In this document: piece by piece, positions 1-64,000 of the stretch
Numbering within the stretch: position 1 is the first letter of the stretch
Layout: every line of letters begins with the position of its first letter
Made by a program: the position numbers and the translations under genes
NCBI GenBank assembly: GCA_949290515.1
Contig: CASERZ010000010.1
Coordinates: forward strand, 22,153 to 86,152
Source of the DNA: an uncultured Christensenella sp.
Lineage (GTDB): Bacteria; Bacillota; Clostridia; Christensenellales; UBA3700
Length of the DNA stretch: 64,000 nucleotides
Direction: 5' to 3'
The notes under the pieces: generated by a model
What the model was told of the DNA's origin: nothing
Database searches by the model: none
Seen by the model: the letters and a program-made list of their open reading frames with translations, nothing else

Positions 1-406
1 CATTGTCAAACATCCAGTCGCTGAAGAAGCCTGCCTTTTTGATTGTAACGGAAAGCTTACCTTCGTTGAGCGCCGTCAAAGGAGAGGAAGATATCGCATA
101 AGGACGAGTTACTTCGCTTTCTCCTACCTTAGCCGTAACGGTGATATACTGTCCTGCTCTGAAAATCATTTTTTTAGATAGCGCAAATACGTACGTCTTT
201 GTATCTGCTGTCTCAGTAATCACTTCTGCAAGCTTGACGTCCTGCTTGCCGGGATGAAGTATCTTTGCCGTTTCGTTGACTGTGTACGTTGAGGGCAAAG
301 GAGTTGCGGGAGCCGTTTCGAGTTTTTCTCTGCGCTTTGCAACCATTTTCTTAAATCTCAGTAAATCCATAAATCCGAAGATTTGTTTCTTAAAACGATA
401 TGCCAT
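1..406 (-). CDS. Ferredoxin-NADP reductase-like FAD-binding oxidoreductase (5' part; runs off the window)
   Basis: Manual translation from the ATG at 406 (GGAGG RBS) gives MAYRFKKQ...FRAGQYITV...VTRPYAISSSP...VTIKKAGFFSDWM. FRAGQY and RxY(S/A)ISS are FNR-family FAD-binding motifs. Not in the ORF track. Confidence 0.8.
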   Translation of the reverse strand, partial: MAYRFKKQIFGFMDLLRFKKMVAKRREKLETAPATPLPSTYTVNETAKILHPGKQDVKLAEVITETADTKTYVFALSKKMIFRAGQYITVTAKVGESEVTRPYAISSSPLTALNEGKLSVTIKKAGFFSDWMFDN

Positions 407-408
407 AA

Positions 409-1938
409 TCAGCCCTCCTTCTTTATGTCGCCTACTGTCTGACGTCCCGAGATATCACCCGAGAAATATGCGCTCGAATAGCCCGACAATCTCATTGCGT
501 ATCCGCCTGCAAAACGCAAGCCCTTGATGTTTCGCTCTTCCTGGTCCTCACTCATCATAAGGAGTCTGGGAGTCAATCCGTCCCAATACTGCGATTCGTA
601 ACCGTAAATGTCTCCCTGAGGATGCATACAGTATCTCGCATACGTCATAGGAGTAGCTATGGATATCTCTTCTATACAGTCGCTAATCTTACAGCCCGTA
701 TCCTGCTCGAAACGCTCTATCATACGTTTCGCTACGTCCTCTTTTGTAGCTACGTAATCTTCAGGTTTTACGTTAGCCCAGTCGTCGGACATATAAAGCG
801 TGGTAAAATACATCATCGTGGTACCTTCGGGAGAACATTCGGGATAAGCTCTGTTGAGACATACCGTCGCCTGAACTTCGTTGGTAGCGATTTTCTTCAT
901 AATGTCATACTGCTTAGCGGTATCCATCGTATCGTACAGGAAGTAGTTGTGATTTGTTATACCCAACTCGTCGGGAGATTTGTTGAGTCCCAAAAACATA
1001 GTATAGCCTCTGCCTGCGAATTTTCTTGCATTGACTGCGCGAACGATTTTTTCGGGTACGTTGTCTATCATACTGCCGAATACCGTATGAGGAGAACAGT
1101 TGGCTACTACGTGCTTAGTAGCGATTTTCTTGCCACCTTTGAGTACTACTCCGCATACTCCGTTTTCGTCGGTGAGAATCTTCTCAGCCAGAGAATTGAA
1201 CCATACGTCACCGCCCAGTTCTCTTATTCTCTCTACCATAGCGAGTGAAATTTCGTGAGAACGCATCTTGGGCATAGCCGCGCCTTTGGTGATATATCTG
1301 TATACCATCGAAGCATAATGAATAAAGCTCAAATCGTCGCAATGCGCGCCCAGATAGCACCAGTACGCATTGAGTATATCGCGTGCCTTTTTAGGCATTT
1401 TGATAGCTTTGAGAACTTCGTTGACAGAGTACGAGCCTACGCGCACAAAATTGGAATACTCCGAAAGCATAATCTTTTGGTCAGTCTTGCCGTTGACGGA
1501 ATTGCTGTAAGCCTGTGCCGCGTGAATTTCCTTGCAAAGCGCAAAGAACTTTTCCATCGAGGGACGGCTGTCAGGTACGTAACTCACCATCTTGTCAATA
1601 AACTCTTCTACGCCGAAAGGCATAGTAGCGTCGAGTTTTTCCTCACGCGAGATTACTCTGTAAGCCTCGGGAATCTGCAACCATTCTATTTTATCGGTTA
1701 CCCCCAGCGAATCGAACAAATCTCTTACGTCGCCGCTGTTTTCTTTGGTACCGAAGTCGTTGAGCTCGTGCAACGAAGCTTCAAACTCAAATCTGCCTCT
1801 TTTAAAACTCGTTGCAAATCCGCCGGGAATGTTGTGCTTTTCCACAAGCAATACCTTGTATCCGCCTTGCAACAGTCTAATCGTGGCAACCAAACCGCCG
1901 TTACCTGCGCCGATAACGACCGCATCATACTTTATCAT
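409..1938 (-). CDS. Phytoene desaturase (CrtI)/retinol saturase-family NAD(P)/FAD oxidoreductase
   Basis: N-terminal Rossmann motif VVIGAGNGGL...EKHNIPGG..TSF.RG.FEFE; C-terminal ATPMTYARY..HPQG.IYG and GLRFAG; 509 aa. Confidence 0.85.
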   Translation of the reverse strand: MIKYDAVVIGAGNGGLVATIRLLQGGYKVLLVEKHNIPGGFATSFKRGRFEFEASLHELNDFGTKENSGDVRDLFDSLGVTDKIEWLQIPEAYRVISREEKLDATMPFGVEEFIDKMVSYVPDSRPSMEKFFALCKEIHAAQAYSNSVNGKTDQKIMLSEYSNFVRVGSYSVNEVLKAIKMPKKARDILNAYWCYLGAHCDDLSFIHYASMVYRYITKGAAMPKMRSHEISLAMVERIRELGGDVWFNSLAEKILTDENGVCGVVLKGGKKIATKHVVANCSPHTVFGSMIDNVPEKIVRAVNARKFAGRGYTMFLGLNKSPDELGITNHNYFLYDTMDTAKQYDIMKKIATNEVQATVCLNRAYPECSPEGTTMMYFTTLYMSDDWANVKPEDYVATKEDVAKRMIERFEQDTGCKISDCIEEISIATPMTYARYCMHPQGDIYGYESQYWDGLTPRLLMMSEDQEERNIKGLRFAGGYAMRLSGYSSAYFSGDISGRQTVGDIKKEG

Positions 1939-1974
1939 AGACGCCTCCTTTTAATATTTTATATAATATGTTTT

Positions 1975-2544
1975 TTATTCGTTTTTATACGGTTTTTCCC
2001 CGTAATTATTCAATAACCCTTTGAATACGTCGCTAAGCATACGGTTGACGTCCTCTTGCTCGAATTGCGCCGTATCGGTGGCTGTCATTGTGGCAATACC
2101 GTGCGCAAATAACCACATCTCACGCATTACGATACGCGAGCATTCTTTGTCCATTACGCTCTGCGTATTGAGCGCATCGAGAATAAACGGCATTTGCTCT
2201 ATGGAAGAGAGTACGTCTCTTCCGTTATTGTCGCTCATAAACAAGGCTTTGAAGAGTTGCTTTTGCTCTTTTGCGAATCTTATATAGTTTATGCCTATTG
2301 CCTTGTAAGGATTTGCGCCCTCTGCTCCGCTTTTCAGACACTCTTCAAACATAGAATTCGCACGGGCAAGCACGACGCTCTTTATTTCTTCCATATTGGC
2401 ATACCACCAAAACAGCGGTTGAGTAGAACACGACAGCTCTTTTGCAAGATTTTTTGCACTTAGTGCGTCTATTCCGTCACGCCTTACGAGAGCAAACGCT
2501 CCGTCGGCTATCCTCTCTCTCGAAATCCTTGTTTTGGGCGGCAT
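1975..2544 (-). CDS. TetR/AcrR-family transcriptional regulator
   Basis: N-terminal HTH MPPKTRISRERI...G...LSAKNLAKELSCSTQPLF; 189 aa. Confidence 0.9.
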   Translation of the reverse strand: MPPKTRISRERIADGAFALVRRDGIDALSAKNLAKELSCSTQPLFWWYANMEEIKSVVLARANSMFEECLKSGAEGANPYKAIGINYIRFAKEQKQLFKALFMSDNNGRDVLSSIEQMPFILDALNTQSVMDKECSRIVMREMWLFAHGIATMTATDTAQFEQEDVNRMLSDVFKGLLNNYGEKPYKNE

Positions 2545-2569
2545 AATTACCTCGTATGTTTCTAATTAT

Positions 2570-2598
2570 ATAATACCCGTTATGTATCACAAAGTCAA
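2570..2598 (-). promoter_or_regulatory. SigA promoter of the tetR operon, with a partial palindrome (ATAAC...TTAT) as possible TetR operator
   Basis: TTGACT-17 nt-TATTAT on the minus strand upstream of tetR. Confidence 0.6.
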
Positions 2599-2810
2599 TA
2601 TATATGTTAAATTTTTAACATATATTATAAAAATTTTGCTTTTAATCGTAAATTACGACTCAAATATAAGTATAAGTAAAACACAGAAGATTAATATTAA
2701 TTAAAATAATCCGAATTATATGCGAATTTCTTTAACGCTATTGCATGTCAAACCTGTGAATGAAAACTAAAAAATAATATGTCTTACAAACGAATTATGT
2801 TTAATTCAAT

Positions 2811-2840
2811 AAAAAAACCGCTTCCTGACAGGGAAGCGGC
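2811..2840 (-). terminator. Rho-independent terminator of the pilin operon
   Basis: Minus strand CCGCTTCC-ctgtca-GGAAGCGG followed by T7, just after the stop of the last pilin. Confidence 0.8.
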
Positions 2841-2861
2841 ATTGCTTTCGTTTTTATTATA

Positions 2862-3323
2862 TTATACTTGCATCAAAGCCGTCTTTCTAAGATCAGGATC
2901 TTCAATGCCGTCTCTAAAGAAATATACAGTGATAAACCCGTCATCTCCGGCATATACAACTATCATAGTCTGCGTGTAATCAGAAAAACTGTTTTCACTA
3001 CCTACTTGTTCGGCGGTAGGAACAGTCGCATTGTTTGATATGTGATAAATAGGATAAGGGAAACTCGAATTGACCATATATTCTTCGTTTATCCTATCTA
3101 CTACTGCTGCAGACGTAATGTGAAGTTGAGCCATATTCAAATCCGTAATCGCTAATCTGACCTGCGACACAACTTCTTCGGTATAAGCTTCATCGGCTGC
3201 TTCATTGGTACTGCCGAGATACTGCATCGTGGACGGAATAGCCACGGCCGCAAGTATGCCCATTATGGCGATAACTACCATAAGTTCTACCAATGTAAAG
3301 CCTTTTTTCGCTCTTCTTTTCAT
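2862..3323 (-). CDS. Type IV pilin (class III signal peptide)
   Basis: KRRAKKG|FTLVELMVVIAIMGILAAVAIP. Start moved to the ATG at 3323 after the AAGGTGG RBS. Confidence 0.9.
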   Translation of the reverse strand: MKRRAKKGFTLVELMVVIAIMGILAAVAIPSTMQYLGSTNEAADEAYTEEVVSQVRLAITDLNMAQLHITSAAVVDRINEEYMVNSSFPYPIYHISNNATVPTAEQVGSENSFSDYTQTMIVVYAGDDGFITVYFFRDGIEDPDLRKTALMQV

Positions 3324-3340
3324 AAAATCCACCTTATCTT

Positions 3341-3793
3341 TTATTCGACAAGTACCCAGCCGTTACGATCTGCATTAGGGACAAAACTGTAGGAAGTAAC
3401 GCTGTCTGATTCTGCCCAATATACTTTGAATGCAGAATACGAAAACGAAGTCTCCTTTGTGGAATAGTCTCCTGCAACAACCGATACTTTAACTTTTTCT
3501 GCGCCGTCCTGAGATATTCTCACTTCTGTGACATACCCTGTCTCCGGCATTTCGCTTTCAAGAATCTCTTGAATAGTATCCTTGGCAACTCTTCCCTCTT
3601 TTTCTATTGAGATGAGCGTCAAACTTTTTTGTATAGTCCCCATAAGGTTGAGAACTTCGTTTTCAGCCATACTCTCTTTTGCCTTTTGAACATATGAAAG
3701 AGTCGTAGGTATTGCAACTGCAGCTATAATGGCTATGATTGCAATGACCACTATCAGCTCTACAAGCGTAAAGCCTTTCTTTTTGCCTCTCAT
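3341..3793 (-). CDS. Type IV pilin
   Basis: MRGKKKG|FTLVELIVVIAIIAIIAAVAIP. Start at the ATG at 3793 after the GGGGAG RBS. Confidence 0.9.
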   Translation of the reverse strand: MRGKKKGFTLVELIVVIAIIAIIAAVAIPTTLSYVQKAKESMAENEVLNLMGTIQKSLTLISIEKEGRVAKDTIQEILESEMPETGYVTEVRISQDGAEKVKVSVVAGDYSTKETSFSYSAFKVYWAESDSVTSYSFVPNADRNGWVLVE

Positions 3794-3818
3794 ACACTCC
3801 CCCCTTAATAAATACCTA

Positions 3819-3851
3819 CGCACTTACGGCTCTTATTGAACCGTAAGTGCG
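3819..3851 (-). terminator. Hairpin after the probable major pilin (partial terminator or mRNA stabiliser)
   Basis: CGCACTTACGG-11 nt-CCGTAAGTGCG is a perfect 11-bp stem with only a weak U-tract in the minus direction. Confidence 0.6.
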
Positions 3852-3885
3852 GGTTTTTACATCTTAAATGTATGCACAATAAGCA

Positions 3886-4350
3886 TTAAGCCCAACCTGT
3901 ATCACCGGAAGGTGCAGTGTAAGTAGTGATACAATCAGAGGCTATGGACAAACCAAGATTAGAAAGATTGTATGTCTTTTCTACGGTAACAGCGGTACCA
4001 TCGTCTGTAGCGTTAGTTCTAACGATAATTGTGAAAGCAGTTGCGGTAGAACCAGATTCAACTTCAATGCCGGTTACAGCATTAACGGTTCCCATTGCAC
4101 CATTCAAAATTCCAATGAAATCAGCTTTTGTAAGATTGGTGCTATTCAAAGAATATTCCGTAAATGCAGTATTGAGTGCGTTTGCAAGTTCGTTTGCTTC
4201 GTTTTGAGCGGTGCTGACTTTAGCTTTGTTTACGTAAGAAATCGTTGTAGGAACTGCAACTGCAGCAATGATTGCAATAATTGCAATAACTACGATAAGC
4301 TCAACCAGCGTAAAGCCCTTTTTCTTGTTCTTTTTCAAATTTGCTATCAT
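3886..4350 (-). CDS. pilA: Probable major type IV pilin (PilA-like)
   Basis: KKNKKKG|FTLVELIVVIAIIAIIAAVAVP; Ala/Thr-rich 154 aa; strong RBS; followed by a hairpin. Confidence 0.8.
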   Translation of the reverse strand: MIANLKKNKKKGFTLVELIVVIAIIAIIAAVAVPTTISYVNKAKVSTAQNEANELANALNTAFTEYSLNSTNLTKADFIGILNGAMGTVNAVTGIEVESGSTATAFTIIVRTNATDDGTAVTVEKTYNLSNLGLSIASDCITTYTAPSGDTGWA

Positions 4351-4420
4351 AATATCCCTCCATATTTGAAAATATAATTTTTATTTTATATCCGCTTAAT
4401 TTATAAGCGATTATAATCAA

Positions 4421-6115
4421 TCAGGTTACCGTATAGATAATACGCTTGTATTCGTCAAGGCTCGTAACACCCTTTCTGACAAGTTCTCTCAAGCTGTCCG
4501 CAAGGAATTTTGCGCCGTTCTTTACTGCCACGGCACGGATTTCGTCCGTTCCCTTGCCCGCGGTAATCATCTTTTTCATAGCGTGGTCAAGTTCTACTAT
4601 CTCGTATACCGCGATACGTCCGCTATAACCGGCGTTGTTGCACTCGGGACAGCCTACAGGCTCGTATATATCTTTTATCGTCATATCCTCAAGCAAGCCT
4701 TGATCGGTATTCTCTGCGTCACGTCTCTTCTTGCAGTAAGGGCACAATCTCTTAACAAGTCTTTGCGCTATGATTGCATTGACGGAAGCGGATACCAGAT
4801 AAGGAGGTATTCCCATATCTATCAAACGTACAATCGTAGCAATTGAATCGTTGGTGTGCAGCGTAGACAATACCAAGTGACCCGTAATAGCCGCACGGGT
4901 AGCGATTTCTGCCGTCTCGTAGTCACGAATCTCACCGACCATTATTACGTCGGGGTCTTGACGCAAAAGCGAACGGAGCGCACTTGCAAAGGTAAGTCCT
5001 GCCTTTGAGTTTGTCTGTACCTGATTGACTCCCATCATCTGTTTTTCGACAGGGTCTTCGACAGTCGTAATGTTTATGTTAGGCTGTCTCAGTTTATTGA
5101 GTACCGCATACAATGTGGTTGATTTACCCGAACCGGTAGGTCCCGTAACGAGAATAATACCGTTGGGGGCACTCAATATATGATTGAATTTCTCAATGTT
5201 CTCCTTGCTCATACCCAGTTGCTCGAAAGACAAAAGGTTTTCGCCGCCGGTGTTGAGCAAACGCATAACGCACTTTTCTCCGTATATGGTAGGCAACGTG
5301 GATACACGAAGGTCTACTTTAAACGAGTCCGTTATGTAAGCGAATCTGCCGTCCTGAGGAACACGCTTTTCCGCTATATTCATACCCGACAAAATCTTGA
5401 TACGGGATATGATGCTGTTGAGTGAGCTTGCGGCAAGTCTCATACTTTCTACCAGGTCGCCGTCAATACGCATACGTATAATGACTTCCTTCTCGAAAGG
5501 CTCGATGTGTATATCCGATACCTGCCTCATATACGCCTGATGTACCAAGTTGTTGACCAGCTTAACGACAGGAGTGTTGTTTACGCTGGATTCAATCTCG
5601 TCCATCTTTTTGTTGGTATCAGCGGACATCATATTGATGGCACTCGCTACGTCTTCTTTTTCTTCGTGATAGAATAGTTCGACGTTTTTATAATACCTGT
5701 CAATAGCGTTGAGAATACGCTCCTGAGTAGACAAGACGACTACGGTCTCCATCTTGGAGCTCATCTTGATATCTTCGAGGACGCCCATTTCCTCGGGATT
5801 GGATATCGCGACTACAATCTTGTTGCTGCGGATATCTATAGGCATCAACTCGTATCTGCGAGCAAGCGTCTCGGGAACGAGTTTTAATACTTCGGGACGT
5901 TTTACTACCAACTCTTTGTTGATAAACTGGACGTCCATTCGCTGTGCGTACGCCTCAAGAAGCTGGTCTTCGTTGAGGATTCCGCGGGATATAAGTATCT
6001 GACCTATTTCTTCGTCGGGATGACTTCTCTGCCAACGTTTTGCGTCGTTGAGTTGTTCTTGTTTGATAACTTTATTATTGAGAAGTATTTCCCAAATCGC
6101 TGAATTGTTGTCCAC
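4421..6115 (-). CDS. pilB: Type IV pilus assembly ATPase PilB (GspE/PulE family)
   Basis: SDIHIEP, PQDGR, Walker A GPTGSGKSTT, LRQDPDVIMVGEIRD, TGHLVLSTLHTN, two CxxC zinc motifs. Confidence 0.95.
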   Translation of the reverse strand: MDNNSAIWEILLNNKVIKQEQLNDAKRWQRSHPDEEIGQILISRGILNEDQLLEAYAQRMDVQFINKELVVKRPEVLKLVPETLARRYELMPIDIRSNKIVVAISNPEEMGVLEDIKMSSKMETVVVLSTQERILNAIDRYYKNVELFYHEEKEDVASAINMMSADTNKKMDEIESSVNNTPVVKLVNNLVHQAYMRQVSDIHIEPFEKEVIIRMRIDGDLVESMRLAASSLNSIISRIKILSGMNIAEKRVPQDGRFAYITDSFKVDLRVSTLPTIYGEKCVMRLLNTGGENLLSFEQLGMSKENIEKFNHILSAPNGIILVTGPTGSGKSTTLYAVLNKLRQPNINITTVEDPVEKQMMGVNQVQTNSKAGLTFASALRSLLRQDPDVIMVGEIRDYETAEIATRAAITGHLVLSTLHTNDSIATIVRLIDMGIPPYLVSASVNAIIAQRLVKRLCPYCKKRRDAENTDQGLLEDMTIKDIYEPVGCPECNNAGYSGRIAVYEIVELDHAMKKMITAGKGTDEIRAVAVKNGAKFLADSLRELVRKGVTSLDEYKRIIYTVT

Positions 6116-6137
6116 TAATATCCCTCCTTGTATATAA

Positions 6138-6166
6138 ATTATATTACAATTTATTTACAGTGTCAA
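6138..6166 (-). promoter_or_regulatory. Consensus SigA promoter for pilB-pilins
   Basis: TTGACA-17 nt-TATAAT on the minus strand, then the AAGGAGG RBS. Confidence 0.8.
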
Positions 6167-6239
6167 TATGCAATTTTTATTTTTGCCTGTTTTTTAACAT
6201 TGTTTTGGGCTAAAATCCATAATGCATTAACTATTAGTT

Positions 6240-7253
6240 TTAGAATATAAGATTTGTATAACCTTTTATTATTGAATCGCCCAAATAAACCGTAATTAAA
6301 GTTGCCAAAGCAATGAACGGTCCGAAAGGAATTGCCTTGCCTTTAGGCATATCGTCCTCATCTTCCTCATTATCGGAATCACCCTCTTGCGCTTGAATAT
6401 CTGCAAGCTTTTTGTCCTGTTGGGCATTGCCTTCTAAAGCGACGCTTTTGCCGTCTTCTATAGCGACAGACTTTTCTCTCTCAGTTTCCGCGTTGGCTTC
6501 AATGCAATCAACGCTCTTCTCGGTGATTGTTTCCGCGCTCTCTCCCGCACTCTCTTCGCAAAGTCTTTTCTCCTCTTCCGAATCAGCCTCGTTCTGTTCC
6601 TTTTTCTTGCGTACAATCATATAAACAATAGAGAATATTCCGCCCACGACCACTGATATAAGGAAAATAACCAGAATCTTCTGCCAGCCGAACAAAAGTC
6701 CGAGTACAAAATACAGTTTCACGTCTCCCAGTCCCATTCCTCCGAAAAGAGCCAGTATGAGCATAGGCAAGCTTATGCATACGCAACCGATAAGTTTGGA
6801 TTGCCACGATACGCCCGATATAGGGAAAAAAGTAATAAGTCCCAAAAGTAATATCGTCACATTGGAAGAATCGGGTATCTCGAAAGTATCGAAGTCTATC
6901 ATTGCGACAACTATCAGTACCGACACGAGCACGTCGTATACCAACGTCATCCAGCTTATGCCGAATACGGCAAAATTGACGACCCACAGAATACAGTTTA
7001 AAGCCTCAATCAAAGGATAGCGGGGAGAGATTGACGCGTGACAATTGCGACATTTCCCCTTCAAAATCAAATAGCTTATCACAGGAATATTGTCATAAGC
7101 CTTTATCGGCGCGCCGCATTTGGGGCAAAAAGAACGTGCCTTTGAAAAAAAAGTGCCTTTGGGAAGACGATATATGACTACGTTGAGAAAACTACCTATC
7201 GCCAATCCCGCTAAAGCACTCAAAAAATACAAAGTAACAGTCAGAGCAAGCAT
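6240..7253 (-). CDS. pilD: Prepilin peptidase PilD (A24)
   Basis: GSFLNVVIYRLP, CPKC/CRNC zinc motifs, IDFD and GMGLGDVKL catalytic Asp, IPFGPFIA. Confidence 0.95.
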   Translation of the reverse strand: MLALTVTLYFLSALAGLAIGSFLNVVIYRLPKGTFFSKARSFCPKCGAPIKAYDNIPVISYLILKGKCRNCHASISPRYPLIEALNCILWVVNFAVFGISWMTLVYDVLVSVLIVVAMIDFDTFEIPDSSNVTILLLGLITFFPISGVSWQSKLIGCVCISLPMLILALFGGMGLGDVKLYFVLGLLFGWQKILVIFLISVVVGGIFSIVYMIVRKKKEQNEADSEEEKRLCEESAGESAETITEKSVDCIEANAETEREKSVAIEDGKSVALEGNAQQDKKLADIQAQEGDSDNEEDEDDMPKGKAIPFGPFIALATLITVYLGDSIIKGYTNLIF

Positions 7254-7262
7254 ATTCACCTT

Positions 7263-7901
7263 CTATGCAAAATAACAAAGAAATTTAGAGCCAGCGCTAG
7301 TAAAACTAATACTGTTGCCCAATCTTTCAAGGTTGAGAAGCTTGAAAGATTCCTTGCCTTGCGTGACTACTCTTTCCGGATTATCTCTTTCGTAAACATA
7401 AATCTGTACTCTCAAGGTAAGATAATCTCCCGAAGCCGCATTATAAAGCGGAACAAAGGATATTTGCACTCCGTATTTATCGTAAGCGGATTCTTCGAGA
7501 ATGAGTTTGCTTCCTACAGGCAATCCTCTATCGTCTAGTTCAAATTCTCCGAGATAATCACTCTCGAGATAATATACGTATCCGTTGAAACTGAACATGA
7601 CGTGATGAGTTTTGAGATATTCGGGTTTTATCTCGCCGCTTTGTCCCAAAGCGCTACCTGAATCAAGGACGACCTCCTCTTTGGTATAAAGATTTTTCTT
7701 GACCAAAGCCAAAACAAGATCCTTCACGTCATCCGCCATAAGGGTTTCTGTTCCTTTAGAAAACGTCCTGCTCGCAGAACTCGTAATTGCAAAGACGGAT
7801 ATCGTAAGAATACTCATAATAACCATGGCAACGAGAAGTTCCACAAGCGTAAAACCTTTTTTCCATTTATTCTTGGTCTTTTTAATTCTGTTTATCAACA
7901 T
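7263..7901 (-). CDS. Minor pilin (PilW-like)
   Basis: KKG|FTLVELLVAMVIMSIL class III signal. Confidence 0.8.
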   Translation of the reverse strand: MLINRIKKTKNKWKKGFTLVELLVAMVIMSILTISVFAITSSASRTFSKGTETLMADDVKDLVLALVKKNLYTKEEVVLDSGSALGQSGEIKPEYLKTHHVMFSFNGYVYYLESDYLGEFELDDRGLPVGSKLILEESAYDKYGVQISFVPLYNAASGDYLTLRVQIYVYERDNPERVVTQGKESFKLLNLERLGNSISFTSAGSKFLCYFA

Positions 7902-7903
7902 AA

Positions 7904-8308
7904 TCAATCACCGACGTATATGCAATACGATATTCCGGAATCGTTGAGCGTATAGATATAATACGTTCCTTGAGAAGTAACTCTCTTTTTGATTTCGCTG
8001 TCCTTGTTGCTGAGTTCAAGAGTCAAAGGCTGATAAGTGTATTCACCCTCTGCATGGTCGGAGCTCACTACGGTAATCGTAATATTTTCTGTACTGCCCG
8101 TTTCGATAGCTTCGACAAGTCTTTCTCTGTCACTATCGTAAGCTATTGACATATTGACCATCTTTGTGGAAGTAAACATAAACGTGGAAAACATTATCGC
8201 CATCATTGCAAACAATGCCACACTCACTATCGCCTCCAACAGAGTAAATCCTTTTTTCCCTTTGAGTCTTACCAGTGAGAATCTTCTCTTTTTTTCAGTC
8301 TTTCTCAT
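7904..8308 (-). CDS. Minor pilin (PilV-like)
   Basis: GKKG|FTLLEAIVSVALFA class III signal. Confidence 0.8.
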   Translation of the reverse strand: MRKTEKKRRFSLVRLKGKKGFTLLEAIVSVALFAMMAIMFSTFMFTSTKMVNMSIAYDSDRERLVEAIETGSTENITITVVSSDHAEGEYTYQPLTLELSNKDSEIKKRVTSQGTYYIYTLNDSGISYCIYVGD

Positions 8309-8310
8309 AA

Positions 8311-11300
8311 TCAATAATACCCCAAGAATTCCCAGATAATTTCGCCGAATTGACCGATTTCTTCTTCACTGTTGCCGAATTCGAAGTTTACATCGGTAAT
8401 CAGCGGTGCAGGAACGTGGTTGTAGACACAATACCTATATTCACTTATTGTCTCATCAAACCTGTCAACCTGACCTTGCATCAAATAGTTCTTTACCGCC
8501 ATACAGCCGTTGAGAATGGTTCTGTCACCGTCCGAACCGACTATATCGCCAAATCCGTTGGGCGCATATATGTAGCCGTTCATGCTCATATTGTAACCCA
8601 TCTCGATTATAATACTGTCATTTGATATAAAGTATATACTGTCTGATCTACGATCGACTCCCGTCATTTCTTCGACAAGTCCGACCGTACAGTTTGTACC
8701 GAATTGCAGTTCGGGCACTTCAACGCCGTCTCCTCCGCTGACATATACGAACGTCATATTGCCACCTGTGAGCAATACAGTCGTATTTGCGCCAAAGGTT
8801 ACGCCTTTTTCGAATTTCAGATGCAAATTATCCTCAAACGAATTGAATTTGATAGTATATCCGCCGTAATTGAAATTAATTCTCGAGGTGAATACCATGC
8901 TCTTTTTAATTTCGATTACTTTGTTTACATTATCGACAGAAGCAACGTCTGTTCTGCCTGTAGCCGCAACATAACTCTGTATGCCCGATCTGATATCTCC
9001 GTCTGAAATATAGCTGTTGATATCGTAGTAATATACACCGAGAGGAGACGTCTCGTCAGCGGCTGCTACGGGAGCATTCCAGAATTGAGGGTTTGCCTCT
9101 TTGGTTTCCCATGTAGTAGGGAAGAAATACTGCGACCACAGATTCAAAGACTGTCCCGCCGAGAAATGGATACTCTCAGCGCCGCCGTATGTAGCAAAAT
9201 TGTTGATTTGATGTGCAAATACTGCATCAGACGCTTGCGAGATAACAGAACCGCTGTATGTTACTCCGAACGAGCTCAACCAACTGCCGAGAACGTTGGG
9301 ATTTATCGTCAAATCGTAATCGGTATCCCAGACTGACAATCCTACCGTATAAAGAGTATCGAGATAGATTGACTTTCTGTTTCCTTCAAGCGTAAATCCT
9401 CCGTACCATTCGTTACCGTCGATATACGTTCCGCCGGTACCTACGAATACGTTGTTGAAATTAAGGTGAGGCGCTTCGAGTCCGCTCCATGCATTTGTCT
9501 TGTGCTGACTTTGTTTTATTCTCAACTTGTTAGCCACCAAGTTGCCTGTAACGTCTATTGTATTATACCTCATGGCAGTTTCATTATTTTTACTGTCTTC
9601 CATCGAGGCTCCAGTCTTTAGATAGTTTATATACGCATCGTTGGTGTACTCCAAGTCTATATTTAAATATTCTTCAACGAATATGTTGCCGAAGATTTCT
9701 CTATAGACATCGTCACTTTCCCATTTTGCTACGATAATCTTTGTATTAACTTTGGAATAGAGCGTTCCTGTTACGGAAGTATTTTTAATATGAGCGCCGT
9801 ATTCGTTTGTATTGAGATAAGATGTACAAAGCGCATTGGATTCGGTGACACAGTCTTCCTTTAAACCTGCAATAACGAGATTGCCGCCGGGACAGTTGAT
9901 AGACAAACCGTTGCCGTCCTTAAAAGTAAGTGTACCGGATTTTATGACACTGTTATCGATAGAAAAATTATTTCCTCTCAAATAAACGTTGCCGTATATT
10001 GTACTGTCGAGAATAGTGAGATTGTCGCCATTGCAATAAACGTCGCCGTAAATCGTGGAGTTTGCTATATACAAATCCCCTTGCACCATGATATCTCCGA
10101 ATATGGAAACGGATTTTTTATGAACTCTGCTGCTTCCGTTCCATCTTTGGAAAACATAACCGTCTATCGCAAGGTCTTTTCTTGCATAGATATTGTTTTT
10201 GATGCCTTGATAAGCATTGTATGTATTAATTGAATCGAAGTTTTCAATTCTCGCATCTTCCCAAAGATACATGTTGCCGTTTATTCTGAACGTCGTATCT
10301 TCTGCGGGAATATTGTTGTTGACGTGGTCAAAGAATACGTCGATGCCGGCGGGATAGCCGTGTTCGAATCTGGTATCTCCGAGCGTGTTGTAATAGTCCC
10401 AATAGTCGCGTCCCATTACGGTGTCGTAATAGAATTGCCAGCTTTCTTTATCGTTTCTGTCCTTGTCCCACAAACCTATAAGCGCTCTGGATTGGACATA
10501 AAGGTCTCCGTTGATCGCCGTATAGTTTCTGGGGTATTCGATTGCTCCCGCAAGGTAATCCTGAGGCAAACTGTTGGCATAACTTCCCTGGCTTTGTCCG
10601 ACATAGTCGAATTCAGGACTTCTTATATCACCGTAATCTTTGTTTTCGCTTCTGTAATCAGAGAAAAGATAAAGCTCTACCCAATCGTTATAGAACAAAA
10701 TCTCGCTTACATTGGTATACCATTCGCCCGTAGCAGATGCCAAATTCTGACCTTCTACCGCCAAAGGTTCGTTGTCGATATCGAAGGGTTTTGTGTGTCC
10801 GGTAACAGTTTCGAGGACATCGCCATTATACACCTTTGTTTCTATACCGCTGTAAACGGTATCGCGCAAATATCTGTTATATACTCCCGCATGCGAATTG
10901 TCATTTATGATTTCATCGTTTGCATTGCGGATATACTGACCTGCAGTACCCGTATATACTCCGTAATATCCGAATTTTTCAAGGCTGGTAAGTACCGTGT
11001 TGTAAATACCGCCGTTTGTCGAAGTGCCTTCGTAGTAAATACCGTTTTCGTCATATGCGTAAATTACTGGTTGAGCAACGTACACGTCACCTAACGACTC
11101 TGCGGTAATCATACATGTCAAAGGAGAAGACCAACAGAATGCGTTGCTGAAAATCTTGGAAAGCTCTTCTGCTGCCTTCGTAGTTTTAGCAATCTTCATT
11201 CTTACGCTTTCGCTGTAACCTTTATAAGTAGCATAAGCTTCGAGACTTAATTCCGTACGACGGGTATTTGTATATCTTGCCTGTAATCTGCAAGTACCCA

Positions 11301-11703
11301 TAACGTCCTTAAAAAGTCCTGCGTCTTCAATGATAGAAGGTCCGGTGTCGCCTTCTATTATAGTGCCTGCGCCTCCGACCTCGCCGATGGTACAGTACAC
11401 CGCCGTAATATCGTCAACGCCCGAAAGTACGGATTCGGCATATTTTGCATCGAGCGTTTCGACAATGATATTCATTGCTTCTTCGTCATCGTAAATCAAA
11501 TCGTAAAGTGCGTTAACGCTGGCTTGCGCAGTATAATGCGCTTGTTGTTTGCATAGTTTTGAGAAAGAATAGTTATACGAACGCAAAGCAATTGACGTGA
11601 AAAGCGTACCCATGACTACCAACATAGCCACCGATACCATTACCACTACCAGAGACATACCACGTTTAGGGTTTCTCAACATTTTTTTAAGTCTCTTTAT
11701 CAT
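8311..11703 (-). CDS. Very large PilX-like minor pilin / putative tip adhesin (1130 aa)
   Basis: KRG|MSLVVVMVSV pilin-like N-terminus lacking Glu5 (PilX/GspK hallmark), then QQAHYTAQAS; beta-solenoid-like repeats IxGDxY/IYGNVY. Confidence 0.7.
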   Translation of the reverse strand: MIKRLKKMLRNPKRGMSLVVVMVSVAMLVVMGTLFTSIALRSYNYSFSKLCKQQAHYTAQASVNALYDLIYDDEEAMNIIVETLDAKYAESVLSGVDDITAVYCTIGEVGGAGTIIEGDTGPSIIEDAGLFKDVMGTCRLQARYTNTRRTELSLEAYATYKGYSESVRMKIAKTTKAAEELSKIFSNAFCWSSPLTCMITAESLGDVYVAQPVIYAYDENGIYYEGTSTNGGIYNTVLTSLEKFGYYGVYTGTAGQYIRNANDEIINDNSHAGVYNRYLRDTVYSGIETKVYNGDVLETVTGHTKPFDIDNEPLAVEGQNLASATGEWYTNVSEILFYNDWVELYLFSDYRSENKDYGDIRSPEFDYVGQSQGSYANSLPQDYLAGAIEYPRNYTAINGDLYVQSRALIGLWDKDRNDKESWQFYYDTVMGRDYWDYYNTLGDTRFEHGYPAGIDVFFDHVNNNIPAEDTTFRINGNMYLWEDARIENFDSINTYNAYQGIKNNIYARKDLAIDGYVFQRWNGSSRVHKKSVSIFGDIMVQGDLYIANSTIYGDVYCNGDNLTILDSTIYGNVYLRGNNFSIDNSVIKSGTLTFKDGNGLSINCPGGNLVIAGLKEDCVTESNALCTSYLNTNEYGAHIKNTSVTGTLYSKVNTKIIVAKWESDDVYREIFGNIFVEEYLNIDLEYTNDAYINYLKTGASMEDSKNNETAMRYNTIDVTGNLVANKLRIKQSQHKTNAWSGLEAPHLNFNNVFVGTGGTYIDGNEWYGGFTLEGNRKSIYLDTLYTVGLSVWDTDYDLTINPNVLGSWLSSFGVTYSGSVISQASDAVFAHQINNFATYGGAESIHFSAGQSLNLWSQYFFPTTWETKEANPQFWNAPVAAADETSPLGVYYYDINSYISDGDIRSGIQSYVAATGRTDVASVDNVNKVIEIKKSMVFTSRINFNYGGYTIKFNSFEDNLHLKFEKGVTFGANTTVLLTGGNMTFVYVSGGDGVEVPELQFGTNCTVGLVEEMTGVDRRSDSIYFISNDSIIIEMGYNMSMNGYIYAPNGFGDIVGSDGDRTILNGCMAVKNYLMQGQVDRFDETISEYRYCVYNHVPAPLITDVNFEFGNSEEEIGQFGEIIWEFLGYY

Positions 11704-11817
11704 ATTCTTCCTCCTTATCTTAATGTTCCCTCTTATAAACTTTTGACGATTTTCAAATTCAATTAAGTAAGTTCAGTATTGTCCTGCCGAAAATTCGGCA
11801 GAACAATACTATGTGAA

Positions 11818-12804
11818 TCAACCGAAAGTTACCGTAACATAAGGCACGGAGTTGTCAAGTGGAGATTTGAAATATCCCTTATTCTTGTCGCCTACCGCTC
11901 TGACAATAATATTCTGCGCGCCCGTCAAAGCATCTGCACTAAAAGTATAATTGAGAATGCCCGTGTTACTTTGAGGTTTCATTGTTGCATTAGGAATCAA
12001 AGTATAATATCTCGTACCGTCTTCACCCTGTGTAAACGAATAGAATTCATAGCTTACAGCATTTTCTACGGCACTGAACGAAATAGTCGTTCCGCCATTG
12101 TTGGTAAGATTTGTTACGTTTGCAAGCAATGCAGGAATATTTCCGGATTCAATCTCAACTTGCATCGTGTATTTCAAAGTAAAGCTTCCCTCATAGGACA
12201 ATTTTATTTGTTCTACGGGAGGAGTATCTTCATTATTGTCATCGTCGACGGATTCCGTTGTTTCCACGATATTGAAAGTAAAGCTGGTAATCTCCATGCT
12301 GGGATTTGCTTCTACGGTGTCGAGAAAATTGTTAACGACTGCTATAGCTGCGGGAGTATTGTCCACGGGGATAGCATATGCGGAAGTACAATCGACATAC
12401 AAAACGTCGTATGCTATATTCGTTTCGTCCCACACTGCACTCTGGGTGGATGTCTGAATAGGATACCAACCCTGTGACGAATATCCCGTAAAACCGCAAT
12501 CTTCAAAAAGCGTAAACATCTTTTCGTCAATATAAGTTGCCGTAACGGGTTCGTCGAGGACTTTATTGTTGTTGGCATAATAGTATTCAAGCAAATCGTT
12601 ATATTTCTTGTCGATTTTTGCCGTATTTATTGCCGCAAGCCTGTCATTGAGAGCCTGAACCTGCTCTTGTTTTGTCTTTACTTGCGCTTCGATTGCATCG
12701 AGGTCGTCATTTGCAGGCACTATGCCGTACATGTAAAATACAGCTACGAAAATTACTACCGCCAAGATGACGAGCATCAATTTATCTTTACTTGTCAGTG
12801 TCAT
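11818..12804 (-). CDS. PilO-like membrane protein with extra C-terminal beta-sandwich domain
   Basis: MTLTSKDKLMLVIL TM segment plus coiled coil, immediately after the pilN-like gene. Confidence 0.65.
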   Translation of the reverse strand: MTLTSKDKLMLVILAVVIFVAVFYMYGIVPANDDLDAIEAQVKTKQEQVQALNDRLAAINTAKIDKKYNDLLEYYYANNNKVLDEPVTATYIDEKMFTLFEDCGFTGYSSQGWYPIQTSTQSAVWDETNIAYDVLYVDCTSAYAIPVDNTPAAIAVVNNFLDTVEANPSMEITSFTFNIVETTESVDDDNNEDTPPVEQIKLSYEGSFTLKYTMQVEIESGNIPALLANVTNLTNNGGTTISFSAVENAVSYEFYSFTQGEDGTRYYTLIPNATMKPQSNTGILNYTFSADALTGAQNIIVRAVGDKNKGYFKSPLDNSVPYVTVTFG

Positions 12805-13445
12805 ACGAATGCCCCCCAGTTTACATTGAATTTCAACGTGAAGTTGATAGAATATTCTCCGTCGCCGGAATCAGGAGGCAAACCGGGATAGTTTGCTTCT
12901 ACGTTTGAGAAGTACAATAGATTCTTTTTAGATTCTTCGGTATCGAGTTCACCTGCAAGAAATCTCGTGAAATGCCATGCGTACTCGTACTCGTTGGTTC
13001 CGCAACTGAGAGTAATGCTCGATGTATCGAGAATAATTGAGCTGATCTTTAACGTATCGTTGCCTTCGAGATCGTCGTTACCCTGTACGTAATCGAAAAG
13101 AAGATTGAGGAACATAGAACTCATCTTTTCCTTTTCGGCAGCCGTCTTGTTGGGATATACGACAGAGATAACGTCGATTATTTTGTTTGAGTATTCCTGC
13201 TGAGCTTGCGCATATTGCTGCTCAAGCTGAAGAACTTCGTTTTCTTTGCCCAATTGTTTGTCGAGATCGTCAATGACGTCCTGATTCTTTGATATATTTA
13301 CCTTTGCGCTTGCAAACAGGAAAACCATTACGCCTACGAGCACGACTATACCGAAAACCATAATAGCCGTCATACTCGAAGAGCTTTTCTTTTTGGTTGA
13401 TTGATTTAAACTCTCTAAGAGATTTATGTCTCGTTTCTTTGCCAT
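12801..13445 (-). CDS. pilN: PilN-like protein
   Basis: DINLL motif (PilM-binding INLLP-like), one TM helix, coiled coil. Confidence 0.75.
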   Translation of the reverse strand: MAKKRDINLLESLNQSTKKKSSSSMTAIMVFGIVVLVGVMVFLFASAKVNISKNQDVIDDLDKQLGKENEVLQLEQQYAQAQQEYSNKIIDVISVVYPNKTAAEKEKMSSMFLNLLFDYVQGNDDLEGNDTLKISSIILDTSSITLSCGTNEYEYAWHFTRFLAGELDTEESKKNLLYFSNVEANYPGLPPDSGDGEYSINFTLKFNVNWGAFV

Positions 13446-13455
13446 ACTTCCCTCC

Positions 13456-14382
13456 TTACACCTTCAACACAGATAAATCCATAAGTCCGCCTATCGAACA
13501 GAAGAAATCGTTGTATTCTTCCAAGCCTACGCTCTCAACGTTGTCAGGCAACTCGAGCTGCAATACGTTGACCCCGTACTTCTCGGAAGTAGGCTTTCTC
13601 AAAAGTTCGAGTTTTTCTTCCCCGCCCGAAAGCACTATGTCTCTCAAATCGTTCTCGGGGAAACGCTTCTTGTAAAGGTCTATCGCGCTTCTCAAAGTAT
13701 TGAGTGCATCGTTGACAAAATACATCTTGTCGTTTTTGAACTTCATCGACTGCATGGAAATTACGCTCTTGGACATAGAGTACTTAAACTTTTTGTCAAC
13801 AATAAAGCTTATAACAATCGCACTCTCTCTTATCTCCACAAACAGATAATTTTCGGGGAGAGTATCTTGTATGTAAGCAAGATGCTTGAGCGTGCAATTC
13901 TGTCCTATATCTATAGATACGAGATTGCACATAAGCGTCTTCGCCATTTTCTGCATATCGCTCAGTATCTTGTTGTCGACATACGTAACGAATACCTTGG
14001 ACTGTTTGAGCCCGTCCACTTTGTTCTCGTCAACTATGTAATCAACGGTATTGTTGCGCGCAAGTTTGTCGTCGCTGAATATCTCGTTTTTGATAAGCGC
14101 GATGGTTTTCTGCCTGTTGAGAGTAGGTACGAGCATCTCTCTGAAAGATATATTGATATTATCTAATATAATCTTAACCTTTTTGTTTTTTACTTCTTCG
14201 CCGAGTTCTCTCAATGCGTTGATGACTACCGATTCGAGTTTTTCGTATCCCTTATCATCGGGCGAATCCAGGTAGTCGCTGGGAGTAGCTATCGAATACA
14301 AGCTGTTGATTACGACCTTCTTCTTGCTTGCCGAGCCCTCCAAGATTTTCACGGTATCACCGCTCAAATGCAAAATATACAT
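13456..14382 (-). CDS. pilM: PilM-like actin/FtsA-fold protein
   Basis: Lies between pilC and pilN; IVLSGG motif; 308 aa, cytoplasmic. Confidence 0.7.
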   Translation of the reverse strand: MYILHLSGDTVKILEGSASKKKVVINSLYSIATPSDYLDSPDDKGYEKLESVVINALRELGEEVKNKKVKIILDNINISFREMLVPTLNRQKTIALIKNEIFSDDKLARNNTVDYIVDENKVDGLKQSKVFVTYVDNKILSDMQKMAKTLMCNLVSIDIGQNCTLKHLAYIQDTLPENYLFVEIRESAIVISFIVDKKFKYSMSKSVISMQSMKFKNDKMYFVNDALNTLRSAIDLYKKRFPENDLRDIVLSGGEEKLELLRKPTSEKYGVNVLQLELPDNVESVGLEEYNDFFCSIGGLMDLSVLKV

Positions 14383-14402
14383 CTATTTTTCTCCTCCTTG
14401 TC

Positions 14403-15602
14403 TTAACCGATTGTTTCGTACAACGTAAACATAGGCATCATTACGCCCATAAGAACGAAACCTACTACTACCGCCATTACCATCATCATCGCAGGCGATA
14501 TCATTCCTATAAGTCTCTTGATTGCGTTGCCTGATTCCTCTTCGAAGTATCTGGCAGTCTGCATAAGTATCTCGTCGAGTGCGCCCGACTGCTCGCCTAC
14601 GAACGTCATCGTCATAAGCATAGGGTCAAATGCGTCTACGTGTGCAAACGCTTCGGCTATCGACGAACCCTTTCTGATTTCGACTACCGCTTCTCTTATT
14701 CTCATTTCAACATATTTGTTGGTAATGATTTCCGCACCCATGGAAATTGCATCGAGAAGAGGTATACCGGTCGCGTACAAAGTAGCAAGCGAACGTGCAA
14801 AAGTCGATGTGTAGATCATCTTTTGCAACGAACCGATTTTGGGTATCTTTATTATCATTTTACCTGTGAAAACCGCAACTTGAGGAATTCTCTTTATAAT
14901 AGGAATAATTGTAATGAGTACGAATGCAATCATAGCAACTACATACCATTGATTGATAATAAAGTCTTTGATTGCCATCAATACCTGTGTAGGCAAAGGC
15001 ATTTCCGTTCCCTCAGGCATCATCTTTGTCATCTGAGGCATTACGAACACGCTCATTACGATAACGACGAGGAAACATACTACCAGCAAAATGATAGGAT
15101 AGCTCATCGCGCCTTTAATCTGGTTTTTCTGTTTTTGCTCTTTTTCGAAATAAGTAGCAAGAGTGGTCAGCGATTCGTCGATTTTACCGTTCATTTCGCC
15201 TGACTTTACCATACTGATGTACATCGCAGGAAAAGTATTGTCCATCTTTGCCATTGACGAAGCAAGCGATTCGCCCTTTTGCAGCTGCTCGAACAAATTG
15301 GCAAGTACCGCTCTCAAACGTTTTTTCTTTTTCTCAGTACGTTCGTAGAGCATTTTCATACTCATACTGAGGTCAAGACCGGCTCGAAGCATTGAAGACA
15401 GCTGACTGCTGAAGGCAATCAAATCGCCGGTTTTCAAAGGCCTTGTACGTGCTTGTTTTGCCTGATTGACGATACTGTAATCGAAACAGCGCAATCCCTG
15501 CTCGTGCAAAAGGTCTCTGAAATTCTTGTCGTCGGCGGCGACCAAAGTACCTTTGGTAACCTTGCCATCGGCGTCGATTGCTTTGTAAGTATATTTTTGC
15601 AA
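14403..15602 (-). CDS. pilC: Type IV pilus platform protein PilC (GspF family)
   Basis: YTYKAID..G, QLSSMLRAGL, GEMNGK, AMSYP, GEQSGALDEIL; three TM segments; TTG start. Confidence 0.95.
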   Translation of the reverse strand: MQKYTYKAIDADGKVTKGTLVAADDKNFRDLLHEQGLRCFDYSIVNQAKQARTRPLKTGDLIAFSSQLSSMLRAGLDLSMSMKMLYERTEKKKKRLRAVLANLFEQLQKGESLASSMAKMDNTFPAMYISMVKSGEMNGKIDESLTTLATYFEKEQKQKNQIKGAMSYPIILLVVCFLVVIVMSVFVMPQMTKMMPEGTEMPLPTQVLMAIKDFIINQWYVVAMIAFVLITIIPIIKRIPQVAVFTGKMIIKIPKIGSLQKMIYTSTFARSLATLYATGIPLLDAISMGAEIITNKYVEMRIREAVVEIRKGSSIAEAFAHVDAFDPMLMTMTFVGEQSGALDEILMQTARYFEEESGNAIKRLIGMISPAMMMVMAVVVGFVLMGVMMPMFTLYETIG

Positions 15603-15637
15603 GTTTATCCCCCCTATTTTTTTACAATATCAAACAT

Positions 15638-15666
15638 ATTATAACACAGCAATTTTGCGATTGCAA
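15638..15666 (-). promoter_or_regulatory. SigA promoter for pilCMNO-minor pilin operon
   Basis: TTGCAA-17 nt-TATAAT with extended TG on the minus strand. Confidence 0.7.
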
Positions 15667-16452
15667 TATTAAATTTTTTTCTGCGGGTGCCGCAAATACG
15701 TCACAAAAGGGTCGCTTTGTATCGTACAGCGAGCACTAAGCAAGAAAAATTTTGCATTTAATTGACATATTTTTTATATTTTTTTAATTTATAACTGTAG
15801 ATTAGAGCGCATTTTCAGGGCTTAAAATTTTACAAATAACCCGTTTTTTACTGTGATGTTTTAATACTTTTTTAAGCATTTCTTGCCCATACGAGAATAT
15901 TTTCGTCTTTTTCTTCAGAATGTTGCCTGCACCCTAAAACCTCCGTTTTGCCTGTTGCGCCGCATTACGCGACGTTACAATCGCTAAGTATCGACAACAT
16001 ATTATCCTCTCTCTTCATCAACCGACAAAGAGTATTGTTATGCCCGCTGATGCCTTAACCGTATTCGCCGAAGTTTGTATTCTTTTGCAATAACATTCCG
16101 ATTATGTCAAAGCAAAATTTCTTATCATACTTAAACTGCTTTTCAACGCAGAATCATAAGAGTTTGTCAATGAGTTTTTCCTATGCGAAAAGCTATGTCG
16201 CCACAATAAATTTTACTGCTTTCGGCATATGAAAAATTCCTCGATTTTCCGCGTTTTTTCGATGTGCGTTTTTTCGTATTTTCGCGACTGTTTTTTGCCA
16301 TTTTCCGCACCTCGATTTTTAACTTTTTTTTACTGTTTTCGAAGGCAAATTTTTTAGCGTTTTTTGGGCGAAAAAAATATGCGATTAGCGGGCTAGAGCA
16401 CCCTTTTTTCCGTACTTTTGAGCAACCTTAATTTTTTCTTTAAAATTTACTG

Positions 16453-16481
16453 TTGACAAATCATTTAAATTGATATATGAT
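16453..16481 (+). promoter_or_regulatory. SigA promoter
   Basis: TTGACA-17 nt-TATGAT upstream of the ATG at 16530. Confidence 0.7.
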
Positions 16482-16529
16482 AGTTGTATTACCAGACCAA
16501 ATAAAAAACCAAAAAAAGGCGAAAAGATT

Positions 16530-18194
16530 ATGGAAAAAAAGAATAAAAAAAATGCATCAAATTCCTTCGTCTATACGACTAAGGACCCGGCTATTACGAG
16601 AGTAGTTTACACGCTGTTTATAGTGGTTATGTTGTTGACTCTCGCCGTTAACGTGGCTTCCATTATGTTGACTTCTTCTGCTAACCAGCACAACGGTATG
16701 TTTTTCTCGGGCGGTCAGTATTACGTAGCTTGCGACGGCAACACCGACGGCGCACCCGGCGCAGTATTCCAACAACAATCTTCCTACTCGAGCGGAGATA
16801 AAGTAGGTTATGTATATTTTGACAGCAAAGGTATCGCAAAAGTTACCGTATGCCAGATTTCTTCCGAAACCGGCGGTAAATACGAATTACTCACCACCAC
16901 AGGCGGAGAATTCAAGACCGGCGTAGAGAAAAATCAGATTCTCGGAAAATTCGTCAAAACTATACCTCAGATGACCGTTGATTTCGTAGCAAACAACAAC
17001 GGATTCATCTTCCTCAGCATAGCTTTCGTCGGACTTACGATTATTATGGGACTTCTTTACTTCCTCGTATCTCCCAGAGGTGCAAAGAAATACGAAAAGA
17101 AGGACGAAGAGAAAAAAGCAAGCTCTGCTTCCGCAACCGTTGTTACCGACAATGCTCAGTTGCTTATGAAGTACATCTCTACCGACGATAATATCGAACC
17201 TCTCGAACTCGGCGAAAACGAAGTTACCGCTAACCTCAACGTAAATTATTACAATTCGGTCAAGTTGCACAGCGGTGAGGTTTATACCGTCGTCAAGAAG
17301 TATCCCGAAGCAGTCAGAACGCTTGAAGAATACGGCGCGGCAGATATGGATATTATCAAGATGAATATGATAGGCAATACCGAATTCGAAAAGCTTATCC
17401 TCTCTCCTCACAAAGAAAAGACAATGTCTTTGCAGGATATAATTGATTTCACGAGCGCGCTTCCCGGCGTATACTGCGTAAAGAAACGCGGCGTACTCAA
17501 CTGGTCCTTCAAGTATAAATCCAAGACAGTCATTATCGTAAAACAAGACGAAGACAACGACGGCTTCAAAGTTGCTGTCAAGGTTTATCCCGACGCTGCT
17601 ACCAAACTGAATATCATATACAAGGCTCTCGAAGATTCTACCTTCCCTATCGGACCTTTCTGGTATATGTTCAACAATTTCAGAAACCTTCCCGGCAACG
17701 TTATCAAATGGTTGATAACCGAGTCTCTTAAGATTTCCAAGTGGCAACAGATTAAGGCAGACATCTTCAGAGATACTCCTACTCTCGAGAGTATGCAGAT
17801 TGACAAACTCGCTATCCGCAACGCAATTCTCTCCGGTACGAAAGAAACCAAAATGGATAAGTTTACAGTCATTACTCAGATTGCAGACAAGGACAGCGTA
17901 AAATACGACACCGTGCTTAAGACGGGCTTTGGCAAACTCGATATGAACGACTATACCAAGGAAGTAACTATGCTCGTTCCTAACACCAAGAATTTGCAAT
18001 TCAGCATTCTTACCAAGAAGACTATGGGCGATGCGCTTCTCACCTCCTTGTGTAACGAACTAGAAGATTTGTGCACTCCTCCCGCGGATTACGTAGCACC
18101 TGCCGCTTCTTCCGAACCGGAAGCTGCTCCCGCAAAACCCGTTGCAACCAAATCCGCTTCCGGTGCGAAAGTAGTAAAACGTATCAAAAAATAA
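16530..18194 (+). CDS. Hypothetical membrane protein (two TM helices; possible MmcQ/YjbR-like cytoplasmic domain)
   Basis: Long ORF with its own promoter and terminator. The segment FKYKSKT...AVKVYPD...FPIGPFWY...ITESL resembles the YjbR fold (weak). Confidence 0.6.
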   Translation: MEKKNKKNASNSFVYTTKDPAITRVVYTLFIVVMLLTLAVNVASIMLTSSANQHNGMFFSGGQYYVACDGNTDGAPGAVFQQQSSYSSGDKVGYVYFDSKGIAKVTVCQISSETGGKYELLTTTGGEFKTGVEKNQILGKFVKTIPQMTVDFVANNNGFIFLSIAFVGLTIIMGLLYFLVSPRGAKKYEKKDEEKKASSASATVVTDNAQLLMKYISTDDNIEPLELGENEVTANLNVNYYNSVKLHSGEVYTVVKKYPEAVRTLEEYGAADMDIIKMNMIGNTEFEKLILSPHKEKTMSLQDIIDFTSALPGVYCVKKRGVLNWSFKYKSKTVIIVKQDEDNDGFKVAVKVYPDAATKLNIIYKALEDSTFPIGPFWYMFNNFRNLPGNVIKWLITESLKISKWQQIKADIFRDTPTLESMQIDKLAIRNAILSGTKETKMDKFTVITQIADKDSVKYDTVLKTGFGKLDMNDYTKEVTMLVPNTKNLQFSILTKKTMGDALLTSLCNELEDLCTPPADYVAPAASSEPEAAPAKPVATKSASGAKVVKRIKK

Positions 18195-18211
18195 CACGCC
18201 TTAAGGCAAAC

Positions 18212-18239
18212 AAAAGCCCGATTGATATCGGGCTTTTTT
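18212..18239 (+). terminator. Rho-independent terminator
   Basis: AAAAGCCCGAT-tgat-ATCGGGCTTTTTT. Confidence 0.85.
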
Positions 18240-18740
18240 ATTTGTCCGTTTTGTTGCGATTATCAATGCGCCGCGTCGCGCAGTCGCGCAACTACCATTA
18301 AGCACAACTACACTTTGCACAAAATTAATTCAGAAGTCTAATTTCGTTGTGTCAAGTTTGTATATCGCAAATGTAAACACTCGTATAGCAATTAGACCAC
18401 TATTCTCAACTGCCCTTGCATATTTCAAAAGCGTAAGCAATCGCATAGGTAAACGGTTGAACAATACGTCTTAGTAAAGGTTTGAGTAAATCTCTGCGCA
18501 TAATTCTTTGACATAACGCGCCACACTCTCAAGGAGCGTCTTAAAGCTTTGTCGCGCTTTTTATTACCGTCTTTGTTTACGATATATCCTTGCGACTTAC
18601 TACTTTGCACCGTTAAATGCTTTTTGCTAATTTACAAAATATCAATTAATTCAACTTATGCAAAAACTCTTTTATGCTAATCGCTCGTGTTAACGCGTTT
18701 TCCCGAATTCAATAAGACCGCTACGCTTATCGCGGGATAT

Positions 18741-18769
18741 AAAAAAGCACGGCGTTTGCCGTGCTTTTT
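18741..18769 (-). terminator. Rho-independent (bidirectional) terminator
   Basis: AAAAAAGCACGGC-gttt-GCCGTGCTTTTT. Confidence 0.85.
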
Positions 18770-18792
18770 ATATTTGCATTTGTTAATTTTGG

Positions 18793-19731
18793 TTATGCGA
18801 TATTCTGCAATTCCTCGGCGGTTATCTCTGCGTCGCCGTAGGTATATACGCTTTCGCATACCTGCTCGCAGTTTATCGTAAGAACGCCTTTATATTTTCC
18901 GCTGTAGATTTCCGTTCTTCTCCAAGCTACAAACTGCATTGCTCCGTCAATTTCCTTGATTGCAAAGTCGAATACTACCACGTCGTCCTTTATAGCAAAT
19001 CCTTCTTCGTCTGCGCCCGTCTGAGTGAGAAAGTCGTCGAGTGCAACTCTGAATTCCGTCTGCATCATCTCGGGAGTACAATTGAGGCTCATCGAGCAAT
19101 AGTAGGTATCGCCTACTTTGTAAATCTTATCGTCGTGCTTAGGAGACAAGTTCTCTTTTTTGAAGAAGTTGTAAGTTGTAAGTTGGTCTTTATACAGATA
19201 ATTCTCTTGCTCTACGTCTCCCTCGAAAGCTACAAAGTCTTCCCATTTTTCAGTTGTGAACTCGTCGGTTTCGCGGTTGTATTTTACCGACGTTCTTCTG
19301 CTGAAACCTTTATCGTCGGAGTTATAGTTGGATTCGAACGCGTTTGCTCCGTCAAAATAATACTTCTTTGCGCAGCTGCCCTTATCTTCACCCGTGCCAA
19401 CTATTATTTCCTGAGAGTATATCTTATCGTCGACAATCTTTCTCGTAAGCTTTGTTTCTCTCGTAGCAAAATCCAACGCACCGTTGAAAGCTTTGAACGA
19501 AAATCTCTCTTGTCTTGTGTAATTTGTGCTGGCTATCCAGTTGTTGTAAGCTTCTACTATCAAATCGTGTGCACCGCTGTCCTGTGCGACGGTAGCGCTA
19601 TCGTATTTTGCAAAGTTTTCGTCTTCAATCAATATCAGCTGAGTGATATCTCTGTCCTGACAAGCGGCAAAAGCGAATACGCTTGCCGTAAGCGTGAGAA
19701 TCAATAATGCTATTACAATAATTTTCTTCAT
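18793..19731 (-). CDS. Hypothetical lipoprotein
   Basis: MKKIIVIALLILTLTASVFAFAA|C lipobox after the GGAGG RBS. Confidence 0.75.
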   Translation of the reverse strand: MKKIIVIALLILTLTASVFAFAACQDRDITQLILIEDENFAKYDSATVAQDSGAHDLIVEAYNNWIASTNYTRQERFSFKAFNGALDFATRETKLTRKIVDDKIYSQEIIVGTGEDKGSCAKKYYFDGANAFESNYNSDDKGFSRRTSVKYNRETDEFTTEKWEDFVAFEGDVEQENYLYKDQLTTYNFFKKENLSPKHDDKIYKVGDTYYCSMSLNCTPEMMQTEFRVALDDFLTQTGADEEGFAIKDDVVVFDFAIKEIDGAMQFVAWRRTEIYSGKYKGVLTINCEQVCESVYTYGDAEITAEELQNIA

Positions 19732-19884
19732 AATTCCTCCGTGTACGCGGGAGCATACAATTCTATTAAACATAAATATGGCCTTGTTGTCAATAATTTA
19801 ACCGCTATATCGGCATAAATATCTGTCGAAAGAAAAAGGCAAGTCCCGCGACTTGCCATAATTGTTGCTATCTTTGATAAAAGA

Positions 19885-21837
19885 TTAACGCTCTGCCCGC
19901 TCAATCAGACATTCGAAAGGACGTAGATTCAGCTTGCCGTACTTGACGTTTGTATCATTATGATTGATTATAAATCTTATACTGTCCTTGCCTTCGCCTC
20001 TCTCTACGACTTCTACGCCGACGGGAGAATCGACAGTCTTTATTTGCGCCGACGCGAGAATATCTTTTACGAGCAAGGACAAAAGCCCGTTGTCGAGCGA
20101 GGTACCGATATACCATACTTTTCCTTTGTCGCAGGAATTTTTGAGTACTGCCGAGCAATCGCTGTAAAACTCGTCGCCGTAACGGAAAAGCGATTGTGCC
20201 TTATCCGCCACGAGCATATCTCTGAAAACTCCCGCGCGTCCGCTTTTGCCTTGATATTCTCCCTGTCCTTCGAGCACGAAACCGTCCTCGTCCTCCACGC
20301 TTTCGCATTCGCGCACATAGCCGCCTATCAAATCGTCAAGGTCTACGGGAATGACTTTGCCTAACGTCAGATTGTTGTTTACATCCTTGACAGACGTGCG
20401 GTATGTCATAATAACATTGCCGCCGTCATTGACGTATTCTTTAATCCTCTTTCTCAACTTATCGTCGCAAACTGTGAGCGCGGGGATTATCAGCAATTTA
20501 TATTTTTGCCACTCCCTTTCGGCGGGTATAATGTCGACGGGGACATTATAATCGAAAAACGCCTTATAGAGTTTTTTCATTTCCTTTTGATTGTCATAGC
20601 TTATACTCTGCGGTTGCAACCTCATTGAAGCTAACGAATCGAAAGAGTAAATCATTGCGCATTCGCTCTTGAAAGGCGTAGCGAGAATTTCTCCGTATCC
20701 TCTAATTTCCTTGAAGAAGGACTGCGCTTCGTAAAATTTTCTTCTCGGCACGTTGTCGCAGTCGATTATGCCGTAACAAAACTGCTCCGCGCCTTTCGCC
20801 CCCTCTCTGTACCTGAAGTAAAGCAAACCGTCCGCGCCTCGCGCCACACTCTCATAGCTCCACATCTTTGCCTGATTGGGACGGGGCAAAAAGCCGTTGA
20901 CATTGTGTCCCTGCGCACCCATTATGGCTTCGGTGATAATTATGTTTTCGCCTTTGAGACCGCGCGCATAATCAAGACCGAAAGCTATTTCGTGAGGAGG
21001 CAACGGACGCATTTGGCCGCCCCATACGGGATAGTTGTTGTAAGCGACTTTGTCAATGTATTTTGCCGTATCTGAATAATCCACGCTCTTGTCAAGCCCC
21101 CCGCCCGGAAAATCGTGCAAAACTACCGCGTCGGGAATTACGCTCTTTATTATATCCGCCTGTACTTTAAGAAACTCGACGATATTCTGACTGCAAAATC
21201 TCTCGTAGTCCAGTCTTAAAGACGGATTGTGCGTAGTTATCGTATTGTAAGGCAAAGGCACTTCGTCAAAAGAATTGTATTCCTGACTCCAGAATGCCGT
21301 ACCGTAAGCCTCATTGAGCACGTCGGTATTGCCGTATTTGTTTGCCAGATATGCGTCAAACTTGTTTTTGCACTTGTCGCACCAGCACACGTCGCTACCC
21401 TCGTGTCCCAACTCGTTGTCTATCTGCCACGCGATTACGTTTGCTTCGTTTTTGTAATGCTCGGCAAGTGCACGCACTATCTTTTTGCAATATTCCACAT
21501 AAATCTCGCTGCTGAAACAATAGGTATGCCTGCCGCCGAAAACACGCTTTCTTCCGTATTCGTCCGTTTGAATGATATCGGGGTGCTTATGGATAAGCCA
21601 CGCGGGAGGGGTAGCCGTAGGAGTACCGATGATTACTTTGAGCTCCCTTGCCTTTGCCTTGGCAATAATGTCGTCAAAATACGAAAAATCGTATTCGCCC
21701 TCTCGCTTTTCCATTCTGTGCCACGAAAACTCGCCTATTCTTATGACGTTGCACCCCAGCTCGCATATACGGTCAAGGTCGCCGTCCGTCATCAAACCGT
21801 CCCATTGTTCGGGATAATAGTCCACACCCAAAAGCAT
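19885..21837 (-). CDS. Beta-galactosidase, GH42
   Basis: GVDYYPEQW, RIGEFSW..EKREG.YDF, GTPTATPPAW, WQIDNE (acid/base), GAEQF. Confidence 0.95.
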   Translation of the reverse strand: MLLGVDYYPEQWDGLMTDGDLDRICELGCNVIRIGEFSWHRMEKREGEYDFSYFDDIIAKAKARELKVIIGTPTATPPAWLIHKHPDIIQTDEYGRKRVFGGRHTYCFSSEIYVEYCKKIVRALAEHYKNEANVIAWQIDNELGHEGSDVCWCDKCKNKFDAYLANKYGNTDVLNEAYGTAFWSQEYNSFDEVPLPYNTITTHNPSLRLDYERFCSQNIVEFLKVQADIIKSVIPDAVVLHDFPGGGLDKSVDYSDTAKYIDKVAYNNYPVWGGQMRPLPPHEIAFGLDYARGLKGENIIITEAIMGAQGHNVNGFLPRPNQAKMWSYESVARGADGLLYFRYREGAKGAEQFCYGIIDCDNVPRRKFYEAQSFFKEIRGYGEILATPFKSECAMIYSFDSLASMRLQPQSISYDNQKEMKKLYKAFFDYNVPVDIIPAEREWQKYKLLIIPALTVCDDKLRKRIKEYVNDGGNVIMTYRTSVKDVNNNLTLGKVIPVDLDDLIGGYVRECESVEDEDGFVLEGQGEYQGKSGRAGVFRDMLVADKAQSLFRYGDEFYSDCSAVLKNSCDKGKVWYIGTSLDNGLLSLLVKDILASAQIKTVDSPVGVEVVERGEGKDSIRFIINHNDTNVKYGKLNLRPFECLIERAER

Positions 21838-21878
21838 AAAAGCCTCCTTAAATATCAAACTTGTCGCATATTGCGATA

Positions 21879-23396
21879 TTAAAGTTTACCGTCGCTTGCG
21901 TCAGGCTTGTCTTGCCCGTCATCCTGCACAGTCTTGTCTGTAAGTCCTTCGTATGCGTCGTGCTCTGCCTGCGTATTGACAGGCTCGTTACCCGCATATA
22001 CTGCCTCAGCCAAACCGTCCTCCAAAGAAGCGGTTTCGGTTTCCTTACGCTCTTTCAGCTCGTCCATAATCTGCTTGTAATATTTATCCTTAAGTTTGTA
22101 TTTCTTAAGATAAATAATAAGACACAAGAGCGAGAATATCGCGGGAATTATAATCATAATTATTCTCATACCTGCTACGGTTTTGCTGCTCTGCGTTTCG
22201 TTGGCTACAAAGCCTATCAGCTTCAGCCCTACGCCTGATATCAACGCACTGAAAGCTCCCGCGAATTTTACGACGAATGTCTGCGTGGAAAAGAGTACGC
22301 TTTCGTTTCGCGATTTGAATTTGTATTCTCCGTAGTCCACTACTTCCGAGAGAATTACGGTTACTATTACAAGCATAAATCCTATTCCTATATTTACTAT
22401 CGCACTGCAAAAACCTACGAATACCGCGCTCGTAGGAGCAACGTAACCCGCCAAAAACAGCAGCGCAAAACCTACTACGGGGAAAAGGCACGCAAGGATA
22501 AACAATACCGTCTTGTTTACCTTTATCCTCAAAATAGGGAAAAGGAAAAGCGCGCCTATCTGCGCTATACCCGCAACAGCCGTGTATACGGAAAACAAAC
22601 TTTCCTTTACGCCGCAAACGTACTCAAAATAATAGAGCGCGAAACTGTTGGACAACTGGTAAGCCAGATTGAAAAACAATGCTATCATCAACACTACCAA
22701 TACCTGGTCGTTTTTGAACAATACCTTGAGCATCTTCTTTATACTCGTCTTCTCTCCCGTACCTGCCGTAGCGATTACCCTTTCTTTTGTGTTGAATACG
22801 GTTATCGTCGAGGTGATGACGAATATCACGCTTATGATGAAAGCAAACCACGCAAAACCCTTTATCTGGTCGCCTCCGCCTAAGCCCTTGACTATATAAA
22901 GTCCGCCAGAGCCTACTATCAACCACGCGAAACTCGCAAACAGTCTGGGTATCGCGCTTATCTGGTTACGCTCGTTTTCGTTGTTGGTCAAAGCGGGCAC
23001 CATACTCCAGTAAGGTATATCCATAAGCGTATAGGTCATACCCCACAGTACATACATAAATCCTATATATACCGCATACTTGACGCCCGATATGTTGACG
23101 TTGAGATAAAGCAGTATAAGGACTACTGCGTTGAGCAACGTACCTATCATTATCCAGGGTCTGAATTTACCCCAACGCGTGCGGGTGTTGTCCACTATAT
23201 ACCCCATCGCAGTATCGTTGACAGCGTCCCATATTCTCGCAACCGCAAAAAGTACGCCTACAAAAGCCGCGTCTACCAGCCTGACGTCAGTCAGGTACTT
23301 CATAAGAAAAGTCGATACTATGGCATACACCAAGTCCTTACCGAATGCTCCCAGTCCGAAACTCAGCTTTGAACGCCACGAAAGTTTTTCGTCCAT
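21879..23396 (-). CDS. melB: Melibiose/galactoside:cation symporter (GPH family)
   Basis: SFGLGAFGKD, RIWDAVND, TRTRWGKFRPW, YTLMDIPYWSMVP; about 12 TM. Confidence 0.85.
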   Translation of the reverse strand: MDEKLSWRSKLSFGLGAFGKDLVYAIVSTFLMKYLTDVRLVDAAFVGVLFAVARIWDAVNDTAMGYIVDNTRTRWGKFRPWIMIGTLLNAVVLILLYLNVNISGVKYAVYIGFMYVLWGMTYTLMDIPYWSMVPALTNNENERNQISAIPRLFASFAWLIVGSGGLYIVKGLGGGDQIKGFAWFAFIISVIFVITSTITVFNTKERVIATAGTGEKTSIKKMLKVLFKNDQVLVVLMIALFFNLAYQLSNSFALYYFEYVCGVKESLFSVYTAVAGIAQIGALFLFPILRIKVNKTVLFILACLFPVVGFALLFLAGYVAPTSAVFVGFCSAIVNIGIGFMLVIVTVILSEVVDYGEYKFKSRNESVLFSTQTFVVKFAGAFSALISGVGLKLIGFVANETQSSKTVAGMRIIMIIIPAIFSLLCLIIYLKKYKLKDKYYKQIMDELKERKETETASLEDGLAEAVYAGNEPVNTQAEHDAYEGLTDKTVQDDGQDKPDASDGKL

Positions 23397-23496
23397 AATT
23401 CTCTCCTTATTTTTTATTACTCCCTTATTATTAGCAAAAAAACCTTTTCTAAAATACGCATTACGGCATTTTTAAAATAGCTGTACTTTTGCTAAG

Positions 23497-23508
23497 CTAA
23501 CCGGTTTT
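23497..23508. promoter_or_regulatory. Possible LacI-family operator upstream of melB
   Basis: TAACCGGTTT palindrome with central CG near the putative melB promoter; a second candidate AAAACGATTTT lies at about 23633-23643. Confidence 0.35.
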
Positions 23509-23734
23509 ATTATCATTCCTTTAAACGTCAATATAAATACCGAATTTTTAAAATTTAGTAAAAAAGAAAAAAATTTGACCGTCAAAACATAATATAATCT
23601 TAAAAGCTTTAGTTTTATATTTGCTTTAAGGTAAAACGATTTTGTATAATTTGTCTAAAGTTTATCTACAATTGGAAAAAACATATTGTCTTTTACTGTT
23701 TTATACTATATAATTAGAGCGTAGGAGATTTTTT

Positions 23735-25018
23735 ATGCAAAATTCAATGTTCGATAAAGAATGGTTCAGACTGGACAACGCCGCTAAGATTTACCCCGCG
23801 GCGAGAAACAACCGTTGGAACAACGTCTTCAGAATGTCCGTCGTACTCAAAGAAGAGGTAAAACCCGACGTACTCCAGCAGGCTCTGGAAGACGTCATCG
23901 ACCGTTTCCCCTCGTTCAGAGTTACTCTTAAAAAAGGCTTTTTCTGGTACTATTTCCAGTTTGTTACGTCCAAGCCCAAAATTCAGGAGGAAAAGTCTTT
24001 CCCCTGCACTATGATGCGCCTTAAAGGCAAGGGCTACATATTCAGAGTGCTCTATCACTCTCACCGCATATCCGTGGAAGTCTTCCACTCCATCACTGAC
24101 GGTACGGGTAATATCACTTTTCTCAAAACACTCGTCGCTAGATACTGCGAGCTCTGCGGTGCCAAAATCGCCGACTACGGCGACGTGCTTCACTATGACG
24201 ACGACCCTACTCTCGAAGAAGTCGAAGATTCATTTGCAAGATACGTCGATAAGAGCAAGGGAACTATAGGCAGAAGCGAACCTACCGCTTATCAAATTAA
24301 AGGTCAGAGAGAAAAAAGAGGCGTTCTTAACGTTACGCAAGGCAGTATGCCTTTCGAACAGCTCCACAAAGTCGCTAAGTCTTACGGCTGTACTATCAAT
24401 ACTTATCTCTCCAGCGTAATCGCTTACGTTTACCTAAGACGTCAGCTGTACGAAAATAAGTCAAAGAAAAAACCCGTAAAAATTCAGATTCCTATCAACC
24501 TCAGAAAAATTTTCCCTTCTGTTACGATGAGAAACTTCGCGGGCTTCTTCAATACCTCACTCTCACCCGAAGAGCAAACCTTCGAGGAAGTATGCAAAGA
24601 GATGAACAGACAAATCAAAGACTTCGTGACTCCAGAGTACTGCCAGAAGTTTATCAACTCCAACGTATCTCTGGAACAAGTCCCCCTCATCAGAATCGCA
24701 CCCAGATTTTTGAAGACTTTCTTTATGAATATGTCCTTCAGAGCAGTAGGCGAAAGACTTATGTCGATTTGCCTCTCCAACGTAGGTAACGTCGTTATGC
24801 CCAAAGAACTTGACGATTATATCGACCGCTTCGAATTCCTTATCGGTCCTCAAAAGTTTATCGACCACGCGATGACTGCTATATCTTTCAACGGTACTAC
24901 GCTCGTATCCTTTACGCGTACCATCAAAAATTCTACGGTCGAAAGAGACTTTTTCAAAGTGCTGGTCGAACATGGTATCGACGTCACTATCAATACTAAC
25001 AGGGGGTATGACGTATGA
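23735..25018 (+). CDS. Alcohol acetyltransferase / condensation-domain CoA-dependent acyltransferase
   Basis: WFRLDNAAKIYP N-terminus, HSITDG (HxxxDG) catalytic motif, IPINLR, LSNVG. Confidence 0.8.
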   Translation: MQNSMFDKEWFRLDNAAKIYPAARNNRWNNVFRMSVVLKEEVKPDVLQQALEDVIDRFPSFRVTLKKGFFWYYFQFVTSKPKIQEEKSFPCTMMRLKGKGYIFRVLYHSHRISVEVFHSITDGTGNITFLKTLVARYCELCGAKIADYGDVLHYDDDPTLEEVEDSFARYVDKSKGTIGRSEPTAYQIKGQREKRGVLNVTQGSMPFEQLHKVAKSYGCTINTYLSSVIAYVYLRRQLYENKSKKKPVKIQIPINLRKIFPSVTMRNFAGFFNTSLSPEEQTFEEVCKEMNRQIKDFVTPEYCQKFINSNVSLEQVPLIRIAPRFLKTFFMNMSFRAVGERLMSICLSNVGNVVMPKELDDYIDRFEFLIGPQKFIDHAMTAISFNGTTLVSFTRTIKNSTVERDFFKVLVEHGIDVTINTNRGYDV

Positions 25019-25686
25019 AACATCAGTGTCGTAAATGCGGAGTGTACGTAGAAGACGGACTCAAAAACTGTCCCCTCTGCGGTGCGTTTATCTCCGACGA
25101 AGAAGGAACAAATATCTATGAGTTTCCCAAAATAAAACTCAAAACTGCCAGATGGCTGTTTTTCAAAATAGTGCTGTTTATATCAATCTTTACGGTTGCG
25201 ACGGTGCTTGCTATCGACCTCGCGGTAAATAAAACCGTTTCGTGGTCGCTCCACGTAGTATTCCCTATCTTCCTCTTGTGGATTACGGTAGGCCGCTCGA
25301 TTATCAAAGGCTTTAACGCAAGAAAACACCTCGCGTGGGACTTTGCAGGACTAATCGCGCTATTCTTCTATATCGAGCACTTTACCAACACCGCAAGCCG
25401 GCACTGGGCATTTACCCTTGCCGCTCCTATCGCGGTGCTCGTATGGGCGACGGTACTCGAAATTCTCTATTTCGCACACCGTTCGAGCAAGGACGACTAT
25501 CAGGTCGCGCTGACGAGACTCTTCTTTATCTCGGCAATCTGCATAGGCATCTCTTTCCTCTGGCTCAAAACCTGTAACTGGGGCTGGTACGTATGTACCG
25601 CAAGAGGTCTTGTAGACGTCATCGCAATGTCGCTCTTTGACAGAGAATCCTATGCCAACACCCTAAGACAAAAACTGCATCTTTGA
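25015..25686 (+). CDS. Zinc-ribbon membrane protein (DUF6320-like)
   Basis: CRKC...CPLC followed by about 6 TM helices; ATGA overlap with the upstream acyltransferase. Confidence 0.7.
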   Translation: MKHQCRKCGVYVEDGLKNCPLCGAFISDEEGTNIYEFPKIKLKTARWLFFKIVLFISIFTVATVLAIDLAVNKTVSWSLHVVFPIFLLWITVGRSIIKGFNARKHLAWDFAGLIALFFYIEHFTNTASRHWAFTLAAPIAVLVWATVLEILYFAHRSSKDDYQVALTRLFFISAICIGISFLWLKTCNWGWYVCTARGLVDVIAMSLFDRESYANTLRQKLHL

Positions 25687-25696
25687 TAAATAATCC

Positions 25697-25720
25697 CAAA
25701 AGCTCCCTCGGGAGCTTTTG
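25697..25720 (+). terminator. Terminator overlapping the terminal CRISPR repeat remnant
   Basis: CAAAAGCTCC-ctcg-GGAGCTTTTG. Confidence 0.75.
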
Positions 25721-25739
25721 TTGTTTGGTATGGTATAAT
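25715..25739 (+). CRISPR. Degenerate terminal repeat (3' 25 nt of the 36-nt repeat)
   Basis: CTTTTGTTGTTTGGTATGGTATAAT is identical to repeat positions 12-36. Confidence 0.9.
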
Positions 25740-25889
25740 CTCGGCAGAATCGTCTTCCATTTCTTCTTTCGCGTCATCAAAATGCGCCCAGACTTTTTCC
25801 TGCTCGTCTTCTGGAAGACTGTCTATCTCGTTGAGCAGTTCGTCCAAGCGTTCAATGACGCTCTTCTTTTTTTTTCCAAAATTTGCCAT
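25740..25889 (-). pseudogene. 5' fragment of an acidic phage scaffold-like gene, truncated by the repeat
   Basis: AGGAGG RBS, then MANFGKKKK...EEMEDDSAE, then reads into repeat-encoded IIPYQTTK. Confidence 0.55.
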
Positions 25890-25914
25890 ATTTGCCTCCT
25901 GTTTTAATTTTTGT

Positions 25915-25985
25915 GTATAAAAAAAGACGGCTTAACCGTCCTTATTTATCGTTGTATAAAAAAAGCAACCTGTCAAGGTTGCCTT
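25915..25985 (-). terminator. Two tandem rho-independent terminators inside the insert
   Basis: Minus strand GCAACC-ttgaca-GGTTGC followed by T-run+ATAC, and GACGG-ttaag-CCGTC followed by T-run+ATAC. Confidence 0.75.
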
Positions 25986-26003
25986 AGCGTTTAGTATTTC
26001 TTA

Positions 26004-26273
26004 TCAATACAGTATAGTGTCAAATATATTTTTCGGCTTTACCGGCGGGAAGTATCTGTCATAGTCCTCGTCCGTAAGCGGTGTGCCGCGCTCTATCGCT
26101 TCCTCACACATTTTTTTGAAGTCCGGATTGTCTAACCCATACGGCATAGTTATAGGTATCATCGGACAATGCCCGAATTTTTCCTCGTATCTGTCGTAAT
26201 AAGCCGTATAATCTTCTTGTGGTTGCGCCTTGACACTTTTTTTAAGCTTCTCGATATTTTCTTTTTTCATCAT
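26004..26273 (-). CDS. Intact 89-aa hypothetical protein (putative immunity protein by position)
   Basis: AGGAG RBS, ATGA overlap with the upstream ORF stop, followed by terminators. Confidence 0.65.
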   Translation of the reverse strand: MMKKENIEKLKKSVKAQPQEDYTAYYDRYEEKFGHCPMIPITMPYGLDNPDFKKMCEEAIERGTPLTDEDYDRYFPPVKPKNIFDTILY

Positions 26274-26584
26274 TCTACTCTCCTTGCTTTTATTTCACCC
26301 GATTTAAGTTTACCGTATATCTCCTCAAAAGTCAATACCGTATTAGGAATATATTCTTTCAAGATTGCGTAAGATTCGGGACTGGTAGCTTTTGCGCTTG
26401 CAATTTCTGCGAAAGCTTCCGCGGCTCTTGCGTCTCCGAATTTATCCCAATATCCTCTTGCGTGTCCGGCGCAGACAAACTCTTTTCCTCTTGTCAAGCC
26501 ATTTAATATGTCTCCCATATCTTTCCATTTTTTTGTTGCTCTTTTTCGTCCTTCTTCGCCGCTTTCATTGACAAACGCCTCTCT
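26270..26584 (-). pseudogene. 3' fragment of a phage minor capsid/MuF-like protein C-terminal (peptidase-like toxin) domain
   Basis: Frame is open right up to the repeat boundary (REAFVNESGEEGRKRATKKWKDMGDILNGLTRGK...GHARGYW...EAFAEIASA...LKEYIP). The GH..xYW/EAFAE pattern is typical of such domains. Confidence 0.55.
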
Positions 26585-28096
26585 GTTTTAGTTCCCTTTT
26601 GTTGTTTGGTATGGTATAATAAAGCAATAATAAAACCGCCGTCAGCAAACGTTTTAGTTCCCTTTTGTTGTTTGGTATGGTATAATTAAAGCGGGATTAA
26701 GTCCAGCGGCTTTAAGGTTTTAGTTCCCTTTTGTTGTTTGGTATGGTATAATTTAGCAAGTTTAGTAATGTCAATTTTATCTGTTTTAGTTCCCTTTTGT
26801 TGTTTGGTATGGTATAATTTATAATATAATATTTTTATTGAAATTTGCGTTTTAGTTCCCTTTTGTTGTTTGGTATGGTATAATGCTGATAAGCGGTATA
26901 ATGCAAGGAGAGAGGTTTTAGTTCCCTTTTGTTGTTTGGTATGGTATAATCGCAACTTCGAGCGCGACAAAAAGACTAATGTTTTAGTTCCCTTTTGTTG
27001 TTTGGTATGGTATAATGTACGAGGTATAATCCTCAAGATTTTCACAGTTTTAGTTCCCTTTTGTTGTTTGGTATGGTATAATCGAGCCTAATTCAATCGT
27101 GTCTCTCAAGAGGTTTTAGTTCCCTTTTGTTGTTTGGTATGGTATAATCTGGATGGCATAATAAATGACATCCATTTTGTTTTAGTTCCCTTTTGTTGTT
27201 TGGTATGGTATAATAAATGCTGATATTCCTTTTATATGCGTTGAGTTTTAGTTCCCTTTTGTTGTTTGGTATGGTATAATTATAGCATAATTAAAAATTA
27301 AATCTTTACCGTTTTAGTTCCCTTTTGTTGTTTGGTATGGTATAATTAAAATAGTTATTGAGCAAAGTTATCCTAATGTTTTAGTTCCCTTTTGTTGTTT
27401 GGTATGGTATAATCTGACCATCCTCGATAGCAACTAACTTACCGTTTTAGTTCCCTTTTGTTGTTTGGTATGGTATAATCCACAGTCTCTGGCTCATTAC
27501 ATGGGTATTGTTTTAGTTCCCTTTTGTTGTTTGGTATGGTATAATTTTTAAACCTGGAAAATCAGTACCAGGAGCGTTTTAGTTCCCTTTTGTTGTTTGG
27601 TATGGTATAATTAAAATTATCATATTTAAAATACATTATTGTTTTAGTTCCCTTTTGTTGTTTGGTATGGTATACCCTTTTGTTGTTTGGTATGGTATAA
27701 TATAAATATTTAAGTGGTATTATGGTGGTGGGTTTTAGTTCCCTTTTGTTGTTTGGTATGGTATAATCTCCCATAACTTGTTTCCACTTAGGATACGGTT
27801 TTAGTTCCCTTTTGTTGTTTGGTATGGTATAATCAGGCTATTCGCGTAATGCCGACTTATAGGTTTTAGTTCCCTTTTGTTGTTTGGTATGGTATAATAA
27901 AAAATGAAAGTAGGTTTGTATGTAATTTGTTTTAGTTCCCTTTTGTTGTTTGGTATGGTATAATACTCTCCATTGTAAGAATAGTTTTGCATTAGTTTTA
28001 GTTCCCTTTTGTTGTTTGGTATGGTATAATCATTTCAAGCTTTGGATCAACTCCGTATTCGTTTTAGTTCCCTTTTGTTGTTTGGTATGGTATAAT
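26585..28096 (+). CRISPR. Type II-C CRISPR array: 23 repeats of 36 nt (GTTTTAGTTCCCTTTTGTTGTTTGGTATGGTATAAT), 22 spacers of 29-31 nt
   Basis: Repeats counted directly from 26585 to 28061; the one at 27641-27701 is partly duplicated. Orientation comes from the GTTTTAG 5' end and tracrRNA complementarity. Confidence 0.98.
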
Positions 28097-28113
28097 AGAG
28101 GAACAAAAAGAAT

Positions 28114-28153
28114 AAGGATATATGTCAAATAAACGGCATATATCCTTGTTTTT
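28114..28153. terminator. Bidirectional terminator-like hairpin between array and cas2 (leader side)
   Basis: AAGGATATATGTC-aaataaac-GGCATATATCCTT with T-runs on both strands. Confidence 0.65.
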
Positions 28154-28226
28154 ACAGTTTAAATGGAAAACGATTTTTTTTAAAAAGTGACCAAAGTTTT
28201 ATTTTTTTAATTGCAAAAACCGTTTT

Positions 28227-28547
28227 TTAGAAAAACGACAATTGATAATATTCTGCTTTTTGTTCTTCGCATTTGACTTTACCACGCACTATATACATAT
28301 TCGCATATTGTTTTTCCGTAACCACCATTACTCTTACCGAGCCTTCCTCAGGCGCATAGTTGGCAAGTCTTCGGCAATGCATCTGAGCATTGTCGAAGTT
28401 ATTGCAAAGCCTTCCGTACACGGAAAACTGTATCATATAATACCCGTCGTCTATCATAAACTTTCTGAAGTCCGTAGCAATCTTTCGTTGTGCTTTTGTC
28501 ATAACGGGCAAATCAAAGAATACTATTATCCTCATAAACTTACTCAT
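28227..28547 (-). CDS. cas2: CRISPR-associated endoribonuclease Cas2
   Basis: MRIIVFFDLPV, FRKF..DDGY.MIQFSVY.R, VTEKQY. Confidence 0.97.
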   Translation of the reverse strand: MSKFMRIIVFFDLPVMTKAQRKIATDFRKFMIDDGYYMIQFSVYGRLCNNFDNAQMHCRRLANYAPEEGSVRVMVVTEKQYANMYIVRGKVKCEEQKAEYYQLSFF

Positions 28548-29437
28548 AGATATTCGTGCGACTTAATCTCTTGCATAATAGGCAATTTAAGCTTGTTGAC
28601 GCCTTGCTCTAAAGAGGTCATATAACTGTCTATGCATATCTCAATACTCCTCGGCAAAACCTGATTGGCATTGTCAATCGACACGTCCGTGTTATTAAGA
28701 TTAAAAAGCAACTTCTTCGCATTGCTATCGAGAGTGCTGAGCGAAAATTTACTAACCGTCCTGTCTACGATAGCGCGGTAAGGCTCTATAAAATCGTCGG
28801 CAAGGTTAAAAGCGTTTAACTCGCTTGCGTGGTGAATTCCCAAAAATGCGCTAAATCCGCGTGCCGCTAAAGTGCGGGCAATAAGTCCTCGCACAATCGC
28901 ATAGCCGTAATTCAGACAAGCATTGGTACCATTGTCGCTGCGCCTGTCAAAATCTTTTCCGAAAAGCTCCTTAAAATAAATACGTGCCGCCGTTGCTTCT
29001 AAATTTGACGTATCGTCGCTAAGCACCGTTTGAGATAATGCAAACAGTTTTTCCGCGCCCTCTCTTTTTCCGTTTAATCTGAGACATTCAGCTTGATTTG
29101 CTATTTTGCGGGATATAATACTCTGCCACATTTGCTTGACAAGAGGTTTCTTGACTTGAGTCTGCAATCTGAATACTCTCAGATGCGCAAAGTATTGTCC
29201 GTAGGGCATCAATATCGCCGTCGGTATATGCTTTTGGTCGCATACAAATACCGCGACGCCCTCTTTAGCAAGCCTTGACAAAAGGCTTATACTGACAGAG
29301 CATTGCAAGTTGTCCACCATAACGCAGTTTATATCCTCAATGGCAAATCGCGCCTCTTTTTCGCCTGAGAGTATAAGCCCGTTGCTATCAAGCGAGAGTT
29401 TGCAATACGAACCCACAAAAATATTTATGTAGCCCAT
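28544..29437 (-). CDS. cas1: Type II CRISPR-associated integrase Cas1
   Basis: EATAARIYF, NACLNYGYAIVR, GIHH, AFNLADDFIEPYR. Confidence 0.97.
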   Translation of the reverse strand: MGYINIFVGSYCKLSLDSNGLILSGEKEARFAIEDINCVMVDNLQCSVSISLLSRLAKEGVAVFVCDQKHIPTAILMPYGQYFAHLRVFRLQTQVKKPLVKQMWQSIISRKIANQAECLRLNGKREGAEKLFALSQTVLSDDTSNLEATAARIYFKELFGKDFDRRSDNGTNACLNYGYAIVRGLIARTLAARGFSAFLGIHHASELNAFNLADDFIEPYRAIVDRTVSKFSLSTLDSNAKKLLFNLNNTDVSIDNANQVLPRSIEICIDSYMTSLEQGVNKLKLPIMQEIKSHEYL

Positions 29438-32400
29438 TATCTTTTCTTTTTAAACTCAAGCGGCAATCTCTTTTCGCTCTTTACTTCGCTGTAATTGCCC
29501 AATACGTCTACCGTGTATTTTTTGAATTGCAACAAAGTTTTGATACCAACTCGTCCTTTATGGCTATTTATATTATTAGTAATTTTTATTCGACTTCCAT
29601 CTATGTCAAACGAATTAAAATATAATAATTCTTGATTGCATACTATTTCTTTGTCCAAATTACTTTTGCTACAATCTCTTTCTTTTGTTAATTTAATACC
29701 TTCTCGATTTTCAACTAAAACCAAATCATCTTTATGAAGTGTAAATAGAAATTGATAGCTATCGTCTAATTGCGACCAACCATTCTTACTTTTTGATGGT
29801 ATTCTATTAGGAAGTTCACCTTTATACAAATCAGCAACGTAAATAGGTATTGCGTAGTATTGATTGTCTTTTGTAAATATATCCACGCGTATCATAGCCT
29901 CGTTGCCTACAAGCGCATTTGTCTTGTCAATAAGCATACCGCTTGTGCTGGTGTCTTTGATTTTTACGCTTCTAACAAGAGGACCTTGCCTTCCGTCTTT
30001 TGTAGGCTTATAAAAGGGCTCTTTAAACGCTCTTTTTCCGTCATAATCATATTTTTCAAGCCTTTCAATAATTGCATTATAAAGCCTTGTATCCGACTCT
30101 TTGTTAAAATACCTCGCCATCTTTTCTTTATTTAAATCACTTAAATCAGTTTTTAAAACAACAAATCCTTTGTCGATATGTTTTGCGCTCTTATAAGTTG
30201 CCGCGTGCATAGTGCCGATTGCCTTACGTCTAGGCATACGGCTGACAAAGACGGGTTTGACGGCTTCTATTTGCTCTTGTGTGTAACCTATGGTCTGCAA
30301 AGCGTCTACCATAGAATCCTTGTCGGGCAAGCATCTTATTCTAAGCTCCTCGACAAAATCTTTGTAAGGCTGCTTTGCGCCCCTCTTAAGCAAAATTGCA
30401 ACTTCCTTATAACCGAATACTTCACCCGTCTCTTCGTCGGTATATTCGCCGCCACCCAACTTGACGTTTTCTTTCATCTTATAAAATTCTGTAAGGTTTT
30501 TGATTACTCCGCTATCCATAACCGCGATAATAGCCGCGTCGACAGCGTGATGCAAATCCCCGTCCTCTCTCACTTTGTTTATGCCCCACACGCGTCTTAA
30601 AGTAGCAGTCATCTTACCCTTGACGGCATATACCGTACGCTTTACGTTTTTAAGCGGCATAAAGTATAAATAATCTTGCAAAAGATTCTGCACAAATCTC
30701 GAAAGATAGGACGTATCGTTGAGCGCTCTGTTTTTCCACTCCGTTTCGTCAATCTTTTCTTTTAGCAGTTTTTCTCTTTTAGCGGGATTATCCTTATACA
30801 AAGCATATACAAGCGCTCTATACTCCTTTTCTCGTCCTTTACGTATCTGATATGCCATAGCCGTATCGTTACGCTTGTCTTGGTTTTCTTTGGTCAAGAC
30901 AAGCACCTTATTGCTAAAGCTGTCATCAAAGCTCTTGCTGTATGGCAGTATATGGTCTACTTGAGCGTAGTCTTCGTCTTTGAAAAGTCTGTCTGCGTCA
31001 ATCACTTTGTCACTATATGGACATTTGCCGCCTTGCTCCTCATAGAGCTTGTATTTGATAAACTCGCTTGATTTGGGGTCTCTGCCGAAAGTATCTTTGA
31101 ACGCAGCTCTCAATTTATTATTGCTTTCTTCGCGCTCTTTGTTGTCCTTTTCTATTTTCTTGCGCTCCTCAAAAGTCTTGGACATTTCTCTCGCCAGCTC
31201 GATATTAATGGCTACCGGTGAGCCGTATTCGCGTATAAGTGCATTTATGACCTTTACAGCCTGACTCACCGAGCGTTTTACGACAGGCGAAGTGATTTCG
31301 TCTATTCTCGCCCTCATATCTTCGCCCTGCAAAAGCACCGACTTTTCGCCGTTTTTGTCTGCACTGATATCCGCTTTTTCCATAGCTTCGCTGTATTTAA
31401 AACCTTGCTCGAGATAAGGCTCAATCGCTTTAAGCGCACTTAAAGAAAGATTGGACGTCTTTGTGCAATCGAGTTGCAAAATATTCAGCACTTCTTCTTC
31501 ACCGAGAGAATTAAGCAAAGAATTGTCGGATATCTGCTCTCTGATACGCTCTTCGCTCTTGTTGAATAAAAGTATTTTTGCTACTTCGTCGATAATATCC
31601 CTGTTACGATGCTCTTCTGACAACGCTTTTGCTATTGTCGTACTGTTTTTCATAGTTACTAAAACCTTGTCTTCGGCTTTCTTTATAATCTCTTCAAGCG
31701 TAATTTCTTTTTCTTCTTCCCCTTTCTTTTTGGGCGCCTGATAGGATATGTTGAATATATATTCGGCTTCTAGCGCGAGCAGCTTTCTTACGTCCTTATA
31801 TTTAATTTCCGTTTTTTTGTTCAACAGCTCTCTGACCGACGCTCTTTCTTCGTTGCTCAAAAATCTCTCTTCGCCGTTGCCCTGAATTTTAAGATTGTTG
31901 ATTTTTTGCAAAGCGTTGGAATAATCTACTGTATAGCTGTACTTGGGAGCGCGGAATTCCCCGTTGAACATACCTACAGCAAAGTTACTTGAATAAGGAC
32001 TACCTTTTCCGGGTCCTTCGTCAAAGCTTCTCTGACGAGTAAATATCTCTATGAATTTTTCTTCTGTATTTTCATCGGCAAGAATATTTCCCAGCTCACG
32101 CTGTTTTGCAAACAATATCTTTGCTTCTTCTATAAGTCTGTCTCTAGACACCGTTTTAGAATAGTCTCCGCCTTTATTGCGCGTACAACAAAGCTTATTG
32201 CCGTTAGGGTCAGTACTCGCGTAATGCTTATACAACATCTCACCTACGGTACGATAACTGTTGTCTTGCATTATTATATCGTTCTGCTTGGTAGCAGCAA
32301 GCAATTTTCCGTCCTCTTTGGAAGACGCGTTTTTGCGGTTGCTCTTAAATCCTCTATGCTTTGCTATAGAATAAAGTACACGGGCAAAATCACGCTCGTT

Positions 32401-32709
32401 TATTTTCTCGTCCAGCGCGGCGCATCTCAATTCATTTACGTCACGCTCGCCTTCTTTTCTTGACATATCTTTTTGTCCTAAAAGATTGCGAATGTCCTCA
32501 AGACGTAATACTTTACGTCTTATTCTTCTTCGAAGTCCTCTTGCCTTTCTTCTGCCTTCGGCAAGACTTTTGCCATCCTCCGCCTCTGCCTTATCAAAAG
32601 TACGCGAATGAAGACTTAAAATTCTCTTAGCTTGTCCATTCTCGTCAATCTCAATAGCAGCCGCGCCGCAAGAGGCAATACCTAAATCAAGTCCGATTTT
32701 GTAAAACAT
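29437..32709 (-). CDS. cas9: Type II-C Cas9 (1090 aa)
   Basis: RuvC-I GLDLGIAS, Arg-rich bridge helix, RuvC-II IELARE, HNH QVDHILPYS..FDDSFSNKVL, RuvC-III HHAVDA; no csn2 or cas4 in the locus. Confidence 0.98.
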   Translation of the reverse strand: MFYKIGLDLGIASCGAAAIEIDENGQAKRILSLHSRTFDKAEAEDGKSLAEGRRKARGLRRRIRRKVLRLEDIRNLLGQKDMSRKEGERDVNELRCAALDEKINERDFARVLYSIAKHRGFKSNRKNASSKEDGKLLAATKQNDIIMQDNSYRTVGEMLYKHYASTDPNGNKLCCTRNKGGDYSKTVSRDRLIEEAKILFAKQRELGNILADENTEEKFIEIFTRQRSFDEGPGKGSPYSSNFAVGMFNGEFRAPKYSYTVDYSNALQKINNLKIQGNGEERFLSNEERASVRELLNKKTEIKYKDVRKLLALEAEYIFNISYQAPKKKGEEEKEITLEEIIKKAEDKVLVTMKNSTTIAKALSEEHRNRDIIDEVAKILLFNKSEERIREQISDNSLLNSLGEEEVLNILQLDCTKTSNLSLSALKAIEPYLEQGFKYSEAMEKADISADKNGEKSVLLQGEDMRARIDEITSPVVKRSVSQAVKVINALIREYGSPVAINIELAREMSKTFEERKKIEKDNKEREESNNKLRAAFKDTFGRDPKSSEFIKYKLYEEQGGKCPYSDKVIDADRLFKDEDYAQVDHILPYSKSFDDSFSNKVLVLTKENQDKRNDTAMAYQIRKGREKEYRALVYALYKDNPAKREKLLKEKIDETEWKNRALNDTSYLSRFVQNLLQDYLYFMPLKNVKRTVYAVKGKMTATLRRVWGINKVREDGDLHHAVDAAIIAVMDSGVIKNLTEFYKMKENVKLGGGEYTDEETGEVFGYKEVAILLKRGAKQPYKDFVEELRIRCLPDKDSMVDALQTIGYTQEQIEAVKPVFVSRMPRRKAIGTMHAATYKSAKHIDKGFVVLKTDLSDLNKEKMARYFNKESDTRLYNAIIERLEKYDYDGKRAFKEPFYKPTKDGRQGPLVRSVKIKDTSTSGMLIDKTNALVGNEAMIRVDIFTKDNQYYAIPIYVADLYKGELPNRIPSKSKNGWSQLDDSYQFLFTLHKDDLVLVENREGIKLTKERDCSKSNLDKEIVCNQELLYFNSFDIDGSRIKITNNINSHKGRVGIKTLLQFKKYTVDVLGNYSEVKSEKRLPLEFKKKR

Positions 32710-32750
32710 ATCAATCCCTCTCTTATATATAATTTTTTATAGTTTTGTTT

Positions 32751-32860
32751 TTAAAAAGATGTCCCGAGGTTATCGGGACAGAGCTTTTCGGGATAAAACC
32801 CTTATTTTGGTAACCTGTTTGTTGTTTGGTATGGTATATTTGTTCAGTTACCTTAGCTAT
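32751..32860 (-). ncRNA. tracrRNA
   Basis: Anti-repeat at 32804-32838 (21-nt perfect core TTTGTTGTTTGGTATGGTATA), nexus UAAGGGUUUUAUCCCG, terminal hairpin UGUCCCGA-uaacc-UCGGGACA plus U-tract, TTGACT -35 at 32884-32889. The 5' end is approximate. Confidence 0.88.
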
Positions 32861-33111
32861 AGATTATCACATAACTTTTGTTTAGTCAATATCACTTTTG
32901 GAAAAATTTGTATAATTTTTTGCAAATTTCGTCGATTTAAGAAGTTTCTATGCTATATGTCCAAAATATTGTACATTAATGTTGAATTTTTATTGTTTTT
33001 CGAAGAAAATATCCTAAATTGCTTATCAAGATTTAGAGCCTCCCCGTAGGAAGGCTCTTTGTGAATTATGTGCGCCAGCCGTGAGGCGGACGTCTTACTT
33101 TGACGAATTTA

Positions 33112-34122
33112 TTAGCAAATCTCGCTGAGTTTTACGGGTCTGCCCTCTTGCAAAGACTTCTTTGCGGCTACGCCTATTACGACTGCCTGCAAGCCGTCCT
33201 CGATGCTGACAGGTACGGGCTTATCGTTGACGATACAGTCAATAAACTGACTGACTTCGTTGACGTATGCCTGCATATATCTCTCAAGGAAGAAGAGTAA
33301 AGGCTTTTCTGCCGTTACGCCGTCGGCGTTGGATATTACGGCGTTGGAGGCGCTGTCGTTGGCAATTGCCACCTGACCGAGTTCGCCGAAAGCTTCCGCT
33401 CTTTGGTCGTAGCCGTAGCTTGCACGTCTGCAGTTGTCGATAACTGCAAGTGCGCCGCTCTTGAGACGCATAGTTATCACTGCGGTGTCTATGTCGCCCG
33501 CCTCGCCGATTGCCTTATCTACCATTACTCCGCCCATAGCGAATACGCTCTCTACCTCTTCGCCTGACAAGTATCTTACCATATCGAAATCGTGAATGGT
33601 CATATCGAGGAATATTCCTCCGCTGACTTTAATATAGGATACGGGAGGAGCTGCGGGGTCTCTGGAGCAAATCTTAAGTACGTTGAGCTTGCCGATTTTA
33701 CCGGCTTCTACGGCGTCTCTTACCGCCTTGAAGTTGTGGTCGAAACGACGGTTGAAACCTACCTGATATTTTACCTTGGAATTTTCAAGAGCCTTCTTGA
33801 CTTCGAGAATCTTGTCTATATCGTGGTCTACGGGCTTTTCGCAGAATACGTGCTTGCCCGCCTTGATAGCCTCGATGGATATAGGCGCGTGAGTGTCCGT
33901 AGAAGAACAAATCAGGACAGCGTCGATAGACTTGTCATTAAGTATGTCGTGATAGTCCTTGCTTGTCTTTTCCACGCCCATACCCTTGAGCCACTTTTCG
34001 GTGTCTTCGTTCATAAAGGGGTCAGCTACGGACTTTACCGTCGCGCCCTTGACGTAACACATAATTGATTCGCAGTGTACCTTGCCGATACGGCCTGCGC
34101 CGATGATACCTATGTTTATCAT
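33112..34122 (-). CDS. iolG: myo-Inositol 2-dehydrogenase
   Basis: GIIGAGRIG, CEKP, GFNRRFD, SGGIFLDMTIHDFD, YGYDQR. Confidence 0.92.
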   Translation of the reverse strand: MINIGIIGAGRIGKVHCESIMCYVKGATVKSVADPFMNEDTEKWLKGMGVEKTSKDYHDILNDKSIDAVLICSSTDTHAPISIEAIKAGKHVFCEKPVDHDIDKILEVKKALENSKVKYQVGFNRRFDHNFKAVRDAVEAGKIGKLNVLKICSRDPAAPPVSYIKVSGGIFLDMTIHDFDMVRYLSGEEVESVFAMGGVMVDKAIGEAGDIDTAVITMRLKSGALAVIDNCRRASYGYDQRAEAFGELGQVAIANDSASNAVISNADGVTAEKPLLFFLERYMQAYVNEVSQFIDCIVNDKPVPVSIEDGLQAVVIGVAAKKSLQEGRPVKLSEIC

Positions 34123-34228
34123 AATTTACCTCTTATTATACAGTTTTGATTAAATATATTTTGCAGTTTGCTTTGCGCACCGATTGTCGGTACGCAAAGA
34201 TGTGATTTTTTGCTGTTGTCGCTAAGTC

Positions 34229-35737
34229 TTAAATCGTACCGTCCCAAGTGGAAACCTTGGTAGACTTAGCTTCGTGCTCGTCAAACCAGTGCGTGGTAAC
34301 AGTCTTGCTGTCGGTATAGAACTTGAAGCTGTCTCTTCCCAAACAGTGCAAATCGCCGAAGAAGGAATTCTTGTGACCGGTAAAGGAGAATACGCCTACA
34401 GGTACGGGAATACCTACGTTTACGCCTACCATACCGCCGTCGGTGTTGCGTACGAATTCTCTTGCATAATAGCCGTTTTGCGTGTAGATTACCGAGCCGT
34501 TTGCAAAAGGATTTGCGTTCATAACGGCAAGACCTTCTTCAAAAGTCTTGACTCTCTTGATACAGAGTACGGGTCCGAATATCTCTCTCGTGCCTACGGT
34601 CATTTCGCTTGTTACGTTGTCGAGAATCGTAGGTCCGAGATAGAAGCCCTTTTCATAACCCTTTACAACGGTATTTCTGCCGTCGAGTACGAGTTTTGCC
34701 CCCTCGTCGATACCTTTCTGTATCCAGTCGCTTACGCTCTTCTTGTGCTCTGCACTGTATACGGGACCGAGCTTGGTCGTCTTGTCATATGCAGGACCTA
34801 CCTTGATGCCCTTAGCAAGTTCTACGAGTTTAGCTACGAGTTTGTCAGCTATACTCTCCTGTACTACCGCTACGGGAAGAGCCATACATCTCTCGCCCGC
34901 ACAGCCGTAAGTTGCGTTGATAATGCCTGCGGCGGTTCTGTCGAGCGCGGCGTCTTCGAGTACGAGTGCGTGGTTTTTAGCTTCGCACAAACACTGTACT
35001 CTCTTTCCGTACTTGGCTGCCGTTTCGTAAATATATCTTCCTACGGTCGTGGAGCCTACGAAAGTAATACCAACTACCTTGGGATTTGCGATAAGTTCCT
35101 GAGTATCGTTACGGTCGCAGCTTACGATATTGAGTACGCCGTCGGGAAGTCCCGCTTCTCTGTACAACTCTGCAATTCTCAAAGACGTCATAGGCGTTGC
35201 GCCCGCTACCTTGAGTACTATTGCGTTGCCGCAAGCAATACATACGGGAGCCATCCAGCCCATAGGAATCATTGCGGGGAAGTTGAAAGGCGCGATGCCT
35301 ACGAATACGCCCATAGACTCGCGGTAAAGTACCGTATCGTAGCCCGTAGACGCGTCCATAAGGCTTTCACCCTGCAAGAGAGAAGGCATTGAAAGCGCAA
35401 GCTCGGTACCCTCCTTTGCCTTGAGAATATCGCCCTTGCTCTCCTCCCAGTTCTTGCCGTGCTCGGTAGCACAAAGTTCTGTGAGTTCGTCCATATGCTC
35501 GACAAGCAAATCTCTCAATTTGTAAAGCACCTGTACTCTCTTGACAACGGGTACTCTCGACCATTTCTTGTAAGCCTCTTGCGCATTGTCGATAACCTTG
35601 CTTACTTCAGCCGTGGTACATCTGGGCATCTGCGCGATTTGTTCGCCCGTAGAAGGATTGAATACGGGATAATATTTATCCGTAGCGGATTGTACGAATT
35701 GGTTATTCGTAAAATATCCTAGTGTCTTTATTGCCAT
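34229..35737 (-). CDS. iolA: CoA-acylating (methyl)malonate-semialdehyde dehydrogenase
   Basis: PFNFPAMIP, FVGST, EAKNH, GCAGERCMA, EIFGPV, GMVGVNVGIPVP; iol context. Confidence 0.9.
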   Translation of the reverse strand: MAIKTLGYFTNNQFVQSATDKYYPVFNPSTGEQIAQMPRCTTAEVSKVIDNAQEAYKKWSRVPVVKRVQVLYKLRDLLVEHMDELTELCATEHGKNWEESKGDILKAKEGTELALSMPSLLQGESLMDASTGYDTVLYRESMGVFVGIAPFNFPAMIPMGWMAPVCIACGNAIVLKVAGATPMTSLRIAELYREAGLPDGVLNIVSCDRNDTQELIANPKVVGITFVGSTTVGRYIYETAAKYGKRVQCLCEAKNHALVLEDAALDRTAAGIINATYGCAGERCMALPVAVVQESIADKLVAKLVELAKGIKVGPAYDKTTKLGPVYSAEHKKSVSDWIQKGIDEGAKLVLDGRNTVVKGYEKGFYLGPTILDNVTSEMTVGTREIFGPVLCIKRVKTFEEGLAVMNANPFANGSVIYTQNGYYAREFVRNTDGGMVGVNVGIPVPVGVFSFTGHKNSFFGDLHCLGRDSFKFYTDSKTVTTHWFDEHEAKSTKVSTWDGTI

Positions 35738-35776
35738 AATAAATTCTCCTTTATCTGTATATGTGTTGTAATAATT

Positions 35777-36670
35777 TTATATTTTTGCCGTTTTTCTTAT
35801 ATAATCTCTAGCTTTGAGAGCGTATTCCAAAGGATTAGCCTTAGCGGGGTCTTGCTCTGCCTCGACAATCATCCAGCCCTCATAGCCGCTCTTGTCAAGC
35901 TCGTCGAATAAGGGAGCAAAGTCTATGCAGCCGTCGCCCGGTACGGTAAACGCGCCCTCTCTCACGCCTTGCAAGAAAGAGAGTTTTTCTTTCTTTACTT
36001 TCTCTACTACCTCGGGACGAATGTCCTTGAGATGCACGTGCGCTATACGCTTGGCGTACTTCTTGAGTACGGCAAGATAATCCTGTCCGCAATAAGCGAG
36101 GTGTCCCGTGTCGTACAAAAGCGCGAATTTGTCAGGGGCGGTCATATCCATCATTCTGTCGATTTCCTCGGCAGTCTGCACTACCGTGCCCATATGGTGA
36201 TGATATACGAGCCTTATGCCCATAGAATTGGCTATATCGCCCAGTCTGTTCATTCCCTTGGCAAACTTATCCCATTCCGCGTCGTTCATCACGTATTTTG
36301 CGTCGAATACGGGGGTATTCATCTGTCCCTGTATGCTAAAGCTCTGCTCGGACGCGCCTATTCTTTTTGCGCCCATTGCTTTCAAAAATTCACACTGCGC
36401 GATAAAGTCCTTTTCGACTTTTTCCATAGGCTCGGTGAGAACGAAAGACGAAAACCACTGATTTGCTATCTGAAGTCCTCTCATATCGAGCGCTTTCTTA
36501 AGCACTGCGGTATCCTTGGGATACTTGTTGCCTACTTCGCAACCCTCGAAGCCTGCAAGTGCCATTTCGCTCACGCATTGTTCAAAGGTGTTTTCACTGC
36601 CCAAATCGGGCATATCGTCGTTGGTCCACGCTATAGGCGCGATACCCAGTTTGATTTTGTTCTTGTCCAT
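35777..36670 (-). CDS. iolE: myo-Inosose-2 dehydratase
   Basis: GIAPIAWTNDDMP, YHHHMGT, DTGH, HVHLKD, VEAEQDP. Confidence 0.95.
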   Translation of the reverse strand: MDKNKIKLGIAPIAWTNDDMPDLGSENTFEQCVSEMALAGFEGCEVGNKYPKDTAVLKKALDMRGLQIANQWFSSFVLTEPMEKVEKDFIAQCEFLKAMGAKRIGASEQSFSIQGQMNTPVFDAKYVMNDAEWDKFAKGMNRLGDIANSMGIRLVYHHHMGTVVQTAEEIDRMMDMTAPDKFALLYDTGHLAYCGQDYLAVLKKYAKRIAHVHLKDIRPEVVEKVKKEKLSFLQGVREGAFTVPGDGCIDFAPLFDELDKSGYEGWMIVEAEQDPAKANPLEYALKARDYIRKTAKI

Positions 36671-36688
36671 AATTTTCCGCCTTTTATA

Positions 36689-38611
36689 TTAATATCTTCT
36701 CGCTTTCGCAAGCATATCCTGTTTTGTCTTCAACGCATCTTTCTGCGCGTTGTTTCTGGGGTTTTGCGTAACGCCTACGTTCCACCAGCCGTCATAGCCG
36801 TGCGTCATCGACTTAGGCAATACCTTAATGTCGATTAGTACGGAATTTTCCTGTTTCAAGCTATCATCGATAGCAGCTCTCAATTCCTCTTCGTTGTGAG
36901 CCGTATAGGTCGTAAATCCGTAGCCCTTTGCACTCATTGCATAGTCTATATTCATAAACTTACCCTTGCGTATAGGCGCGTTGCCGTTGCGGTAGCGAAG
37001 CTCCGTACACAAACTGTCTATGCCCTGTCCCATCTGCAAATTGTTGATACAACCGAAAGACGCGTTGTCGAAGAGCATTACGTTGATTTTAAGTCCTTCT
37101 TGCAATGCCGTAACCATCTCGGTATGCATCATAAGATAGCTGCCGTCGCCTACCATTGCATATACTTCTCTCTCGGGGAAAGCGATTTTACAGCCCAAAC
37201 TGCCCGCTATCTCGTAACCCATACACGAATAGCCGTATTCCATATTGTAGCTGTCCTTGCAATCGCTCGTCCACATTCTCTGCAAATCTCCGGGAAGACT
37301 GCCCGACGAGCCGATAACGATAGCGTCATCGGGTATCATCTCTCTTATGATGCCTATTGCCGTAGTCTGCGCCATTGCGCCGCCGTGTTCCTTGATAAAA
37401 TTCTGCACGACGTCAGGCATATGCTCGTCTATTTCAGGTTTGTAGTCCTTGCCTACGCTGATATGCGTAAGTCTGTCCATCTCCTTTGCCCACGCTTTTT
37501 TAGCCTTTTCTATTTCGCCCTTGTACGCGGTAACGTATCCGTCGAGTTTTTTGTCCAAAGCTTCTATTCCCGCTTTAGCGTCGCCTACCGCCTTTACAGC
37601 GTCAAGCTTGCCCGCGTGGAAAGAAGACATATTCAAAGTCACTACCTTTTTATCCGCATAAAGCGATTTGGAAGCCGTCGTAAAATCCGTAAATCTCGTG
37701 CCTACGGCTATAATCAGATCGCACGCTTTCGCAAGCGTATTTGCACTGCTGTTGCCCGTTACGCCGAGACCGCCGACGTTGAGCGCGTGAGATGACTTGA
37801 TTGCCGTCTTGCCTGCCTGCGTTTCGCAGAAAGGTATATTGTGCTTTTCGCAAAAAGCCGCTACGCTCTCGCCAGCCTCGCTGTACTTGACGCCGCCGCC
37901 TACGATAAGCAAAGGTTTCTTGCTTGCCTTTATAATATCCGCAAGGTCGTTGAGTTCTTCTTCAACGGGTACGGGACGTGTGATTCTGTTGACCCTCTTT
38001 TTGAAAAAGTCTGCGGGATAATCGTAGCACTCGCCCTGTACGTCCTGAGGAAGCGCAAGCGCAACCGCTCCCGTATGCGCGGGGTCGAGCAAAACTCTCA
38101 TCGCGTTGATGAGCGCGCTCATAACCTGCTCGGGACGGTTGATTCTGTCAAAATATCTCGTAACCGCCTTGTATGCGTCGTTGGTGGTAATCATCGGATT
38201 GTAAGTATGCTCTATCTGCTGAAGTACGGGGTCGGGCTGTCTGGTCGCAAACGTGTCGCCGCACAGCAACAGAAGAGGTATGTTGTTTGCCGTAGCCGTT
38301 CCTGCCGCCGTAACCATATTTGCAGAGCCGGGACCTATAGAAGATACGCAAGGCATAATCTTGCGTCTGTTGTTTTGCTTTGCGTAAGCGGTAGCCGCCT
38401 GCGCCATACCCTGCTCGTTTTTGCCCTGATACACCTTCAGAGAATGTTTACCCATAGACAAAGCTTCGCCTACGCCGAGTACGCAGCCGTGTCCGAATAT
38501 AGTGAATACGCCTTCGACAAACTTCTCTTCCTTGCCGTCGAATTCTACGTATTGATTATCCAAAAATCTGACGATTGCCTCGCCAACGCTCATTCTTTCC
38601 GTCTTTATCAT
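36689..38611 (-). CDS. iolD: 3D-(3,5/4)-trihydroxycyclohexane-1,2-dione acylhydrolase (ThDP)
   Basis: IFGHG, NEQGMA, QPDPVLQQ, EYGYSCMGYEI, GDGSY...N. Confidence 0.95.
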   Translation of the reverse strand: MIKTERMSVGEAIVRFLDNQYVEFDGKEEKFVEGVFTIFGHGCVLGVGEALSMGKHSLKVYQGKNEQGMAQAATAYAKQNNRRKIMPCVSSIGPGSANMVTAAGTATANNIPLLLLCGDTFATRQPDPVLQQIEHTYNPMITTNDAYKAVTRYFDRINRPEQVMSALINAMRVLLDPAHTGAVALALPQDVQGECYDYPADFFKKRVNRITRPVPVEEELNDLADIIKASKKPLLIVGGGVKYSEAGESVAAFCEKHNIPFCETQAGKTAIKSSHALNVGGLGVTGNSSANTLAKACDLIIAVGTRFTDFTTASKSLYADKKVVTLNMSSFHAGKLDAVKAVGDAKAGIEALDKKLDGYVTAYKGEIEKAKKAWAKEMDRLTHISVGKDYKPEIDEHMPDVVQNFIKEHGGAMAQTTAIGIIREMIPDDAIVIGSSGSLPGDLQRMWTSDCKDSYNMEYGYSCMGYEIAGSLGCKIAFPEREVYAMVGDGSYLMMHTEMVTALQEGLKINVMLFDNASFGCINNLQMGQGIDSLCTELRYRNGNAPIRKGKFMNIDYAMSAKGYGFTTYTAHNEEELRAAIDDSLKQENSVLIDIKVLPKSMTHGYDGWWNVGVTQNPRNNAQKDALKTKQDMLAKARRY

Positions 38612-38627
38612 AAATTGCTCCTTCTGA

Positions 38628-39398
38628 TTATTTCTCCCAGTATTCGTATCTGGGGTCTACTATTCTCGTTTTATCCCAAGGATTACCGTCGAGATGTCTT
38701 ATCATCCAACAGCAGTACATAGGGTATCCCGGTGCGGTAACCTGTACGTGCGTCTTTCCGCCGGGGAAACAACCTACGCTGCCGTCCACAATCGTATGAG
38801 GTTCCATCTCGCCTATAAAGCACGCGCCGAAAGCCTCGGGCGTGGGCATTTTGTAATAATACACCTCGGGTTGAGGATGCGAATGAGGAAGATAACTCCA
38901 CCATCTGCCCTGCCTTGCAAGCACCTCGCCTACTACGAGGTTGGAATAGGGCGCGTTGGAATAATCGAATATCGTATTGACGTCTCTGACTGCGGTATTC
39001 TCCCACAATCCCTCGCAGGACACGCTGCGAATAACGTCCTTTTTATCATAGAATTTTGCAGGGAAAACTCTGTCGTTGGTCGTAGCGAGATAGATTATTT
39101 CGCTGTCCTTGAAAGCCTTAACCGTCAGCGTGTTTCCCTTGCATACGTGCATACATACAGGCAAATCGTCGAATACTCCGCTTCTCTCTCCATTGCCGAT
39201 AAGGTCGCCGCAACTCATTTCCACGCCGCCCTCGGTAAGAAGTACGCACATTTCCTTGTCCTTTTCGCTGTAGCTTACGCTTTTGCCCGCCGCAATCTTT
39301 ACGACGAGAATATCCATAAGCATATCTTTGTTTTTGCCGTCCATTTTGGTCAGGGTTTTGACGCCCTGCTTGTTGAATTTGGGATAATTGAATGCCAT
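38628..39398 (-). CDS. iolB: 5-deoxy-glucuronate isomerase
   Basis: LVVGEV, WWSYLPHSHPQPEVYYY cupin, APGYPMY. Confidence 0.9.
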   Translation of the reverse strand: MAFNYPKFNKQGVKTLTKMDGKNKDMLMDILVVKIAAGKSVSYSEKDKEMCVLLTEGGVEMSCGDLIGNGERSGVFDDLPVCMHVCKGNTLTVKAFKDSEIIYLATTNDRVFPAKFYDKKDVIRSVSCEGLWENTAVRDVNTIFDYSNAPYSNLVVGEVLARQGRWWSYLPHSHPQPEVYYYKMPTPEAFGACFIGEMEPHTIVDGSVGCFPGGKTHVQVTAPGYPMYCCWMIRHLDGNPWDKTRIVDPRYEYWEK

Positions 39399-39481
39399 AT
39401 ATCCGCCTCCTGACTCCGCGCCGCCGCGCGGATAATTCCGTATTAATTTAATGCAAAGAGTATTTATCTACGCTTACTTGC

Positions 39482-40498
39482 TCAGCCTCTTGCAATCATA
39501 TCGCCGAATTGTCTTTTCTCGTCAGCGATAAACTTTTCGAGTTCTTCCACCGTAGGCATAAACTCCGAGCAGCCGTGCGCCGATACGAGCATAGACGCCG
39601 AAGCAGAGCCGAGTTCGAGAGAGTCCATAATCTCCTTGCCGTCAAACAATCCGTAGAGGAATGCCGAGCCGTAACCGTCTCCGCCGCCGAACGACTTGAA
39701 CGCCGTAACGGGGAAAGGCTTGATATTGTATTTCTGTCCGTCGAAGGTATGTGCGGTGCTGCCCTTCTTGCCGTGCTTGATAATGACGATTTTCGCACGC
39801 TTGGAAAACCAGTATTTTGCAGTCTGTTCGTCGTTCATCTGAGGCGCGAAAATAGCCTGCGTAAGGTCGTATTCTTCTCTCGAACCCATAATAATATCCG
39901 CGTGCTCGGCAACCGCAGTATAATATACCGCGATTTCGTCTTTGCTCTTCCAATTATAAGGTCTGTAGTCTATATCGAAAATTATTCTCGTATTATTCTT
40001 TTCGGCAAGCTGCATAGCCTTGAGACAAGCCTCTCTCGAGGGACTTTGAGCAAGTGCTGTACCGGATATCAAAAGTGCCTTTGCGCTTGCCACGTACTCT
40101 TCGTCCACGTCGTCGGGACTGAGCATAAGGTCAGCTATACCGTCGCGGTACATCAATATACTGCTCTCCGTGGGAGAAAGAATCTCCGTAAAAGTCAAAC
40201 CGAGTTTTTCACCGTTTTTCGCTCTCGTGACGTGAGATAAGTCGATACCCTCGTCGGCAAAGAATTTGGTAACGTAATCGCCGAACTGGTCGTCAGATAC
40301 CTTGCCGATAAAACCGACTTTCTTGCCGAGTCTGGCAAGACCTACCGCAACGTTAGCGGGCGAACCGCCGAGATACTTACGGTATTCCTTACTCTCGGAC
40401 AAAGGCTTGAAGTAATCGAGAGGATTGAAGTCAATGGCAATTCTGCCAACGGCTATCAAATCGAGTTTTCTGTTGTTTTCAAAGGTAACGTATTGCAT
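39482..40498 (-). CDS. iolC: 5-dehydro-2-deoxygluconokinase
   Basis: PfkB family; GRIAIDFN, GGSPANVA, FDIDYRPYNW, FGGGDG. Confidence 0.93.
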   Translation of the reverse strand: MQYVTFENNRKLDLIAVGRIAIDFNPLDYFKPLSESKEYRKYLGGSPANVAVGLARLGKKVGFIGKVSDDQFGDYVTKFFADEGIDLSHVTRAKNGEKLGLTFTEILSPTESSILMYRDGIADLMLSPDDVDEEYVASAKALLISGTALAQSPSREACLKAMQLAEKNNTRIIFDIDYRPYNWKSKDEIAVYYTAVAEHADIIMGSREEYDLTQAIFAPQMNDEQTAKYWFSKRAKIVIIKHGKKGSTAHTFDGQKYNIKPFPVTAFKSFGGGDGYGSAFLYGLFDGKEIMDSLELGSASASMLVSAHGCSEFMPTVEELEKFIADEKRQFGDMIARG

Positions 40499-40710
40499 TT
40501 TTCACCTCAAATATTTTCCCTTATCGGGCTACAGTGTCTTATTTATTGATTTATTTATCCGGGTTAAGTCCGCTCGGATGATATCTCCTGCCGACTTTAA
40601 CACCGACATCTACGACTTTATGTTTATAAGGTATAACGTCGGCAAAAGTTTTTTTGCATTAGCTCTGCATTGATTTTTGCTGTTATACTATATATAAATT
40701 ATATTAAATA

Positions 40711-40751
40711 TTATTTATACAATTTACATAAGGCTTAAATTGTATAAATAA
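40711..40751. repeat. 41-bp palindromic element, copy 1
   Basis: TTATTTATACAATTTA-cataaggct-TAAATTGTATAAATAA; arms identical to the copy at 61791. Confidence 0.85.
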
Positions 40752-40796
40752 AGGCTTACCCTTACCCGCCCGCGTGTACGCACGAATATTGACTTT

Positions 40797-41627
40797 TTAC
40801 GCGTTAGGCTCGCAGAGATTGATTATCCTTTCGGCAACTTCCTGTACGGCCTTGATTGCAAAAGGCAAATATGTCTTGGGGTCGTAAGTCGCAACCTTAT
40901 CTGCAAGACCTTTTTTCAACCCCTCGGTAAACGCCTGTCTTAGGTGCGTAGCAAAATTAATCTTGTTGATGCCTGCGTCGATACACGCGCGTATAACCTC
41001 GTCGCTAAGTCCGCTCGCGCCGTGAAGCACAAGAGGAATATCTACTTCGTCGGCTATTTCCTTTATTCTGTCTACCGCAATGTAAGGCGTTCCTTTATAT
41101 ACGCCGTGCGCGGTGCCTACTCCTATCGCGAGGGAATCAACACCTGTAAGCTTTACAAATTCTACGGCTTCGGACACTTCGGTATATTTTATCTGCCCCT
41201 CGGTTTCTTCCTTGCCGCCTATCGTACCCAGCTCCGCCTCAACGCTTACTCCGCTTTTGCGCGCAAGTTCTACGACTTGTTTTGTAAGGCTTACGTTTTT
41301 GTCAAAATCGAGCATAGAGCCGTCTATCATTACCGAAGTATAGCCTGCGTCTATGCAAGCTTTGACTGTTTCGATATCGCCGCCGTGGTCAAGATGTATG
41401 GACAAGTCAGCCCCGCCCTTGTAAAGCGCGCGCGTCAATGCGGCATAAGTAGGTATACCGCCGTACTTGAGAGTGCGAGGAATAGTCTGTATTATAAGCG
41501 GTTTTCCTGTGGAATTCAATGCGTTTAGCACGCCCAAAACGCTTTCGAGATTGTCGACGTTGAAAGCAGGTACGGCATATCCCTTGCGCTTTGCTGTAGA
41601 AAGCAATTGCTTATTGGTAACTATCAT
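40797..41627 (-). CDS. iolJ: Class II fructose-bisphosphate aldolase family (IolJ-like)
   Basis: HLDH, SVMIDGS, VEAELG, GTAHG, LVLHGASG, KINFAT; adjacent to iolC. Confidence 0.75.
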   Translation of the reverse strand: MIVTNKQLLSTAKRKGYAVPAFNVDNLESVLGVLNALNSTGKPLIIQTIPRTLKYGGIPTYAALTRALYKGGADLSIHLDHGGDIETVKACIDAGYTSVMIDGSMLDFDKNVSLTKQVVELARKSGVSVEAELGTIGGKEETEGQIKYTEVSEAVEFVKLTGVDSLAIGVGTAHGVYKGTPYIAVDRIKEIADEVDIPLVLHGASGLSDEVIRACIDAGINKINFATHLRQAFTEGLKKGLADKVATYDPKTYLPFAIKAVQEVAERIINLCEPNA

Positions 41628-41990
41628 TTACTTTCCCCCGTGTACGTAATAATCCAAAATACATATTCATTATACTATTTGCCTTAGTCAAAGTCAATAT
41701 TAAATTCCATTTTTTTGCCCCGAAACGGATATAAAAATAATTTAGGGCTTAATTTTAAAAATATACCTTTTTTTGCTATATTTTGCCACTTTTTTGCCAT
41801 AATAGTATGAAAAAATCAAAAAAGCAGCTTTACGCCGCTTCCAAGAACTATGCTTTTTTGTCCATATTTTGCCGTTTTGTCCATATAATTTTACATTAAA
41901 ACGCTCTGTGCGTTTTAACCATAATTGCAATAAGCAAAAAATAGAGCAGCCGCAAAAGGACTGCTCTCGTTTGTTTTGAATCAATGATAA

Positions 41991-42266
41991 TTATTCCTGA
42001 CCCTTGGTCTGCTCATCAACCTGAGGCTGTTCAGCGTTCTGCATAGGAGCTTGCTCTGCAGCTGCCTTGCAATACTTAGCGTTGAATGTTTTGTCATCGG
42101 CTACCAGATACATAATACCTTCGATAAGACCAACGATGCTGGGTATACCTGTCCAACAGAACAAAATATACAAGATACCGGAACCAATCTTGCCGAGATA
42201 GAACTTGTGTGCGCCCCAGCCGCCCAACAAGATACCGAGTACACCTGCTACTACTTTACTTTTCAT
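41991..42266 (-). CDS. TM2-domain small membrane protein
   Basis: KSKVVAGVLGILLGGWGAHKFYLG...LFCWTGIP. Confidence 0.9.
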   Translation of the reverse strand: MKSKVVAGVLGILLGGWGAHKFYLGKIGSGILYILFCWTGIPSIVGLIEGIMYLVADDKTFNAKYCKAAAEQAPMQNAEQPQVDEQTKGQE

Positions 42267-42497
42267 AATTCCCTCCTGAATTTAACAATAGCTACACAAT
42301 ATATATTGCGTAGTTACACTATAACATACGTCATAACAATTGTCAATACCATTTTTATATTATAACTAAAAATAGTAAATTCACTTGACGAATATCACAA
42401 TACTGCACCTGACACAGCGACAGTAAAGTTTAAGTTTATTTCGATTTCTAAATCGCTTGCTTGAAACTTACAATATCTATTTATATTAGACCGCCGC

Positions 42498-43400
42498 TTA
42501 TTTTGTCTCTATGAGAGAACAAATCTTGCCGGCATAATATATATCGTGCAAGGCTATGCCTATGTTGTAGGCAATAATGCGTTCTTCGTCGTTTTCTCTG
42601 CCACTGCACTTTCCGTTTACCACGTCAGCGACTTCAGCAAAACTTTTGAACCGGTCAAAGTATTTAAACCCTTCAATATGTCCCTTATCATCGCCGAATA
42701 TCTTGTCAAAAGTCAAATCGCAACCCTGAAATCCCAATGTATGCACGGGTATGAGAAGACAACCTTTTTCATAGACGCTTTCATCTGCAAAATCTTTTTC
42801 TGCATAGGTAATCGAAGAGACGATTACATCACAACCTTTTACCATTTGTAAATAATCGTCATACTTCTCCCATTTGATATTATGCTTTTGATTGTTGACA
42901 TAATATTCTCCGATAATTTCGTCCGCTCTGTTTTTATAATTGAATATTCTTATTGTCATATCTCTGTCGATTGTATCGAAAAAGACTTTGAGCGTAGCTT
43001 TACCTATTTCCCCCAAACCTATAAACGCTACTGTCTTGTAATCTGATTTAGCAAAAAGTTTAAGTGAATGAACAGCAACTGCCGCCGTGCGCCACTTTGT
43101 TATAAAATCGGCGTCCATAACGGCTTTTATATCTCCGCTGTCTAAGTCATACAGCATAAGATTGCTTTTCAGACTGGGGTCGCGCATAGGATATCTGTTG
43201 ACCAGTTTTACCCCCGCAAGTTTTTGCTTAGGCAAGATGCACGGCATAACGTTATAAAAAATATGCCCTTCTTGCTTCATAGATATCTTTGCGGGCAACA
43301 CGCACTCAGATTTATGCTTAATCATATCTCCCGCCCATTCGAGCATATCATTCGACGATATGCCTAGCTTTTCTATTTCGCCGTTACTTATATATCTCAT
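42498..43400 (-). CDS. Ornithine cyclodeaminase / mu-crystallin family protein
   Basis: NVMP, GVKLV, MDADFITKWRTAA, GLGEIG Rossmann, GRENDEERI, GIALHDI. Confidence 0.85.
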   Translation of the reverse strand: MRYISNGEIEKLGISSNDMLEWAGDMIKHKSECVLPAKISMKQEGHIFYNVMPCILPKQKLAGVKLVNRYPMRDPSLKSNLMLYDLDSGDIKAVMDADFITKWRTAAVAVHSLKLFAKSDYKTVAFIGLGEIGKATLKVFFDTIDRDMTIRIFNYKNRADEIIGEYYVNNQKHNIKWEKYDDYLQMVKGCDVIVSSITYAEKDFADESVYEKGCLLIPVHTLGFQGCDLTFDKIFGDDKGHIEGFKYFDRFKSFAEVADVVNGKCSGRENDEERIIAYNIGIALHDIYYAGKICSLIETK

Positions 43401-45223
43401 ACCCCCTCCTTAGCAACAAGAATATTTTTTATAGCTTTTAAAAAAGCATTGTTTTCCTTTGTATCCTTGACCGCAACTCGTATGAAGTTTTTACCGTTAA
43501 AATAGTTCTTTGAGGATAAATCTTTGAGCAGAATATTATATTTATCGAGAGCCTCCACACAAAAATCGTAAGACGAATAGTCGCCGAGATTGACCATTAT
43601 ATAGTTCGCTTGCGAAGGATAAGCCTCTATATTTTCCATCTTGTTGATTTCTTTTATCATACGGTTTCGCTCGACGGCAATTTTCTCACACGCACTTGCA
43701 TAATCCTTTGCAAACAGATTGTAAGTCTGCAGATAATACTCTGCAAAACTGTTGATGTTCCATATCTGCATATACTTTCTCATCTCCGACAAAAGTTTTT
43801 TATCGGCACTTGCTACAACACCCAGTCTTAACCCTGCAACGCCAAAAGATTTTCCTATACTTTTGACCACAATAAGATTAGGATACTTTTGCAATATTGC
43901 ATTATCCATAAGCGTATATTTTTTATCGGGCTCGGCAAAATCCGCAAAAGACTCGTCCAAAAGCAATACGGTATTTGTCTTTGCCGCATATTCCGCCAAA
44001 TCGAGAGCTTGCTCTTTTGTCAGCATCGCTCCGCTGGGGTTGTCAGGAGTAACTACGCAAAGCATATCTACCTCGTTGCAGATATCCTTGTAAGCCTGAA
44101 GATTTAAGCCGTAATTCCATTTTGAATTATCTACGTAAACTATTTCGCTATTTCTGAAACAGCGCACATATTCGTTGAAAGTAGGCACGCCAACGGCTAT
44201 CTTACCCTTTGTAACCAGTCCCAAAGCGTTTATAAGTTCGGAAGCCCCGTTACCTACAAGAATATTGTCCTGGTCAACTCCGAAAATCCTCTCTGCATTC
44301 ATATTCTGCATATTCAATCCGGAAGGATAAGCCCCCAACAAAACAGGGAATTCTCTTTGCATTTTTGCAGTGAATTCTTTAGTAGGGAAATAAGGATTGA
44401 CAAGATAACAAAAATCCATCATACTGTCGTATCTCCAGTATCCTCCGAATTTTGATATCAACAAATCGTATTTGGCTTTGCCCTTACTGAACATAGCGTT
44501 TGCTATATCTAGGTCCTGAGCGTCGTCAATCTCGTACCAGGGCATATCCCCTATCTCGTATGCATTCAGCTGAGTTTTAGATAAATGCGCAACAACTTTA
44601 AGAGTGGTTTCGTAATAACTGTTAAGCCCGTAAGCTTTCATATATGCTTCAAGAAAAGGTATATATACGTTTTTGCAGAATTGTTTGCTGAGTTTATAGA
44701 CGTTGACAGTTTTATAGTAATCGCCAATTAGTTCAAAGTTCATATCCGCTTTGTCAATAAATTGTGTAATATGTCCTTCGTCATCGCAAGTTACCACCGT
44801 ACCGTCCATCCAACTCTTATATCGCGCTACGGCAACAAGATTTTTATGTTTTACCGCCATCATTTTTTTGATAAGACTTTTGTCGTATATAAGGTCAGAT
44901 TCAAGCAAAACGGTATCGTCTTTTACAACGTAATCCTTCGCAAGATAAAACGAATATATGTTGTTGCTGGTAGCATAATCCTTGTTATAGATAAACTCGA
45001 ATTGCATCTGCGAACCCGCATAATTAGATTTTATATAGTCTATAAGATTCTGTCCTTCATAACCTACTACGAGAATCATTTTGTTTATACCCGCTTCCTC
45101 AACGGCTTCTATCGCGCGGTCAATAAGTTTCTTGCCCGCTACTTCTACCATACATTTTGTATTGTTGTTGGTGTATTTTCCCAATCTTTTGCCCATTCCG
45201 GCAGCTAACATTAACGCTTGCAT
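43397..45223 (-). CDS. Fusion: LicC-like phospho-cytidylyltransferase + class I/II PLP enzyme (HisC/CobD-like)
   Basis: LAAGMGKRL..KC, NNIYS, ESDL, WYEIDD in the N-terminal half; GNGASELI, PDNPSG, DESFADF, KSIGKSFGVAGLRLG in the C-terminal half. Confidence 0.88.
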   Translation of the reverse strand: MQALMLAAGMGKRLGKYTNNNTKCMVEVAGKKLIDRAIEAVEEAGINKMILVVGYEGQNLIDYIKSNYAGSQMQFEFIYNKDYATSNNIYSFYLAKDYVVKDDTVLLESDLIYDKSLIKKMMAVKHKNLVAVARYKSWMDGTVVTCDDEGHITQFIDKADMNFELIGDYYKTVNVYKLSKQFCKNVYIPFLEAYMKAYGLNSYYETTLKVVAHLSKTQLNAYEIGDMPWYEIDDAQDLDIANAMFSKGKAKYDLLISKFGGYWRYDSMMDFCYLVNPYFPTKEFTAKMQREFPVLLGAYPSGLNMQNMNAERIFGVDQDNILVGNGASELINALGLVTKGKIAVGVPTFNEYVRCFRNSEIVYVDNSKWNYGLNLQAYKDICNEVDMLCVVTPDNPSGAMLTKEQALDLAEYAAKTNTVLLLDESFADFAEPDKKYTLMDNAILQKYPNLIVVKSIGKSFGVAGLRLGVVASADKKLLSEMRKYMQIWNINSFAEYYLQTYNLFAKDYASACEKIAVERNRMIKEINKMENIEAYPSQANYIMVNLGDYSSYDFCVEALDKYNILLKDLSSKNYFNGKNFIRVAVKDTKENNAFLKAIKNILVAKEGV

Positions 45224-45225
45224 AC

Positions 45226-46059
45226 TTACTCCTTTTTCAATGAATCCTTATTAAAATTGGTTTTATCAAATTTTTTATAAGGGTTATTATAATCCACGTA
45301 ACAGATTGAATGTCCTTTCCTTTCTTCCTCGGGCGGCAATTGCATATAATCACCGAACGACAACTTCAAATAGGTATCGTAATCTTCAACCCCGTAAAAT
45401 TGCGTATCCTCAAAATCGTAAAGTTTGGGCTCGCCAAAACATTTTGCCGGCAAAGGTTGCGCGGCACCATATACGTTTATCCAATACAACGAAGACTTAC
45501 CCTTAAACTTTTTAATTACGTTATAAGGCATATCAAACCATTTAGGACTTTCAGGTAAAATCTGCAAACATCTTGCAACGACTGTCTTTAAGAATGTTGT
45601 CCTGCCGCCTTTTTGATAGATACCCGATATAATTCTTTTTTTCGTGTGGATTTTTTTCGACAATTTGTTTGCCTTTTGCAAGTCGTCTCCGATTTCATCA
45701 AGAGGAAATACGTCAATGAATACTCCCCCTACAAACAATGTATCCTGTCCCGATTCGACATACGTGGTATTTTCGTCATACATTTTACAAAAACCGTATT
45801 TGAAATGTTTTCCGTCAGACGGAACGTTGAAAGTATATCCATCGGGAAGCTTATCTCTTAAAGTCAGCATCCTGTCGTAATCTTTTCTGGGCACGCCGAA
45901 ATCTATATCGTCATCCCAAGGAATAAAGCCCTTGTGCCTTATTGCGCCCAGCATAGTTCCGCCAAGCATATAATATTTTATGTCGTTTTCCTGACAAAAT
46001 TTGTGAAATACTTTTGCCATTTCCAACAACTTTTGCTTTAACAACACTGCATCGTTCAT
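45226..46059 (-). CDS. licD: LicD-family phosphotransferase
   Basis: GGTMLGAIRHKGFIPWDDDID, IDVFPLD, FGDYMQLPP. Confidence 0.92.
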   Translation of the reverse strand: MNDAVLLKQKLLEMAKVFHKFCQENDIKYYMLGGTMLGAIRHKGFIPWDDDIDFGVPRKDYDRMLTLRDKLPDGYTFNVPSDGKHFKYGFCKMYDENTTYVESGQDTLFVGGVFIDVFPLDEIGDDLQKANKLSKKIHTKKRIISGIYQKGGRTTFLKTVVARCLQILPESPKWFDMPYNVIKKFKGKSSLYWINVYGAAQPLPAKCFGEPKLYDFEDTQFYGVEDYDTYLKLSFGDYMQLPPEEERKGHSICYVDYNNPYKKFDKTNFNKDSLKKE

Positions 46060-47651
46060 TATTTTGTCTCCTCCTCGCTTTGTTTTTTTTCTTGATCGTT
46101 CGACATATCCTGCTCGGAAACGATTTCCTTATCTTCACTGTTTTGCACGTCTTGCATTGACATATCGATTGTATTTTCGTTATCTGTACTGTCTTGTGCG
46201 GACTGCACGCCTTCTTGTGCAGTTGCTACCGTTTTTCTTTTAAGACTCTTCAAAATGGCTATCACTTGTTTACACAACGTAACCACGTCTTTTGCATGGA
46301 ATATCAATACCACTAAAATTATAACTGCTTGTACGCCGTAATAAACCCAGTTGGATTTTATTCTTTCGCTTTCGAGAATAAATACCGCCTGGAAAGCTAT
46401 CAGCAAAAGCAAAATTATTTCTTTAACCCAGTTGGCACGCAAATGCGAATATTTTTGCGTATCGACTATTCTTATAGTTGTCATAATCAGATATCCTGCA
46501 AGGCTTGCGATAAGTGCGCCTTTAATTCCCATAAAGTACACAAGTATCAGGCACATTATTGAATTTGTAAGTGCTCCCGCCAATGTCGATACAAACACCA
46601 TTTTCGTTCTCATCGCCGCACCATAATACGCCCCGAAAAACGAACAATAACAACTTATGATTGCGGTAAATATCGCCATTGACGAATATCTCCACGAATC
46701 CGCAAATTCTCCTTGCAAGAGAAATTTGGAAACAAAGGGCAATATCATCAACAAACACGTCGCTGCTATATGAAGGAATGCTCCGTAATACTTGAATATG
46801 CTTGAATTGAATTCTGACTTATCCTTATCGTCTATCGACTTGACGGTAGAAATCGTCCACGCCTGAAGGAAGATAGTTCCGAAAATATTGATAAGCGTAG
46901 CTATTTTTGATGACGCTACATAAAGTCCCGAATCTCCGCTTCCGCAAAAATAAATTATTATATATCTGTTGACGACTTGAATAAACCACCAGCACAGTGA
47001 ATTAGGCATCAAAGGCAAAGCGTATTGAACCATCTCTTTGAATAATTGCTTGTCCAAAGTTTTGGGATTGATATTTTTGAATACTCCGCCTACGAAGAAA
47101 AGTATCAACAGAGATGACATATATGCCGCTATCAACGAAAGAAGATATCCGTAAGCGCCCCATTTCAGCCAATAGACAAATATCGCATTGCTTGCAGCAA
47201 GCATAAGCGCCTGAGTAATACCGCTTATGGCAAAAGTTATGACCTTGCCTGTACCTCTGACAAACTGTCCCCAAACGTTGGATAGCGCAACGCACATATA
47301 AAGAAAAGCAAAAAGTATGCAGAGTTTGAAGTCAACTTTTATAGCCGCAAGCAACGAGCCTGCAAGCACCATAATAAAACCTAGCGTCAATATACCCATA
47401 GTATTTGACAGCACGCTTTTTGAATTTACGTCTTTTCTCATGGTAAATCTGAAAACAGCATCCTGAAGACCCAATGTAAGCAAAGGTATGATAAGTTCCG
47501 TCAAGCTCATGAGAGACTCTGCCGTACCGTAATCCTCCGTTGTCATTGACAAAGTTATCAACGGCATCAGGAAAAACTGTATGGCTTTTACGCTGAACGA
47601 ACCTATTGCAAATACTATTGTATTTTTTGTGAGCTGTTTGTAGTCTCCCAT
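46059..47651 (-). CDS. wzx: Polysaccharide flippase Wzx
   Basis: LTKNTIVFAIG, about 12 TM, ALPLMPN, GLY..SKI. Confidence 0.85.
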   Translation of the reverse strand: MGDYKQLTKNTIVFAIGSFSVKAIQFFLMPLITLSMTTEDYGTAESLMSLTELIIPLLTLGLQDAVFRFTMRKDVNSKSVLSNTMGILTLGFIMVLAGSLLAAIKVDFKLCILFAFLYMCVALSNVWGQFVRGTGKVITFAISGITQALMLAASNAIFVYWLKWGAYGYLLSLIAAYMSSLLILFFVGGVFKNINPKTLDKQLFKEMVQYALPLMPNSLCWWFIQVVNRYIIIYFCGSGDSGLYVASSKIATLINIFGTIFLQAWTISTVKSIDDKDKSEFNSSIFKYYGAFLHIAATCLLMILPFVSKFLLQGEFADSWRYSSMAIFTAIISCYCSFFGAYYGAAMRTKMVFVSTLAGALTNSIMCLILVYFMGIKGALIASLAGYLIMTTIRIVDTQKYSHLRANWVKEIILLLLIAFQAVFILESERIKSNWVYYGVQAVIILVVLIFHAKDVVTLCKQVIAILKSLKRKTVATAQEGVQSAQDSTDNENTIDMSMQDVQNSEDKEIVSEQDMSNDQEKKQSEEETK

Positions 47652-49162
47652 ATCTTAACTCCTCTGAAACCGAGTATGAATCCTATCACTCTAAAAATCA
47701 ATACCGCGCATATAAAATACAATATGTTCGTTGCGGTATCAAACAAGCCGCTGCGAGGCAAAGTAAACAGATTGTATGCCAAATAGAGTATTATCGCATT
47801 CTTCTCTATACTCATACCGTTTATGTTGACGGCAGACATATATGCGATAGCTTTGCCGAGAAGCAAACCGCCTATCACTACGCCGATTACGCCAAAAGCA
47901 ATGTAAAGTTCGGCAATAAACGACGTGCCCATTCCGTAACCGTTGACGTACAATTCCGGATTAACAAGATAGGATATCCAATGCGAGAAAGAATCGTTGG
48001 CTTGAACGTATTCCAGTCCTTGCGCCAAATCCGGCGTACTTATTCCGAACAAAACAGATTTTATCTGTTGTACCAATACATTGTTGAATAGCGCTTGTTT
48101 CAACGGATAAAGCAAATATACTATTCCGCTCTTGGGGAAAGCGTCTTGTTTGTCGATCGTGTTGGCAATAACCGAATCCGAACCGCCTGTGGAAACCATG
48201 AAATCTTTAAGAGCTCCGAAAAGGCTGAACGAATCGTTGGAATCCGATCTTGCCTGTTCGATGAACCAGAATACTACCATTACCAATACAGCAAAAAGCC
48301 CCAGGAAAATAAAATAAGTATATGGCATTTTCTTTCTGTCATAGCGGCAGCACATGATTACGTACCAAACTATAAACAGCAAGGCTTTTGCCACCAAAGC
48401 TCTTCTTCCTATCAGAACCTGAAGTCCGCCCTCGACTATCAAAAACATTAACAATACAACGAACACCTGCGACAGTTTAGGACGACAGCAGAGATATAAA
48501 AATACAAAACCTATAAACAGGAAGTTGCCTATCTTGATAACGGGATTGACGTCAACGTTGACAAGGTATCCCTCTGTATAAGACATATCGGACTTGACCG
48601 CAACGATCTTGGTCTGCATGTAAAGCGAACACAAAAAACAGATAATCAACAATACCATAAGAACTTTTCTCGAAGTTTCGAATTGTTTCAGCTGTTGCGA
48701 ATCTGTATATATGTTTTTTATGATTTCGTTGTTACGACGCTTAAAATACTTTCTGAAAGAGATCCTGTATCCGATAAATACGCTTATCAGCGCTCCGTAC
48801 ATCAGGCGTGTAAATACAAAATACTTGCTTGCGTCGAGCTTGAGAAAACTAAACGTCAAAAACTCATCGTAACCGCCCGTTTCCATATATTTGAAAATCT
48901 TTTGTCCCAACAAAAATATAAAGAAACAAAAGAAAAACGCAAATACAAGGAAATGCTTGTTTATGCCTACGATGATAAAATAACAAACTATTGCAAAGAA
49001 GAGAATATATACATTGATAAACAGCAAAACGTTTGTCGTTTCGTTTAGAGAAAAAGCTTGTATGATACAGAATATCACTTCCAAAAACAGTGATATTCCT
49101 ACGAAAATATCGGCAACATTTATTCTGTTGTTTATTTCGTATAAAAAATTCTTCTTAAGCAT
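47615..49162 (-). CDS. wzy: Polysaccharide polymerase Wzy
   Basis: About 12 TM with a large loop; GRR and GYGMGTSFIAELY motifs. Confidence 0.8.
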   Translation of the reverse strand: MLKKNFLYEINNRINVADIFVGISLFLEVIFCIIQAFSLNETTNVLLFINVYILFFAIVCYFIIVGINKHFLVFAFFFCFFIFLLGQKIFKYMETGGYDEFLTFSFLKLDASKYFVFTRLMYGALISVFIGYRISFRKYFKRRNNEIIKNIYTDSQQLKQFETSRKVLMVLLIICFLCSLYMQTKIVAVKSDMSYTEGYLVNVDVNPVIKIGNFLFIGFVFLYLCCRPKLSQVFVVLLMFLIVEGGLQVLIGRRALVAKALLFIVWYVIMCCRYDRKKMPYTYFIFLGLFAVLVMVVFWFIEQARSDSNDSFSLFGALKDFMVSTGGSDSVIANTIDKQDAFPKSGIVYLLYPLKQALFNNVLVQQIKSVLFGISTPDLAQGLEYVQANDSFSHWISYLVNPELYVNGYGMGTSFIAELYIAFGVIGVVIGGLLLGKAIAYMSAVNINGMSIEKNAIILYLAYNLFTLPRSGLFDTATNILYFICAVLIFRVIGFILGFRGVKIWETTNSSQKIQ

Positions 49163-50261
49163 TACTTCTGTCTCTCAGAATTATCTCCTGAAATTTTTCT
49201 ACATACGAACGGTTATCAAAACCCTTTTCTTTTATCGTCTCTGCGTATTCTTTTCTGTCGTTTTTCGGCAGCTGCAAAATTCGCTCCGCCCATACAGCCG
49301 CATCAAGGTCTTCTCTAAAACATATATCAGTCAACACGCATTCCGACGTAACTTTGGACGATATAACGCAAGGCAACCCGTTTGCCTGCGCCTCTATCGC
49401 CGAAACGGGAAATCCCTCGTGAAAAGACGGCAAAACGAATACGTCCATTGCATTGAGAAGTTGAGGCACGTCGCTTCTCATTCCCAAAAAAATCACTCTG
49501 TCTTTGATGTCGGATGTCTCGGCTTTTTCTGCTATTGCGTCCTGCAATTCTCCCTTTCCGACATATACTATTTTGTATTGCTCGGGCAAAAGAGCCAATA
49601 CGTCTATCATAAACAACGGATTTTTCACTTCCGTTATTCTTCCCACCGCCGTCAAAAGAATGTCTCCCTCTTTTGCTCCTATTTGCTCTCGCAATTCCTC
49701 TCGAATTTTTTCGTTATAAGCAAAACGCTCGGTATCGATAGAATTTCTCAACACGTTGACGGTATGATTCTTTCTGTATTTTTTACTGTAAAAATATGCA
49801 GCTGAACTTTCCGAACAAGCCAATGCTATATCGAGATTTTTATAGAACGTTCTCGTCGTGAACATCTCGATTATTCTGAAAGTCAGCTTGCGCAGGAAAC
49901 TTCCCTCGACACATTCGCCGTGCGAGTGCGCAATGGTTCGTACGCCGTACTTTTTGGCAATTCTAAAAATCGCTACGTCAACCTTGCTTGTATTGTTTAT
50001 CCATACGTAATCGAATTTTTCTTTTTGCAAAAGAGCTTCGAGTTGAGCGGCATATTGACGTTTATCCTTGCCGAAAGGCGTTATCTTTACAATGGAATAT
50101 CCTATTGCCTGTATATCTTCTTCAACCGCAGAATCGTATGTCAGCAAAACTACCGCATCGAATTTTTCACGATCGAGATATTTGAGAGTGTTCATTACAA
50201 CGCTAGCAACTCCCCCTCTGCCTTTACCTATTCCGCTTATGAGTATCCTTATTTTTTCCAT
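49155..50261 (-). CDS. Glycosyltransferase GT4
   Basis: VGRITEVKN, PSFHEGFPVSAIEAQANGLP (Ex7E). Confidence 0.9.
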   Translation of the reverse strand: MEKIRILISGIGKGRGGVASVVMNTLKYLDREKFDAVVLLTYDSAVEEDIQAIGYSIVKITPFGKDKRQYAAQLEALLQKEKFDYVWINNTSKVDVAIFRIAKKYGVRTIAHSHGECVEGSFLRKLTFRIIEMFTTRTFYKNLDIALACSESSAAYFYSKKYRKNHTVNVLRNSIDTERFAYNEKIREELREQIGAKEGDILLTAVGRITEVKNPLFMIDVLALLPEQYKIVYVGKGELQDAIAEKAETSDIKDRVIFLGMRSDVPQLLNAMDVFVLPSFHEGFPVSAIEAQANGLPCVISSKVTSECVLTDICFREDLDAAVWAERILQLPKNDRKEYAETIKEKGFDNRSYVEKFQEIILRDRSNA

Positions 50262-51205
50262 AATCTGCCCAGATATTTTTTGATTATTTTGATAGCGTTT
50301 TTCTTGCCGAGCAAGAGAGTTGACGCAACCATTTTATATTTGAGTTCTATATATTTAGAAAAGAGTATCTTCCACTTTTCTTTTTTGAGCATGTCCGCAT
50401 ATTTTGCGACATAATCGTTTTCACCGACAACTCCGTATATTATACCTTTGCACCAGAACGCCAAAAGACCTTTGAGATAATGCGCATAAGCTGCTTTTTT
50501 GTTTTTATCATCGGCTTTTGCTACTATATTCAATCTGTTTTGCAAATCGAACAAATGATTTTCTTTAAGTTGTCCGCCCGACAAAGAAAGTGCGTTTTGC
50601 CTGTAAAAATAGCCGTTGTAATCGCTTGTTACAAGCACTTTGACATTCTCTGAATACCTGAATATAAAATCCTGATCTTCACCCAGTTTTATACTTTCGT
50701 CAAAACGGATATTTTCAAGCAAATCTCTTTTGTAGAGATACCTCACCGAACAATACAGGCGATTGTTTTGAAGCATATACCCCTGAAGATTTTTTGTTAT
50801 GCGCTTTGTCTTATTTTTCCTGTTGACTTCGGGCAACTTATCAAAAAACTCGAGATACTCCATTCCCGACATATCGGCTTGGTTACTCTGCATATTTTCC
50901 GCCAAAACTTCTATCATGTCTCGGTCTATCACGTCGTCCGAATCTACAAAAGCTATACACTCGCCCTCTGAATGGTCAATTCCGTAATTTCTTGCGCTGC
51001 TCAACCCTCCGTTAGGCTTGTGACAACTTCTGATACGGGCGTCCCTTTCTGCCAACGCATCGCAAAGTTCTCCGCTGTTATCGGTGCTGCCGTCATCCAC
51101 AAGCACTATCTCTGTATCTTCGTAGCTTTGAGAGAGAATGCTGTTTACACACTCTTCGAGATATTTTGACGTGTTGTACACGGGTACTACAATCGATACT
51201 TTCAT
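50249..51205 (-). CDS. Glycosyltransferase GT2
   Basis: VSIVVPVYN, VDDGSTD, GLSSARN, FVDSDD, GED. Confidence 0.92.
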   Translation of the reverse strand: MKVSIVVPVYNTSKYLEECVNSILSQSYEDTEIVLVDDGSTDNSGELCDALAERDARIRSCHKPNGGLSSARNYGIDHSEGECIAFVDSDDVIDRDMIEVLAENMQSNQADMSGMEYLEFFDKLPEVNRKNKTKRITKNLQGYMLQNNRLYCSVRYLYKRDLLENIRFDESIKLGEDQDFIFRYSENVKVLVTSDYNGYFYRQNALSLSGGQLKENHLFDLQNRLNIVAKADDKNKKAAYAHYLKGLLAFWCKGIIYGVVGENDYVAKYADMLKKEKWKILFSKYIELKYKMVASTLLLGKKNAIKIIKKYLGRLWKK

Positions 51206-51366
51206 ATTTCTTCCTTTGCTTTAGTCTTCTTTGTCTGCGATCTTTGCGCAGAAAGCGTACCGCCCGACATAAACAGCGTGAGTCCGTTTTCATCGCACAG
51301 CTTGTCCAGATAGCCAACCATTTCGACCAAACGTTTTTTCATTTCAGGCACTTCTATTTTTCTCAT
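51202..51366 (-). pseudogene. Truncated LicD-family gene remnant
   Basis: LicD-like N-terminus (EMKKRLVEM...LCDENGL..FMSGGTL) breaks off where GAIRH.GFIPWDDD is expected. Confidence 0.75.
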
Positions 51367-51398
51367 ACACCTCTTGTATTCTCTCACTTCACTTGCTT

Positions 51399-52496
51399 TT
51401 ATTTATTGTCTTCTTGAGCGTTTTGTAAATCTTCGTTATCTTTTTCCATTGTTGCCGCCTGCTTGTCGACTTTTACGAAAGGCGCAATTGTCAATCCCCA
51501 CAATGTTCCCAAGCCGTATGCAAAATGCAACATCGGAAACAAAAACGGCAAACACAACAACCCGATCCCTTCTTTGTAATCCTTGCAACTCTTGAGTGTA
51601 AGCAATAAGTCTATTAACAGATACAGACCTACTCCGCACACAAAAGGCAAACACAACCACCAAGACACTTGCGGTATAAACGATATTCCGAACAAAATAA
51701 GACACACTACTGCTGCCAAGGCAAATATACAGGGTACAAAGTGATACAGCGAAAAAATCGAAGGAGTTTTTCTGACGGAAGTAATTCCTATCCACTTGCC
51801 GTTGCCCCATTTCTGTTTGAGCATACCTTTGAGAGTCGCTCTCGTCTGATATTCTGAATATATCCTGTCGGACATACAAATTTTGTAGCCGCTTTGACGT
51901 ATGCGATAGTGCATCTCGTTGTCTTCAGATCTTAAAAGGCTCTCGTTGAATAAGCCGACTTTTTCAAATACTTCACGCTTATAGCAAGCATGAGCTACAG
52001 TCTTGACATACTGTTTTTTATCGGAATTCCGATATGTCGCCACGCCGCTGCCGAACATGGAATTTTCAGCCATGAGCAAAACTTTTTTCGCCTTGGAATC
52101 TCCGTTGATTACATTGACTCTGCGACCGCCGCAAACGTCTTCGCCCGAATCTATGCAAGCCACGTTTTCGCTCACGAAATTTGCAGGGATTATAGCATGA
52201 GCGTCGACTCTTATAATGAGTTCGCCCGTAGAGTTTGTGATTGCGACGTTCCAACCGCTTGCCTGTATCCTTTTGGGATTGTCGAGCACAAGCACGTTGG
52301 CAAAGCCGTTCTCTTCTTGGGCAAAAGCGGTCATTATTTCTTTGGTTTTATCTTTAGAGCCGCTGTCTACCAATACTATTTCTGTCTCGGAATGGTCGTA
52401 ATCCTGCGCCCTGATATTATCGAGAAGTCTGGTGATATTTTCTTCTTCGTTCAGCGCTATTACACACAGCGATACTCTTATCGTCTTCTCTTCCAT
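51399..52496 (-). CDS. Glycosyltransferase GT2 (ExoA-like, with C-terminal TMs)
   Basis: NEE, VDSGSKD, RVDAH, GLFNESL.RSEDNE. Confidence 0.85.
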   Translation of the reverse strand: MEEKTIRVSLCVIALNEEENITRLLDNIRAQDYDHSETEIVLVDSGSKDKTKEIMTAFAQEENGFANVLVLDNPKRIQASGWNVAITNSTGELIIRVDAHAIIPANFVSENVACIDSGEDVCGGRRVNVINGDSKAKKVLLMAENSMFGSGVATYRNSDKKQYVKTVAHACYKREVFEKVGLFNESLLRSEDNEMHYRIRQSGYKICMSDRIYSEYQTRATLKGMLKQKWGNGKWIGITSVRKTPSIFSLYHFVPCIFALAAVVCLILFGISFIPQVSWWLCLPFVCGVGLYLLIDLLLTLKSCKDYKEGIGLLCLPFLFPMLHFAYGLGTLWGLTIAPFVKVDKQAATMEKDNEDLQNAQEDNK

Positions 52497-52497
52497 A

Positions 52498-53100
52498 TCA
52501 CTCCTTGATTACTTTGAAAACTGTCTTGAATATCAGCCCGATATCGTAGAAAAATCCTGCTTTCTCAATATACTTGAGATTGAGTTCGAGCTTGGCGGGC
52601 ATTATTTCTTCGATATATTTTCTGTCAGGGTCTTCAGCTTCTTTGAGCAAATCGTTTTCGTTGCGGTACTCGATTGACGCCAAATCGGTTATGCCGGGCT
52701 TTACCGTGAGTACCTTACGCTGTTCCTCGGTGTAAAGCTCTACGTATCTGGGTACCTCGGGACGGGGACCTACAAAACTCATCTTGCCCGAAAGCACGTT
52801 GAACAACTGAGGCAATTCGTCTATCTTTGTCTTGCGGATAAACTTGCCTACCTTGGTAATTCTGCTGTCGCCGTCGGTAGTTATCTGTCTGCCCTTTGCC
52901 TCTGCGTCGACTACCATCGAACGGAATTTCCATATCTTGAACGTTTTGCCGTTTTTGCCCACTCTCTCCTGTTTGAAAAGTACGGGGCCTTTTGAGGAAC
53001 ACTTGATTGCTATCGCAACGAACAAAAACAGCAACAGCAAGAAAAGTATTCCCAACAACGAAAAGAATATATCGAAACATCTCTTGGAAAATCTATACAC
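52498..53100 (-). CDS. Priming undecaprenyl-phosphate sugar phosphotransferase
   Basis: KRCFDI, FKQERVG, KFRSM, DELPQL, GKMSFVGPRPE, KPGIT. Confidence 0.93.
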   Translation of the reverse strand: MYRFSKRCFDIFFSLLGILFLLLLFLFVAIAIKCSSKGPVLFKQERVGKNGKTFKIWKFRSMVVDAEAKGRQITTDGDSRITKVGKFIRKTKIDELPQLFNVLSGKMSFVGPRPEVPRYVELYTEEQRKVLTVKPGITDLASIEYRNENDLLKEAEDPDRKYIEEIMPAKLELNLKYIEKAGFFYDIGLIFKTVFKVIKE

Positions 53101-54289
53101 GGACTGCCTCCTTGTAGCTGTCTATAATATAATCTACTTCCTCGTCTGTGAGAAGCGTATGCAAAGGAAGCGTTATCTCGTTGCGGTACATATCGTAAGC
53201 GCAGGGATAGTCCTTAATGTCAAAACCTATCGCCTTGTATCCCGTAAACATAGGAAGTGGCTTATAATGCACGTTGGACGCTATGCCTTTTTCCGCAAGG
53301 CGGGTAATTATCGCGTTGCGTTGTTTCTCGTCAATGCCGTCTACTCTGGTGATATAGAGATGTCCGCTTCCCGCGAAGTCTTTTCCGTAATGCTTTACGG
53401 GCGTTATTGCCGTACCTGCAAACGCCTTGTCGTACTTCTCGATAATCTCTTTTCTCCTTGCCAGAAGAGAGGGGTATCTCCTCAGCTGAACTATTCCTAT
53501 AGCCGACATAATATCCGTCATATTGCACTTGTAACCGAGCGTCTTTATATCGTATTCCCACGCGCCGATTTTCATTTTTGAAAGCGCGTCCTTGGACTGC
53601 CCGTGAAGCGACATAAGCATAAATTGAGTATATATGTCTTCGTCGGATATTCCCTCAATACTTTTCCACGTTACGGCACCGCCCTCAGCCGTCGTAAGAT
53701 TTTTGACGGCGTGGAAGGAAAAAGAGGTAAAATCGGCTATCTCACCCGAAACTTTACCTTCTCTTACCGCGCCGAAAGAATGTGCAGCATCAGCTATTAC
53801 GGCTATTCTGCCTATACGTTTCTGCACGGGATTTTCCGCTTTGAAAATACCTTTGTTATCCTCGGCGATTTTATACAATGCGTCATAATCGGCTATTACG
53901 CCCGCTATATCCACGCCGATAATTGCTTTCGTCCTGTCGTTAACAGCCTTGGCTACGTTTGCCGCGCTGATGTAAAAATCCTCTTTATCTACGTCGACGA
54001 GTACAATCTTCGCGCCTACGTGCTCGATTACGCTTGCCGAAGCCGTGTAAGTATATGCGCTGGTAATTACCTCGTCCCCCTCGCCTATACCCAAAAAACG
54101 GAGAATAAGCTCTAGTCCTGCGGTAGCGGAATTGAGACATACGGCTTTTGCGGTATGGCAATACCGGGCTATCTGTTTTTCGAATAGTTTGGTTTTAGGT
54201 CCGGTAGTTATCCATCCCGACCTGAGCGTATCTGTTACTTCGTCTATTTCTTCCTGAGTTATATCGGGAGGAGAGAACTTTATATTCAT
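53093..54289 (-). CDS. DegT/DnrJ sugar aminotransferase (AatB/WcfR-like, AATGal synthesis)
   Basis: FSPPDIT..EI.EV.DTLRSGWITTGPKT, DAAH, FSFHAVKNLTTAEGG. Confidence 0.85.
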   Translation of the reverse strand: MNIKFSPPDITQEEIDEVTDTLRSGWITTGPKTKLFEKQIARYCHTAKAVCLNSATAGLELILRFLGIGEGDEVITSAYTYTASASVIEHVGAKIVLVDVDKEDFYISAANVAKAVNDRTKAIIGVDIAGVIADYDALYKIAEDNKGIFKAENPVQKRIGRIAVIADAAHSFGAVREGKVSGEIADFTSFSFHAVKNLTTAEGGAVTWKSIEGISDEDIYTQFMLMSLHGQSKDALSKMKIGAWEYDIKTLGYKCNMTDIMSAIGIVQLRRYPSLLARRKEIIEKYDKAFAGTAITPVKHYGKDFAGSGHLYITRVDGIDEKQRNAIITRLAEKGIASNVHYKPLPMFTGYKAIGFDIKDYPCAYDMYRNEITLPLHTLLTDEEVDYIIDSYKEAVRV

Positions 54290-54460
54290 ATCCTTGGTCT
54301 TACTCCGTAAAAAATTTTAATTTATAATATTATAGCATTATGATTTGCAAATATCAACATTAAATACGTAAATATTAATAACTTATAAGGCACGCTATAA
54401 GGCACAAGCGGCTTTAACGGTTTTCGGCAACGGAATTTTCATTAAAATTTAAGCTTTTAA

Positions 54461-54492
54461 AAATACAGCCGCTTCTTTGTCAGAAGCGGCTG
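54461..54492 (-). terminator. Rho-independent terminator
   Basis: CAGCCGCTTCT...AGAAGCGGCTG hairpin downstream of the GH20 gene. Confidence 0.75.
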
Positions 54493-54533
54493 CAAAAGCC
54501 TTGAATTATTTGAGAATTTATGCTTTAAATCCT

Positions 54534-56123
54534 TTATTTCTCCGAATCTTTGTGAACAAGCATCTTTTTCATTTCGTCGAATTCGTAGTCGGGATATACT
54601 CGCCACAAATTCCATTTCGACGCGCACGTAAACTTTAGACGGGGGTGTGTCTTGCCGCTGTAAATTGCCTGAGGACAAATACGGCACTTGATGCCGTCGA
54701 GATATTCTCTCGAAGCTTCGAGTCTTTGCTCGAAGTCGTTATAGTTACGCTTTTCGGCAGGCGTCCAGCATACCTCGGAAAAAGCCGTAAGACGTGCCAT
54801 TGTAAGCATATCGAGTTTGTCGACCTCTCTGATATACTCAGTCCACTGAGGTATTTCCATACCCACTACGTTATTCTCGTTCATTACTCCCAGCTTCTCT
54901 GCCGTAAGAGAATAGGTCTTGGACAAGGGGCGTACGTTGTAAGGATGGTCCATATAGACGTAATTGACCATAGATATGACGATTTTTCCGCCTTTTTCCA
55001 TCCACGCAAACTCGTTTTTATCGCCCTTGCGGCGCGTCCACCACTGCGCTATGATATCCTTGTCCATAATGTCGTGAGCGTCGAGAATCTCGTTCCAGCC
55101 TATCATTGCCTTGCCTTTTGACTTGAGATATTCGGCTATAACGTTGTTAAAATATCCCTGCAAAGCATTGACGTCCTTGAGATTCTCTTCTTTGATTTTT
55201 GCCTGACAAAGCGGGCATTTCTGCCAACGCGCTTTGGGCACCTCGTCTCCGCCTATATGGAAGTACTTGCCGGGGAAAATTTCGCACAATTCGTCGATTA
55301 TGTCTTTAGCAAAAGAATAAACTTCCTCTTTTCCGCAGCACAAGATATTGTCCATAACTCCCCAACGTACGGAAACTTCTGTCTCCTCTCCTCTGCACGA
55401 AAGATGAGGATAGCACGCGATTGCGGCTACCATATGACCGGGCATATCTATCTCGGGAATTATCTCTATATGTCTTTCTTTTGCAAACGCTACGATATCG
55501 CGCATTTGCTCCTGCGTATAAAAACAGCCTTCTCCGTAAGGAGTATTGTCTCTGGGCTCTTTACCTCTCAAGTAGCCCTTCAAAGACAAAGGCGTGCTTT
55601 TTCTCACCGAACCTTTTTGCGTAAGCAAAGGATATTTTTTTATTTCTGCTCTCCAGCCCTGGTCATCGGTAAGATGCCAGTGAAAAACGTTCATTTTAAG
55701 ACGCGACATTATCTCGAGAATTTCTTTGATTTTTTCCACCGTCCAGAAGTGTCTTGCACAGTCGAGCATAAAACCTCTGTGCTTATAACGGGGTTTATCC
55801 TGAAAATCCGTACAATGAAATTGTCCGTCTTTGTAAGCCGATTGCTCAATCGTCATAAGCGCGTAATAAGCTCCCGCCTCGGTGCTTGCGCTTACGGTAA
55901 CGCTTTCTTCCGATTTGTCTGTCGAGATTACGTAGCCCTCTTCTGCCACGTATTCGTCTTTGACGAATTTAACAGAAGTACCTTTTCCGCCCTCGAAAGA
56001 AGCGAAAAATTCTTTGGCAAACTTGACAGTGTCTGCAAAATCACCGGTGATTTTTGTTGATTTACCCAACTTGATTGCGTGTTCCTTTATCACGTAATGA
56101 AGCGGTCTAGGAATAATGTTCAT
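54534..56123 (-). CDS. Beta-N-acetylhexosaminidase, GH20
   Basis: RGFMLDCARHF, HWHLTDDQGWR, PEIDMPGH, HIGGDE catalytic motif, WTEY. Confidence 0.95.
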   Translation of the reverse strand: MNIIPRPLHYVIKEHAIKLGKSTKITGDFADTVKFAKEFFASFEGGKGTSVKFVKDEYVAEEGYVISTDKSEESVTVSASTEAGAYYALMTIEQSAYKDGQFHCTDFQDKPRYKHRGFMLDCARHFWTVEKIKEILEIMSRLKMNVFHWHLTDDQGWRAEIKKYPLLTQKGSVRKSTPLSLKGYLRGKEPRDNTPYGEGCFYTQEQMRDIVAFAKERHIEIIPEIDMPGHMVAAIACYPHLSCRGEETEVSVRWGVMDNILCCGKEEVYSFAKDIIDELCEIFPGKYFHIGGDEVPKARWQKCPLCQAKIKEENLKDVNALQGYFNNVIAEYLKSKGKAMIGWNEILDAHDIMDKDIIAQWWTRRKGDKNEFAWMEKGGKIVISMVNYVYMDHPYNVRPLSKTYSLTAEKLGVMNENNVVGMEIPQWTEYIREVDKLDMLTMARLTAFSEVCWTPAEKRNYNDFEQRLEASREYLDGIKCRICPQAIYSGKTHPRLKFTCASKWNLWRVYPDYEFDEMKKMLVHKDSEK

Positions 56124-56199
56124 AATTGCCCCCCATTGAGTTTTTGCGTCAACGCATTTAGCCTCCGCATTTTGATTATATTATACACGGAAAGTTTTT

Positions 56200-57594
56200 T
56201 CAACCCCCGTAAATCACATTTTTTCCGTCCTCGAAAGGCACGTCGTTGAAAAGTCTTATACAGCCGTTGTCGTGCTTGTTGAAAAGTTTTACGCTTATTT
56301 GCCCGCCTTCGTATTCAAAAGAATACGACTTTTGACAAAACTGCATCAAATCTCCCGCCTTGAAAGGCTCGTCGGGAGTAACCTCTTTGCCGTCAACGTA
56401 AATTTTCATATCGCAATAATAAGGACTGGCAAATCCGTAGTTGGTGAGCATAAAACTTGCTTTTCCGTCCGTGATTTTCAAGTCTGACGCTACAAGCTGA
56501 TATCCCAGATGGTATTTGAGATAATCGAACGCACTGATTTTGCCGCCCTCTAGTAAAGCGGGATTGAAAGGAAGATTTTTTTGCCGCATACAGTCCTCGT
56601 CGAGGAAAACTTCTTTGGCTTGCTCGAGAGCGTATTTTTGTCCTTCGTCCTCGTTATAATTATGCTCGATAGAAAGCGTGGTGAGTCCGTAACCGACGCA
56701 CTGCTTCACTACCCCTAATATATCAATTTCGTCCCCCGCTCTTCCCCACGGCAATTCACCGTCTGTCACGGTATGTTTACACTTATTGAGAAGGAGAGTA
56801 TATTGTTCGTCTTCCCAGTCCATCATACCCCACTCGTGGTCGTAGCCTACGAGAAAATCGTCGTGTACGGAAAATCTGTACTCGAGCTCGTCGGGTACTT
56901 GCGTAAGCATTTGGGGCGTACGCACCATAATAGGCACGCCCTCGGGCACCATATCCGCTACAGCGGCTGCGACGCGTTTTACGCTGTGTTTATGCACGCT
57001 TCCGTGTCCCTCTCCCCAAAGTCCTATCATACCCATCTGCATAGCGTATACTACGTCGTAAAATAGTGCTTCGTTTTGCTCAAAAAAGACTTTTATCTGC
57101 TTGCAGTGGCTTTCGATTCTGCTTGTTGTAGGTCCGTTTTTCTGTCCTTGATTCGTTTCGTACGCAAAGCGCAAAAGTATCTTTACGTCCTTGCTTTTTA
57201 TGTACTCCAAATATTCCTTAAGCTGTATAAATGCCGACTGAGGAATTTCCTTGTCGTAGTATTCGATAAGATAGACGTAAACCTGAAGTACCGTAATGTC
57301 CTGCTCGCCGTGACGGGTCAACTGTTCTTCGAGTTTTTGCATATAAGGCTCGCCGCTGCCGGGGTACGCCTCGTCCCTGCCGAGAGTGATATAAGTCTCT
57401 CCTCGAAAGCCCCTGTCGGGATTGTCGGCAGGCGCGTTTTGAAGAGTACAAAAAGCTATACTGTCGTCCGGCTCAAACTCAAACGCAACAGGCGCGGGAG
57501 AATAATGCTTTAAATCTATTTTGTCGCAGGCACACGAAAATACAAAAACCGCCGTCAACAAAATTATCAAAACCGCTATTATAACAATTCTCAT
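56200..57594 (-). CDS. Lipoprotein with TIM-barrel glycosidase-like DUF4874/DUF4832-type domains
   Basis: Signal peptide ending in Cys; NPDRGF, LRFAY, G.IGLWGE.H, LGYQL, N.GFA. Confidence 0.65.
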   Translation of the reverse strand: MRIVIIAVLIILLTAVFVFSCACDKIDLKHYSPAPVAFEFEPDDSIAFCTLQNAPADNPDRGFRGETYITLGRDEAYPGSGEPYMQKLEEQLTRHGEQDITVLQVYVYLIEYYDKEIPQSAFIQLKEYLEYIKSKDVKILLRFAYETNQGQKNGPTTSRIESHCKQIKVFFEQNEALFYDVVYAMQMGMIGLWGEGHGSVHKHSVKRVAAAVADMVPEGVPIMVRTPQMLTQVPDELEYRFSVHDDFLVGYDHEWGMMDWEDEQYTLLLNKCKHTVTDGELPWGRAGDEIDILGVVKQCVGYGLTTLSIEHNYNEDEGQKYALEQAKEVFLDEDCMRQKNLPFNPALLEGGKISAFDYLKYHLGYQLVASDLKITDGKASFMLTNYGFASPYYCDMKIYVDGKEVTPDEPFKAGDLMQFCQKSYSFEYEGGQISVKLFNKHDNGCIRLFNDVPFEDGKNVIYGG

Positions 57595-57713
57595 CTTATT
57601 TCCCCGTATCGATTACTGATTATATTTTATCACAGTACGCGCCCCGTATCAATAAGCGATATTTAGCCGTTTGTTGAATAAATCAAAGCATCAATCGGTT
57701 TTGTTCATAAAAC

Positions 57714-57746
57714 AAAAAATACCCTTCCCGTCGGGGAAGAGTATTT
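57714..57746 (-). terminator. Rho-independent terminator
   Basis: AAATACCCTTCCC-gtcg-GGGAAGAGTATTT. Confidence 0.7.
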
Positions 57747-57762
57747 CATTTTTTGACTGCGG

Positions 57763-58317
57763 TTATTCGGCAAGAATAGCGACTACCATTAAACCTATGT
57801 ACAACACGAACCAGATAATTTGCAAAATACCGAATATGAGACCTATCGTAGAACAAATCTTACCTGCTTTTGCAAAGCTTTCGCCGTCGTATTCTCCCGT
57901 CGATATAAGCTGCATTGCCTTCTTGGAAGAGGTGAGACCTATGATAGCCGTAATAAGCGTAAATACACCCAACAAGGACAATATACCGCATACCAGCGAT
58001 ACGGTCGCGCTCGAATTGGCAAGCTTGGGTTTGTATACGGGAGGGGGCGTGGTAGTGCGTCCCGCACCGTTGTATGTGCCGTTTTGGTTATATCCGCCGC
58101 TCTGATTGCTGCTCGCGGAAGTATTGTCGGTACCGTTGGCACTTGCGTTTGCCGACGTGAATACGTCCTCTTCGCTCCTGTCGGGAGTAACGTCTATAAA
58201 CTCGTCGGTATCGTGAGTATGGTCGATAACCTCGGTTTGTTTTTCTATTCTGTGTCCGCAGTTGCCGCAGTAAACGTCCTTCTCGTCTACTTCGCTGCCA
58301 CAATTGTCACAATGCAT
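57763..58317 (-). CDS. Zinc-ribbon + DUF4190-like membrane protein
   Basis: CDNCG...CGNCG, low-complexity linker, SLVCGILSL...AKAGKICSTIG. Confidence 0.75.
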   Translation of the reverse strand: MHCDNCGSEVDEKDVYCGNCGHRIEKQTEVIDHTHDTDEFIDVTPDRSEEDVFTSANASANGTDNTSASSNQSGGYNQNGTYNGAGRTTTPPPVYKPKLANSSATVSLVCGILSLLGVFTLITAIIGLTSSKKAMQLISTGEYDGESFAKAGKICSTIGLIFGILQIIWFVLYIGLMVVAILAE

Positions 58318-58444
58318 AATTTTTACCTCCTTGCCGAAAATCGGCTTATGTTTGTGTACAGTTATATTCTAACAAATACTTATAGATTTTTCAAGAGTTT
58401 ATTTATGTTAATCGTTCACAATTTATGCAAATCGTACATAAATT

Positions 58445-58882
58445 TTATTTGTCGATGACGTATTGCGTATATTCCAAAGGTCTGAAACCCTCGCGGCAGT
58501 ACAGTCTTACAGCGCCGTCGTTGCTTTCTTCGACCTCTAGTCGGATTCGGGCAAAATCTCCGTACTGTTTTTTTACAAAACGCAAGAATTCTCCGCCCAG
58601 TCCCTTGCCTCTGAAACGTGCCGAAACGTATATCTCCTCTATCCAAACTACTTTTCCGCCCGCTTCGTTGCTGAATGTGTAAGCCGTGAGAGCGTAACCC
58701 GCACACTCCTTTCCGCATTCCAGAATATACAAATCCAGATAGGGGCTACCCTTTTGCGCCTCGTCGAGAGTGGCTATCATATTTTTCTCGGGTATAGGAT
58801 GCTCTACAGCTTCAGAAGAATAAAACTCCTTCATCATAACAAGCGTTTGTTCTCTGTCTTTTTCAGTGTATTTGCGAATCAT
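58445..58882 (-). CDS. GNAT-family N-acetyltransferase
   Basis: WIEEIYV...RGKGLG, N..A.RLY...GF. Confidence 0.9.
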   Translation of the reverse strand: MIRKYTEKDREQTLVMMKEFYSSEAVEHPIPEKNMIATLDEAQKGSPYLDLYILECGKECAGYALTAYTFSNEAGGKVVWIEEIYVSARFRGKGLGGEFLRFVKKQYGDFARIRLEVEESNDGAVRLYCREGFRPLEYTQYVIDK

Positions 58883-58995
58883 ATTGACCTCCGTCAAATA
58901 CAATATACCAAATTATGCAGGTTTTTGCAATACCGGACTTTAAGTTTGTGCTCATCTCTCTTGCAAGCTACAGTATATAAGGTGTATTATACAAA

Positions 58996-59037
58996 TGTGA
59001 TTTAGTTACGGAAAAATTTGGAAATAATGTATATAAT
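58996..59037 (+). promoter_or_regulatory. Putative Crp/Fnr-type site and -10 box upstream of trxA
   Basis: GTGA-TTTAG-TTAC imperfect palindrome at 58997-59009; TATAAT at 59032-59037. Confidence 0.4.
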
Positions 59038-59067
59038 GACAGTGAAAACAATAAAGGAGTATCTGAT

Positions 59068-59379
59068 ATGGCAATAATTAAACTTACTAAAGAAAACTTC
59101 GACGAGGAAGTTCTCAACAGCGACAAACCCGTCCTCATTGATTTTTGGGCAAACTGGTGCGGCCCCTGCAGAATGTTGTCCCCTACCGTGGACGAGATAG
59201 CAGACGAGCGCGAAGATATAAAAGTATGTAAGGTCAACGTGGACAACGAAATGGAACTCGCAAGCGCATTCGGCGTATCGAGCATACCTATGCTGACCGT
59301 AATCAAGGACAAGAAGATTGTCGCTCAATCCGTGGGCGTGCAACCTAAAGCAAAAATTCTCGCTATGCTCGAGGAGTAA
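59068..59379 (+). CDS. trxA: Thioredoxin
   Basis: DFWANWCGPC, KVNVD, SIP; 103 aa. Confidence 0.97.
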   Translation: MAIIKLTKENFDEEVLNSDKPVLIDFWANWCGPCRMLSPTVDEIADEREDIKVCKVNVDNEMELASAFGVSSIPMLTVIKDKKIVAQSVGVQPKAKILAMLEE

Positions 59380-59392
59380 TCAGCCCGAAACC

Positions 59393-59426
59393 AAAAAAAC
59401 ACGGCGGGACAACCGCCGTGCATTTG
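59393..59426. terminator. Terminator between convergent genes
   Basis: CACGGCGG-gacaa-CCGCCGTG with an A-run on the left. Confidence 0.7.
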
Positions 59427-59442
59427 CTTATAGCGCGATAAA

Positions 59443-59976
59443 TTATTTATTTTTGAGCGCGTCGCGGAAAACCTTGTCCGACTCGGAGTAGACCTTTCCG
59501 CAGTACTGACATTGCGCGGTAGGTGCCTGTGCCTCGGCATACACGTTCGCACCGCAATTGGCGCACTTGAACGAAAAGTGATGCAACTCCTGCTTTCTGG
59601 CGGTAATCAATTCAAGACGCTGATTGTCGACAAAGAGATACTTATTGAGATATCCCGCTCTTATCGCGGACTGAATAAGCGCGACGGTGGTTTTTTCGTT
59701 GGTCGACATATATGTGGACAATTCCGCCACAGTATAGAGATTCTGCTCCTCTATCGCTCTCAGAAGAGTTATCGTCCTGCTGTACCCTCCGATTCGGGTC
59801 CAGCAAATAGGCGCGACGTAAAATCCGGCCACGATAAGCACTATTCCCAAAGCCATCAATATCCAGATTTTGTTTATAGCGCAAAGAACGGTCATTACTA
59901 TGCCTACCGGAAATCCTATCGTCAATATGATAGAAACGGCAAGCATTATTTTCTTTTTTTTGATAGCAGCGTCCAT
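59443..59976 (-). CDS. Hypothetical membrane protein (2 TM, winged-helix-like segment, C-terminal zinc ribbon)
   Basis: True start MDAAIKKKK after the GAGGTG RBS; CANCGA...CQYCG. Confidence 0.7.
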   Translation of the reverse strand: MDAAIKKKKIMLAVSIILTIGFPVGIVMTVLCAINKIWILMALGIVLIVAGFYVAPICWTRIGGYSRTITLLRAIEEQNLYTVAELSTYMSTNEKTTVALIQSAIRAGYLNKYLFVDNQRLELITARKQELHHFSFKCANCGANVYAEAQAPTAQCQYCGKVYSESDKVFRDALKNK

Positions 59977-60084
59977 ATTCACCTCTCTGCTTAATATTAT
60001 ATAGCTATTCGGACACAAAATCAATATGATAAGCAAAATTAAGAAAAAATATCCGAAAATTTTTATATACTCAAAGGAGTCAGT

Positions 60085-61761
60085 ATGAAAAACAAGAAAA
60101 TCGTTATCATAGGCGGCGTCGCGGGAGGCGCGACCGCGGCGGCAAGGCTGAGAAGACTTGACGAATTTGCGCAAATAACGGTATTGGAAAAGGGAGAATA
60201 CGTCTCTTTCGCCAACTGCGGTTTGCCGTATTATATCGGCGGAGAAATAAAAAGAAAATCTTCTCTCACGCTTCAGACGCCCGATAGTTTCAGAGCGCGT
60301 TTTAACGTCGACGTGCGCGTATTCAACGAGGTTACGGCAATCAACCGCGAACGCAAAACCGTAACGGTATCTGACCTTATAAAAGAAACGACTTACGAGG
60401 AAAGTTACGACAAGCTGATTATATCCACGGGAGCCTCTCCCGCCCTGCCCGCCGTCGAGGGAATAGACGACGAGCGTATATTTACTCTCAGAAACATACC
60501 CGACACGTACAAAATTAAAGAATTTACCGAACAGGCTAAGCCCCGTACCGCTCTCGTAGTCGGAGGAGGTTTTATCGGTATGGAAATGACTGAAAATCTC
60601 GTCAAAGCGGGTGTGGAGGTTACCGTCGCAACAAGATCGGACAGAGTTATGTCGCATATGGACTACGACGCGTCGTGTTTTATACACAACGAACTGAGAG
60701 CCAACGGCGTAAAACTTCTCTTCAACAACGTACCCGAGAAAATAATAAAGAAAAAAGATTGTCTCGAAGTAATCCTGTCTAGCGGAAAAAGCGTAATGAC
60801 GGATATGATTATACTTGCTCTTGGAGTTACGCCGGACAGTAAAATCGCAGTCGACGCAGGACTAGAAGTCAACGAAAAAGGCGCAATAAAAACCGATAAA
60901 AATATGCGCACCAGCGACCCCGATATCTTTGCTGTGGGAGACGCAGTAGAGAGTTACGATTTTATCACTTCGTCCCCCTCTCACGTGCCGCTTGCGGGAC
61001 CCGCTAACAAACAAGGCAGAATCGCCGCCGACAATATCGCGGGCATACCGTCTGAGTACAAGGGCACTCAAGGCTCTGCGATAGTAAAAATATTCGGGCT
61101 TACTGCCGCATATACGGGACTGAGCGAAAATCAGGCAAAAAGACGCGGGCTGAATTACGGCGTAAGTCATACCTTTTCGCCCAGCCACGCGACGTACTAT
61201 CCTCATCCCGAATATATGTCCGTGAAGACCGTCTTCGATAAGACAGACGGAAAAATACTCGGCGTGCAAATCGTAGGAGGAGAAGGAGTAGACAAACGCT
61301 GCGACGTAATGGCAACCGCGATAAGAGCGGGTATGACGGCGTACGATTTGACAAATCTCGAATTGTGTTACGCTCCGCCCTACGGCTCGGCAAAAGACCC
61401 CGTAAATATGGTGGGATACACGATTGAAAACCTGCTTACGGGCAAAGTCAAAAACTTCTACTGCGAAGATATAGACAGCCTTCTAGACAGAAAGGACGTA
61501 ACCCTTCTAGACACCCGCACGAAGTACGAATACGACAGAGGACATATCCGCGGTTTCGTAAACATTCCCGTTGACGAATTAAGGGCTAATATGAATTTGC
61601 TTGACAAGTCAAAGCCCGTATATCTCACTTGTCACGTAGGACAACGCGGCTACGTTGCGGCGCGTATTCTCTCGCAGTACGGCTATGACGTATACAACCT
61701 GAGCGGAGGATATAACCTGTACGCAACGATTATGACTTCAAAGTACCCCGAACAGGTTTAA
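60085..61761 (+). CDS. cdr: CoA-disulfide reductase with C-terminal rhodanese domain
   Basis: GGVAGGA, SFANCGLPY, GGGFIG, AVGD, YAPPY, rhodanese LDTR...GHI...CHVGQRG..NLSGG. Confidence 0.9.
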   Translation: MKNKKIVIIGGVAGGATAAARLRRLDEFAQITVLEKGEYVSFANCGLPYYIGGEIKRKSSLTLQTPDSFRARFNVDVRVFNEVTAINRERKTVTVSDLIKETTYEESYDKLIISTGASPALPAVEGIDDERIFTLRNIPDTYKIKEFTEQAKPRTALVVGGGFIGMEMTENLVKAGVEVTVATRSDRVMSHMDYDASCFIHNELRANGVKLLFNNVPEKIIKKKDCLEVILSSGKSVMTDMIILALGVTPDSKIAVDAGLEVNEKGAIKTDKNMRTSDPDIFAVGDAVESYDFITSSPSHVPLAGPANKQGRIAADNIAGIPSEYKGTQGSAIVKIFGLTAAYTGLSENQAKRRGLNYGVSHTFSPSHATYYPHPEYMSVKTVFDKTDGKILGVQIVGGEGVDKRCDVMATAIRAGMTAYDLTNLELCYAPPYGSAKDPVNMVGYTIENLLTGKVKNFYCEDIDSLLDRKDVTLLDTRTKYEYDRGHIRGFVNIPVDELRANMNLLDKSKPVYLTCHVGQRGYVAARILSQYGYDVYNLSGGYNLYATIMTSKYPEQV

Positions 61762-61790
61762 ATATAATACTAAATATATAGTAATATAAG

Positions 61791-61831
61791 TTATTTATAC
61801 AATTTACCCAAGTCTTAAATTGTATAAATAA
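61791..61831. repeat. 41-bp palindromic element, copy 2
   Basis: TTATTTATACAATTTA-cccaagtct-TAAATTGTATAAATAA. Confidence 0.85.
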
Positions 61832-61860
61832 TGGACGAAAAAGCATTTAACAGCATTTTT

Positions 61861-61895
61861 AAAGCCGACTGCCCTCAAGGCAATCGGCTTGTTTT
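61861..61895. terminator. Terminator between cdr and the Crp/Fnr gene
   Basis: AAGCCGACTGCC-ctcaa-GGCAATCGGCTT. Confidence 0.7.
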
Positions 61896-61945
61896 GTCGT
61901 TGACGTAATTGCATATCGCAGAATTAAACCTTAACTCCGCGCGCA

Positions 61946-62617
61946 TTATTTACCCGCTATTATCTTTTTGAGTTTCGATTTATCGGTTACTCTCAGCTCT
62001 CCGCGCTTGAGTTCTACTATGCCTTCCGTCTGAAAATACTTTAGCATACGCGTAACTACTTCTCTCGCCGTACCCATATATTTTGCTATCTGTTCGTGAG
62101 TGAGTTTTACGGTGTCGCTGCCCGTCTTGGCAAGCTCGTCGTTGAGAAAAATAGCAAGACGCTTGTCCGCACCCATAAACAGTATCTGCTGCATTGCCCA
62201 CATTACGTCGGAAAATCTCACGGTAGCGAGTTTGTAAGCGAAGTTTTCAAGACATACGTTTTGAGATTTTATTTTCTTGAACGTCTGCGCGCTGATTACC
62301 ACGCCCTCGGTATCCTCTTCCGCGTCAATATAGACGTCAAACGATATCGCGTCGAGCACGCACGAAGCCGAAAGTATGCATACGTCTCCTCCGTAAAGCC
62401 TGTAAAGCGTAACCTCTCTTCCGTCTTCCGAAACTATATACGTCCTCAATTGTCCCTTTGTGATGTATATCACTCCGAGACACTTTTCTTCGGAGCGGTG
62501 TACGTTTTCCCCTTTCTTAAAGGTTACTTGCCGCGACGTGGAAATCATAAGCTGTCTTTCCTCTTCGGTAAGACAAGAGAAAAATTCGCTGTTTTGCAAT
62601 ACTTCTTTTACGCTCAT
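61946..62617 (-). CDS. Crp/Fnr-family transcriptional regulator
   Basis: G.LR..I.SEDGREVTLY, THEQIA..MGTAREVVTRMLK HTH; start MSVKE after the GAGG RBS. Confidence 0.92.
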   Translation of the reverse strand: MSVKEVLQNSEFFSCLTEEERQLMISTSRQVTFKKGENVHRSEEKCLGVIYITKGQLRTYIVSEDGREVTLYRLYGGDVCILSASCVLDAISFDVYIDAEEDTEGVVISAQTFKKIKSQNVCLENFAYKLATVRFSDVMWAMQQILFMGADKRLAIFLNDELAKTGSDTVKLTHEQIAKYMGTAREVVTRMLKYFQTEGIVELKRGELRVTDKSKLKKIIAGK

Positions 62618-62708
62618 AAATACCTCTTTTAATATTTTAGCACAATCTTGAGAGTATTTACAATGTATTGACGGATTTTTTCTTAAGTCGACCGAATATC
62701 TTATAAGC

Positions 62709-63572
62709 CTACTCAGAATCGGCAATCCTCAGCATAGTCAAAGCCGCTTGCGCCGTGGTACCCTTTATGAGATTGACGAGTTTAAGCACGTCGTTTTCCT
62801 TAAGCTCAAGTATGAGCGTATGCGCTAGTCCCGCATCTTCGTCGGTGCCGTCGAAAAACGCTCTCGCGCCGTTGACGCATTTGCCGTTGACGTAAAGTCC
62901 CAGTCCGCTTTTGCCGCCCGAACAAAGGTTGTTACCCGACGCATTGAACGCAAGCTGATACAGCCCGCTTTTGGCAACGGAAATATTGCCCTCTTTGTCT
63001 TGTTTTACGCATTCGCCTTTATCAAAGACGGTATTGTCCAAAAGCACGCTTTCCCCTTCATCGTAGCTCTTTGGCTGACTGCTTCTGACGGCAAAGAGTT
63101 CGCTGTCTATAGACTTGCCGTCCTCTCCCTTGCACCCCGTTGGACCTGTACAACCTGTCGCCCCCGTGCACCCCGTTGCTCCCGTCACGCCGGTAGCTTC
63201 GGTTACGCCGGTTGCGCCCGTGGCACCCGTAGCCCCTGTCGCACCGTCAAGTCCGTCTTCTCCGTCAAAGCCTCTGGGGATGACAAAGTCGAATACGTGA
63301 GCAGTAGGCGTTCCGCTGTCGGTAACTGTCGCGAATGACCCCGGCTGAGAAGTCGTAGTAGTTCCTATGCTGAGCGTTACGCTCGCTCCCGTCGCGCCGC
63401 CCGCACCGGCAGGGCCCGTTGCCCCGGTCGCGCCCGTGGCACCTGTTGCTCCCCTCGGTCCGCTTACGTAAACGGTTTTGGGACAACATCCCGCCCCGTA
63501 TACGAGATTGCGACAATTGCCGCAACAAGCGTTGCATATATGATTTCCGTTAGGATAAAAATTAAAATTCAT
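62709..63572 (-). CDS. Collagen-like (BclA-type) spore surface protein
   Basis: Cys-rich N-terminus, two GAT/GxT triplet tracts, C-terminal C1q/BclA-like beta domain (GLYQLAF..S). Confidence 0.75.
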
Positions 63573-63713
63573 ACTCTTGTTCCTTTTTCTCTCTGTATTT
63601 ATTTATGTTTTATCGGCTTTTGCCTTTAATACATAGTATGCGATTTTGCTTTCGAGATTGAGTTGTCTTTGTCAATGCGCGCCTTTTGCGAATAAGATAA
63701 TGAAGAGGTAATT

Positions 63714-64000
63714 ATGAAGCTGAGTCTGTGTATGATAGTAAAAAACGAAGAGGAAGTGCTTGATCGTGCGCTCTCCTGCGCAAGGGTGTTTTGCGACGAA
63801 ATAATAGTAGTCGATACGGGAAGCTCGGACGATACAATAGCTATCGCAAAAGCTTTTACCGACAAAGTGTATTCCGCGCCGTTCAGAGATTTTTCCAGCG
63901 CGCGAAATTTCTCTTTGTCTAAAGCTACGGGAGATTATATTATATGGCTTGACGCCGACGACGTCGTTACTCCCGAAAACGCGCAAAAATTCAATTCTCT
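63714..64000 (+). CDS. Glycosyltransferase GT2 (5' part; type often bearing TPRs)
   Basis: Manual translation MKLSLCMIVKNEE...DEIIVVDTGSSD...DFSSARN...WLDADD. Not in the ORF track; runs off the window. Confidence 0.9.
   Translation, partial: MKLSLCMIVKNEEEVLDRALSCARVFCDEIIVVDTGSSDDTIAIAKAFTDKVYSAPFRDFSSARNFSLSKATGDYIIWLDADDVVTPENAQKFNS

Follow-up and report, generated by a model that had tools for sequence, protein, structure and literature searches.

A CRISPR array is commonly viewed as a list of short tags, with spacer length normally kept within a base or two. The type II-C array in the window analysed here (64,000 nucleotides of DNA from an uncultured Christensenella sp.) raises the question of how 845 bp came to stand between two repeats where ∼30 bp is expected, and of whether the segment is really there. 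The preliminary description of this DNA had called it an 845-bp "spacer", and all of its coordinates hold: the insert (25740-26584) lies exactly between a 25-nt truncated repeat (25715-25739) and the first full repeat, which starts at 26585, and it occurs once in the 1.72-Mb genome. The 64 other units in the arrays of this genome (G000) and of two sister species (G011 and G021) are 29-31 nt long. We conclude with high confidence that the insert is DNA of a temperate tailed phage, taken from its head-gene module, and that it occupies the oldest spacer slot of a complete type II-C CRISPR-Cas9 locus.

The array proper (26585-28096, plus strand) consists of 23 full copies of a 36-nt repeat and 22 spacers of 29-31 nt. 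Every repeat ends in the promoter-like element TGGTATAAT, which lies on the strand opposite to cas9-cas1-cas2, and one repeat (27641-27701, plus strand) carries an internal tandem duplication of 25 nt and measures 61 nt instead of 36. Beyond the last repeat lies a hairpin-containing flank (28097-28160) that is conserved in G011 and G021, followed, with no further ORF in between, by cas2 (28227-28547; PF09827, 1.2e-16), cas1 (28544-29437; PF01867, 1.5e-23) and cas9 (29437-32709; 1090 aa, with HNH_4, RuvC_III and Cas9_RuvC domains and best matches to Cas9 chains in the PDB at E 4e-182), all on the minus strand. Pfam assigns all three genes, and neither csn2 nor cas4 accompanies them. Directly upstream of cas9 is a putative tracrRNA (32760-32850, minus strand), in which an anti-repeat that pairs with the repeat precedes a hairpin and a T-run; its repeat-like match is conserved in G011 and G021, and a search of Rfam over 20000-36000 gave no match at the gathering score. 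On its gene set, its anti-repeat tracrRNA and its mutated first repeat, the locus can be assigned to type II-C. By analogy with the systems treated in the accessible text of Feussner et al. (2025, PMC12080349) and of PMC12477760, the array is probably transcribed towards the cas genes from putative promoters embedded in the repeats, and, going by the former paper, the 28097-28160 flank would be the acquisition ("leader") side, as in other II-C loci.

The opposite end of the array was examined for the origin of its incomplete repeat. The 25-nt copy (plus strand) comprises the last 25 of the 36 nt, thereby retaining the extended −10-like TGGTATAAT (25731-25739) and lacking the 11 nt that pair with the tracrRNA. 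Upstream of it, a DUF6320 gene (25015-25686; PF19845, E 1.6e-22) is followed by its terminator hairpin (25697-25720, plus strand; 10 pairs, terminator-like on both strands), the 3' arm of which overlaps the start of the truncated repeat. The preliminary description had treated this remnant as an oddity. Type II-C arrays, according to the accessible text of Feussner et al. (2025, PMC12080349), have an extra, oldest repeat that is mutated in its 5' part and often preceded by a Rho-independent terminator, and new spacers enter at the other end; with respect to the repeat itself we see no difference from that account, and the oddity is thus the usual state of such arrays. Terminator and truncated repeat are arranged in the same way in G011 (flank 96% identical) and G021 (81%), and four further related arrays have similar degenerate first repeats 30 nt upstream of the first full repeat. 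The insert therefore lies at the old end of the array and not at the acquisition end. Because a normal 30-nt spacer follows the same truncated repeat in both G011 and G021, its placement in a spacer slot is not a matter of chance. A long unit behind the extra repeat, as found here, is not described in the available part of that paper.

One explanation offered for the segment was an assembly chimera, in which an ordinary array with two phage-matching spacers had been mis-joined through a co-sequenced phage. Sequencing run X1, possibly the source sample, has features that would fit such an error: free phage of a related kind reaches 128-170x where the host has 29x, and a 23.9-kb host contig ends 20 nt inside the insert. 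However, the X1 pieces that are identical to the insert have depths of 33-42, near that of the host, and the insert and the abundant phage variant are ∼5-8% apart. The chimera is further contradicted by X2, an independent chicken-gut run from another study, in which a single 905-bp contig covers 25710-26613 and reads from the flank-specific GGGAG and truncated repeat through the whole insert (∼4% diverged) into a full repeat. Coverage inside and outside the insert, a comparison that had been proposed from the outset, is equal in this run (19.1 for the contig and 19.1-19.4 for the host flank contigs), and among the loose ends listed there is no phage-type continuation. The insert is real and not an assembly error; the chimera is left with only a very slight probability, a small residual doubt that persists because the evidence from X2 and X1 consists of k-mer contigs and not reads. 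Run X7 shows the phage only and X6 has low depth, and neither these nor the runs with small word shares inform on the insert in hosts.

Comparison of the X2 form with ours shows two diverged strains with identical junctions and mosaic inserts, in which one 76-nt patch, equal in length, is much more diverged than the rest and falls in the part of the gene termed ORF B below where phage alleles also differ. The insert is, very probably, a chromosomal element without mobility functions that is common to at least two diverged strains.

Given that the segment is real, its borders and gene content bear on its source. Phage homology starts at 25740 and stops at 26584, apart from 2 nt (a GT overlap at the right junction) shared by chance, whether the comparison is with prophage L054 or with the free phage contigs of X1 and X7; the insert is collinear with the phage, and the homology ends at both repeat-spacer borders. 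As the preliminary description had noted, genes are cut at the repeat edges. On the right, a minus-strand frame has no stop up to 26587, its upstream stop being located within the CRISPR repeat, and on the left an ORF reads on into repeat-encoded ...IIPYQTTK. That description also held that mobile-element features were absent, and we agree: profile searches of the insert against Pfam and PHROG gave no transposase or integrase family, and its ends show neither terminal inverted repeats nor a target duplication apart from the CRISPR repeats themselves. Insertion of an IS or transposon into the array was rejected on these grounds. Recombination through phage-borne repeats flanking the segment was likewise rejected, as none of the phage flanks in X1, X7 and L054 resembles a repeat. 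A 33-nt match of genome G006 to 25748-25780 was set aside as chance; it lies inside an ordinary gene with no repeats near.

Three minus-strand reading frames make up the insert. The leftmost (25740-25889) consists of the first 50 codons of an acidic gene, with 13 longer homologues (99-201 aa) that are 82-96% identical over 50 aa; in the host its frame stays open across the repeat as far as a stop at 25650, so that the chimeric ORF has 79 aa. Profile searches found no family for it. Its composition and position, the L054 homologue preceding a capsid-sized ORF, suggest a scaffold-like protein. Two terminator-like hairpins are predicted between this gene and the next (25923-25985, minus strand), a region in which phage variants have ∼169 extra nt, seen in X1 as a joint at 25905/25913 with 169 letters between and in L054 as a gap in the alignment. 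The middle frame, ORF B (26004-26273), is an intact 89-aa phage ORF with 22 homologues, 56-94% identical over 52-100% of the query, and with no Pfam or PHROG family. Its structural model has a pLDDT of 62, Foldseek against the PDB returned nothing at E ≤ 0.001, and the best Atlas match (0.84) serves as a lead only. Small ORFs adjoin head genes in some phages; an anti-CRISPR role for ORF B was considered, with no evidence found in its favour. The rightmost frame, ORF C (26270-26584), cut exactly at the repeat border, retains the final 104 codons of a phage head-module protein of 347-369 aa that has an HExxH motif, and homologues P0023-P0026 match it at 91-98% identity over 100% of the query. 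The label "head morphogenesis" comes solely from a weak match to phrog_4728 (E 1.1e-4), and for the full-length homologues P0024 and P0026 there was neither a PHROG match at E ≤ 0.01 nor a Pfam match above the cut-off. Hence, of the earlier reading as a gene-carrying phage fragment, the phage origin stands on homologues and the L054 alignment, and "gene-carrying" applies to one small intact ORF, the other two being truncated.

Of the public collections, only GTDB gave a relative, prophage L054; in its scan 3 of 105 pattern matches were confirmed (L054, close, and two distant at 32-33% identity). The insert aligns to its positions 10760-11747 at 84-93%, and upstream of the homologous genes L054 encodes an integrase, an HNH protein, the large terminase, the portal and a minor head protein. 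The comparison with phage collections that had been suggested gave no source: neither a DNA search with the insert nor a tblastn search with ORF B found a match in INPHARED, and IMG/VR lacked both an exact copy of the first 30 nt and relatives of ORF B and ORF C. JGI metagenomes yielded no relatives of ORF C (595 pattern matches, 0 confirmed) and no truncated repeat with its flank. Ordinary spacers of the sister species also appear to match the same phage family, in diverged form. Spacer 15 of G011 and spacer 4 of G021 match the minor-head gene of L054, a neighbour of the insert homologues, at 22/30 and 24/30 positions, respectively, and by hand alignment spacer 16 of G011 appears to overlap these sites on the opposite strand. 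The 22 other spacers of G000 gave no match above chance to a 21-kb stretch of L054, the best 30-nt spacer reaching 20/30. There is little doubt that the source phage family circulates in the same chicken-gut communities as the host.

How the phage DNA entered the slot is less certain. We favour homologous recombination between the phage and two spacers of the array, at a probability of roughly 0.45. Two spacers would have matched the phage in the same orientation, ∼785 bp apart, and either a double crossover between phage and both spacers, or integration of a circular phage genome at one spacer followed by a deletion between the second protospacer and its spacer, would have replaced everything between the two spacers with the phage segment, so that both junctions would automatically fall at exact repeat-spacer borders. 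Phage recombinases might have driven the exchange, perhaps stimulated by Cas9 cleavage of the integrated copy. That phage genomes recombine with the spacers that target them is established and has been ascribed to promiscuous phage recombinases (Varble 2019, as cited in the available text of bioRxiv 10.1101/2020.10.09.333658). The exact borders, the normal slot in relatives, the phage origin, the sister-species spacers, the evidence against a chimera and the absence of mobile-element features all count for this reading. Against it stands the lack of matches above chance between the remaining G000 spacers and L054; two crossovers on 30-bp homologies are rare events, and the chemistry of Cas1-Cas2 would give the same exact borders, while the location of the insert at the old end says nothing for one model over the other. 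The preliminary description had proposed to look in related strains for spacers equal to the insert ends; none of the 65 spacers of G000, G011 and G021 equals the first or last 30 nt.

Protospacer flanks were also compared. Those of the putative end protospacers read CGCGTCAT and GTCCGCAC, the latter being the phage flank after the right end, and the two usable protospacer flanks, which are not independent and come from a diverged relative, read N4CAA. No consistent PAM motif emerged when the G000, G011 and G021 arrays were searched against 23 genomes of the genus, their own genome and L054-L056, or when the G000 array was searched against 401 genomes of the order and INPHARED; spacer 4 had a self-match, spacer 2 matched Microviridae VP2 genes in part, and three matches to L054 were diverged. 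A 17-nt degenerate pattern built from two overlapping spacers had 35 matches in IMG/VR, which we attribute to chance.

The recombination reading is favoured over one in which Cas1-Cas2 integrated an 845-bp phage fragment as a prespacer at the cas-proximal end, later acquisitions moved it to the old end, and recombination of the truncated repeat with the insert's upstream repeat deleted the older units. Such a course, which we regard as unlikely though worth serious consideration, would account for both junctions lying exactly at repeat borders, as integrase chemistry would give, and the locus retains intact cas1, cas2 and cas9. Turnover at the old end with the truncated repeat left in place is consistent with the three arrays sharing 0 of 65 listed spacers, and the 25-nt duplication in repeat 27641-27701 is a second aberrant unit in the same array. 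The accessible text of PMC12477760 adds that PAM-less spacer acquisition occurs in Neisseria when Cas9 is absent. It is nevertheless opposed by the uniform length of the other units. Moreover, the repeat on the left does not duplicate the right one but is the old truncated copy, which makes an event in situ impossible, and therefore this model needs extra steps. We know of no in vivo integration of prespacers of about 845 bp, and a literature search found none this long.

Still less probable, in our estimate, is some other event, for example phage DNA captured illegitimately or through microhomology where the array had broken, or a single crossover between a spacer and its protospacer together with a deletion unrelated to it. 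In its favour are the 2-nt GT overlap at the right junction and the temperate nature of the phage family, L054 having an integrase, and prophages are known to enter CRISPR arrays (bioRxiv 10.1101/2020.10.09.333658, available text). Illegitimate joins, however, are unlikely to place both junctions on repeat borders to the nucleotide, and in the prophages known to integrate into repeats, which encode an integrase, the join lies at an att core within the repeat, whereas here a piece from the middle of the head module meets the repeats at their borders.

Today the insert is probably a relic for the most part. RNA antisense to the phage genes should be initiated from the −10 element of the truncated repeat, and two terminator-like sites on the plus strand of the insert (25847-25862 and 25926-25940) may end it early; should it extend into the next repeat, the final 20-24 nt of the insert could still serve as a guide against the phage. 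There is a rather remote prospect, prompted by the mosaic inserts between shared junctions, that the insert acts as a standing homology pad for continuing exchange between array and phage, making the array a site of recombination and gene capture. In that case 845 bp of homology would lift phage-array recombination far above the level of a 30-nt spacer, and could promote integration of phage at the array or transfer of the CRISPR-cas locus by phage. Independently of this, the insert has been stable enough to be shared by strains ∼3% apart, and therefore arrays can fix kilobase-scale phage DNA. The locus offers a natural case of a phage gene fragment set precisely in a spacer slot with one ORF intact, a rare trace of DNA exchange between phage and array. 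Under the recombination reading, immunity memories would double as crossover sites that remodel arrays, with several spacers lost and phage genes gained in one step. Programs for array finding that limit how long a spacer may be would break up or shorten such arrays, and the oldest unit would escape them. A 667-nt unit in genome G055 is a candidate further long unit.

In the literature, searched without supplements, we found no account of a phage gene fragment in the place of a spacer, and the nearest known systems differ in instructive ways. "Spacers" of at least 100 nt occur in arrays of E. coli, P. aeruginosa and S. thermophilus, likewise far over spacer length and between two repeats, and most of them, in the accessible text of Kupczok et al. 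(2015, PMC4524480), resemble transposons, whereas the present insert is a fragment of phage structural genes without transposon features. PhiAP1.1 of S. pyogenes also places phage DNA inside a type II array, there of type II-A, but does so, as described in the available part of bioRxiv 10.1101/2020.10.09.333658, by reversible, site-specific integration of a whole prophage with its integrase at an 8-bp att core within the repeat. Our 845-bp internal fragment of the head module has its junctions at repeat borders, none inside a repeat, and has no integrase, and integration of the PhiAP1.1 type was rejected. There is also a likeness to staphylococci, in which short spacer-phage homology serves as the crossover site and phage DNA is joined to the array at spacer borders; the products covered in the accessible account of Varble et al. 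(2019) are phage and transducing genomes that carry CRISPR-cas. The arrangement here, in a gut anaerobe with a type II-C system, is the reciprocal product: spacers have given way to a phage segment that is fixed in the chromosome and inherited by diverged strains, which, if spacer-protospacer recombination was the route, would be the chromosomal counterpart of those phage-borne products.

The CRISPR-Cas locus of the window comprises cas9 (29437-32709), cas1 (28544-29437) and cas2 (28227-28547), each on the minus strand and assigned by a Pfam family match, with a tracrRNA-like anti-repeat and terminator read from the sequence upstream of cas9 and, downstream of cas2, an array (26585-28096) in which a 36-nt repeat occurs 23 times, with 29-31-nt units in between. 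On the plus strand the repeat begins with GTTTTAG and ends in TGGTATAAT, an extended -10-like element, so that the array runs counter to the cas operon, a layout shared with the type II-C systems of Neisseria and Campylobacter. There, according to the available text of PMC12477760 and PMC12080349, each repeat has its own promoter and the crRNA starts a few nucleotides inside the spacer; by analogy, the window's repeats would also contain promoters. One repeat (27641-27701) is 61 nt long instead of 36 because of a perfect 25-nt internal tandem duplication, possibly from slippage or from an off-register integration or disintegration event; the spacer after it has the normal 30 nt.

Ahead of the first full repeat stands a 25-nt copy of the 3' part of the repeat (25715-25739); in place of the 11 nt that it lacks is the 3' arm of a terminator hairpin belonging to the DUF6320 gene upstream. 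This arrangement recurs in two sister species, G011 (flank 96% identical over 942 nt) and G021 (81%, with a slightly more decayed copy). Four more distant genomes with the same repeat family (G035, G073, G117 and G323) have a degenerate repeat 30 nt upstream of the first full one that keeps the -10 end and, in G035 and G073, follows a hairpin. A 5'-degenerate first repeat is thus conserved old-end architecture in this repeat family. In six related arrays (L057-L060, L063 and L064) the first repeat is 5'-degenerate with its -10-like end kept and is separated by 30 nt from the first full repeat, and a hairpin precedes it in four (G011, G021, G035 and G073). The accessible part of Feussner et al. 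(PMC12080349) describes II-C arrays in which the last repeat is the entry point for new spacers, the first repeat, an "extra" one, is also the oldest, 60% of extra repeats are mutated, mostly within the first 15 nt, and upstream terminators are common; the window resembles these in its mutated first repeat and upstream terminator. Given this pattern and the relatives' shared arrangement, the 25-nt copy is the normal old end of the array, and the 845 bp that follow (25740-26584) occupy the slot of the oldest spacer, which in G011 and G021 holds a normal 30-nt spacer. The preliminary description had placed the truncated copy correctly, but it is not the oddity that the word "remnant" implied.

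The insert is single-copy in the 1.72-Mb genome and was not found in 40 other genomes compared, barring two short weak matches, of which that in G006 was rejected as chance after inspection. Its three ORFs lie on the minus strand: the last 104 codons of a longer protein (ORF C; full-length relatives of 347-369 aa), an intact 89-aa ORF B and the first 50 codons of an acidic, scaffold-like protein (relatives of 99-201 aa). ORF C gave 18 matches among 173 candidates; its full-length relatives are 91-98% identical over the 104 residues and, in the alignment, carry an HExxH motif on the upstream side of the cut. The 22 relatives of ORF B share 56-94% identity across 52-100% of the query, and the scaffold-like piece has 13 matches among 119 candidates. 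In a GTDB scan, a MAG titled uncultured Christensenella sp. yielded a related prophage (L054), with the order integrase, HNH endonuclease, large terminase, portal, minor head protein, 368-aa ORF C homologue, ORF B, acidic scaffold-like gene and a 368-aa ORF; a PHROG search of this region gave no family for 5 of the 10 proteins tested. The insert aligns with L054 10760-11747 at 84-93% identity and, with relatives for all three ORFs, is evidently phage DNA, as the preliminary description had proposed. Functional names for the three ORFs are tentative: ORF C has a single PHROG match (E 1.1e-4) that its full-length relatives did not reproduce in Pfam and PHROG searches, and the putative "scaffold" label comes from composition and position.

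An assembly chimera, also considered in that description, is not borne out. In an independent chicken-gut sequencing run (X2), from a different study than the run that best holds the window's sequence (X1), one 905-bp contig covers 25710-26613, running from the flank-specific GGGAG and the truncated repeat across the entire insert to 29 nt into the full repeat, with 31 mismatches to the window and one much more diverged 76-nt patch of equal length. It spans both junctions at a depth (19.1) like that of the host-flank contigs (23.4, 19.1 and 19.4), which differ from the window by 0.6-3.4%, and no phage-type continuation is among the X2 loose ends listed. X1 is possibly the source sample and was left out as independent evidence; its insert-identical pieces have depths of 33-42 vs 29 for a 23.9-kb host contig, and a variant 5-8% diverged from the insert, at 128-170, is free phage. 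The insert is genuinely part of the array, with a few percent kept for artefact since this evidence consists of k-mer contigs rather than reads. The same junctions occur in two strains ∼3% apart, the window's and that of X2, and the insert is either as old as the strain split or was moved between strains by recombination. The phage population is polymorphic for a ∼169-nt segment between ORF B and the scaffold-like gene (window 25905-25913; L054 11414-11581), present in the abundant X1 phage and L054 and absent from the phage contig of a further run (X7) and both host inserts.

Homology to L054 sets in with the base that follows the truncated repeat and extends right up to the full repeat, past whose edge a further GT is shared, and the scaffold-like ORF and 368-aa gene run uninterrupted in the phage where the host copies are cut, upholding the claim that genes are severed exactly at the repeat edges. 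Free-phage contigs of X1 and X7 continue beyond both ends with the flanks of L054. In all three the flanks bear no resemblance to the repeat; the segment is therefore not repeat-flanked in the phage, which rules out repeats carried by the phage around it.

Borders this exact point to Cas1-Cas2 chemistry or to recombination with spacers as homology, and so fit both routes of the preliminary description, a long prespacer and a double recombination. We favor recombination between phage and array, at a probability of about 0.45, in part because the phage family is temperate (L054 has an integrase) and because ordinary spacers of the sister species match it: G011 spacer 15 (22/30) and G021 spacer 4 (24/30) match the minor-head-protein gene adjoining the captured segment at overlapping sites within ∼50 nt of each other (L054 9421-9470), and hand alignment suggests that G011 spacer 16 overlaps both from the opposite strand. 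This site looks like a cross-species acquisition hot spot. We also know of no in vivo Cas1-Cas2 integration near 845 bp, and found none in the literature searched. Recombination between a targeting spacer and a phage genome has, moreover, documented precedent, with promiscuous phage recombinases held responsible (Varble 2019, as cited in the available portion of bioRxiv 10.1101/2020.10.09.333658). Against recombination, no ordinary spacer equal to either insert end was found in the arrays of the three species, the 22 remaining spacers of the window's genome have no match to L054 above chance, and the two usable protospacer flanks, which are not independent and come from a diverged relative, read N4CAA, unlike those of the putative end protospacers.

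Integration of an over-long prespacer by Cas1-Cas2 at the acquisition end seems to us rather unlikely, as it also needs the loss of all older units by recombination with the truncated repeat; such turnover does happen, the three species sharing no spacers at all. The two models are therefore not told apart by the insert's location at the old end. For the favored recombination, a two-step version is attractive: one crossover would integrate the phage circle at a first spacer, Cas9 would next cut protospacers within the integrated phage, and repair between a second protospacer and its matching spacer would delete the remainder.

The -10 element of the truncated repeat should drive transcription from about 25745, in antisense to the phage genes, and two terminator-like sites on the plus strand (25847-25862 and 25926-25940) may stop this transcript. 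A transcript reaching 26585 would, through tracrRNA pairing, yield a crRNA whose guide is the final 20-24 nt of the insert. ORF B has a Shine-Dalgarno-like sequence upstream, where no promoter is evident, and no family in Pfam and PHROG searches. No spacer of the three species' arrays matches the insert, and there is therefore no self-targeting within the locus. Spacer 4 (26819-26848) matches its own chromosome over 28/28 nt (G000:C1:196288-196315) in AT-rich intergenic sequence that precedes a gene; this target is conserved in G011, G021 and G006, and spacer 4 is therefore a self-targeting or promoter-derived spacer. The 3' 22-23 nt of spacer 2 (26687-26716) correspond to a site conserved among the VP2/pilot-protein genes of gut Microviridae, which suggests microviruses among the host's targets.

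Spacer-mediated recombination gives phages carrying CRISPR loci. In a related II-C array from another family of the order, a unit of 667 nt (L062, G055:C7 1736-2402, minus strand) separates a first repeat that is perfect from a second that is mutated, and an IS200/IS605-type transposase gene lies ∼470 nt past the first. This unit is single-copy except for a 55-nt element recurring in that genome, its ORFs have no PHROG match, and it is possibly, though not certainly, another case of the phenomenon. The insert described here is a real and instructive finding at a single locus; the literature searched contained no spacer slot filled exactly by a fragment of phage structural genes that diverged strains have in common. 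Prophages of S. pyogenes integrate into repeats through an att core, as the available part of bioRxiv 10.1101/2020.10.09.333658 describes. Array units of at least 100 nt are on record and, in the accessible portion of PMC4524480, mostly look like transposons, whereas the window's insert is a fragment of phage structural genes.
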